From Candidatus Syntropharchaeum caldarium (GTDB lineage Archaea > Halobacteriota > Syntropharchaeia > Syntropharchaeales > Syntropharchaeaceae), in NCBI GenBank assembly GCA_001766815.1, contig LYOS01000003.1, positions 145,254 to 177,253 on the forward strand: a stretch of DNA of 32,000 bases, given 5' to 3'. Positions 1 to 32,000 of the stretch are shown here, piece after piece. The first letter of the stretch is position 1. Each line of letters begins with the position of its first letter. The notes under the pieces are model-generated. The model ran no database searches, had not been told where the DNA came from, and worked only from the letters and a program-made list of their open reading frames with translations. A program made the position numbers and the translations under genes.

Positions 1-56
1 CCTGCCTTCTGTACCCTTCCTTTGATGATGAGGTGTGCCTGTTCAATACTGTTCAT
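1..56 (-). CDS. 5' end of a gene running off the left edge; the N-terminus resembles acylphosphatase or the HypF N-terminal domain
   Basis: Reverse complement of 1-56 reads ATG AAC AGT ... = MNSIEQAHLIIKGRVQKA. This resembles the acylphosphatase N-terminal pattern AH(L/V)xIxGRVQGVGFR. GAGGGG (rc of 70-75) lies 13 nt upstream. Only 18 codons are visible. Confidence 0.35.
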   Translation of the reverse strand, partial: MNSIEQAHLIIKGRVQKA

Positions 57-142
57 TAGTTATTACTTTCCCCTCACTTCAAATAAAGATTGTGATTGTT
101 ACGCGGTCAGCGAGAGACTTGAATCTAATAATTGTGTTGTGT

Positions 143-175
143 AAAATAAAAAGAAAAATGCCAGGGCTAATAGCC
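143..175 (-). terminator. Oligo-T archaeal terminator downstream of the pilin gene
   Basis: On the minus strand, directly after the pilin stop codon (176-178), there is a short GGCTA/TAGCC hairpin. It is followed by TTTTTCTTTTTATTTT (rc of 143-158). Confidence 0.55.
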
Positions 176-667
176 TCAGCACCTTGCAGAAAGTTCTGCG
201 ATCTTCTTCTGACTTATCTTATCGACAAATGTCACTGTGACTTCATCACCAGCTGCAATCCCACTCAAAGAGCCGCTTTTTGTGCTACTAATATCACTAC
301 CACCATTTAATTTGATAGTATCACCGTCTATATCGATCACCATCTTATCACCCACTGACATATTAGCAGTACTGCTAGCAAGTGGATCCCATGTGGCCCT
401 CGTTCCACCTACATCTACGATCAGTTTCACATCAGTAAGATCAAGGCTGTCTCCGCCATCGTGAACTAACGTCACAGTTTCAGCACCTGTATCTGTATCT
501 GTTATTCTCAGGCTTGCCTGTGGTGCAGCCGTTGGTGGCCCCATCCCGAAGACAAACGCCGCGATGACCGCTGCAAGTATGACCGTGATCGCAACCATGA
601 GAATAACACCGATGACCGGCGAAACCGCCTCCTCATCCTCTCGTATATCTTTTCTAATCACTTTCAT
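176..667 (-). CDS. Archaeal type IV pilin-like protein with a class III signal peptide (archaeal Pilin_N / DUF1628 type)
   Basis: The N-terminus MKVIRKDIREDEEA|VSPVIGVILMVAITVILAAVIAAFVFG matches the archaeal pilin consensus (R/E)AVSPVIGVILMVAITVILAAV. It has a charged leader followed by a hydrophobic helix. The remainder is Thr/Ser/Asp/Gly-rich and beta-type. Confidence 0.85.
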   Translation of the reverse strand: MKVIRKDIREDEEAVSPVIGVILMVAITVILAAVIAAFVFGMGPPTAAPQASLRITDTDTGAETVTLVHDGGDSLDLTDVKLIVDVGGTRATWDPLASSTANMSVGDKMVIDIDGDTIKLNGGSDISSTKSGSLSGIAAGDEVTVTFVDKISQKKIAELSARC

Positions 668-672
668 TCAAT

Positions 673-712
673 TTCACCTCCTTTCATACTTTTACTTATC
701 TGCTTATATAGA
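673..712 (-). promoter_or_regulatory. TATA box plus Shine-Dalgarno site of the pilin gene
   Basis: The minus strand reads TCTATATAAGCAGATAAGTAAAAGTATGAAAGGAGGTGAAATTGA-ATG. TATATAA is the rc of 704-710. GGAGGTG is the rc of 675-681, 7 nt before the ATG at 667. Confidence 0.6.
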
Positions 713-1215
713 TTTCCAAACGAAGATCACCCCTCACAAGTCGGATGATTATCGTCAAGAGGTTCTGGTGTCCGCCAGACCTTTCAGCCTGCCATTCACC
801 TTAGCAACTCTGTTTCTACTTTTCTTCTTACTACTATATAAATCGATCGGATCTTAGCGTTTTATTCTCGGTTTAATCGATTTACCTCTTTCCTTTAAAG
901 ATTTAAACCTTTCAGCCCGATCTTTGAAGATCGTTTGGTCTTGAGTGAAAAATTTTTGATAATTTCTCGATTTTGTAAAATATTTTTACTGTTCCCTGAT
1001 GGAAGAGATCGCTTTGGAGGTTGGATATTTAAAAAATAAGTTCAGAATTACGATATAATATAGGAATGTTCTGATAAAATGGTATCAATTAAATAAAGTT
1101 TTTGTTTTAAATGCTTCCCACCCAATCTCCTCTCTTCGCTCGCCACACCATCTACCTGATAGATAGTCTCGTGATCAAAAGGTTCTTATACCGTTAGATA
1201 ATTATACTGCATTGT

Positions 1216-1638
1216 ATGGAGGTTCGACCTGGATCTATTCTGGCTCTATTTCTTGTGCTACAGTTAGTGGTAATGCCAGTAGCTGCCGCAGGCGAGGATT
1301 GGAAGACGAATTCGATCGATATAGAAAGGATCAATATTGAACTTGGCGAGGAGCATGCAACGGTATCAGTTGACTACCAGATGCACGGGGTCATGCTGCT
1401 TTATGTCTTCATTCTTGGTGGAAAAATGATCGAGCCTGCGCTGAACACACTCATTGTTAATGGCGATAAAGTTGAGATCACATCGATAACAAGAGAACAT
1501 GCAAAGTTCAACGTCACCCTGAACAGTTCAGCATCAACGATCAGGTTCTCACAGCGTGTCCCTCATGTCACGATCAAATACCCGGACCAGAGGCGTTTCA
1601 CCTTCAGCAATACACAGGCAATCCCACTGGTCCTTTGA
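1216..1638 (+). CDS. Hypothetical secreted or membrane-anchored protein (N-terminal signal peptide)
   Basis: 140-aa ORF. The N-terminus MEVRPGSILALFLVLQLVVMPVAAAGEDW is signal-peptide-like. No family was recognised. Confidence 0.5.
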   Translation: MEVRPGSILALFLVLQLVVMPVAAAGEDWKTNSIDIERINIELGEEHATVSVDYQMHGVMLLYVFILGGKMIEPALNTLIVNGDKVEITSITREHAKFNVTLNSSASTIRFSQRVPHVTIKYPDQRRFTFSNTQAIPLVL

Positions 1639-1650
1639 TAACTGAATAAC

Positions 1651-2121
1651 CTATTTCAGCTTTTTTATTAGATTTGCCACACGTTCTCCGAGTCGTTTGC
1701 AGTCGTTGAGAACTGCATCATCAGGTGTTTTGACCGCCACCACACCAAAGTGTCCAATCTTTGGATCTCCCTGTATGATCATCCCGTGAACCAGCATCGG
1801 ATAGAGGATGGACAGGATCGCAGTCTCACTTCCGCCACCGATGATGCCACAGGATGTGAACGCAGCACCAACCTTGCCATCCAGCTTACCATGATACTTA
1901 ACACTCTCATCAAAGAGTGATTTCACAGCTCCTGCCGCGGTTCCATAGTATGTCGGACTTCCGATGATAACACCATCTGCTTCAAGCATATCCTCAGGTG
2001 TTGCATCCTCAATCCGTTTCAAAACCACATCACATCCATTCTCCTCAACACTCTGGGCGATGGTTTCTGCCATCATCTTCGTATTTCCGGTCTTTGAAAA
2101 ATATGCCACAAGTACTCTCAT
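1651..2121 (-). CDS. Flavodoxin-fold FMN protein (WrbA / NAD(P)H-dependent FMN reductase-like)
   Basis: MRVLVAYFSKTGNTKMMAE...VIIGSPTYYG is a flavodoxin FMN-binding signature. The start is reset from 2157 to the ATG at 2121, which follows GGAGGG (rc of about 2129-2134). Confidence 0.8.
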   Translation of the reverse strand: MRVLVAYFSKTGNTKMMAETIAQSVEENGCDVVLKRIEDATPEDMLEADGVIIGSPTYYGTAAGAVKSLFDESVKYHGKLDGKVGAAFTSCGIIGGGSETAILSILYPMLVHGMIIQGDPKIGHFGVVAVKTPDDAVLNDCKRLGERVANLIKKLK

Positions 2122-2153
2122 CTTAAAACCCTCCATATAATCGATGATCAGAA

Positions 2154-2348
2154 TCAACCGCTGTGCGTTGACTCTATAAGTTCGATTGTATCATCTCCTC
2201 CTACAATTGAATCTTCTGGTATGATCCTCCCATCTTTTCTAATAAGATATAGAACAGGGTTGAGTGATAGGCTTCTTAAAAGCTCATCGACCCTCATTGT
2301 GGAGATGTCAACCTTTTTCTGAGATCCATCGGGTAATCTGATGATCAT
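2154..2348 (-). CDS. Small beta-grasp protein, ThiS/MoaD-like, with an atypical C-terminus
   Basis: 64 aa. The pattern ...RKDGRIIPEDSIVGGDDTIELIESTHSG resembles the ThiS/MoaD C-terminal pattern (DGD-x-hydrophobic-E-hydrophobic...GG), but it ends -HSG rather than -GG. Its ATG overlaps the thrC stop as ATGA at 2345-2348. Confidence 0.45.
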   Translation of the reverse strand: MIIRLPDGSQKKVDISTMRVDELLRSLSLNPVLYLIRKDGRIIPEDSIVGGDDTIELIESTHSG

Positions 2349-3568
2349 CGCTCCCTCACAACCCGCATAACTTCCTCGATTCTGGCATCAACCTCAAAAG
2401 GCGCGCCACAGACAGTAATAACTTCCTCAGGATCTTTCAGTAGGTGCCCTGTTGTAACACAGACAACAGACTCATCCCTTTTGATTGCACCATTCTCAAC
2501 GAGCTTTCTCAGGCCCGCGACAGATGCAGCACTTGCTGGCTCAACACCGATTCCTTCAAGCTTTGCAAGATCACGCTGTGCCTGTATGATCTCATCATCG
2601 CTCACGGTATCAGCAAGCCCACCTGAGTCATAGATTGCAGCAAGTGCCTTCACCGCATTCACGGGATCGCCGATCCGAATCGCTGTTGCGATAGTCTCAG
2701 GATTTTTCTCAGGTTCAATATCCTTTTTACCCGCACGGAATGCATCAGCAACCGGGCATGAGCCTTCTGCCTGTATCCCGCACATCTTCGGTACTGTATC
2801 TGTGATCCCGGCCGCTCTAAACTCCACGAAGCCTTTGAAGATCGCTGTGATGTTTCCAGCATTTCCAACAGGCAGAACCAGTCGGTCTGGAACTCTCCAT
2901 CCAAGCTGGTCTGCGATCTCAAAGCCGATCGTTTTCTGCCCCTCGAGCCTGTACGGGTTTATCGAATTTAAGAGATAGAATCGCTCCTTTTCGCACAGGT
3001 CTCGAACGAGTGTGAGAGCGTCATCAAAGTTGCCCCTGATCCCGATCACCTTTGCACCGTGCATCAGAGCCTGTGCAACCTTACCAAGCGCGACCTTTCC
3101 TGCAGGAAGGAGCACAACCGCTGGAATCCCTGCCTTTGCAGCATAGATCGATAGTGCAGCAGATGTGTTGCCCGTGGATGCACAGGCGACAACCTCCATC
3201 CCGAGTTCAAGGGCTTTTGTAACCCCGACCGTCATCCCCCGATCCTTGAACGAGCCCGTTGGGTTCAGACCCTCATGTTTAACATAAAGCTCATCGATTC
3301 CGATACTCGCTGCAAGCCGATCACAGCGGTAGAGTGCTGTTCCACCCTCCTGAATCGAGATCGGCTTTATATCAGCGGGAAAAGGAAGAAGCGATCTGTA
3401 CTTCCAGACCGACTCCTTCACACCCTCGAGGCTTTGTCTTGAGATCTCGATTTTATCAAGATCATATACCACCTCAAGGAGTCCACCACAATGGGGGCAT
3501 GTGTATACGATTCTCTCCAGTTCAATGCTTCTTCCACATGCTATACATCGAAGACCGTAAAACATCAC
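2345..3568 (-). CDS. thrC: Threonine synthase (PLP-dependent) with an N-terminal Zn-ribbon
   Basis: Motifs seen are HEGLNPTGSFKDRGM (PLP lysine motif), NSINPYRLEGQKT, IRIGDP, and the N-terminal CxxC...CPHC ribbon. The start is GTG 3568 or ATG 3565; both overlap the mtd stop. Confidence 0.85.
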   Translation of the reverse strand: MMFYGLRCIACGRSIELERIVYTCPHCGGLLEVVYDLDKIEISRQSLEGVKESVWKYRSLLPFPADIKPISIQEGGTALYRCDRLAASIGIDELYVKHEGLNPTGSFKDRGMTVGVTKALELGMEVVACASTGNTSAALSIYAAKAGIPAVVLLPAGKVALGKVAQALMHGAKVIGIRGNFDDALTLVRDLCEKERFYLLNSINPYRLEGQKTIGFEIADQLGWRVPDRLVLPVGNAGNITAIFKGFVEFRAAGITDTVPKMCGIQAEGSCPVADAFRAGKKDIEPEKNPETIATAIRIGDPVNAVKALAAIYDSGGLADTVSDDEIIQAQRDLAKLEGIGVEPASAASVAGLRKLVENGAIKRDESVVCVTTGHLLKDPEEVITVCGAPFEVDARIEEVMRVVRER

Positions 3569-4383
3569 TTAAGCGGCTCCATGAGACCCTGTTTTGAGAG
3601 GAGTTCGCCAGATTTTGCATGAGGCGCTCTTGATAGTGTGTCCTGCCCCTTCTCAATCTCTCTTGCCTCATCTGCAAGTAGAGCTGCTTCCCTGATAAGC
3701 TCATGGGCTGCTGCTACCATCATCGTGTATGCCTCGGGATCTTTCATCATGAAGCACGCCTTTGAGTCGAGTTCTCCAACCTTCTCAGCCATACTGTAGG
3801 CTGCAATCGCCTTTGCACGGGCGTATGGGTTTGAGAAATTGGCGCGTTCTGTGACGATCTCGGCTGTCGCAATGATCTGAGGAAGTGTAACTTCTTTGCC
3901 TGCCTTGATCTCCTCGATAACACGATCGATCTCTTCCTGCACAAGCCTCGAAGCTCCACATGCAGATAATACCTTCAAAACATCGGTGTTAAAGAGTGCC
4001 ATCTCGGTTGGATCGAGGAACTCCCGCCTTGCACCGATCATCGGATCACCTGGCAGGATGATATAGCCGAAGCCTTTCTCCTTCATTGAATCTACTGCCT
4101 TCTTTGCAGGACCATCTGAGATAACGATACAGGGTTTACCCTCAAACGCCTCCCTGACGATCTTTGGACCTGGAAGTGCAGCGTTCGGGCTTGTTACGAT
4201 GAGAAGATCGGGCTCCCATTTGAGAAAACTCAATACGTCCTGTGCCTCAGGCTTTCCCATCTTTGCACCCGTACCTGCAACTCTTACGTCGATATCCTCG
4301 CGATCTGCCCGCTCATCGAGAAGCAGGTTCACAATCAATGACATTCCGATATTTCCAAGTTTTATGAAACCGACTTTAACCAT
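3565..4383 (-). CDS. mtd: F420-dependent methylenetetrahydromethanopterin dehydrogenase
   Basis: MVKVGFIKLGNIGMS...LLDERADREDIDVRV...GARREFLDPTEMA...NPYA..KA.AA...LADEAREIEK...PHA matches Mtd along its length, by recall of the Methanopyrus and Methanosarcina Mtd sequences. Confidence 0.9.
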   Translation of the reverse strand: MVKVGFIKLGNIGMSLIVNLLLDERADREDIDVRVAGTGAKMGKPEAQDVLSFLKWEPDLLIVTSPNAALPGPKIVREAFEGKPCIVISDGPAKKAVDSMKEKGFGYIILPGDPMIGARREFLDPTEMALFNTDVLKVLSACGASRLVQEEIDRVIEEIKAGKEVTLPQIIATAEIVTERANFSNPYARAKAIAAYSMAEKVGELDSKACFMMKDPEAYTMMVAAAHELIREAALLADEAREIEKGQDTLSRAPHAKSGELLSKQGLMEPLK

Positions 4384-4449
4384 AGAATCACCGATCTGTA
4401 ATCGACTTACATAGATTATAGAGTTTTTGGTATTGCGCGAAACACTCTT

Positions 4450-5274
4450 TCATGCACCTTTGCGTGCTTTTCGTTTCGCCATCAGGTCCTCAATATAATC
4501 ACACTGTGGCCCCCAGTCACAGACGATCGCTCCCTCAGGACATTTGAGTTCACAGATATAGCACCTGTCACAATCCTTTACCCATCTGGGATACGGATCA
4601 AGCACGATCGCATCGACAGGGCAGATCTCGGCACACTTTCCACAGCTCGTACACCTCTCTTCAACGAGATTAAACTCAGGAAACCATTTTTGTATCCCTT
4701 CAAATGTCCACATCTTTGCGGATGAACTTTCTTTATCCCAGAAATCGGTCTTTTCAGGTGTGTTGGGATCTTCTACCTTCTTTATGAGGTTTTCACCAAA
4801 TTTCTCTGCTTCTTCAAGCTCCTCTATAGTAGGATGGCCATCTGAGCTTTCAAGGTGCCCCCCTCGCCTTGAGTACATCTGGTGAACATCATGTCCGATC
4901 CAGCGGTCATAACCATCGATTATCTTTAGCCCTTTCTGATCAAGAATGACCTTCATCTGATAGAGCGTTGAACCAGGGTTACCACCACTTGTGCAGAATA
5001 GAAAAACCCTTAGCCCATCGAGCCGGGGAAACTCATGGAGTAGATCGAGGATGTGATATGGCGGGTGGAAGTAGTAGACAGGAACACCGATGCCAATAAG
5101 ATCATACGCCTTAAAATCGGTGCTTCTTACAATCTCGAGGTCGCGGGAATACTTTGTCAGCTTGATAAGGTCACAGGTGTTTCCGCCAGTTCTCAAACCT
5201 GCTGCGATTTTCTTGGCGATTTTTTCCGTGTTGCCCGTAACACACTGTGAGTAGTAGAGGATGAGACTCTTCAT
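4450..5274 (-). CDS. Flavodoxin-domain / 2x[4Fe-4S] ferredoxin-domain fusion protein
   Basis: The N-terminus MKSLILYYSQ..GNTEKIAKKIA is flavodoxin-like. The C-terminus CTSCGKCAEICP...CDRCYICELKCP gives two CxxCxxCxxxCP cluster motifs. Confidence 0.8.
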   Translation of the reverse strand: MKSLILYYSQCVTGNTEKIAKKIAAGLRTGGNTCDLIKLTKYSRDLEIVRSTDFKAYDLIGIGVPVYYFHPPYHILDLLHEFPRLDGLRVFLFCTSGGNPGSTLYQMKVILDQKGLKIIDGYDRWIGHDVHQMYSRRGGHLESSDGHPTIEELEEAEKFGENLIKKVEDPNTPEKTDFWDKESSSAKMWTFEGIQKWFPEFNLVEERCTSCGKCAEICPVDAIVLDPYPRWVKDCDRCYICELKCPEGAIVCDWGPQCDYIEDLMAKRKARKGA

Positions 5275-5398
5275 GACTGAGCGATGGGTACGGATCAGTA
5301 CTGCACTTATCCGTATTTCATATTTCAGTATGGCGTCTCCGATTCTGCGCGTAGAGTGCTCAAAGGGAAATTGACAAAATAGAGGTTAAGACCCTCTT

Positions 5399-5680
5399 CT
5401 ATTGCGCTTTCATAAAGATCTCAATCGAAGATACGCTGATCATATCCCCTTTGCTACCTTTAAGCTCCTCTGTAGCTATCTCAATCTTGTCGACGACCAC
5501 ATTTGGCATAAATTTATTCCTGACCACCTCGGCGGTATCGACTGCCCTTGAGATTGCACGCCCACGCGCCTTTACCACAACTTCATCACTACCATCATTG
5601 AACTGCGTTACCACTGCAAGCACATAACTCATCACTGGCTTGTTGCCCACATATATTACATTGTCTTCTGCCATTTTCAT
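5399..5680 (-). CDS. albA: Archaeal chromatin / RNA-binding protein Alba
   Basis: [21 protein letters not shown]...[24 protein letters not shown] is the Alba signature. The size is about 91-93 aa. The start is ATG 5680 or 5674. Confidence 0.9.
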
Positions 5681-5731
5681 CGTACTCCTGTAGAGTGTTT
5701 ATGTAGAGATAATTATCTTGATAGGATCGTA

Positions 5732-6973
5732 TTATTTAAATTTATCTTTTTTTACCACACAAACCATCTCACCCTCCTCAATGATCTCAACTTCTTCCTC
5801 AATCGCAATATAACCATCAAGATCGATCAGTGTTTTTATCGCGCCCGACCCACCGGCAACAGGCAGGGCGCGAAGACTTCCATCAACATTTTCAAGCTTA
5901 ACGGGCATAAACTCATACCTGCCCCTGGCAGAATATATCCTCTTTCCTGCCTCTGCAATCACCTTCTCCTCTTTCTGAGGTTTGATACCCACCATATCTC
6001 GTATTACAGGCTCAATCAATCTTTCAAATGTTATCATCGCAGATACAGGATATCCAGGAAGCCCAAATAGAGAAATACCATCACAGACGCCAAATATGAA
6101 TGGTTTTCCAGGTTTTATCATAACACCATGGATCAGAAGCTCGCCGAGATCCTCAACAACCCTGTATAGCATATCTCCCCTGCCAGCCGACGTCCCTCCA
6201 GAGAGGATGATTATATCAAACTCTTCGGTGATCGCGTCACGTACCGCCTGGAGAAGTTCGGAATATCTATCCTGCACCCGTCCCTTGAAGACAGCATCTG
6301 CGCCAAGATCGAGGAGTCTGGTCATGATCATGTAAGTATTCGCATCAAAGATCTTGCCTGGTCCAAGTATTTTCCCTGGAAGTTCAAGTTCATCCCCGGT
6401 AGAGATTACAGCAACGCGGGGCTTTCGCACCACTTTTATCCGATCCAGACCAACTGCTGCGATGGCGCCAATCTCGCGTGAAGCGATCACCTTGCCTTTT
6501 GGAAAGAGAAGTTCTCCCTTTCTGATATCACTCCCTCTCGCCTGGATATTTTCGCCTGGCGCAACAGACCCATAGATCGTGACAATATCGTCCCCGCCCT
6601 TTTCGGTCTGTTCAACCATTATCACAGCATCTGCGCCTTCTGGGATGGGTGCGCCTGTTGCAATCTCAACAGCCTCACCAGATGTTATCGCGGTCGCTTC
6701 TGCATCCCCTGCTCGCAGAGATCCTGTAACCTTCAGCGTTACACCCTCTTCTTCAGAGGCTCTGAACGTATCGGCTGCCATAACCGCATACCCATCCATC
6801 AGCGCACGGTCGAATGGTGGCAGGTCAATCGGTGCATAAAGATTTTCGTATAAAATCTTGGAAGAGGCATCCATGAGAGGGGTGACCTCAAAACCCTCAA
6901 GCATCGGGACGTTGGCTTTAATGATCGCTTCTGCTTCCTGGATCGAAACCAAACGCAGAAAACCTTCTCCCAT
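5732..6973 (-). CDS. moeA: Molybdopterin molybdotransferase MoeA (paralog 2)
   Basis: Motifs seen are PPFDRALMDGYAV, ...ISTGDEL..., ...ILSGGTSAGRGD... and ...KPGKP...GLPGYPVS. The start is reset to ATG 6973 because the track start 6979 is TTG. GGTGGAGG lies upstream. Confidence 0.85.
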   Translation of the reverse strand: MGEGFLRLVSIQEAEAIIKANVPMLEGFEVTPLMDASSKILYENLYAPIDLPPFDRALMDGYAVMAADTFRASEEEGVTLKVTGSLRAGDAEATAITSGEAVEIATGAPIPEGADAVIMVEQTEKGGDDIVTIYGSVAPGENIQARGSDIRKGELLFPKGKVIASREIGAIAAVGLDRIKVVRKPRVAVISTGDELELPGKILGPGKIFDANTYMIMTRLLDLGADAVFKGRVQDRYSELLQAVRDAITEEFDIIILSGGTSAGRGDMLYRVVEDLGELLIHGVMIKPGKPFIFGVCDGISLFGLPGYPVSAMITFERLIEPVIRDMVGIKPQKEEKVIAEAGKRIYSARGRYEFMPVKLENVDGSLRALPVAGGSGAIKTLIDLDGYIAIEEEVEIIEEGEMVCVVKKDKFK

Positions 6974-6975
6974 AT

Positions 6976-8187
6976 TCAAACCTCCACCACTGGATAACAG
7001 TATGCCTCAACCATACTACCAGCATCGATACCCTCAAGCGGTTCATCCACCAGAATAAATCCATCTGCTACACTCATTCTACCGATCGAACCCGATCCAC
7101 CTGTACCAAGTGGTTCAAGGGCGATCTTTCCCTCTTTATTCTGTATCTTTACCCGCACAAAATCAAGCCTCCCAACCTGCGAAGGTATCTTTCGAAGAAG
7201 TTCTGCACGGATCACCTTATACGGCATCATCCCTGCATCCAATCCCTGCATAATATTAAGTGCAGGGCGCACAAATAGTTCAAATGCAACGATGGCAGCA
7301 ACAGGATAACCAGGTAGGATGAATACGGGCGTTTGATCGAGAAAACCAAAACCCACGGGTCCACCAGGCTTCACAGAAACACCATGAAACAGAAGCTCGC
7401 CAAGTTGATCAATAATTGCCGCAAGATAGTCTTTATCACCGACAGAGCTTCCACCACTTACAAGAATCAGATCAAAGCCAGAAACAGACCTTATCGCACG
7501 TTTGAGGGTTTCGAACTCATCCTTAACAATACCACATCGCACAGGTTTTCCGCCTGCATCGGCGACGAGGGATGCAAGCGTGAAGCTGTTGATATCAGCA
7601 ACCTTTCCAGCACGCCTGCCTGCATCATCGAGTTCTTCAGGATCAACGATTTCATCACCTGTTGAGATGATCGCAACCACAGGAGACCTCAGGACAGGGA
7701 CTGAGGTGACACCAGCTGCAGCGAGCGTTCCCAGATCATGCGGGAGCAATCGTCTACCCTTACCAAGAATTAAACTTCCTGCCCTGATATCCTCACCCCT
7801 CGATGCCACATTCTTTCCTGGAACAACTGCCCGTGAAATCTCGATAATGCCCTCGCCAGCCTCTCTTGTATACTCCATCATCACAACAGCATCAAACCCC
7901 TCAGGTACAGGCTTTCCCGTCATGATACGCACTGCCTCAGACCCTTCTCGCAGTCTGATCGGATTTTCAGGGGTTGCATAGAAGGTGGAGCTTGCGATAA
8001 CCGCATAGCCATCCATTGCAGCTCTATCAAATGGCGGATGATCGCAACAAGCATGAATGTCGGCTGCAAGTACTCTTCCTGATGCATCAGAGAACTTTAT
8101 TAGTTCAGAGTTGAGTGGATGGATCGACGAGTGTACCATTGCGATCGCACGACTGGCTGTGATCTTTCGCTGGAACATCGCAGTCAT
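6976..8187 (-). CDS. moeA: Molybdopterin molybdotransferase MoeA (paralog 1)
   Basis: Motifs seen are PPFDRAAMDGYAV, ISTGDEI, VSGGSSVGDKD and KPGGP...LPGYPVA. It lies in tandem with the second moeA; the stop and next start are 2 nt apart. Confidence 0.85.
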   Translation of the reverse strand: MTAMFQRKITASRAIAMVHSSIHPLNSELIKFSDASGRVLAADIHACCDHPPFDRAAMDGYAVIASSTFYATPENPIRLREGSEAVRIMTGKPVPEGFDAVVMMEYTREAGEGIIEISRAVVPGKNVASRGEDIRAGSLILGKGRRLLPHDLGTLAAAGVTSVPVLRSPVVAIISTGDEIVDPEELDDAGRRAGKVADINSFTLASLVADAGGKPVRCGIVKDEFETLKRAIRSVSGFDLILVSGGSSVGDKDYLAAIIDQLGELLFHGVSVKPGGPVGFGFLDQTPVFILPGYPVAAIVAFELFVRPALNIMQGLDAGMMPYKVIRAELLRKIPSQVGRLDFVRVKIQNKEGKIALEPLGTGGSGSIGRMSVADGFILVDEPLEGIDAGSMVEAYCYPVVEV

Positions 8188-8204
8188 ATCACGCTTGAGG
8201 CGAC

Positions 8205-8822
8205 TTAAAGTTTCGCATGATGACCTGCCGCGACAATGATATCCTCGGGACTGTTGATATTTGAGAATGTCAAAAGTGATGGGTCAAGGCGCTTAATCTC
8301 ATCAATACGCACATATCTCACGTCGAGCCGATTTATAAATTCAAAGAGTTTTTTCTCACCATGACTGATACAGAGGTCTGTTGCAGTTAGCGTAGAATCC
8401 CGCCTGTAAACGCTGTGGAGGCTTTCTATATCCCCATTCTCCCAAATCGGAACAACAGCATCATAATCCTCGATCAACATAAATAATTGCTTGATAACAT
8501 CTGTCTTCAGGTTTGGCATGTCACAGCCGGTTAGAAAAACAACCTCTGAAGTAAGAGCCTTCATTGCAGCATTTATACCTGCTATAGGACCATATCCCTC
8601 GACTTCATCAACTACAATCCTGATATTTTTTCCCTCAATGATTTTATCGAGTTTTTTCGCCTGTTTATAGGATCGGAGTGATATGAGAATCTCTTCAACC
8701 AGATCGTAGAGGGCATCTATTACATGCGCGAGGAGCGGCTTTCCATTGAGCTGAATCAGTGATTTATCTCTAAAACCGAACCTTGAACCTCTTCCACCTG
8801 CAAGTATTACCGCCGCGCGCAT
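8205..8822 (-). CDS. mobA: Molybdenum cofactor guanylyltransferase MobA
   Basis: MRAAVILAGGRGSRFG...K.L..L.GKPLL.H is the nucleotidyltransferase P-loop typical of MobA. The start is reset to ATG 8822, preceded by AGGAGTGA; the track start 8831 is GTG. Confidence 0.8.
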   Translation of the reverse strand: MRAAVILAGGRGSRFGFRDKSLIQLNGKPLLAHVIDALYDLVEEILISLRSYKQAKKLDKIIEGKNIRIVVDEVEGYGPIAGINAAMKALTSEVVFLTGCDMPNLKTDVIKQLFMLIEDYDAVVPIWENGDIESLHSVYRRDSTLTATDLCISHGEKKLFEFINRLDVRYVRIDEIKRLDPSLLTFSNINSPEDIIVAAGHHAKL

Positions 8823-8855
8823 TAACTTCACTCCTGCAAAAAATAGATGTATGAA

Positions 8856-8930
8856 TGGGGCAGCGCAGATTTGAACTGCGGTCCAAGCCTCCCAAAGGCT
8901 CGAGGATCGGCCAGGCTACCCTACTGCCCC
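8856..8930 (-). tRNA. tRNA-Pro (anticodon UGG)
   Basis: The rc of 8856-8930 is GGGGCAGTAGGGTAGCCTGGCCGATCCTCGAGCCTTTGGGAGGCTTGGACCGCAGTTCAAATCTGCGCTGCCCCA. It has a 7-bp acceptor stem GGGGCAG/CTGCCCC, an anticodon stem GAGCC/GGCTT with loop TTTGGGA (anticodon TGG), and a T arm CCGCAGTTCAAATCTGCG. CCA is not encoded. Confidence 0.9.
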
Positions 8931-8944
8931 AACCAAGAGTGAAT

Positions 8945-9091
8945 CTACCGTTTTCTCTCCCGGGACTTCATCCTAAGCCCCTTATATCCACATTTTCTGC
9001 ATCTCGTTGCACGCACCGGGTTTCTTGCATTACAGTGGGTGCATATCTTCACATTGAGTATCCGTGCCTCTGCTTCAGGAAATCTTGCCAT
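8945..9091 (-). CDS. rpl40e: 50S ribosomal protein L40e (48 aa; below the ORF-track size cut-off)
   Basis: Hand translation of the rc of 8945-9091 gives [48 protein letters not shown]. This is the L40e pattern [10 protein letters not shown]...K.IC..C.ARN...A..CRKCG...LR with a C4 zinc ribbon. Confidence 0.9.
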
Positions 9092-9217
9092 AGTTATTCA
9101 ACCTGCCAACTTAAGATTGATGATGTTCGATTTTATAATAAAGCTTTTGCTCTGGAAGTCTCGATACATCCCCAAAAAGAAACTAAATTTTTAAGCTTTC
9201 TCTACAATATCTGTAAC

Positions 9218-10171
9218 ATGAACCTTGATGAAGATCTGAAGGATGTCCTCAGGCTCAAGAAAGAGCTTTCAATCGAGTTTGAGGGTAGATCGATTGAGAA
9301 CATCTTCGATGGAGAGGTGGTTGAGAACGAGTATGGTGAGTGCTACTGCATAAGGAGATCTGCCGAAGTGTCATCGAAAATCTTTAAGATAGATGAGAAT
9401 GCCATTCTAACAGACCTCAAGGTTCTTCCAGGAATAGGAGATCGGACAGCTGATAAATTGAAGGCTGAAGGTTATGAGACGATTCGAGATCTAACAGGAC
9501 ATCCTTTATGGGAGGAGTGTGCAAAAAACTTTTTGAATCTACTCGATCGTGAAAATCGCAATGAACTCAATACCGAGATTTGCAGTCGCTTTCCTGCATC
9601 ACACCCAATCCACCTCTATCTCTCTGAGCGCCATGATGAGTTTCTACTCTTCGATCTCGAGACGATGGGTCTTTTTGGCGAGCCTATTATTTTGTTCGGT
9701 GCTGCCAGGTTGAAGTTGAAGAGCGCCCCCTCACTTGAAGTTTCCCAGTTTCTGCTGAGAGGACTATCTGATGAGGTAAGTGCGATTGCTGCCTTTAAAG
9801 ATGAATTTGATGGGCTGCCCCTGATCACATTCAACGGAAGGAGGTTTGACCTGCCATATTTCAAACGCCGGGCCACATCTTATGGTATAAGACATTCTTT
9901 CGATGGATTACACCTTGATCTGCTCCATTTTTCACGGCGATTTTTATCAAATAATCTCCCGGACTGTAGATTATCCACAATTGAAGCGCATATACTCGGT
10001 GTTAAGCGAGATATTGACATGCCAGGTTCACTTGTGCCCGCGTTCTACAAGGAGTTTCTTGAAACAGGAAATGCAGCCAGTCTCATCCCAATCGTTGAAC
10101 ACAACTTCCAGGATGTCGTCTCACTCGGAGAGCTTTTTCTACATCTAAAAAAAGTATCCTGCATCGATTAA
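9218..10171 (+). CDS. Predicted 3'-5' exonuclease (RNase H-like fold, YprB / PolB-exonuclease-like) with an N-terminal helix-hairpin-helix
   Basis: HhH motif LPGIGDRTADKLKAEGYETIRDL. Exo motifs LLFDLETMGL (DxE), ITFNGRRFDLPYF and VEHNFQDVVSL (HxxxD). The start is reset to ATG 9218 (MNLDEDLK...). The 121 codons upstream in the track ORF overlap the tRNA and L40e genes on the other strand. Confidence 0.7.
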   Translation: MNLDEDLKDVLRLKKELSIEFEGRSIENIFDGEVVENEYGECYCIRRSAEVSSKIFKIDENAILTDLKVLPGIGDRTADKLKAEGYETIRDLTGHPLWEECAKNFLNLLDRENRNELNTEICSRFPASHPIHLYLSERHDEFLLFDLETMGLFGEPIILFGAARLKLKSAPSLEVSQFLLRGLSDEVSAIAAFKDEFDGLPLITFNGRRFDLPYFKRRATSYGIRHSFDGLHLDLLHFSRRFLSNNLPDCRLSTIEAHILGVKRDIDMPGSLVPAFYKEFLETGNAASLIPIVEHNFQDVVSLGELFLHLKKVSCID

Positions 10172-10208
10172 TTCCGAATTAATAACCAGTAGAAAGAATG
10201 GGGGGAGG

Positions 10209-10240
10209 GAGAGGAGGAAAAAGGGGGAAAACCTCCTCTC
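10209..10240. terminator. Perfect 9-bp hairpin in a purine-rich spacer between convergent genes
   Basis: GAGAGGAGG (10209-10217) pairs with CCTCCTCTC (10232-10240) around a 14-nt loop. It lies between the stop at 10171 (+) and the stop at 10267 (-). Confidence 0.4.
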
Positions 10241-10266
10241 GTGGTCTATTAAGCGTGAGTCGAGCT

Positions 10267-10482
10267 TTAGATGCCGATTATCTCTTTCAGGAGCATCATT
10301 TTCTGGATCAGGTCCTTCATCATATCATCGTCATCGGGTCCTGACCCTTCAGCGCCCCCCATTGCATTTACCATTTCACCATATGCGCGACGCATTTTTC
10401 TATTTTCTTCCTGCAGATGGGTCAGCATCTCTTCGTAGAGTTTTGCCAGCTTCTTTGTCGCACGCAGTTCTATCTCGTTCAT
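10267..10482 (-). CDS. Small coiled-coil protein with an acidic Gly-rich centre, function unknown
   Basis: MNEIELRATKKLAKLYEEMLTHLQEENRKMRRAYGEMVNAMGGAEGSGPDDDDMMKDLIQKMMLLKEIIGI. ATG 10482 is preceded by GAGGT. The longer track ORF (start 10545) adds an implausible hydrophobic, Cys-rich extension. Confidence 0.5.
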   Translation of the reverse strand: MNEIELRATKKLAKLYEEMLTHLQEENRKMRRAYGEMVNAMGGAEGSGPDDDDMMKDLIQKMMLLKEIIGI

Positions 10483-10563
10483 TTTTTCTACCTCTATACC
10501 ACAAATAACTACAGTAATGTAGCAATATTTAAATCCAATCACCACGAGATTAGCAATATGGGA

Positions 10564-11517
10564 TCACACCATCATCTCAGCGATTCGTAAAATCGCCTTT
10601 CCCCTGAATACATCGAGCGATTCATAGCCCTTATCCACCATCATCCGCTCTAAACCATCAAGAATATTTTCAAAGATTGCAAGATCCTCGTAAAGGATCG
10701 AACTCCCGATACCAACTGCATCAACGCCGAGTAAGATGAATCTGAAGACGTCTTCAGGCGTTCTAACCCCACCAATTCCGATGAGCGGTACATTTCTGAT
10801 TCTGTCACTGTGCATCGCAAGTGCAATATCTGCGATCTTCCGCTGTGCAATACACCTCACGGATTCACCTGATTGACCACCAAAAATATTGCCAAGCACC
10901 GGAACCTCAAAGAATGGATCGACCTCAAGTGCTTCGAGTGTATTTATGAGTGAGAGGGCATCTGCTCCTGCATCAAGTGCCACTTCGGCAAACTCAACTA
11001 TGTCTGTTACGTTTGGACTGAGTTTAACGATAAGTTTAAGTGATGTTATTTCTCTAACCGCACTGATAACCTGAGATGTCCGCCCAGTATCCTGTGCAAT
11101 AACTTTTCCTGTCGAAAACTCAGTTGAATGTGGGCAGGAGATATTAAGCTCGACCATCTCGTAGCCTGCATCCTCAAACCTTGCTGCAACTCTTCCAAAC
11201 TCATCCTCATTGTATCCTGCAACACTCGGGATGATCGGGATTTTAAGTTCGTCCTCCTCCTCAAGCTCATTCAGAAATAGATCAACACCTGGATTTGGAA
11301 GTCCCATTGCATTCAGGATAATCCCTGGAGCAACCTCAATAACAGTCGGGTTCTCATGCCCCACTCTCGGGTTTTCTGTGATCGATTTCGTGATCAACGC
11401 TCCAGCACCGGTTCCTGCAAGGCGTTTCAGCATCCCGACGCTCGAGCCAAGTATCCCTGATGAAAGAATCAATGGATTTTGCAGTTCTATCCCAATATTT
11501 ACCCTGAGATCAACCAT
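10564..11517 (-). CDS. pyrD: Dihydroorotate dehydrogenase, class 1 family catalytic subunit
   Basis: Motifs seen are L.NP...SSG, ...ITKS...R.G...P, ...NAMGLPNPG, ...ELNISCPH (active-site Cys loop), ...VKLSPNV, ...GGQSG and ...IGIGGV. TIM-barrel DHOD pattern, 317 aa. No pyrK is adjacent. Confidence 0.75.
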   Translation of the reverse strand: MVDLRVNIGIELQNPLILSSGILGSSVGMLKRLAGTGAGALITKSITENPRVGHENPTVIEVAPGIILNAMGLPNPGVDLFLNELEEEDELKIPIIPSVAGYNEDEFGRVAARFEDAGYEMVELNISCPHSTEFSTGKVIAQDTGRTSQVISAVREITSLKLIVKLSPNVTDIVEFAEVALDAGADALSLINTLEALEVDPFFEVPVLGNIFGGQSGESVRCIAQRKIADIALAMHSDRIRNVPLIGIGGVRTPEDVFRFILLGVDAVGIGSSILYEDLAIFENILDGLERMMVDKGYESLDVFRGKAILRIAEMMV

Positions 11518-11523
11518 TACGGT

Positions 11524-11715
11524 TTAAACGATCTTTAACCTCTTAAACTCTTCGATGTCCCTCGCAAGCTGCTCAAGCTCATCTCCCCTGATCTCAACCT
11601 TTGACTTCAGATTTTGGAGTTCCTCGGTAAGCTGCTGAATTCTGATATACATTACGTACATGATAAAGAGCGCAATCGCTAAACTTATCGCAAGAAGAAT
11701 TGTGAAGCCTGTCAT
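11524..11715 (-). CDS. Small single-pass membrane protein with a cytoplasmic coiled coil
   Basis: MTGFTILLAISLAIALFIMYVMYI (TM segment) is followed by RIQQLTEELQNLKSKVEIRGDELEQLARDIEEFKRLKIV. Its start directly abuts the minD-like stop (11716). Confidence 0.55.
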   Translation of the reverse strand: MTGFTILLAISLAIALFIMYVMYIRIQQLTEELQNLKSKVEIRGDELEQLARDIEEFKRLKIV

Positions 11716-12510
11716 TTACTTTTTACCCCCAAACAACGATTTTGCGAGCTTCTCGACAAATGATTCTTTTTTGCCGTTATTTGTGGGACCTTCTTTATAT
11801 TCAACACCACCGAGCTTGGCTGCAATCTTCTTGTATGCCACAGCTGCAGGTGATTTTGGAGTGTTTACCACAAGCGGTGTCTTAAAAGCTGCTGCCCTTC
11901 GTACATTCGCATCTTCTGGTATCACACCTATAACAACGGTGTTTAAAAGTTCTGCAACCTTCTGTTTCGGTATATCCACCTTCTCCATCCCTGCACGGTT
12001 GACGATCGCGCCCATGACTTTTCCACCAACCATCTCGGTCAGTACTTTTGTTTTGAGTGCATCTGCCATCGAAGATATTTCAGGGTTAACGACGAGAATT
12101 ACCTCATCTGCTATCGCCATCGGGATTACAGCATCCTTACTGATACCCGCAGGAGCGTCGATCAGCATTATATCAAACTGCTCAACAAGTGAACCCATCA
12201 CATCCTTGAGGCGCTCTGGATTTGAGTTCTGAAATCCTTTCAGCGACACGCCGCAGGGTGCAACCATAACACCTGCAGGACCTGCATATATTGCATCCTC
12301 GATACGTGCGTTGCCACTGAGTACCTCGTGCAGCGTAATGGGATGCTTTTCAAGACCCATCACAAGCCCGAGGTTAGCCATCCCGATATCTGCATCAAGG
12401 ATTACAACTCGCTTTCCGAGTGCGGCCAGCGCTGTGCCAAGGTTGGCGGTGGTTGTTGTTTTACCAGTTCCACCTTTTCCAGAAGCGATCGTGTATACCA
12501 CAGCGGTCAT
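11716..12510 (-). CDS. minD: MinD/ParA-family P-loop ATPase (archaeal MinD-like) with a C-terminal amphipathic tail
   Basis: It has the deviant Walker A ASGKGGTGKTTTTANLG, then ILDADIGMANL, and a C-terminus KESFVEKLAKSLFGGKK that looks like a membrane-targeting helix. The start is reset to ATG 12510, which follows GGAGG. Confidence 0.8.
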   Translation of the reverse strand: MTAVVYTIASGKGGTGKTTTTANLGTALAALGKRVVILDADIGMANLGLVMGLEKHPITLHEVLSGNARIEDAIYAGPAGVMVAPCGVSLKGFQNSNPERLKDVMGSLVEQFDIMLIDAPAGISKDAVIPMAIADEVILVVNPEISSMADALKTKVLTEMVGGKVMGAIVNRAGMEKVDIPKQKVAELLNTVVIGVIPEDANVRRAAAFKTPLVVNTPKSPAAVAYKKIAAKLGGVEYKEGPTNNGKKESFVEKLAKSLFGGKK

Positions 12511-12630
12511 TTCCTTATTCCTCCAGTACAACCAGGTGTTTTCTTCATATTCTGCTTCCCCTTTGATTGTTTATTTCTCCTGTGATTACAATAATGACTC
12601 ACTTAAATCCTCAAACGCCTTCAAATCCCC

Positions 12631-13179
12631 TCAAGATGCTGTGAATAGGTTCTCCATTATTTTTTTTATTTCATCCCTTATTTCCAGTGCTGTTTTTTCC
12701 CTGACTCCAACCTCAGACCTTATCACGCAGAGAGGTTCGTCTGCCCACTGTGTGCCAAGTGGTGCAACCCATGCCACCCCCTGATCTGTAGCGATGGGAG
12801 TGATTTCTCCTTTGATCTCACCATCTTTTTTAGCTCTATTTGTAAAGAGTGTGGAAAAAGCGGCTGCGTCATATTCTGGTACGCGGCTTGAAGAGATTAT
12901 AACAAAGCCATCTTTTGTTGTAACCGTGAGTGACTCGAGATTATAGGCTTGGGTGAGTTCCATAAGTCTCCTCTCCGACTGGTCTGTCATGGTCTCGCCT
13001 GCTTCACCGTGATCGGTAGAGGTGGTGGCCCCCAGTTCTGGTGTCATGCTCTTTTGTGGCCCGATTTTTCGATGGTTTACCTTGATGTACCACAGAAAGA
13101 TGATGATACCAACGACAATGAGTGATATATTAAGCACTTTGAGAGTTATTAAATCACTTATATAGCTTAATAATACCAT
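12631..13179 (-). CDS. Membrane-anchored hypothetical protein; the C-terminal domain is possibly Roadblock/LC7-like
   Basis: N-terminal TM segment ISLIVVGIIIFLWYI. The C-terminal ~110 aa contain LESLTVTTKDGFVIISSS...AWVAPLG...LCVIR, which is weakly reminiscent of Roadblock/MglB folds. The start is reset to ATG 13179, preceded by GGTGAT. Confidence 0.45.
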   Translation of the reverse strand: MVLLSYISDLITLKVLNISLIVVGIIIFLWYIKVNHRKIGPQKSMTPELGATTSTDHGEAGETMTDQSERRLMELTQAYNLESLTVTTKDGFVIISSSRVPEYDAAAFSTLFTNRAKKDGEIKGEITPIATDQGVAWVAPLGTQWADEPLCVIRSEVGVREKTALEIRDEIKKIMENLFTAS

Positions 13180-13348
13180 TATATCACCGTATAGACTAAT
13201 TGGACTTGGTTGAATATAAGTATAACGGTGAGCAACACACATATGAGGAAAGATTAAAATAGTATATCATACAAAAACACATTAAATATCTGAATATATC
13301 TAATAAGACTTTAATATCATTAAAAAGCATAAATTTAGGGGGAAAACA

Positions 13349-15127
13349 GTGGGTGTGGACACGGATCTTGAATCAATCGAATCAGTGACTGACCAGAGCA
13401 AAACAGATCTTGATCTTGATATGAGCATCTTTCTTGATAATAAGAAAGATGAACTGATGGAATTTTTTGATGATGATGTCCTCGAAAATTTTGATAAAAC
13501 CCTTCAGGAGATCGAGTACAAAGAACTTGTCTATGATACATCCGACGTAAAAAAAGAGGCAAAGGGACTGAAAAGACTCAAGAACCTCTTTAAGAAGCAG
13601 CTTGAGATCGAACCTTATGATCCTGATCTACATGGTCCCCTGTGCGTCTTTGAGGGGTTACCTGGCTATGAAGAGGTTGAACGGTACTGGCTTCGGGAAC
13701 CCTACTCCTTTGCGGTGATTCTCTACAACAGGGACAGTGATGATCACATATATTATGTCGTTGAACCATATATGCGCGATTTTGAGAAGGTCCTGCTCCA
13801 GGACATCAAGAATCGGCTTCGCGATACTCTGATTGCGGTTAAACTTGACGAAGAGACCAACAAAGAACTGATTCTCAAGGAAAAAGTGAACGAGATTATT
13901 CTTGATTACAGACTGCGTCTTGAACCCGTTACCTACCATAAGATTCTCTACTACGTGCTGAGGGATTATCTGGAACTGGACAAACTCACACCGATCATGC
14001 AGGATCCACTGATAGAGGATATCTCATGCAATGGATGGGATCAACCTGTATTCCTCTTCCATAAGAACTACCTTAACATACAGACGAATATTTACTTCAG
14101 CGAGGCTGAGTCAAACTCGTTCGTGGTGAAGCTCGCACAGAAGAGCGGAAAACACATCTCAATCGCAGAACCAATGGTTGATTCCACGATGCCAGATGGC
14201 AGCAGGATACAGATGACGCTTGGAAAGGAAGTGACAACCCATGGTTCAACATTCACGATCAGAAAGTTCAAGGATGTCCCGATAAGCCCTGTGGATCTCA
14301 TTGGATGGAAGACTTTTTCCTCTGAATCGATGGCGTACCTCTGGATGTGTATCGAGAATAACAAGAGCCTCATCTTTGCAGGGGGGACAGCTTCTGGCAA
14401 GACCTCTTCGCTCAATGCGGTCTCACTCTTCATCCCGCACAAAGCAAAAATCATCACACTCGAGGATACAAGAGAGCTTAAACTACCACATCCGAACTGG
14501 ATACCAGATGTAACCCGCGAAGCGCTTTCACAGGATGGAAAAGGAAATATCGACATGTACGAGCTTCTAAGAGCTGCACTTAGACAGCGCCCTGAATATT
14601 TGCTGGTAGGCGAGGTCAGGGGCAAAGAAGCGCTGACGTTATTCCAGGCAATGTCAACCGGGCATACAACCTTCTCAACGATGCATGCTGATGCAGTCGA
14701 TACGGTGATCCACAGGCTTGAAAACCCACCGATCAGTGTCCCGAGAACGATGATAGAGGCGCTTGATATCGTATCGATCCAGTCCCAGACATTCTCTGGA
14801 GGAAAAAGGGTGAGGCGAAACCTTGAGCTTGTGGAGATCAGCGAGATCGACCCGTCAACACGGAATATCAAGACGATCGACGTCTTCAAATGGGATCCGT
14901 CAAGAGATGTATTCGAGCGTGTCGGAGAATCGAAGGTTCTCAATGATATTATGACATTCAGGGCATGGAGCAGGAGTGATATGGAGTATGAACTGAAGAA
15001 ACGGCAGGCAGTGCTTGATTACATGCTTGAAAACAACGTGAGGGATTTTGATGCGATAGCAACGATAATTCACGCTTTCCAGGCAAATCAGGAGAAAGTC
15101 ATGAGCAAACTCAATATTAAGGTATAA
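13349..15127 (+). CDS. Archaeal type IV pilus / archaellum-type secretion ATPase (FlaI/ArlI-like, VirB11/GspE superfamily)
   Basis: Walker A FAGGTASGKTSSLNA; ITLEDTRELKL; Walker B/His box PEYLLVGEVRGKEA..LFQAMSTGH...STMHA. The first ~70 aa form an acidic N-terminal extension. GTG start preceded by TAGGGGG. Confidence 0.85.
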   Translation: MGVDTDLESIESVTDQSKTDLDLDMSIFLDNKKDELMEFFDDDVLENFDKTLQEIEYKELVYDTSDVKKEAKGLKRLKNLFKKQLEIEPYDPDLHGPLCVFEGLPGYEEVERYWLREPYSFAVILYNRDSDDHIYYVVEPYMRDFEKVLLQDIKNRLRDTLIAVKLDEETNKELILKEKVNEIILDYRLRLEPVTYHKILYYVLRDYLELDKLTPIMQDPLIEDISCNGWDQPVFLFHKNYLNIQTNIYFSEAESNSFVVKLAQKSGKHISIAEPMVDSTMPDGSRIQMTLGKEVTTHGSTFTIRKFKDVPISPVDLIGWKTFSSESMAYLWMCIENNKSLIFAGGTASGKTSSLNAVSLFIPHKAKIITLEDTRELKLPHPNWIPDVTREALSQDGKGNIDMYELLRAALRQRPEYLLVGEVRGKEALTLFQAMSTGHTTFSTMHADAVDTVIHRLENPPISVPRTMIEALDIVSIQSQTFSGGKRVRRNLELVEISEIDPSTRNIKTIDVFKWDPSRDVFERVGESKVLNDIMTFRAWSRSDMEYELKKRQAVLDYMLENNVRDFDAIATIIHAFQANQEKVMSKLNIKV

Positions 15128-15143
15128 ATGAAGGTGTAAAAAC

Positions 15144-17096
15144 ATGTTCGAAAATATCAATTTCTTCATGCGTTTTGCATTCTCGATCTTTGGTCCACGA
15201 CTAAAGCGGAACAAGGATAACTATATTCAACTTCAGACAGATCTCAGGAAGGCGCGCATGCCGATCTCATATGATATGTATATGTCAGCAGCACAGGGCT
15301 ACGCACTGGTAGCAGGCATTTTTGGTGGCATACTGGGTCTTATACTTGCATATCTTATCATAAACGTATTTGGGATTCCTGATAACTTCACAAACCTGCA
15401 TTTACCACAGAGCCTTTTATGGATGAACGCACACGTGGAGACTCTGCTCACGATATTCCTCTTCTTCTTTACCGCGATGATATTTTCAGCAACGGTCTAT
15501 GTATTCTTCTACATATACCCTTCACTCGTTGCAGGAGGTAAGAAGGCAGAGATAAACAAGATGCTCCCGCATGGGATACGATTCATGTATGCACTCTCGA
15601 AAGGTGGTGCAAACATCATCGAGATATTGAGGGCGCTTGCAAGAAATGAAGATACATATGGTGAGATTTCGAAAGAAGCAGAGGCGATCATCAAGTACAT
15701 TGACTTTTTGGGGTACGATCTGAGAGAGGCGCTGCTTCACGCAGGTGAGGAGACGCCATCTGATAACTTCAGGGAACTCATTGATGGACTTCTGACAATA
15801 ATCGACAGTGGTGGGGACATGACTCGATTCCTCAGTGATAAGACGATCGAGTACATGCAGATCGCCAAGATTGAGCAGAAAGGATTCCTTGAAACGCTTG
15901 CGCTAATGGCTGAATCCTATGTGACAGCGTTTGTAGCGGGACCGCTCTTTATCATCATCATCGAGGTTGTGATGACGCTGATGGGTTCGGGGCAGATGAT
16001 GGCGCTCTATGCAATTATATATATGGTCATCCCGGTTGGATCGCTGATGTTTGTCATGATGATATATCTGATCTCGCCGAGTGACATTACAAATGCACCC
16101 ATTCTGAAGACCGAGTTCTCATATGATGCTGAAGATGTGGAGATTGAAGATGTTGATCCTGAAGATGTGGAGGCATACACTCAGTACAAAAAATCCAAGA
16201 AAACATATGCTTTAAAGGAGATGCTTAAGCATCCGCTCAAACCGTTCAAGGAGAATCCCATATTGGTACTCGCTGTGAGCGGTCCACTTGCTCTGATCAC
16301 CGTGATTGCGGGGGTTGGAATGAACTTCGATGACTTCAGGATGGACCCGGTGGGGGTCATCGATGACTATCTTGTGCTTGCTGCATTTGTGATGTTTCTG
16401 CCGCTTGTCATATTTTATGAAGCGAAACGGAGGCGACACAAGAAAATTAAATCCCAGGTGCCAAACTTTTTGAAAGGAGTTGCCAGCACAAACGCAAGTG
16501 GAATGACACTCACCCAGTCAATTGAGGTGATAGCAAAGTCAACAAGTGGAGCAATAGGAGAGGATATCGCCCGTATGTGGCGTGATCTTGAATGGGGGAT
16601 CAGCGTCAGGGATGCGTTTGTCCGTTTTGCAAACAGGGTCAAGATGGCATCGCTATCAAGAACTGTCACACTCCTGACTGAGACGATGCGAACGAGCGGG
16701 GAGGTTGCTGATACACTCTATCTCTCTGCAAAGGATACTGAGATGGCAGAGGAGCTTGATAGAGAACGGTTTACAAATATGCTGATTTATATAATTATAA
16801 TCTATATCGCATTCTTTGTATTCATAGGGATTATATTCATCATCTCAACCTCGTTCCTTCCTGTGATGGCATCGGCTGGAAAAGATGTTGCAAGTTCTGG
16901 TATGAGTGCAGAAGGCTTCCTTGGTGAGTTCGATATCGATCTCTTCAAGCGAATCTTCCTTCACGCATCGCTTCTGCAGGGATTCTGCTCAGGTCTTATT
17001 GCAGGCCAGATGGGGGAGGGGGAGTTTCTTGCAGGTTTTAAGCACTCGCTGATCATGGTCCTGATAGCATATATAGCGTTCACGGTGTTTATATGA
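15144..17096 (+). CDS. Polytopic membrane platform protein (FlaJ/ArlJ / TadC-like, two T2SS-F type domains)
   Basis: 650 aa with multiple TM segments and two cytoplasmic helical domains, IRFMYALSKGGANIIEILRALA... and FLKGVASTNASGMTLTQSIEVIA.... It starts 16 nt after the ATPase gene stop. Confidence 0.8.
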   Translation: MFENINFFMRFAFSIFGPRLKRNKDNYIQLQTDLRKARMPISYDMYMSAAQGYALVAGIFGGILGLILAYLIINVFGIPDNFTNLHLPQSLLWMNAHVETLLTIFLFFFTAMIFSATVYVFFYIYPSLVAGGKKAEINKMLPHGIRFMYALSKGGANIIEILRALARNEDTYGEISKEAEAIIKYIDFLGYDLREALLHAGEETPSDNFRELIDGLLTIIDSGGDMTRFLSDKTIEYMQIAKIEQKGFLETLALMAESYVTAFVAGPLFIIIIEVVMTLMGSGQMMALYAIIYMVIPVGSLMFVMMIYLISPSDITNAPILKTEFSYDAEDVEIEDVDPEDVEAYTQYKKSKKTYALKEMLKHPLKPFKENPILVLAVSGPLALITVIAGVGMNFDDFRMDPVGVIDDYLVLAAFVMFLPLVIFYEAKRRRHKKIKSQVPNFLKGVASTNASGMTLTQSIEVIAKSTSGAIGEDIARMWRDLEWGISVRDAFVRFANRVKMASLSRTVTLLTETMRTSGEVADTLYLSAKDTEMAEELDRERFTNMLIYIIIIYIAFFVFIGIIFIISTSFLPVMASAGKDVASSGMSAEGFLGEFDIDLFKRIFLHASLLQGFCSGLIAGQMGEGEFLAGFKHSLIMVLIAYIAFTVFI

Positions 17097-17130
17097 AACG
17101 CATGATTTATTGGTGGGGTTTGCGTTTTTG
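17097..17130 (+). terminator. Hairpin plus T-tract after the flaJ-like gene
   Basis: AACGCA (17097-17102) pairs with TGCGTT (17121-17126) and is followed by TTT. It begins immediately after the stop codon at 17094-17096. Confidence 0.45.
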
Positions 17131-17204
17131 ACCTGTGCATAAGCGAAGATTGCCCCTGGTAACCTCTGTGTTCGTTTCACATGGGCATGCCACCCCATTC
17201 ACAA

Positions 17205-17238
17205 GGATCTTCCTTCACACATCGATTCTGCAGGAATC
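17205..17238 (+). repeat. Degenerate second copy of a 35-nt segment from the flaJ-like 3' end (first copy at 16951-16985)
   Basis: GAATCTTCCTTCACGCATCGCTTCTGCAGGgattc compared with GGATCTTCCTTCACACATCGATTCTGCAGGaatc: 27 of the first 30 positions are identical by hand alignment. In the flaJ frame, the second copy would read RIFLHTSILQESG*, against RIFLHASLLQGFCSG... in the gene. Confidence 0.7.
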
Positions 17239-17380
17239 AGGCTAACTTTATCCCTATAGATTTGAGTTGGAAAGTCCCATGGTGTTGTTGTTTCAAATGG
17301 GGCTGTTGTTTTTATCGAGTTTAGCACCCATTCTGGTTTAAGTATCCTTTGAGTGTGCGGTGCGTTTCTTTTGATGTCTT

Positions 17381-17596
17381 TTACCTCTCCTTTCCAGCCA
17401 ACCTCTCTTTGATCCAGTCCCATCCATTCCTGAAGAAACTCCTGTAGTTATCCTTCAACCACTCATAAAAATCATCTTCAACATACTTACAGAACAGGTC
17501 TGCCAGTTCATCAAAAGAAATGCCTTCTGGCAGTTCGATCTCATCATATTCCATCTCTTCTTTCAGAAACTCCTTTACCAGTTCCCTGTCTATCAT
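17381..17596 (-). CDS. Small, very acidic hypothetical protein; third gene of the restriction-modification operon
   Basis: MIDRELVKEFLKEEMEYDEIELPEGISFDELADLFCKYVEDDFYEWLKDNYRSFFRNGWDWIKERLAGKER. ATG 17596 is preceded by GAGGT, 5 nt upstream. It begins 13 nt after the endonuclease stop. No HTH was recognised. Confidence 0.5.
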   Translation of the reverse strand: MIDRELVKEFLKEEMEYDEIELPEGISFDELADLFCKYVEDDFYEWLKDNYRSFFRNGWDWIKERLAGKER

Positions 17597-17609
17597 TTTT
17601 AACCTCAAT

Positions 17610-18338
17610 CTAAGATGATTCCAGTTTCCATCTCAATATATCGAAGATTAGATCATCAAACGGTCTTACCTTCTGGCAATATGCTGTGTGATGCTCATAG
17701 TTAGGATCGTCAAAGTAAGTCGTGGATTTCATTCTAACGAGTTCTAAATCATCGAGCTGATCAAAGAAACCCTTAAAACGCTCTATGTCTGCTTTTAGCT
17801 CTGGATCGTCTGTGCTCGCATAGTTCTTGATGATGTATATCCCATCTGTAAAACTCTCCAGCAATCTTCTCGCAGATGTGGATTCATCGCATGATTTTCC
17901 AAGTTCGCTCCTTTTCTTTCTGTATTGATCGGCGTCCTGTGTTAAACAGACGTATTTTATATTTGTGCTGATTCTGACGGTCAAACCCCAGAATGTAACC
18001 ATAACCTCTCTTGAATGGAATGAGACCTTACAGTTGATGACCCCCAAGATCTTCCAGTCTCCATCTAAGTGGTATAAAATGAGAATGTCGGTATCTGGAT
18101 ACTCATCTATCTGTTTCTGCCTGCAGCTATTCTTTACAGGTAGCTTGTTATATTCGATCAGGCAATCTGCAAGTACCTCGCTCTTTAGAAATTTGACCAA
18201 AGGGTTTCTTTCACCTTTGACCGCATAAATATCGTGTGAATTTAAAAACTGGTTCAAGATGTGAATTGCGATATCTTCAAGCCGCCTCCCGATCCTGGTT
18301 CTTTGACTTTGAGCGGTTTTATCATCCAAAATCGCCAT
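17610..18338 (-). CDS. Putative type II restriction endonuclease (PD-(D/E)xK-like)
   Basis: It lies 24 nt downstream of the methyltransferase gene. The candidate catalytic segment is YPDTDILILY...GVINCKVSFHSRE, that is PD ... xCK. The family was not recognised with confidence. GC is low in spot counts. Confidence 0.55.
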   Translation of the reverse strand: MAILDDKTAQSQRTRIGRRLEDIAIHILNQFLNSHDIYAVKGERNPLVKFLKSEVLADCLIEYNKLPVKNSCRQKQIDEYPDTDILILYHLDGDWKILGVINCKVSFHSREVMVTFWGLTVRISTNIKYVCLTQDADQYRKKRSELGKSCDESTSARRLLESFTDGIYIIKNYASTDDPELKADIERFKGFFDQLDDLELVRMKSTTYFDDPNYEHHTAYCQKVRPFDDLIFDILRWKLESS

Positions 18339-18362
18339 GATTTTACCTCGTACTTTTCGCCA

Positions 18363-19169
18363 TCATACGATCTCTTCAGCCACTATGTCGAGCTTAAGTT
18401 GATTTATGCCCGCCTCTGATATCAACCTGTTCTTTGCAATCTCACAGTATTCTCTATCGATCTCAACCCCTATTCCCTTCCTGCCAGTCAGGGCACAGGC
18501 GACCAGGGTTGTACCACTACCCATAAAAGGATCGAGCACCGTATCACCCACAAATGTGAATAACTTTATACATCTTCTTGGAAGCTCAAGGGGAAACGGT
18601 GCAGGATGCCCGATTCGTTTTTTACTCTCACCTGAGAAGTTCCATACCCCATTTGTCCACTCCATAAACTCATCCTTCACAATATCGGACTTTCCACTTC
18701 CGCTCGTCTTCTTCCAGCTATTCTTATACAGGACTGCGATCATCTCAACAGGGGCTATAACATAAGGAGCCGATGCAGAGAGCCATGAGCCCCATGCAGT
18801 TCTTCTCGATATATTCTGCTCATTCCAGATGATCGTTGAGTGATAGTTCCAGCCGATCTGCTTTGCGATGGTGACAATATCAGCATAGACACTTTGCTGT
18901 CCTCCTTTGTTCTTATCAAGCGGTATGTTCAGGCAGAACCTCCCATCATCTTTAACAAGATTGTATGCTCGCTCAAGCCATTTTTCTGTAAATTCAAGAT
19001 AAAGATCGTACGGAATCTCATCATCAAAAGAGCCGTAGCCGATATCGACGTTGTAAGGGGGAGAAGTTACGATTAAGTCTATTGTGCTATCTTCAATAGA
19101 TCGGTTGGCTAAGAAATCATCGTTGTATATCGTTATATCTCTGATCTGAAAGTAAGGGTCTCTGCTCAT
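18363..19169 (-). CDS. DNA methyltransferase, beta-class N4-cytosine/N6-adenine family (motif IV SPPY suggests N4-C)
   Basis: Motif IV DLIVTSPPYN is N-terminal. Motif I VLDPFMGSGTTLVACALTGRKGIGVEIDREY is C-terminal. HPAPFPLELP precedes motif I. This circular permutation is typical of the N4/N6 beta group. Confidence 0.85.
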   Translation of the reverse strand: MSRDPYFQIRDITIYNDDFLANRSIEDSTIDLIVTSPPYNVDIGYGSFDDEIPYDLYLEFTEKWLERAYNLVKDDGRFCLNIPLDKNKGGQQSVYADIVTIAKQIGWNYHSTIIWNEQNISRRTAWGSWLSASAPYVIAPVEMIAVLYKNSWKKTSGSGKSDIVKDEFMEWTNGVWNFSGESKKRIGHPAPFPLELPRRCIKLFTFVGDTVLDPFMGSGTTLVACALTGRKGIGVEIDREYCEIAKNRLISEAGINQLKLDIVAEEIV

Positions 19170-19198
19170 CTCCTACCCCTCAACCTGCAAGCTATATA

Positions 19199-20491
19199 TC
19201 ACTTTTCACGGTCTTCCTCAAAAAGCTCCACACAGGCTTTTGCCGCTCTAACAGAACCTTCAATGCTTCGTTCTGGATAGTTCGCACCTGAGAACATACC
19301 TGCGATATAGAGGTCGTCTATTGCTGTTCTGTATGGTTTGATCAGTCTCTTAAATCCAACACGGTATATTGGTCCTGCATCAGGCGTTCTTGTGATGCGC
19401 CACCAGTTGATATCATCTGCTGTAAAATCTGGAAAGAGCTTCTTGATACCATCGATGAACTGAGCCGTAACCGCCTCCTCGCTCAGCTTCCAGCGCGGGT
19501 CGTCCTCACGTTGAAAGTAGGATGCAACATAGAGCAGACTCTCACCACCATACCATGAACGGGGTGCAAAGTTTGTGTGCTCAATCAACGCCCCAAAGGG
19601 AAGGTCGCCGGCGATGTTGAGCCAGTATATTCCATCAAGAAGTGGTCGCTTCAGTCCAAAGAGCGCACAGCATGCACCCTGATATGGCAGATCCCCCACA
19701 TCGAGATCGCTTATCGCATCAAGCACGCGGGGAGAGACTGTTGAGATTACCTTATCAAACTGATAACTTTTTTTTCTGGATTTAAGCCCTGAAATTCTCC
19801 CTTTTTCTGTCAGAATTTTTGTAACAGGTTCATCTGTCTGTATTTTCCCACCCTGCTTCAGGATCTCTTCTTTGAGCCGATCTATGAGGTACTGAAAACC
19901 ACCTTCCATGTACCCAAGATGTTCACCACCTGCAGATCTATCTGATCTGATCCTGATTCTGCCAAAGAGCCATGCAGCAGAGATGTTTTTTCGCTCATCT
20001 TCAAATTTACTCCGCAGGAGTGGTTCAAAAAAATTTTTATAGACTCGTCTACCCCCGATTCGCTCAATCACGTCCCGTGCTCTCACCTGATCGAGCTTAT
20101 CAAACGATCCGAACTTTGTTCGAAGAACAAGTGCAGCAAGCCTCACCTTATCAGAGAGTGTCAGGTGTGGGAACTTCAAAATCTCCTTCGGTGTTGTGAG
20201 CGGATACAGTTTGCCACCCACATAATATCCGGTACTCCCCTTCAGCCACAGGAGCCGCTCTGAGAGTCCAAGTTCCTCGATCAAACCGATCAATTCACGA
20301 TCACTCCTGAAGATGTGATGGTAGAAACACTCAATATTGTAGCTCACACCCCCTTTGCTAATATGGTAACTTCCAAGCAGGCCTCCCACATCCTCTTCAG
20401 ATTCAAATATTACGACATCATGGCCTTTCTTCGAGAGATAGTAACCTGCAACAATTCCTGTCACTCCGCCACCGATGATGCCTACCCTCAT
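19199..20491 (-). CDS. FAD-dependent oxidoreductase (amine oxidase / phytoene desaturase / protoporphyrinogen oxidase-like)
   Basis: The N-terminal dinucleotide-binding motif is MRVGIIGGGVTGIVAGYYLSKKGHDVVIFESEEDVGG. 430 aa. The specific substrate cannot be assigned. Confidence 0.7.
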   Translation of the reverse strand: MRVGIIGGGVTGIVAGYYLSKKGHDVVIFESEEDVGGLLGSYHISKGGVSYNIECFYHHIFRSDRELIGLIEELGLSERLLWLKGSTGYYVGGKLYPLTTPKEILKFPHLTLSDKVRLAALVLRTKFGSFDKLDQVRARDVIERIGGRRVYKNFFEPLLRSKFEDERKNISAAWLFGRIRIRSDRSAGGEHLGYMEGGFQYLIDRLKEEILKQGGKIQTDEPVTKILTEKGRISGLKSRKKSYQFDKVISTVSPRVLDAISDLDVGDLPYQGACCALFGLKRPLLDGIYWLNIAGDLPFGALIEHTNFAPRSWYGGESLLYVASYFQREDDPRWKLSEEAVTAQFIDGIKKLFPDFTADDINWWRITRTPDAGPIYRVGFKRLIKPYRTAIDDLYIAGMFSGANYPERSIEGSVRAAKACVELFEEDREK

Positions 20492-20500
20492 TAAACCACA

Positions 20501-21283
20501 TCACGTACCGATCTCAATGGGTTCAGTGATTCGTTTTATCGCTGAAATTGCCGAAAGAGCCGCTAAAAAACTGGTTTTTGGGTTCGAAGGAGATGGCAGA
20601 TTCTCAAAACGCATCTTCATCCTTCCAAACGCTCCTTCAATCTCAACTTCGTGGATATTACGATCTATCATGGGATCCTGTATCACCACGACCTCGGTCA
20701 GATCTGGACCAATACCAGCGAGACTCAGTGTGAGTGAGACGTTTATATTTGCAGGAAAGCGTTTGACAGCCTCGCGTGCAGAGCCTTCAAACAAAACCCG
20801 CTCCTTTAGCGCCTCGTCTCCCTCAACCCCAAGCGTCTGTGGCGGTTTCCTTGTTGTGATCCTGACCTTTTCAATTTTTGATTCTGCGGCTGCCCTGAGA
20901 CCATCAATTCCTGCAATTGCACCAGACGGGATGTAAACCTTACAGTGCTTCTCTTCCGAGATTCTTTTTATCTCATCAAGAAGTTCATCATCGGCAAGTG
21001 CACCGACACTCATGATCATGGCATTCTTTCCAGCTTTAAGTGCAGGCAGAATAAATTCGCGGACCGCCCCCTGAGATGCAGCCTCGATGATCAGATCACA
21101 GGCCTTGATCATGCCTTCAAAATCAAATATCTCAGGTGGATCTTTGAGGAGACCTGATATGTATGCTGTTTTTTGAGGGTGCCGATCGTACAGAGCTCTG
21201 ATCTTCAGACGGTCAGCCTCAGCAAGACCTCTCACGATTGCTTCTGTGATTGCACCGCAGCCGATGATGCCAATATTTAACAT
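20501..21283 (-). CDS. nadX: L-aspartate dehydrogenase
   Basis: MLNIGIIGCGAI (Rossmann motif), ...IPSGAIAGIDGL..., ...NP.TS.LAALS... 260 aa. This matches the TM1643-type aspartate dehydrogenase pattern. Confidence 0.75.
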   Translation of the reverse strand: MLNIGIIGCGAITEAIVRGLAEADRLKIRALYDRHPQKTAYISGLLKDPPEIFDFEGMIKACDLIIEAASQGAVREFILPALKAGKNAMIMSVGALADDELLDEIKRISEEKHCKVYIPSGAIAGIDGLRAAAESKIEKVRITTRKPPQTLGVEGDEALKERVLFEGSAREAVKRFPANINVSLTLSLAGIGPDLTEVVVIQDPMIDRNIHEVEIEGAFGRMKMRFENLPSPSNPKTSFLAALSAISAIKRITEPIEIGT

Positions 21284-21373
21284 GATCTAAAACTGTGATA
21301 GAAGAGCGACTACTTAAAATTACCGAAACACCTCAAGGAGATTCTGAAAGCACAAAGATTAAAAAATGATAAG

Positions 21374-21410
21374 TAATATATAGAGCTATTCTAAATACAG
21401 TTGGACGGAG
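21374..21410 (+). promoter_or_regulatory. Candidate TATA box and SD site upstream of the mcrB-like gene
   Basis: TAATATATA at 21374-21382 lies about 37 nt upstream of ATG 21419. GGACGGAG at 21403-21410 is a candidate ribosome-binding site. Confidence 0.45.
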
Positions 21411-21418
21411 TTGAGTTT

Positions 21419-22777
21419 ATGAAAGAGAGAAATGACGTCATAGATCTCTACGATGAGAAGGGAGATATGCTTGCAGAAGCCATCCCTCTGCAGGCAATAA
21501 GTCCACTTCGTAATCAGGCCATCAGAGAGATGATCAAGACTATCAAAAGGTCTGCGATTATTAATCTCAAGAAGGCAGAGCAAGCATTGAAGACCGGTGC
21601 ACTCGGTAGTGAGATGGGTGTAGGCGAGGAGTGTCAGATACCAGGATGTGAGATGGATCTTGATATCGTGGCGAACGCCGGCGCGATTGCAGAGATGATC
21701 AAAAAGTGGATACAGGTCGACGAAGATGATGATACTGTTGTCGAGATTGTTGATGGTGGCGAGATGCTATTCATCCTTGCCCCAACAAAAAGAGTTGATG
21801 TTGGGAGTGACCTCGCAAACCCGCGTGTGAACGTTGGGATTGCGGCTGCACATGCAATAATCGAGTATTTCAACCTCTCACCGTTCAGTGGTAGTGAGGT
21901 TATCAAAGCTGCCATATTCGGCAGGTATCCGCAGTCAATAACCACAAAGGGTGCCTTATCAGGATTAATTCCTGCCTGGCCTCCAACCGTTGATGGTGTT
22001 GGTTTGAACTTCAGGACAAATATGGTGAATGATATCGTGGCAATGACAAACAAGAATACGATGAACGGCGTTGCACTCTCATCGATCCTTGAGCACGTAG
22101 CCATGTTTGATTCAGGGGATGCAATCCACCCTGCCTATGAGCGATACCACCTGCTCGGTCTTGCCTACCAGGGCCTGAATGCAAACAACGTGGTTTATGA
22201 TATCGTGAAGGCAAATGGCGCTGATGGAACGATTGGATCTGTAATAATGGATACAATCAAACGTGCAGAGGATGATGGAGTTATATCAGTAAAAGAAACG
22301 CTCCCCTCAGGATTCAAGATCTACAAAACAGATGATGCGTCTCTCTGGAACTCTTACGTTGCAGCAGGACAGCTTGCAGCAGTTATTGTTAACTGTGGAG
22401 CGATGAGGGCGGCACAGGGTGTCCCTGCCACGATAAATGAGTTCAATGATATATTGAAGCTCGCAACAGGGCTTCCCGATGTTGACTATGGGCGTGGACT
22501 TGGAACAACGATCGGTACTGCATTCTATTCACACAATATATATGGTGGAGCGGGCCCTGGAGCATTCTCACCTGCAAACCCGCTACTTCGACATTGCAGA
22601 GGCTTTATCAGTCCGTGCTTCGTGGCTGCGATGTGTCTTGATGCAGGCACCCAGATGTTCAATCCAGAGCTGACATCAGGCGCTTTCCTGAAAATCAGAA
22701 CCGTTCTGCCTGAAGTGATGAGAAATCCAATCAAATCGGTTGCAGAGTCGGCACTTGAACTTAAAGGAGCTTTGTGA
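21419..22777 (+). CDS. mcrB: Methyl/alkyl-coenzyme M reductase beta subunit homologue (divergent)
   Basis: The N-terminus MKERNDVIDLYDEKGDMLAEAIPLQAISPLRNQAIREMIKTIKRSAIINL parallels the canonical McrB start M..F.DK.DLYDDRG....VPLEA.SPL.N.AI..I....KR...VNL. The start is reset from TTG 21401 to ATG 21419. Confidence 0.85.
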   Translation: MKERNDVIDLYDEKGDMLAEAIPLQAISPLRNQAIREMIKTIKRSAIINLKKAEQALKTGALGSEMGVGEECQIPGCEMDLDIVANAGAIAEMIKKWIQVDEDDDTVVEIVDGGEMLFILAPTKRVDVGSDLANPRVNVGIAAAHAIIEYFNLSPFSGSEVIKAAIFGRYPQSITTKGALSGLIPAWPPTVDGVGLNFRTNMVNDIVAMTNKNTMNGVALSSILEHVAMFDSGDAIHPAYERYHLLGLAYQGLNANNVVYDIVKANGADGTIGSVIMDTIKRAEDDGVISVKETLPSGFKIYKTDDASLWNSYVAAGQLAAVIVNCGAMRAAQGVPATINEFNDILKLATGLPDVDYGRGLGTTIGTAFYSHNIYGGAGPGAFSPANPLLRHCRGFISPCFVAAMCLDAGTQMFNPELTSGAFLKIRTVLPEVMRNPIKSVAESALELKGAL

Positions 22778-22790
22778 GGAGGTTATAACG

Positions 22791-23564
22791 ATGAGAGAAT
22801 TTCAGATTCCGTATCCGGGTGATGACCCGGTTGCAAACAACCGAAAAAAGTGGATGAACTCTGAATTCACCCCAAGAAAGCTTAGAGAGATCAGTGATGA
22901 TGATATTGTAAGTCTTTTGGGGCACAGAAAACCAGGGACAGCATACTCATCTGTACATCCACCGCTTGATGAGATGAAAGAGGCGGCAGATCCAATAAAA
23001 GAGCTTGTTGTGCCGACGGATGGGGCAAAGGCAGGAGATCGAATCAGATACATCCAGTTTGCAGATTCAATGCACTTCGCACCTCTCCCCCCATGGATGC
23101 GGTTCAGGATGTATGGTGCGCGCCTGCGAGGGTTTGACTCGCTTGCATATTCAGGAAGGACACTCCTTGAGATGCGAGAGCGAGATCTTGATGAAACGGC
23201 CAAGTTTCTTGTTGAGACCGAAATCTTCGATGCTTCAAGGGTTGCAATGCGTTCTGTGACTGTGCATGGCTTCTCACTGAGACTGGATGAGGATGGGTTG
23301 ATGTTTGATGCCCGAAGGCGATACGTCTTCAACAAAGAGACAGGGGAAGTTGAGTATGTGAAGACACAGCGAGCAACGCCGCTCGACCGGCGAATTTCGG
23401 TTGGTAAACCGCTACCTGAAGATGAGCTTAAAACCCTCACGACGCGATACCATACCGCCCTGACATCCCCACGTGATGCGGATGAGCTGATAAAAGTTGT
23501 GAAGCGAGTGGGAGAACTGAGAGTTCTTGGGGGCTTAAGGCCAGATCTTGTAGATGGGAGGTGA
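22791..23564 (+). CDS. mcrG: Methyl/alkyl-coenzyme M reductase gamma subunit homologue
   Basis: Motifs seen are PGDDPVANNRKK, LREISDDDIVSLLGHRKPG, SVHPPLDEM, DGAKAGDRIRYIQFADSM, EMRERDLD, VHGFSLRLDEDGLMFD. Each matches a canonical McrG block. ATG 22791 is preceded by GAGGAGG. Confidence 0.9.
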   Translation: MREFQIPYPGDDPVANNRKKWMNSEFTPRKLREISDDDIVSLLGHRKPGTAYSSVHPPLDEMKEAADPIKELVVPTDGAKAGDRIRYIQFADSMHFAPLPPWMRFRMYGARLRGFDSLAYSGRTLLEMRERDLDETAKFLVETEIFDASRVAMRSVTVHGFSLRLDEDGLMFDARRRYVFNKETGEVEYVKTQRATPLDRRISVGKPLPEDELKTLTTRYHTALTSPRDADELIKVVKRVGELRVLGGLRPDLVDGR

Positions 23565-23570
23565 TTTTGG

Positions 23571-25256
23571 ATGGCAGTAGATAAAAAAACACACATAAAA
23601 TTACTTGAAGAGACGTTTAAAGTTTCACCGACTGATATCGTTGATAAAAAACTCTATCAACATGGTGGAACACGCCAGTCCAAGCGGAAGACTGAATATA
23701 TTGAGTATGCAAACAGAATTGCAAAAGAGCGTGGAATTCCCGCATACGACCCTGATCACATCGCACTTGAACTTGAGGTTGGTGTACCACTGGGTCAGCG
23801 ATACCTCGAGCCTGTAAAGATCAGTGGTACGGATGTCATGTGTGAGTATGAGGATCTTCACATCATGAACAATGTGGCGATCGAACAGATGGTCGATGAT
23901 ATCTTCAGAACGGCAATAGTGTGCATCGATCTTCCACACAAGGTTCTTGTGGACAGGTATGGATTTGAGGTGACTCCTGAGTCAATAAATACATACCTTG
24001 AGACGATCAATCACACGATGGTTGGTGGTGCGGTCACACAGGAGCATATGTGCGAGATGCATCCTGGACCCTGTGCCGATGGTTATGTCAAGATATTTAC
24101 AGGAAACGATGAGGTGGCCAGTTCACTTGACTCGCGATTTGTGATCGATATAAACAAGGAGTTTACACCAGAGAAGGCAGCAAAACTGAAAGAGGGGGTT
24201 GGAGATAGTCTCTGGCAGGTTTCAAGAGTTCCAACACATGCACTGAGGACGATGGATGGTGCCATCATCCACAGATGGAACGCGATGGGGCAGACGATGG
24301 CGTTCATCGCATCATACCACCTCTGTGCAGGTGAGGCTGCAATCTCAGACTTCGCCTATGCTGCAAAACATGCACAGTACATCTGGATGGGAACACCACC
24401 ATTTGTCTCAAAAGCGAGAGGGCATAACTCTGTGGTTGGACTTCCTGTAGGTTATATATTTGATATCATACAGCATGAGTCGGCGATGCCAGATGATCCA
24501 ATCCCGGTCAGTGCTGAAGGACTTGCGATGGAGTCGATCCTCTACTTCGCGCTCTACTACGGACAGATGATGATCGGTACTGTAGGTGTTACCGTTGCTC
24601 CGGCCACGTTCTATGTGAATGAACTCTACGAGAGCAGGGGTGCTCATCTTGTGGACTGGATCAAAGACAAATATGGAGGAATAGCCCAGGCACCGATGAA
24701 CTGGGACACAATCCATGATTGTACAGATGAGGCAACGATGGCAGCGATCGAAGAATATGATACCTACCCGCTGCTTCCAGAGCATCACTGGGGACTGATC
24801 CAGGCTGTACAGATCTCGTTGATCAGCAGTGCATGCGCTGCCTGGGCAACAGGGAAACCGATGGCTGGAGCGCTTGCAGCCCACTACTGCATGTCTTTCG
24901 TGCAGAAGGAAGCGCTGATGCGTACTGGCTGGGGTGGACAGGAATCCACGCACCATCCGGCGATGCCTGCGATGACATCTGTGCTTCTGGATGAGGGTCT
25001 GCCAGTAGAACTTACCGGTATCAATGTTCCGTTCAGATCTCCGTTTGCCGACTCACAACACTATACATCACATAGTGTTGTTGCAGCACATGAGGCAAGA
25101 ATGGATGCATGGGCGTTGTCGCCGATTGTGAAGGTTGCGTTTGCAGACCCCCACCTCCCATTCAACTTCCGCAATGTACGGGAGTCCGTAGCGAAGGGTG
25201 CACTCAGGGAGTTTGAGCCTGCGGGTGAGAGGGACGTACTAAGACCTACTAAATGA
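23571..25256 (+). CDS. mcrA: Methyl/alkyl-coenzyme M reductase alpha subunit homologue with a rewritten substrate pocket (candidate alkyl-CoM reductase)
   Basis: Conserved blocks: RGIPAYDPD, VPLGQR, EDLHIMNN, EVTPE, YLETINH, VTQEHM, YVKIFTGNDE, FVIDINKEF, AGEAAISDFAYAAKHA, DEGLP.EL, KVAFAD, KGALREFEPAGER. Divergent where canonical McrA has GGVGFTQYATAAY, FYGYDLQDQCG and RGPNYPNYAMNVGHQ (details in findings). Confidence 0.9.
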   Translation: MAVDKKTHIKLLEETFKVSPTDIVDKKLYQHGGTRQSKRKTEYIEYANRIAKERGIPAYDPDHIALELEVGVPLGQRYLEPVKISGTDVMCEYEDLHIMNNVAIEQMVDDIFRTAIVCIDLPHKVLVDRYGFEVTPESINTYLETINHTMVGGAVTQEHMCEMHPGPCADGYVKIFTGNDEVASSLDSRFVIDINKEFTPEKAAKLKEGVGDSLWQVSRVPTHALRTMDGAIIHRWNAMGQTMAFIASYHLCAGEAAISDFAYAAKHAQYIWMGTPPFVSKARGHNSVVGLPVGYIFDIIQHESAMPDDPIPVSAEGLAMESILYFALYYGQMMIGTVGVTVAPATFYVNELYESRGAHLVDWIKDKYGGIAQAPMNWDTIHDCTDEATMAAIEEYDTYPLLPEHHWGLIQAVQISLISSACAAWATGKPMAGALAAHYCMSFVQKEALMRTGWGGQESTHHPAMPAMTSVLLDEGLPVELTGINVPFRSPFADSQHYTSHSVVAAHEARMDAWALSPIVKVAFADPHLPFNFRNVRESVAKGALREFEPAGERDVLRPTK

Positions 25257-26095
25257 AGGTTGTAGCAGGAAGAGCATCAGCAGTACTCGGTTCAAGGGTT
25301 GCGGATGTGATTGAGGCAGATCTTGCCTTGACCGAGTTTGCACTCTTCCCCGATGCTGAACTCTACACTCGTGTTGTAGATGATCTGGTGGGCGATGAGG
25401 TTGTAATTGTCCAGAGCACGCCCACCGACACTGATTTTATCTGCCTCCTCCAGCTGATCGATGCGTGCGAGGGGGCATCCCGTATTTCAGTTGTAATTCC
25501 ATACTTTGGATATGCAAGACAGGACAAACGGTTCAAGATGGGTGAAGCAGTGACGGCTCGCGCGCTTGCAGGAACTGTCGAAGCAGACCGTATATTCACG
25601 ATAAATATTCACGACCAGAACGTGATCAATTACTTTAAATCTAAAGCATGTGATCTTGATGCTGCACCCGTGATTGGATCGTACATCAGTTCGCTGAACC
25701 TCAAAAACCCGGTTGTTATTGCACCTGATGATGGGGCGAAGGAGCTTGCGAAAGCCGTAGCATCAGAAGAAGGACTGAGCTGGAACTGGCTCAAAAAGAA
25801 GCGAATCGATGCTGATACAGTGGTAATTGATGATAAAGATCTCGACGTCGAAGGAAGAGATGTTGTGATCGTTGATGATATCATCTCAAGTGGTGGGACG
25901 ATCATGGAGGCAGCACGTATTCTGAAACAGAACGGTGCAGGTGCAATCTATGCCGGATGCGTACACGGCGTATTCGTGAAAAATGCAATTTTAAGACTTA
26001 AAAAAGCTGGAATCATACCTTTTTCAACCGACACAATCGAGTCGATCACAAGTTCAATGAGTGTCGCAGAGTGTATCGGTGCATCGATAATATGA
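25253..26095 (+). CDS. prs: Ribose-phosphate pyrophosphokinase (PRPP synthetase)
   Basis: Motifs seen are FPDAELYTRV, ...VIPYFGYARQDKRF, ...VVIVDDIISSGGTI (PRPP-binding loop). Its ATG overlaps the mcrA-like stop as ATGA at 25253-25256. Confidence 0.85.
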   Translation: MKVVAGRASAVLGSRVADVIEADLALTEFALFPDAELYTRVVDDLVGDEVVIVQSTPTDTDFICLLQLIDACEGASRISVVIPYFGYARQDKRFKMGEAVTARALAGTVEADRIFTINIHDQNVINYFKSKACDLDAAPVIGSYISSLNLKNPVVIAPDDGAKELAKAVASEEGLSWNWLKKKRIDADTVVIDDKDLDVEGRDVVIVDDIISSGGTIMEAARILKQNGAGAIYAGCVHGVFVKNAILRLKKAGIIPFSTDTIESITSSMSVAECIGASII

Positions 26096-26910
26096 TACAG
26101 ATATTTGGTGTGATTGGCGACCCCATCGGGCATTCGCTCTCGCCGGAGATGCATAACGCAGCATATCATGCACTGGGACTTGATTGTATATATCTGCCAT
26201 TCCACGTCAGAGCCGAAAGGCTGAGAGATGCGATCGAAGGGGCGGGGGCACTTGGAATAAGAGGGCTCAATGTGACGGTCCCACACAAAGTGGCTGTGAT
26301 GGAACTTGTAGAGCCAGATCTGCTTGCAAGAAAAATTGGCGCGGTAAATACGATCGATTTTGCCACATTAAAAGGATATAACACCGATGTAGCAGGAATC
26401 ACAGGCTCACTCGAATCTGCTGGAGTTGATCTCAGAGGCAAGCGTGTTCTTTTGCTTGGTGCAGGAGGGGCAGCGCGTGCAGCAGCATTTGCATCTATTG
26501 AAGCAGGTTGTAAACTTGTAATTGCAAACAGAACAAGATCAAAAGGTGAAAAGTTAGCAGATGAACTTGGAAGAGGGGTTAATGCAATTGGTCTCGAAGA
26601 TGATGAGATTGGGCCGGCTATAGCCGAATCCGATGTATTGATAAATGCAACGTCGGTGGGGATGTACCCTGAGATCGATAAAATTCCGATAAGGCCCGAA
26701 CTTCTGCACCCCGATCTTGTTGTTTTTGATCTGATATATAACCCATTAGAAACCATGCTCCTCAGTGAAGCAAAAAAGAAAGGATGTAAAACAATCAGTG
26801 GTGTGAAGATGCTTGTTTACCAGGGAGCCGCATCCTTCAGGATATGGCTGGGGATTGATCCACCTGTTGATGTGATGGAGACCGTTGTGAGGGAGAGATT
26901 GATTCTATGA
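26092..26910 (+). CDS. aroE: Shikimate 5-dehydrogenase
   Basis: Motifs seen are MIQIFGVIGDPIGHSLSPEMHNAAY, ...GLNVTVPHK, ...GAVNTI, ...GYNTD..G, ...LLGAGGAARA. The start is reset to ATG 26092, which overlaps the prs stop as ATGA. Confidence 0.85.
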   Translation: MIQIFGVIGDPIGHSLSPEMHNAAYHALGLDCIYLPFHVRAERLRDAIEGAGALGIRGLNVTVPHKVAVMELVEPDLLARKIGAVNTIDFATLKGYNTDVAGITGSLESAGVDLRGKRVLLLGAGGAARAAAFASIEAGCKLVIANRTRSKGEKLADELGRGVNAIGLEDDEIGPAIAESDVLINATSVGMYPEIDKIPIRPELLHPDLVVFDLIYNPLETMLLSEAKKKGCKTISGVKMLVYQGAASFRIWLGIDPPVDVMETVVRERLIL

Positions 26911-28235
26911 AAGTTATTATCATTGGCGGAGGGGAGGCGGGGTTTCATGTGGCAGCGAGTTTATCCAGAAAGAATGATGTCATCGTGATCGAGAAAGATC
27001 CTGAGGCATGCGAGCGGGTGGGAGAACTTGATGTGCAGGTGATACAGGGTAATGGCGCTGATGTCAAACTGATGCAACAGGTTGGGGTTAAAAAAGCCGA
27101 TCTTGTGGTCGCACTGACAGGTGTTGATGAGGTCAATATTGTTGCCTGCATGGGTGCAAAATTACTCTCCAGACGTGTGAAGACGATCGCGCGGGTGAGC
27201 AATCCAGATTATATCAATGAGCCGGTTGATCATCGTAAGGAACTCGGGATGGATGTAATGGTCTGCCCAGAGCTTTCGCTTGCTCGTGAGATTGCTCAGG
27301 TGGTTTCAATTCCAGCTGCGCTGGATGTTGAGAACTTTGTCGATGGTAAAGTGAAGATGGTAGAGTTTGAGGTGAAAGAGGGGCATGATATAGCAGGCAA
27401 GAAACTCAAGGATGCGGGTCTTCCTGCATACTGCATCGTGGCAGGTATATTCAGGGGAGATAGGCTTCTGATATCCTATGGCGACGATGTAATACAGCCA
27501 GGTGATAGGGTAGTTCTTGTTGGTGAGCTGGATGCACTTGATCTGATACAGGCGCGGTTTGGTGAGCTTGCAGGCAGAAAAAGGAAGATATTGATCGTTG
27601 GCGGTGGACAGGTTGGACTATATCTACTCGAAGAACTGACAAAAGCCGATCATGAAATTACGCTCATTGAGATAGATCAAGAACGGTGTATGGAGCTTGC
27701 AGAACGCTATCCAGATGTGCTTGTAATAAATGGGGATGGCGCAAATCTGAAACTTTTGAAGGAAGAAAACCTTTCAGAAAAGGATGTGGTGGTTGCTGTG
27801 ACTGACAGGGATGAGAAAAATCTACTCTGTGCCCTGCTTGCAAAACAGCTTGGTACAAGAAAAGCGATATCCAGAACAGACCATGCCGATTACACCACAC
27901 TCTTTGAGATGGTTGGTGTCGATGTAGCAATCAATCCGATACTTGCTACCGTGAATGAGGTTATGAAGTTCACCATGAGTATTGGTGTTGAGTCACTGGT
28001 AAATATCGAGGGTACACGAGCAAGTGCAATTGAGCTTATCGCAAAAGAGGGGAGTGAAATAGTAGGTAAACAATTGAAAGATGCACGATTCCCGAGAGGT
28101 GCCCTTGTCTCTGTTATTGTCAGGGGTGAAAAGGTGATCGTACCATCTGGAATGGATGTTATAGAAGCTGGTGACCGGGTTGTGATATTTAGCTACCCTG
28201 ACACGGTCGAAAAGGTGGAGAAGCTCTTTGAGTAG
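26907..28235 (+). CDS. trkA: Trk-type K+ uptake system NAD-binding subunit TrkA (duplicated RCK N+C domains)
   Basis: Two Rossmann starts, MKVIIIGGGEAG and ILIVGGGQVG, are each followed by a TrkA-C-like segment (G.....L.D..LP......I.R......P.G...I..GD.V). It overlaps the aroE stop as ATGA. Confidence 0.85.
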   Translation: MKVIIIGGGEAGFHVAASLSRKNDVIVIEKDPEACERVGELDVQVIQGNGADVKLMQQVGVKKADLVVALTGVDEVNIVACMGAKLLSRRVKTIARVSNPDYINEPVDHRKELGMDVMVCPELSLAREIAQVVSIPAALDVENFVDGKVKMVEFEVKEGHDIAGKKLKDAGLPAYCIVAGIFRGDRLLISYGDDVIQPGDRVVLVGELDALDLIQARFGELAGRKRKILIVGGGQVGLYLLEELTKADHEITLIEIDQERCMELAERYPDVLVINGDGANLKLLKEENLSEKDVVVAVTDRDEKNLLCALLAKQLGTRKAISRTDHADYTTLFEMVGVDVAINPILATVNEVMKFTMSIGVESLVNIEGTRASAIELIAKEGSEIVGKQLKDARFPRGALVSVIVRGEKVIVPSGMDVIEAGDRVVIFSYPDTVEKVEKLFE

Positions 28236-28241
28236 AGAAAG

Positions 28242-29678
28242 ATGAATTACGGAACCGTCTTCAATGTAATAGGCAAGCTGCTTATGACCCTTGGGGTGAT
28301 GATGCTCTTGCCACTTGCAGTAGCAATCTACTACGGCGAGCGCGCATCGATCGTGATCTTTGCGGTATCAGCCATCAGCACAACCTTAGCCGGTGTAGCC
28401 CTCTCGATCGCGTTAAAGTATGAGGATGAGTTTGGACGGCGGGAGGGTTTTGCTATTGTGGCGCTTGGATGGCTTGTCGTAACCATATTTGGTGCGATTC
28501 CTTATCTTCTTTTTGGGCTTTCTTCGATTGATGCACTCTTTGAATCGATGGCGGGCTTTACTACCACGGGCTCAACGATACTTATAGATATCGAGAGCTA
28601 CACACAGAGCTTTCTTTTCTGGCGAAGTCTCACGCAGTGGATGGGGGGCATGGGTATAATCGTGCTTGTACTTGCTATCGCGCCAGGGCTTGCAATTGGT
28701 GGACGGCAATTATTCCAGGCAGAGACGCCAGGGCCCTCATCTGACAAGCTGACACCTCGCCTGAAAGCTACCGCTGAGATACTCTGGATAGCTTATGTGT
28801 TGATATCGGTCGTAGAGATGGTGCTACTTTACCTCGCAGGACTACCACTCTATGATGCTGTAACAACGACATTCTCAACCATGGCAACAGGAGGATTCTC
28901 GCCCCGTGGTGAAAGTATAATGGCGTACCATAATCCGGTTGTAGAAATGATTGTAATGATATTCATGTTCATAGCAGGAGCAAACTTTGCACTCCACTAC
29001 AGGGCACTTCTGATCAGGAAGGATAGCCTCATCAGAGATCGTGAGTTTCAGATCTACGCCGGCATTTTGATCATGGCGTCACTCTTAATCGCGGCAGACC
29101 TTACACGTGGTGGACTGAATTTCTTTGAATCATTGCGCCTGAGTACGTTTCAGGCGGTATCGATCATGACAACGACCGGATTTGCAACCACTGACTTCAA
29201 TCAGTGGGGAGATTTTTCAAGAACAGTTCTCTTTCTGCTGATGTTTATTGGTGGTTGTGCGGGATCGACTGGTGGCGCGATTAAGGTGATGCGTGTATCG
29301 GTGATCGTAAAACACGGCTATATGGAACTCTTCAGAATGATTCATCCACGTGTCGTGAAGCCTCTCAGATTTGGGCGAAGAATAATATCTGCTGATGTTC
29401 TCAGATCGATATTTGCTTTCATTGCACTCTACATACTTGCTTTTGTGATAAGTACACTGATTCTTGCAGGTCTTGGCATTGATCTTGTAAGCAGCCTCAG
29501 CGCTTCTGCCACAACGCTCGGAAATGTTGGACCAGGATTTAATCTTGTGGGACCGATGGAAAACTTTGCGGGTTTGCCTGCAATTGGTAAGCTCGTCCTG
29601 CTCACGAACATGTGGATTGGTCGGCTTGAGGTGATCACAGTGCTCGTATTATTCACACCGGAATTCTGGAAGAAATGA
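28242..29678 (+). CDS. trkH: Trk/Ktr-type K+ transporter membrane subunit TrkH
   Basis: 478 aa, polytopic, with repeated selectivity-filter-like motifs: MAGFTTTGST, TMATGGFS, IMTTTGFAT, TLGNVGPG. Confidence 0.85.
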   Translation: MNYGTVFNVIGKLLMTLGVMMLLPLAVAIYYGERASIVIFAVSAISTTLAGVALSIALKYEDEFGRREGFAIVALGWLVVTIFGAIPYLLFGLSSIDALFESMAGFTTTGSTILIDIESYTQSFLFWRSLTQWMGGMGIIVLVLAIAPGLAIGGRQLFQAETPGPSSDKLTPRLKATAEILWIAYVLISVVEMVLLYLAGLPLYDAVTTTFSTMATGGFSPRGESIMAYHNPVVEMIVMIFMFIAGANFALHYRALLIRKDSLIRDREFQIYAGILIMASLLIAADLTRGGLNFFESLRLSTFQAVSIMTTTGFATTDFNQWGDFSRTVLFLLMFIGGCAGSTGGAIKVMRVSVIVKHGYMELFRMIHPRVVKPLRFGRRIISADVLRSIFAFIALYILAFVISTLILAGLGIDLVSSLSASATTLGNVGPGFNLVGPMENFAGLPAIGKLVLLTNMWIGRLEVITVLVLFTPEFWKK

Positions 29679-29803
29679 TGATGAGAATAGATCTTAGATA
29701 GGGACCGACCCCTTTCTTTCCACTCCAGCACATCATTAAATACATGGTTGCATTCTTCTGGCATTTCCAAAAAGAATTTATTAAATGTTAACAACTGAAA
29801 GAT

Positions 29804-30331
29804 ATGGAGGAGAAAATTAACAATATAAGCCGCAAAGTCGATAGCGTTCTCACAGATGACTGGATTGAGGGGTTTGAACTTGGATGGAGCTGGGTTGTAG
29901 ATTTTGAAACAGAGATGTATCGTCTTTTTCCATATGAGAAGGAGAGTGATATACTGAGAGTTCTTTATGACGCGGGATATAATTCAGGAATAAAACTCGG
30001 AAAAGGGATTCTGAATTACTTTGAGCTTGAATCAAAGAGTCTGAAGGAACGAGCGCGTTATTTTGATGCTTTTCTTTCAAGGATTCAGATTGCAACGATC
30101 AAGTTCTCAAAAAGAGAAAAACATCGTGCCCTTACATTCGTGGGAGGTACACCATTTGCAAGGGCATTTTTGGGCGTAACAGAATATGCAATCTGTTATC
30201 ATACCGCAGGAATTATCGCTGGCTGCACCAAAGCACTTTTTGATAGGGACGTGGTTGTGGTTGAGTCAAGGTGTCTTGCCAGAGGGGATAATGATTGTGA
30301 GTTTCGGGTATGGCCGGATGAACTGGAGTGA
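29804..30331 (+). CDS. Stand-alone V4R (4-vinyl reductase) domain protein
   Basis: The C-terminus ...ICYHTAGIIAGCTKALFDRDVVVVESRCLARGDNDCEFRV matches the V4R signature C...G...G........E..C...G...C.F. Confidence 0.7.
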   Translation: MEEKINNISRKVDSVLTDDWIEGFELGWSWVVDFETEMYRLFPYEKESDILRVLYDAGYNSGIKLGKGILNYFELESKSLKERARYFDAFLSRIQIATIKFSKREKHRALTFVGGTPFARAFLGVTEYAICYHTAGIIAGCTKALFDRDVVVVESRCLARGDNDCEFRVWPDELE

Positions 30332-30412
30332 TGATAATAAAACAGGTAGATTACGTTACCACAAAACTTTATATGTTATTTGTGATATTACAGCAGTAAG
30401 AGGGTAATCGAA

Positions 30413-30853
30413 ATGGATTTAAACGATTGTATTAAATTTGCGAATGAAAATCCTGTCTGTTATGTTGCAACAGTAGATGGAGATCAGCCGAGAGTCAGGG
30501 CGTTTTTAATGTGGTTCGCTGATGAAACCGGTTTTTACTTTCACACCGCAGCCACAAAATCGGTTTACAAACAGTTAAAAGCAAATCCAAAAACAGAAGT
30601 GTGCTTTTATGCTGCAGATACACCACCCGCTGGCGGCAGGATGATGAGAGTTTCAGGTAAGGTTGAATTTCTTGATGATGCAGAACTTAAAACACGGCTA
30701 TTTAAAGAAAGACCTTTCTTAAAGATGACCGGACTGAAAGCGCCGGATAAACTTCCGCCAGTTGCGATCTTCAGAATATATACCGGTGAAGCTCATTTTT
30801 GGACCATGGAGGATAATATAAAAGAGTCAGAAATTGAGAGAATAAGCTTTTAG
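30413..30853 (+). CDS. Pyridoxamine 5'-phosphate oxidase-family FMN-binding split-barrel protein
   Basis: 146 aa. ANENPVCYVATVDGDQPRVRAF...FYFHTAATKSVYKQLKANPKTEVCFY is the typical PNPOx-like general stress protein pattern. Confidence 0.65.
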   Translation: MDLNDCIKFANENPVCYVATVDGDQPRVRAFLMWFADETGFYFHTAATKSVYKQLKANPKTEVCFYAADTPPAGGRMMRVSGKVEFLDDAELKTRLFKERPFLKMTGLKAPDKLPPVAIFRIYTGEAHFWTMEDNIKESEIERISF

Positions 30854-30897
30854 AGTGTGTTAAAGGCGCGAGGAAGCACCGTTATCTCGGTTAAGAG

Positions 30898-31410
30898 GTG
30901 GGACGTGGTGTTTTGAGGCGGTTGGAAATCGAAAGAAAATTTCCAGTTGAAGTCTTTGAGGATCCAAGGGCAAAAGAAATTAAATTTCTACGATGTATCC
31001 AGTGTGGAAGATGCACCGGCGGCTGTCCCGCAGCTTACGTCTTTGATGATTTCTCACCGCGAAAAGTAATACTCAAGCTTCTTGAAGGAGAAATAGATGA
31101 CCTTCTCAGGAAAGATTTGATATGGCACTGCGGTCAGTGTTATACATGCCATATGAGATGTCCCAGAGGAAACAGCCCGGCAACAGCAGTTTTGATTTTG
31201 AGAGAGCTTGCGCTTGAACGGGGTTATTCAATTGGTAAAGTAAAAGAGATCGCAGATCAGTGTGGCAGACTGATGTGGGCAAAGGGTGTTAACTTCTATG
31301 GGGAAGGCTCAAGAGAGCTTTCAGATGAAGCAATTTGTGAGGTGCAGGAAGTTCTCAAACAAAGCGGTTATAAATCATTTCTCGAAATGCTGGGGGTTGA
31401 TCTTCCTTGA
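30898..31410 (+). CDS. hdrC: Heterodisulfide reductase subunit C-like (2x[4Fe-4S])
   Basis: CIQCGRCTGGCP and CGQCYTCHMRCPRGNSP are HdrC-type cluster motifs. The start is uncertain (GTG 30898 or TTG 30913). Confidence 0.75.
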   Translation: MGRGVLRRLEIERKFPVEVFEDPRAKEIKFLRCIQCGRCTGGCPAAYVFDDFSPRKVILKLLEGEIDDLLRKDLIWHCGQCYTCHMRCPRGNSPATAVLILRELALERGYSIGKVKEIADQCGRLMWAKGVNFYGEGSRELSDEAICEVQEVLKQSGYKSFLEMLGVDLP

Positions 31411-32000
31411 ATGAAGAACGGTATTATCTTTTTAAAAGCTGTGTGCTCTCGGCGTATTATCCAAAAGCTGAGGACTGCCTCAGGGCTATATTTGATGAAC
31501 TTGGCGTTGAGTATGTCAACGATCCAGCCCATTCAAGCTGTACAGGGCATGGTTATCATGCCGGGATCTATCCACTAAAGACGGCACTTGAGGTCAATCG
31601 CAGAAACTTCTCACTTGTTAAAGATAGTAATTGTGATGATATAGTGGCATCCTGCCCAACGAGCTATGCAATGCTGAAAGAGATGTCAACACTCTTAGAT
31701 GAACCAATAGGTGTTTATCATGGCTCAGAGGTGATATATAAATATCGAGATGAGATCTCAGAGATATTAAAGTATAATCTTGAGGGTATGCGGGTTGTAA
31801 CACACCATGGTTGCCATTTCACAAAGATTTTTTACAATGATGTTACGGTCGGCGATGCTGAACGCCCAGTACTTCTTGATGAGATTGCAACCTCACTTGG
31901 GGCTGAGGTTATAGACTACAGCGAACGAAGCCTGTGCTGTGGTATGGGATTCAAACATCTGCTTCTTGATCAGGAATACTGCAAAAAAATCGCGCTTCGA
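31407..32000 (+). CDS. hdrB: Heterodisulfide reductase subunit B-like (CCG-domain protein), 3'-truncated by the window end; absent from the ORF track
   Basis: Hand translation from TTG 31407 gives (M)NEERYYLFKSCVLSAYYPKAEDCLRAIFDELGVEYVNDPAHSSCTGHGYH...VASCPTSY...VVTHHGCHFTK...SLCCGMGFKHLL. The frame is open to base 32000, 198 codons with no stop. The motifs are CCG/HdrB-type. The TTG overlaps the hdrC stop as TTGA at 31407-31410. Confidence 0.7.
   Translation, partial: MNEERYYLFKSCVLSAYYPKAEDCLRAIFDELGVEYVNDPAHSSCTGHGYHAGIYPLKTALEVNRRNFSLVKDSNCDDIVASCPTSYAMLKEMSTLLDEPIGVYHGSEVIYKYRDEISEILKYNLEGMRVVTHHGCHFTKIFYNDVTVGDAERPVLLDEIATSLGAEVIDYSERSLCCGMGFKHLLLDQEYCKKIALR

Follow-up and report, generated by a model that had tools for sequence, protein, structure and literature searches.

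What kind of enzyme is encoded by three adjacent genes that resemble those for methyl-CoM reductase (MCR), in a stretch of 32,000 nucleotides from Ca. Syntrophoarchaeum caldarius (the window), and does it act on methane or on a larger alkane? The alpha subunit matches OFV67773.1 of this organism at 100% identity, and the two loci are one and the same, without any difference. Over 14.9 kb the DNA of the window likewise matches an assembly of run SRR3669912 at 100% identity. We assign the three genes, with a probability of about 0.88, to one of the four alkyl-CoM reductase (ACR) paralogues of Ca. S. caldarius. The operon is already known, being among the four mcrBGA operons published for this organism in 2016. 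Reviews of that work (Laso-Perez et al. 2016) state that each of the two Syntrophoarchaeum genomes has genes for four divergent MCRs (PMC9118554) and that in S. caldarius all four form operons (PMC9081873). ACRs apply the chemistry of methyl-CoM reductase to multi-carbon alkanes instead of methane, and a whole guild of archaea that oxidise alkanes anaerobically is defined by these enzymes; as the locus in the window is a founding example, its confirmation adds no new biology. A literature search that included the Alkanophaga supplements found no mention of OFV67773 or of its S. butanivorans orthologue OFV65760.

Organisation of the locus

Open reading frames and Pfam domains agree on the predicted series of beta, gamma and alpha genes on the plus strand (Table 1), spaced by 13 nt (22778-22790) and 6 nt (23565-23570). 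A GGAGG motif lies 8-9 nt upstream of the start codons of the gamma (22778-22782) and alpha (23557-23561) genes; the beta gene is preceded only by GGAG (21407-21410). The operon does not begin at 21374, as originally proposed, for 21374-21376 is an in-frame TAA. The beta reading frame can be opened at 21401 or 21419, and ATG 21419 is the start codon that agrees with orthologues of 452-453 aa and with the gene call made independently for a contig of identical sequence. The leader contains a TATA-like TAATATATA at about 21375-21383, a candidate promoter element.

Table 1. Features of the alkyl-CoM reductase locus and of its surroundings in the window.
Feature	Position	Strand	Product	Basis
mtd, F420-dependent methylene-H4MPT dehydrogenase	3565-4383	-		Pfam MTD, 414 bits
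Intergenic leader, upstream of beta gene	21284-21418	+		A/T-rich; read from sequence
Beta gene, acrB/mcrB-like	21419-22777	+	452 aa	Pfam MCR_beta_N and MCR_beta
Gamma gene, acrG/mcrG-like	22791-23564	+	257 aa	Pfam MCR_gamma; PDB matches
Alpha gene, acrA/mcrA-like (OFV67773.1)	23571-25256	+	561 aa	MCR_alpha_N and MCR_alpha
prs	25253-26095	+		Pfam, gene calls
aroE	26092-26910	+		Pfam, gene calls
trkA	26907-28235	+		Pfam, gene calls
trkH	28242-29678	+		Pfam, gene calls
hdrC-like gene	30913-31410	+		NCBIfam HdrC match, below equivalog cut-off
hdrB, cut by window end	from 31407	+		NCBIfam HdrB match, below equivalog cut-off

In Pfam scans of all substantial open reading frames in the 32 kb, neither MCR_C nor MCR_D nor an ABC-ATPase (AtwA-like) domain turned up, and tblastn searches, for which two canonical operons provided the McrC and McrD queries, gave only a single chance match in the window (E = 3.6), in agreement with the lack of mcrC, mcrD and atwA first noted. 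Both mcrC and mcrD are, however, absent within 6 kb of mcrA in 36 of 81 loci scanned, some of them canonical-type loci of Methanomethylicales, so the BGA order without C and D is undiagnostic by itself and was rejected as a sole identifier of ACRs. This order is kept in the orthologous loci.

The start of prs overlaps the stop codon of acrA (ATGA), and prs, aroE, trkA and trkH are tightly packed and co-directional with acrBGA, with which they may be co-transcribed. S. butanivorans and Syntrophoarchaeum sp. have B-G-A-prs-aroE in the same, colinear order. The methanogenesis-type context that had been described is also present. The mtd product scores 410 bits against its NCBIfam equivalog (cut-off 297) and represents methyl-branch Wood-Ljungdahl context; two moeA genes and mobA occur in the window; and the hdrC-like gene is followed by a partial hdrB, which on an identical contig is complete (CCG domain) and is succeeded by HdrA (FlpD domain).

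Active-site residues and phylogenetic placement

All five Pfam MCR domains exceed their gathering cut-offs, with 176 and 336 bits for MCR_beta_N and MCR_beta, 327 bits for MCR_gamma and 346 bits for MCR_alpha_N, but only 62.5 bits for MCR_alpha. The three subunits align over their full length with MCR chains in the PDB, alpha at 470 bits and beta at 446 bits (3pot_B). Against the NCBIfam equivalog profiles gamma exceeds its cut-off, beta reaches 516.1 bits (TIGR03257, cut-off 516.25) and alpha falls to 544.5 bits (TIGR03256, the McrA equivalog, cut-off 767.75).

The pocket substitutions first read from an alignment made by eye hold up in a MAFFT alignment with 41 canonical McrAs, and no shift of the alignment was found. 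The alpha subunit carries F330V, Y333A, F443W, Y444G, N481F, R270S and R271K at positions that are invariant or nearly so in the canonical sequences (the exceptions being one Y333D, one R270K and three Y444F), and further Q400I, C452P, D450H and M480P. Of these changes, R271K, Q400I, D450H and C452P remove four of six classical modification sites. Alongside canonical MCR (M. marburgensis MCR I, PDB 3pot/5a0y), the enzyme shares the three-subunit architecture and domain set, the axial nickel ligand Gln147 (Q157 in the window), His257, the thioglycine-site Gly445 (G456 in the window) and, in the beta pocket, F361 and Y367, F362 being replaced by Tyr; it differs in the replacement of pocket aromatics and CoB-channel residues. 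When 40 canonical McrAs serve as reference, alpha keeps 114 of 173 invariant columns (66%) and 58 (34%) are changed; over the same columns ANME-1 keeps 91% and other ACRs 65-73%. Derived states common to this alpha subunit and other ACRs include F396W (11/11), A479S (10/11), V482A (9/11), D447E and Y446Q.

A neighbour-joining tree of alpha (69 sequences, 548 columns, 200 bootstraps) placed it in a divergent clade with the other Syntrophoarchaeum copies and the ACRs of Alkanophaga, Helarchaeota and Hadarchaeota, with 95-96% bootstrap support, or 97-99% when the ECR-like copy was included. The N- and C-terminal halves of alpha, treed separately, took the same place, and beta (100%) and gamma (99%) also fell within the ACR clade with Syntrophoarchaeum, Alkanophaga, Helarchaeota and Hadarchaeota; none of the three subunits falls within a canonical or ANME-1 clade. 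Outgroup sequences (ANME-1, ECR-like and Helarchaeota) were taken from a 50%-identity representative search. Neighbour-joining trees, here built with two distance corrections, can suffer from long-branch attraction; the split-domain analysis and the counts of shared derived residues were used beside them. Raw identity of the alpha subunit is no lower to canonical McrA (44.8%) than to other ACRs (43.5%), so the clade rests on tree inference and on the shared derived residues. The placement agrees with published trees (PMC10322722, PMC6474303), in which the Alkanophaga acrAs fall in the ACR branch (PMC10322722). Profile cut-off, residues and the trees of three subunits thus uphold the original prediction of a non-methane alkyl-CoM reductase.

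Within the clade, the S. butanivorans orthologue, OFV65760.1, has 82-83% identity in alpha and the same B-G-A-prs-aroE order. Alphas from the contiguous acrBGA clusters of Ca. Alkanophaga (Zehnle et al. 2023, PMC10322722) are 63-64% identical and belong to the same subclade (100% bootstrap); they share F330V, F443W and Q400I and have Y333G, but read YL at residues 480-481 where the enzyme in the window has PF. Syntrophoarchaeum copies 2 and 3 and the Helarchaeota and Hadarchaeota ACRs have the same GW(G/A)GQE motif and likewise no adjacent mcrC or mcrD, at an identity of only 42-45%. These other ACRs have a one-residue deletion in the loop 239-246, whereas the OFV67773-type subfamily has that loop intact, together with a longer insertion after residue 60 (7 aa, at residues 64-70 of this alpha subunit), R270S/R271K, Y333A/G and N481F/L. 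A MAG that carries the label ANME-1c family also has a member of this subfamily.

Predicted reaction and role of the paralogue

Solved MCR and ECR structures suggest, by homology, an alpha2-beta2-gamma2 complex that would hold the nickel cofactor F430. The predicted reaction is alkane + CoM-S-S-CoB -> alkyl-S-CoM + HS-CoB, presumably in this direction, and would initiate the anaerobic oxidation of multi-carbon alkanes. F330V and Y333A put small residues in place of the two aromatics with which MCR closes its methyl pocket and imply, as far as sequence can, a larger cavity; with the changes in the CoB channel (R270S, R271K, M480P and N481F) they would leave space for a C3-C4 chain.

The sequence does not say which substrate is used, as had been foreseen. 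The source culture, Butane50, is butane-oxidising, forms butyl- and propyl-CoM and is inhibited by BES (PMC9118554). This ACR most likely acts on propane or butane, because the culture makes the corresponding CoM thioethers and uses only these two alkanes, leaving C1, C2, C5 and C6 alkanes unused (PMC9118554). Ca. S. caldarius makes up ~2% of the cells in the culture, and its role has been described as unclear (PMC11543930).

With four paralogues per genome, the operon could instead encode a specialised or auxiliary enzyme, acting on propane, at a secondary carbon, on another chain length or in the alkane-forming direction, with the main butane enzyme encoded elsewhere. We regard this as possible, though as the less probable case. 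The most expressed ACR of S. butanivorans is another paralogue, OFV67021 (PMC9118554), of which the gene in the window is not an orthologue. Ca. Alkanophaga, which grows on C5-C14 alkanes, strongly expresses one of its three clusters: high expression is confined to the acrA of cluster 3, which stands apart from its BG genes (PMC10322722), so the contiguous BGA orthologues of our operon are probably among the weakly expressed ones. The subfamily also has a signature of its own, and dN/dS of about 0.06-0.08 in all three genes indicates purifying selection on what is apparently a functional enzyme, which argues for a maintained role. Yet the sequence names no substrate for such a role, and the restriction of the culture to propane and butane leaves little room for others (PMC9118554).

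A narrower proposal is that OFV67773-type enzymes are functionally distinct ACRs (for propane, for activation at a secondary carbon, or for running the reaction back towards the alkane), perhaps constitutive, and not redundant butane enzymes. This we consider doubtful; the intact loop, the insertion, Y333A/G, N481F/L and R270S make up the signature on which it draws, and translational coupling of acrA with the housekeeping genes prs-aroE-trkAH may make its expression constitutive. If it were true, the MAG labelled ANME-1c would mark ACR retention inside a methanotroph lineage. The distinctive pocket signature and strong purifying selection make the subfamily a reasonable target for paralogue-resolved study.

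Methane-type, ethane-type and decayed readings

A canonical methyl-CoM reductase, serving methanogenesis or methane oxidation, is very improbable. The best-scoring matches outside the clade are indeed canonical McrAs (43-48% identity), the PDB MCR structures match well, gamma passes its equivalog cut-off and Q147, H257 and G445 are kept. Against this, the alpha score lies far below the McrA cut-off, the changed canonical-invariant positions include F330, Y333, F443 and N481, the trees of all three subunits place the genes elsewhere, and the source culture did not oxidise methane (PMC9118554). The alpha cut-off, the residues and the trees largely refute this reading.

An ethyl-CoM reductase (ECR) like that of Ethanoperedens or Argoarchaeum is just as hard to sustain. 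The Ca. Ethanoperedens thermophilum enzyme (PDB 7b1s) is likewise an MCR homologue that has diverged and acts on an alkane other than methane, and the host is a short-chain-alkane-oxidising archaeon; but 7b1s is the lowest-scoring PDB match for each of the three subunits (alpha, 330 bits), and the alpha subunit, at 561 aa against 595 aa, is without the ECR-specific insertions and has Gln, not Met, as axial ligand. S. caldarius does have an ECR-like copy, but as another gene, OFV68676, which scores 507 bits against 7b1s and is only 32% identical to the alpha subunit studied here, and ethane is not used by the culture (PMC9118554). On score, length, axial ligand and the separate OFV68676 gene we rejected this reading.

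A decaying or non-functional duplicate, which would fit the probably low expression in related organisms and the many altered catalytic-site positions, was rejected as highly unlikely: the three reading frames are intact, dN/dS is low, and orthologues in Syntrophoarchaeum, Alkanophaga and further MAGs, 62-83% identical, keep the same substitutions.

Gene content and arrangement of the operon

Three co-directional MCR-type genes, in the order B, G, A, are present on the + strand, as identified from ORFs and Pfam matches (see the table), with intergenic gaps of 13 nt (B/G) and 6 nt (G/A) read from the window sequence. This confirms the gene observation of the original prediction, with one start coordinate corrected. 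The codon at 21374, proposed as the start of the beta gene, is an in-frame TAA; the gene is likely to start at ATG 21419, since the resulting product of 452 aa agrees with the gene predicted independently for an identical contig and with orthologues of 452-453 aa. Similarly, GGAGG ribosome-binding sites, proposed for all three genes, lie 8-9 nt before the ATG of gamma and alpha, but beta has GGAG only. As predicted, no homologue of mcrC, mcrD or ABC-type AtwA was detected in the 32 kb, either in Pfam searches of all substantial ORFs or, for the first two, by tblastn of the window with McrC and McrD from Methanocaldococcus and Methanolobus operons.

Features of the window and adjoining sequence
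Feature	Position	Strand	Matches and remarks
Pilin, archaeal type IV pilus gene	176-667	-	Pilin_N domain
mtd	3565-4383		Pfam, 414 bits
Flavodoxin/ferredoxin fusion	4450-5274		EFR1 family
Two tandem moeA paralogues and mobA-like gene	5732-8831	-	adjoin mtd and the flavodoxin/ferredoxin fusion
Archaeal type IV pilus genes	13349-17096	+	PilB-like ATPase (592 aa), PilC/T2SSF-like membrane protein (650 aa)
Type II restriction-modification pair	17610-19169	-	BsaWI-like endonuclease (242 aa), N4/N6 DNA methyltransferase (268 aa)
Beta ORF	21401/21419-22777	+	MCR_beta_N 176 bits, MCR_beta 336 bits (Pfam)
Gamma ORF	22791-23564	+	MCR_gamma 327 bits (Pfam)
Alpha ORF	23571-25256	+	MCR_alpha_N 346 bits; C-terminal MCR_alpha weak, 62.5 bits (Pfam)
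acrA/prs junction	prs from 25253	+	acrA stop overlaps prs start (ATGA)
hdrC-hdrB-hdrA cluster	30913-32000; 13835-17225 on the identical contig (L082)		~5.6 kb downstream of acrA; window end cuts hdrB

The B-G-A arrangement without mcrC and mcrD, which had been read as a sign of an alkyl-CoM reductase (ACR), is real and conserved, the order being kept in every orthologous locus examined. Taken alone it is a weak indicator, because 36 of 81 scanned loci, including canonical-type Methanomethylicales, also have neither gene within 6 kb of mcrA. Homologues of McrC and McrD have been reported elsewhere in Syntrophoarchaeum genomes (PMC6474303). Downstream of acrA the prs/aroE and aroE/trkA junctions overlap by 4 nt each (25253-28235), and the block B-G-A-prs-aroE is colinear, at ~75% DNA identity, in S. 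butanivorans (L001) and Syntrophoarchaeum sp. (L002). The overlapping junctions and this colinearity suggest that the transcription unit may extend past the three acr genes, with housekeeping genes co-transcribed with the ACR.

The S. butanivorans contig LYOR01000007.1 carries two different ACR operons (29319-58011; L001 and L012) with alpha genes ~15 kb apart, one the orthologue of the window operon and the other a paralogue only 44% identical to window alpha. An orthologous B-G-A operon (L081, 207-4044; alpha 69% identical) was also found in MAG GCA_054798995.1, whose label, Candidatus Methanospirareceae, denotes a family within the ANME-1 order Methanophagales. Either the binning or taxonomy of this MAG is at fault, or the methanotroph lineage has kept an ACR.

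Divergence from canonical MCR and phylogenetic placement

Window alpha is much farther from canonical MCR than is ANME-1: it matches the methanogen MCRs in the PDB at ~470 bits, whereas an ANME-1 McrA representative matches the same canonical structures at ~660 bits. Its matches to ANME-1 MCR (3sqg) and ethyl-CoM reductase (ECR; 7b1s) reach only ~330 bits. On the NCBI McrA equivalog model it scores 544.5 bits, short of the trusted cut-off of 767.75; beta falls marginally under its cut-off (516.1 vs 516.25) and gamma lies above.

The pocket substitutions originally noted by eye hold up when 69 sequences are aligned with MAFFT L-INS-i, and so are not an alignment artefact. In M. marburgensis/thermautotrophicus numbering, window alpha retains Q147 (the Ni axial ligand), R225, K256, H257 and G445, and carries substitutions where 41 canonical sequences show little or no variation (Q230G, R270S, R271K, F330V, Q332V, Y333A, F396W, Q400I, W427H, F443W, Y444G, Y446Q, D447E, D450H, C452P, M480P, N481F, V482A and H484S). 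The beta subunit retains beta-F361 and beta-Y367. Over 173 invariant or near-invariant columns of 40 canonical McrAs, retention is 91% in ANME-1, 66% in window alpha and 65-73% in other ACRs. Most other ACRs deviate too in the columns of 38 of the 58 window-alpha deviations, and ten deviations are the identical derived state in other ACRs (among them F396W in 11/11, A479S in 10/11, V482A in 9/11, also D447E and Y446Q).

Neighbour-joining trees (Kimura and gamma distances, 200 bootstraps) were built from 80 named loci of GTDB species genomes and representatives from further protein searches. Window alpha lies within a 100% supported subfamily, here called OFV67773-type, with S. butanivorans (83% identity), Syntrophoarchaeum sp. 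(83%), other Syntropharchaeia MAGs (66-72%), both Alkanophaga species (63-64%) and a tar-biofilm MAG (65%). Syntrophoarchaeum copies 2 and 3 and the ACRs of Helarchaeota and Hadarchaeota group with this subfamily at 95-96%, and the wider divergent alpha clade, including the ECR-like S. caldarius paralogue OFV68676, has 97-99% support. Methanogen, Archaeoglobi, Methanomethylicia and ANME-1 sequences are all excluded from the divergent clade, leaving window alpha outside the canonical clades. The N- and C-terminal halves of alpha give matching placement, and the same 14-member ACR clade appears in the beta (100%) and gamma (99%) trees.

Long-branch attraction is formally possible as the cause of this placement, since the raw identity of window alpha to canonical McrA (44.8%) is no lower than that to other ACRs (43.5%) and the trees are neighbour-joining only. 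Two points speak against it: the derived residues shared with other ACRs, and the match with maximum-likelihood trees from the literature, in which Alkanophaga and Syntrophoarchaeum genes lie in the ACR branch (PMC10322722, PMC6474303, PMC9118554). Clade placement and the pocket-residue alignment, the two tests set by the original prediction, both back its reading of the window operon as encoding an ACR-type enzyme.

Two very divergent McrA-like proteins, P0160 and P0162, from MAGs labelled Methanosuratincola sp. (annotated 'hypothetical') and Methanomassiliicoccales, also fall within the divergent clade (neighbour-joining). Their retention of the canonical-invariant columns is just 60-62%, and they may represent additional ACR-like lineages within groups whose known MCR is canonical.

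Provenance, subfamily features and proposed role

Window alpha is 100% identical to NCBI OFV67773.1, encoded on a 288,741-bp contig, and the Logan assembly of run SRR3669912 is 100% identical to window positions 17079-32000. The thermophilic butane-oxidising culture Butane50 has two archaea, Ca. S. butanivorans and Ca. S. caldarius. Each has four divergent MCR homologues in its genome, as described in open-access reviews covering Laso-Perez et al. 2016 (PMC9118554); all four MCR-type gene sets of S. caldarius are described as arranged in operons (PMC9081873). Given this identity and the reviewed four-operon description, the window operon is not a new locus: it has been described before, as a candidate alkyl-CoM reductase, in a genome that is in the literature.

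After residue 60 the OFV67773-type subfamily carries an insertion of 7 residues (window alpha 64-70, IALELEV), as opposed to just 4 residues in Syntrophoarchaeum copies 2 and 3. Unlike other ACRs of the clade, it does not carry a one-residue deletion in loop 239-246. As a structural review (PMC9118554) ties this deletion to a cleft opened up for longer alkanes, the pocket of the subfamily is probably closed but enlarged, fitting a short chain. Only His257 and Gly445 are left of the classical modification sites, the others being removed by R271K, Q400I, D450H and C452P. N-methyl-His and thioglycine would thus be the sole modifications open to the enzyme, and methyl-Arg, methyl-Gln, methyl-Cys and didehydro-Asp are predicted to be absent. 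Values of dN/dS against two Syntrophoarchaeum orthologues are 0.06-0.08 for all three genes, approximate because dS is near saturation yet clearly far below 1; selection thus maintains the enzyme.

By homology to solved MCR and ECR structures, the subunits would assemble as an alpha2-beta2-gamma2 complex with F430, predicted to catalyse alkane + CoM-S-S-CoB -> alkyl-S-CoM + HS-CoB. The heterodisulfide couple would be handled by the nearby hdrCBA, and mtd is part of the downstream C1 branch. The substrate is most likely propane or butane in view of what the Butane50 culture uses. As reviewed from Laso-Perez et al. 2016, it forms butyl-CoM and propyl-CoM, is inhibited by BES, and leaves methane, ethane, pentane and hexane unused (PMC9118554). 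The OFV67773-type paralogue family may be an auxiliary or specialised ACR, as S. caldarius makes up only ~2% of the culture's cells, its role being termed unclear (PMC11543930), the S. butanivorans ACR with the highest expression is a different paralogue, OFV67021 (PMC9118554), and in Alkanophaga the only highly expressed acrA is that of cluster 3, which lies apart from its BG genes (PMC10322722).

Other genes in the window

The genes put forward as methanogenesis-type context were all found: mtd, the Mo/W-cofactor genes, and hdrC and hdrB at the window end, with hdrA just past it on the identical contig. This HdrA has an FlpD/MvhD-like domain. The moeA-mobA genes form a cluster for Mo/W-cofactor maturation, with formylmethanofuran dehydrogenase as the presumed recipient, and the type IV pilus genes may have a bearing on contact between cells of the syntrophic consortium.

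Follow-up and report, generated by a model that had tools for sequence, protein, structure and literature searches.

The acrA gene at positions 23571 to 25256 of the window (the whole 32,000-nt stretch of DNA that was analysed) encodes an MCR-type alpha subunit in which the substrate side of the active site is rebuilt on a near-canonical scaffold, and its product is predicted from the sequence to be a functional alkyl-CoM reductase (ACR) paralogue. The 561-aa product is 100% identical to OFV67773.1, annotated as the MCR alpha subunit of Ca. Syntrophoarchaeum caldarius, and by this match it is one of the four published MCR homologues (alkyl-CoM reductases) of that organism. The protein is already known, both in kind and in sequence, and has been public since 2016; a full-text literature search returned zero matches for the accession OFV67773 and nothing relevant for SCAL_ locus tags. 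The rebuilt pocket is real and conserved, yet it is an expected hallmark of the ACR class and not a new discovery. According to published reviews, both Syntrophoarchaeum genomes contain four divergent MCR homologues each, and in S. caldarius all four lie in operons.

Operon organization

The acrA gene is the third gene of an operon with the order acrB-acrG-acrA, which comprises the following features together with its leader and downstream neighbours.

21340-21418, + strand: AT-rich leader 5' of acrB with a TATA-like 'taatatata' element and a GGAG ribosome-binding site; putative operon promoter, assigned by reading the sequence
21419-22777, + strand: acrB (mcrB), beta subunit, 452 aa; ATG at 21419 (mechanical ORF start, TTG at 21401); Pfam MCR_beta_N and MCR_beta
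22791-23564, + strand: acrG (mcrG), gamma subunit, 257 aa; ATG at 22791 after GGAGG; Pfam MCR_gamma; orthologues also 257 aa
23571-25256, + strand: acrA (mcrA), alpha subunit, 561 aa; identified by Pfam, phmmer and AlphaFold2/Foldseek
25253-26095, + strand: prs, ribose-phosphate pyrophosphokinase (Pfam); start overlaps the acrA stop as ATGA
26071-26910, + strand: aroE, shikimate dehydrogenase (Pfam); overlaps prs, co-oriented with acrA

The MCR alpha and beta domains (N and C each) and the gamma domain were detected in the three ORFs far above curated cut-offs, and AcrB is 100% identical to P0230. As an earlier note on this DNA had stated, the acrA ORF is intact and the subunit genes are tightly coupled, with a spacer of 6 nt between acrG and acrA in addition to the overlap with prs. 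The acrBGA-prs-aroE order is repeated at loci L002 and L003 and at the S. butanivorans locus L005; prs and aroE are syntenic neighbours that lie outside the enzyme.

The arrangement differs from the mcrBDCGA-type operon of canonical MCR in that the order is B-G-A only. Neither mcrC nor mcrD was found in the acrB-acrG-acrA operon, the neighbours of which are aspartate dehydrogenase, prs and aroE. Modification and accessory genes (mcrC/D, ycaO-tfuA and radical-SAM methylases) were absent from the 32,000-nt window, where the surrounding genes are housekeeping, restriction-modification, pilus, Mtd and molybdopterin genes.

Retention of the fold and cofactor scaffold

Residue correspondences were obtained by phmmer against PDB chains 3pot_A and 1hbm_A and by MAFFT with 103 canonical McrA sequences. 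The best template was M. marburgensis MCR I (PDB 3POT, 1HBM and 5A0Y; 44-45% identity, TM-score 0.94-0.96, no large indels), and phmmer scored methanogen MCRs at ~470 bits (E ~1e-139) versus 330 bits (E 1e-97) for the ethane enzyme chain 7b1s_A. An AlphaFold2 model of the alpha monomer (pLDDT 83.5, pTM 0.88), of low confidence over residues 451-500 (pLDDT 54-66), matched canonical McrA chains 5n28_A, 7b2h_A and 1mro_A in Foldseek with TM-scores of 0.94-0.96 and an rmsd of 1.9 angstroms. As modelled, OFV67773.1 keeps the McrA fold.

The part of the subunit closest to the canonical form by these alignments is the following.

23571-24410, + strand: alpha N-terminal domain, residues 1-280; canonical-like, with the F430 lower-face contacts; MCR_alpha_N 346 bits

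This domain bears the axial Gln157 and the CoB-phosphate anchors Arg235, Lys266 and His267. All motifs described in the earlier note were relocated at the positions given there, and every coordinate and residue number proved correct. VTQEHM (residues 155-160) keeps the axial Gln157 (canonical Gln147) at 24039-24041, AAKHA (residues 264-268) keeps His267 (canonical His257) at 24369-24371, and the glycine at the thioglycine position, Gly456 (canonical Gly445), is kept within RTGWGGQESTHHPA at 24921-24962. In canonical numbering, Q147, R225, K256, H257 and G445 were unchanged in both alignments. The axial Gln157, the lower Ni ligand (Gln in the MCR/ACR superfamily, or Met in some ACRs), is invariant in the clade described below, and the alpha' contacts to F430 are the canonical ones at 9 of 12 positions.

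The partner subunits are similarly conservative. In beta, F361, I366 and Y367 are kept, F362 is replaced by Y and H379 by N; in gamma, Arg120, which anchors the CoM sulfonate, is unchanged, and Tyr takes the place of Leu117, a change also present in many non-Euryarchaeal and ACR gamma subunits. In common with M. marburgensis MCR I, the alpha subunit has the axial Gln, Gly445, the His257 site and, in alpha', Arg225 and Lys256; beta has Phe361 and Tyr367, and gamma has Arg120. Of the five basic CoB-anchoring residues, alpha Arg270 and beta His379 are lost and the other three kept. With these two and the CoB-thiol ligand Asn481 gone, a canonical mode of CoB binding is an assumption.

Counted over near-invariant canonical positions, the changes amount to 18/107 in the alpha N-domain, 55/91 in the alpha middle region, 2/21 in the alpha C-terminus and 18/125 in beta. 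The contrast between the first two values, in a gene under selection, bears out the view in the earlier note of a near-canonical N-domain and a rebuilt substrate side, as opposed to general decay. No other divergent group compared has an N-domain, beta and gamma as close to the canonical form as those of this operon.

Remodelling of the alpha pocket

The changes are concentrated in the middle of the alpha subunit, in the segments listed below.

24411-25070, + strand: remodelled middle region, residues 281-500, substrate-side pocket; recognized by identity and invariant counts
24408-24413, + strand: Ser280-Lys281 for Arg270-Arg271, the CoB phosphate contact and 5-methyl-Arg site; from the alignments
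24576-24614, + strand: GTVGVTVAPATFY, F430/CoM pocket strand; G327T, F330V (Val340, 24588-24590), Q332V and Y333A (Ala343, 24597-24599)
24780-24803, + strand: EHHWGLIQ; F396W (Trp407), Gly397 deleted, Ile410 at the 2-methyl-Gln400 position, Gln411 on Arg401
24921-24962, + strand: RTGWGGQESTHHPA, thioglycine loop; F443W, Y444G, Gly456 kept, Y446Q, D447E, D450H, Q451H and C452P
25014-25061, + strand: TGINVPFRSPFADSQH, CoB-thiol loop; Y478R, M480P, N481F (Phe492, 25044-25046), V482A, G483D and H484S

Identity to canonical McrA, at 46-59% over the N-terminal segments, drops to 24-34% in the middle region and returns to 57% in the C-terminal segment, and the Pfam MCR_alpha C-domain scores only 62.5 bits. 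The pocket segments were gap-free in both the phmmer and the MAFFT alignments, each of which gave R270S, R271K, F330V, Q332V, Y333A, F443W, Y444G, Y446Q, D447E, D450H, Q451H, C452P, M480P, N481F and V482A. Across the 103 canonical McrA sequences, these positions are 98-100% invariant. The replacements F330V, Y333A, F443W, Y444G, D450H, C452P, N481F and V482A, first proposed from a by-eye alignment, were all reproduced by HMMER and MAFFT, and the concordant alignments contained no indels hiding equivalents of Phe330, Tyr333, Phe443 or Tyr444, which rules out an alignment artefact masking the aromatics. Lys281, within VSKARG (residues 279-284), was likewise found at the 5-methyl-Arg271 position, with the nuance that 7 of the 10 compared clade members have Arg at this site; across the clade the residue at 271 is either K or R, and that at 270 is S except for an L in one member.

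The retention of Gln400, also claimed in the earlier note, is probably wrong. It depends on the placement of a one-residue deletion: MAFFT, together with paralogous groups in which the additional Gly is present (EHHWGGxIR), sets a clade-conserved Ile410 at position 400 and Gln411 on Arg401. Because the Gln411 position (canonical Arg401) varies within the clade (Q, H, R or K), Ile410 is the more likely equivalent of Gln400. The EHHW motif itself is common to the OFV65745-type ACR group.

Relative to M. marburgensis, the replaced contact residues number 9 of 14 for F430 in the alpha middle region, 4 of 5 for CoM in alpha and 9 of 10 for CoB in alpha. Four modification sites are lost, namely Arg271 (now Lys), Gln400 (Ile), Asp450 (His) and Cys452 (Pro). 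The space around the methyl group, CoM and the CoB thiol is walled by a mostly aliphatic or Trp/Gly set in place of the canonical residues, and Phe330, Tyr333, Phe443, Tyr444, Asn481 and Val482, which are 99-100% conserved in the 103 canonical sequences, are all replaced (6/6).

The number of polar contact residues falls from 7 to 3. Summed side-chain volume, a crude cavity proxy, decreases from 767 to 516 cubic angstroms over four first-shell residues (~250 less); over 22 contact positions the decrease by the same crude proxy is only ~120 cubic angstroms, and F443W, F396W, L320Y, S325I and N481F make contact positions larger. A larger substrate cavity is plausible, but was put too firmly in the earlier note.

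Clade conservation, selection and phylogeny

OFV67773.1 belongs to a clade of at least 10 sequences from Syntrophoarchaeum, Alkanophaga and other Syntropharchaeia MAGs, representing at least two genera. The Ca. S. butanivorans orthologue (contig LYOR01000007.1) has 83% identity, equal length and the acrBGA-prs-aroE order, and the Ca. Alkanophaga volatiphilum and liquidiphilum orthologues have 63-64% identity, equal length and the acrBGA order. All of these share the motifs EHHWG(-)LI, RTGWGGQE.THH and NVPFRSPFADSQ, and differ by ordinary divergence only: either K or R at 271, and one or another small or aliphatic residue at 330, 333 and 452. Replacement residues such as W454, H461, H462, A493, D494 and I335 are conserved in >10 clade sequences from at least two genera.

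The dN/dS was 0.063 overall and, against an 82%-identical relative, 0.085 in residues 281-500, by which measure acrA is under strong purifying selection. The 98-100% canonical invariance of the replaced positions, together with the conservation of most replacements in the clade under a dN/dS of ~0.06-0.09, indicates that the changes do not reflect chance, sequencing error or decay.

In rough, distance-based neighbour-joining trees, whether built from the whole protein, from the N-domain or from the middle region, the clade falls in with the groups of OFV65745, P0128 and Helarchaeota. A chimera of a canonical N-half and an ACR C-half was rejected, as the grouping does not differ between separate trees of residues 1-280 and 281-500. 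In the literature, the divergent MCR branch takes in the four Syntrophoarchaeum copies, and Zehnle et al. assign the three acrA genes of Alkanophaga to the Acr branch. Since OFV67773.1 groups with ACRs of alkane-oxidising archaea, adaptation away from methane, as the earlier note had proposed, stands as the best reading. The notion that the pattern is special to this gene fell away, other non-ethane (C3+) ACR clades showing it too: the replacements F330V, Y333A, F443W, Y444G, Q400I, N481F, V482A and R270S have comparable changes in five other non-ethane ACR representatives.

The Alkanophaga orthologues were labelled acrA_1 by elimination, the acrA_2 and acrA_3 sequences being different. So assigned, acrA_1 is transcribed at ~1.5-4 times the genome mean and 4-10 times below acrA_3; it is a weakly expressed gene and not the main alkane-activating copy. 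The function of the two Acrs besides acrA_3 is described as unknown by the Alkanophaga authors (Zehnle et al.).

Comparison with other ACRs

The highly expressed mid/long-chain ACR group (OFV67021 of Ca. S. butanivorans, Alkanophaga acrA_3 and P0128) shares Y333A, L320Y, R270S, V482A and F396W with OFV67773.1. It is also of the same motif class, with RTG[W/F]GGQE in common, Y444G throughout and F443W in P0128 and acrA_3. The group differs in having an N-terminal extension, a ~30-40-residue insertion after position 300 and a retained Phe330, and its copy is strongly transcribed on alkanes. In contrast, OFV67773.1 is of canonical length without the insertion, carries F330V, N481F and His450-His451, and has 18/107 changed N-domain invariants compared with 37 in that group.

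The ECR of Ca. Ethanoperedens thermophilum (PDB 7B1S) has the same fold (TM-score 0.88-0.92) and belongs to the same alpha2-beta2-gamma2 family. It keeps F443, Y444, D450, N481 and V482, whereas OFV67773.1 replaces all five. ECR has a Met axial ligand, dimethyl-F430 and loop insertions forming a 33-angstrom gas tunnel, while OFV67773.1 has a Gln axial ligand and an alpha subunit of 561 aa (595 in ECR) without insertions relative to M. marburgensis. The tunnel insertions and largely canonical pocket that characterize the ethane-specific type are therefore lacking in OFV67773.1.

Proposed function and alternative readings

The acrB-acrG-acrA operon quite probably encodes an ACR paralogue that carries out an F430/CoM/CoB-type reaction on a non-methane hydrocarbon with rebuilt wall residues. 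The enzyme would bind F430, CoM and CoB and catalyse the MCR-type reaction alkane + CoM-S-S-CoB <-> alkyl-S-CoM + HS-CoB. Its pocket would be more hydrophobic and somewhat roomier, with the hydrogen-bond donors of Tyr333 and Asn481 gone. OFV67773.1 probably serves as an accessory ACR beside another, main one. In the Butane50 culture containing Ca. S. caldarius, butyl- and propyl-CoM have been detected, and the activity is ascribed chiefly to Ca. S. butanivorans. Within that butane culture Ca. S. caldarius is a minor member, and its role has been called unclear.

It is unlikely that this F430 enzyme has a role other than primary n-alkane activation, for example on branched or cyclic hydrocarbons, another thioether, another attack position or with altered thiol cofactor use, in which case the lost hydrogen-bond donors and CoB-anchor changes would reflect that different role. 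Several changes go beyond those common to ACRs and are specific to the clade: the paired exchanges of beta His379 for Asn and alpha Arg270 for Ser, alpha Tyr478 to Arg or Lys, a conserved His-His at 450/451 and Asn481 to Phe. The clade is kept beside 2-3 other ACR paralogues in two genera, and its Alkanophaga member (acrA_1 by elimination) shows low, substrate-independent expression while acrA_3 does the main work.

However, the residues kept include the axial Gln, alpha' Arg225, Lys256 and His257, beta Phe361 and Tyr367, and the CoM anchor gamma Arg120, so the basic CoM/CoB/F430 scaffold looks intact; the acrA_3-like group has the Arg270 to Ser change as well, and the gene neighbourhood has no pointer to another pathway. 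The corresponding proposal for the whole acrA_1-type clade, that it represents a functionally distinct F430 enzyme and not a mere chain-length variant, is similarly doubtful. If true, it would mean a different substrate class, a different regiochemistry (e.g. 1- versus 2-alkyl-CoM) or a modified CoB binding mode. Under that proposal the N-domain, beta and gamma are near-canonical and the thiol side is rewired, and Arg478 possibly compensates for the lost CoB anchors.

Very little probability attaches to a redundant paralogue drifting toward loss of function, with the pocket changes representing decay. The weak C-terminal Pfam domain, the 60% of middle-region canonical invariants that are changed, the weak expression of the Alkanophaga orthologue and the minor standing of Ca. 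S. caldarius in its culture would fit such drift. Against it are the intact, translationally coupled 561-codon ORF, the confidently predicted fold and orthologue transcription above the genome mean, and it is largely refuted by the low dN/dS, remodelled region included, and by the conservation of the replacement residues across the clade. Least credible of all is a canonical methane-forming or methane-oxidising MCR with substitutions that are an alignment artefact: methanogen MCRs are indeed the best PDB matches, ahead of the ethane enzyme, and the N-domain, beta and gamma are canonical-like, but the host culture does not oxidise methane (review), the operon is without mcrC/mcrD, the clade lies beside ACRs in the distance trees, and the computed gap-free alignments, in which all six invariant pocket residues are replaced, refute it.

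What is new here is residue-level detail on one ACR paralogue family and not a new system. To our knowledge, ACRs are the sole archaeal route for anaerobic activation of non-methane alkanes, and the ethane enzyme is the only ACR with a solved structure. Kept across two genera under strong selection, the acrA_1-type family joins one of the most thoroughly rewired alpha pockets, and clade-specific CoB-anchor changes, to a scaffold closer to the canonical form than that of any other divergent group compared. With this combination, the family would be a sensible choice for structural studies or heterologous expression aimed at the substrate specificity of ACRs.

Organization of the acr operon

Pfam domains of MCR beta, gamma and alpha were identified on three closely coupled, same-strand ORFs at 21.4–25.3 kb of the window.

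21419-22777 (+), acrB, MCR beta
22791-23564 (+), acrG, MCR gamma
23571-25256 (+), acrA, MCR alpha

A 13-nt spacer containing GGAGG precedes acrG, 6 nt separate acrG from acrA, and the acrA stop shares an ATGA overlap with the start of the ribose-phosphate pyrophosphokinase gene. The gamma protein as deposited (P0350, 269 aa) begins within acrB (window 22740-22791); the ATG at 22791 following GGAGG, which gives 257 aa as in the orthologues, is the likelier start, and acrB probably starts at ATG 21419, not TTG 21401. ORF and Pfam annotation placed neither mcrC nor mcrD at the acrBGA locus, which is flanked by housekeeping genes (aspartate dehydrogenase, FAD oxidoreductase, prs, aroE, trkAH). The following genes were also annotated in the window.

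17610-18338 (-), BsaWI-family endonuclease, half of a type II restriction-modification pair (17610-19169) just upstream of the acr operon
18363-19169 (-), N4/N6 DNA methylase, its partner
176-667 (-), Pilin_N-domain pilin of an archaeal type IV pilus
13349-15127 (+), PilB3-like ATPase of such a pilus
15144-17096 (+), T2SSF-type membrane protein of such a pilus
3565-4383 (-), F420-dependent methylene-H4MPT dehydrogenase (Mtd), Wood-Ljungdahl
5732-8187 (-), two tandem MoeA paralogues, molybdopterin cofactor
8205-8831 (-), MobA, molybdopterin cofactor

The pilus genes may be relevant to how these archaea are described to live, forming consortia and using nanowires.

Residue changes in the alpha subunit

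The alpha protein was aligned by phmmer to PDB chains, with M. marburgensis 3pot_A and 1hbm_A matched over their full length, and by MAFFT to ~100 canonical McrA sequences; a Methanothermobacter sequence numbered as M. marburgensis served as the reference. The earlier note had aligned the pocket by eye without gaps; its motif coordinates and residue numbers are all correct, and both programs crossed the three pocket segments without gaps and returned identical substitutions. These are R270S and R271K; F330V, Q332V and Y333A; F443W, Y444G, Y446Q, D447E, D450H, Q451H and C452P; and Y478R, M480P, N481F, V482A, G483D and H484S. Gln147, Arg225, Lys256, His257 and Gly445 are kept. At all these changed and kept sites the canonical residue is 98–100% invariant in the comparison set.

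The note's retained Gln400 was probably a misassignment. Gln411 of the window protein aligns to Arg401 and varies (Q/H/R/K) across the clade of the window alpha and its orthologues, while the clade-conserved Ile410 sits at position 400. A one-residue deletion lies beside the GGSQ400 motif throughout the clade, where related alkyl-CoM reductase (ACR) groups keep an extra Gly (EHHWGGxIR). Since Ile410 falls at position 400 when aligned with these groups, the 2-methyl-Gln site is most likely lost too, in agreement with a review reporting Ile, His or Glu at this position in many MCR homologues.

Coenzyme contacts and pocket volume

Ligand-contact residues of MCR were taken from PMC12842094. The alpha' N-domain contacts to F430 are mostly kept, as are the CoB anchors Arg225, Lys256 and His257, beta Phe361, Ile366 and Tyr367, and gamma Arg120, the CoM sulfonate anchor. 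The substrate side is mostly changed: replacements affect 9/14 alpha-middle F430 contacts, four of the five alpha CoM contacts and nine of the ten alpha CoB contacts. Polar contacts fall from seven to three, shifting the pocket towards hydrophobic, and both hydrogen-bond donors to the CoM/CoB sulfurs (Tyr333 hydroxyl and Asn481 amide) are lost.

Side-chain volume was summed as a crude proxy for free space; at the four first-shell residues it drops by ~250 cubic angstroms. The net loss over 22 contact positions is only ~120 cubic angstroms by the same crude proxy because bulk is added by F443W, F396W, L320Y, S325I and N481F. By this proxy an ECR-like homologue is near canonical; values for the other C3+ ACR groups are in the range of the window protein. 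These sums and comparisons make it plausible that the pocket is reshaped, more hydrophobic and moderately larger.

Two of the five basic residues holding the CoB threonine-phosphate are lost together in the clade, alpha Arg270 (Ser280) and beta His379 (Asn); the latter is kept in both other ACR beta subunits compared. An Arg or Lys at alpha 478 (Arg489 in the window protein) is conserved in the clade and may compensate for the lost anchors.

Comparison with known ACRs

Other non-ethane ACR representatives are replaced at the same positions (F330 to G/A/L, Y333 to T/A/R/I/V, Y444 to G/A, Q400 to I/L, R270 to S/G, N481 to S/I/T/Q). The highly transcribed mid-/long-chain group has the thioglycine-loop motif RTGWGGQE in common with the window protein (acrA_3, MRTGWGGQETQDH; OFV67021-type, LRTGFGGQEVQAH) but is extended at its N-terminus and has an internal insertion, neither of which the window protein shows. 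The ethane enzyme 7B1S, the only solved ACR, differs in keeping F443, Y444, D450, N481 and V482 and in its loop insertions, Met axial ligand and dimethyl-F430. Judged from the aligned sequences, beta His379 to Asn with alpha Arg270 to Ser, alpha Tyr478 to Arg/Lys, His-His 450/451 and Phe 481 look specific to the clade.

Relatives and phylogenetic placement

The window alpha matches OFV67773.1 at 100% identity; this protein of Candidatus Syntrophoarchaeum caldarius carries the annotation MCR alpha. Both Syntrophoarchaeum genomes hold four divergent MCR homologues, all four in operons in Ca. S. caldarius (two reviews). The clade is tight (62–100% identity) and comprises the Ca. S. butanivorans orthologue (83%, with the acrBGA-prs-aroE order of the window), another Syntrophoarchaeum MAG, Ca. 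Alkanophaga volatiphilum and liquidiphilum (63–64%), a tar-biofilm Halobacteriota MAG and a MAG labelled Methanospirareceae. Beyond the clade, the best matches (43–47%) are canonical MCRs mixed with the Syntrophoarchaeum/Alkanophaga ACR group of OFV65745 / acrA_2 type. When representatives clustered at 50% identity were searched exhaustively, only some twelve clusters of full-length McrA came up, the clade being one.

Rough neighbour-joining trees of the whole protein, residues 1–280 and residues 281–500 all put the clade together with divergent, ACR-type sequences, so a canonical/ACR chimera was rejected.

Three loci in other genomes were recorded. In GCA_054798995.1, a MAG labelled Candidatus Methanospirareceae (ANME-1 family), contig JBTNFS010000034.1 carries a complete clade acrBGA operon at 207-4044 (alpha 69% identical); this points to an error in binning or labelling of the MAG or, alternatively, to an ACR in a relative of ANME-1. 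On a 73-kb contig of ENA ERZ26872901, a clade acrA (P0008, 10001-11689) stands alone at the contig end beside an amidohydrolase, with acrB and acrG absent upstream; the same data set holds a second, Alkanophaga liquidiphilum-like copy (P0009), which may reflect recent duplication or splitting of acrA, as reported for other ACRs. The orthologous operon of Ca. S. butanivorans lies on LYOR01000007.1 (73,955 bp), and OFV65745-type acr genes (P0126, beta P0290) lie on an equally long contig, so two of its four acr loci are probably on one contig.

Distribution of changes and selection

Among positions with an invariance of 98% or more in canonical McrA, those that differ in the window protein were counted, and beta was treated likewise. 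Changes affect 18/107 invariants in alpha positions 1–270, 55/91 in positions 271–490, 2/21 in the C-terminal tail and 18/125 in beta. These counts bear out quantitatively the proposed canonical N-half with a rebuilt pocket, a pattern somewhat more extreme than in other ACRs; other divergent groups have 24–50 N-domain and 36–58 middle-region positions changed.

Decay, which the earlier note had also discounted, was ruled out on three grounds. Against an 82%-identical relative, dN/dS was 0.063 overall and 0.085 in residues 281–500, values that are approximate because dS is near saturation. Many of the substituted residues are invariant within the clade (Ile 325, Trp 396 and 443, Thr 441, Glu 447, His-His 450/451 and Ala-Asp 482/483). 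An AlphaFold2 model of the window alpha (62-sequence alignment) had a pTM of 0.88 and matched solved McrA chains with a TM-score of 0.94–0.96 and an rmsd of 1.9 angstroms; confidence was lower across residues 451–500, which pack against F430 and other subunits in the real enzyme.

Function

The OFV67773.1 sequence has been public since 2016 and was counted within its genome's four divergent MCRs; as a sequence and a kind of enzyme it is already known. Divergent coenzyme-contact residues of the Syntrophoarchaeum homologues have been discussed in a structural review, and our literature search found no text naming OFV67773.1 or describing its residues. What the analysis adds, a description of the protein at residue level and the CoB-anchor changes specific to the clade, is therefore minor and falls short of a discovery.

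Ca. Alkanophaga has three acrA clusters, with transcription profiled on C5–C14 alkanes (Alkanophaga study). The acrA_2 and acrA_3 sequences in the source data belong to other groups, so the clade orthologues are acrA_1 by elimination; in these data acrA_1 is transcribed at ~1.5–4x the genome mean, 4–10x below acrA_3, whichever alkane was supplied. The Butane50 culture makes butyl- and propyl-CoM without methane use (two reviews), and Ca. S. caldarius is only ~2% of cells in butane culture. The clade is quite unlikely to do something mechanistically distinct. The best-supported reading of the sequence is that the window protein would be a functional ACR paralogue, acting on a hydrocarbon other than methane with F430, CoM and CoB.
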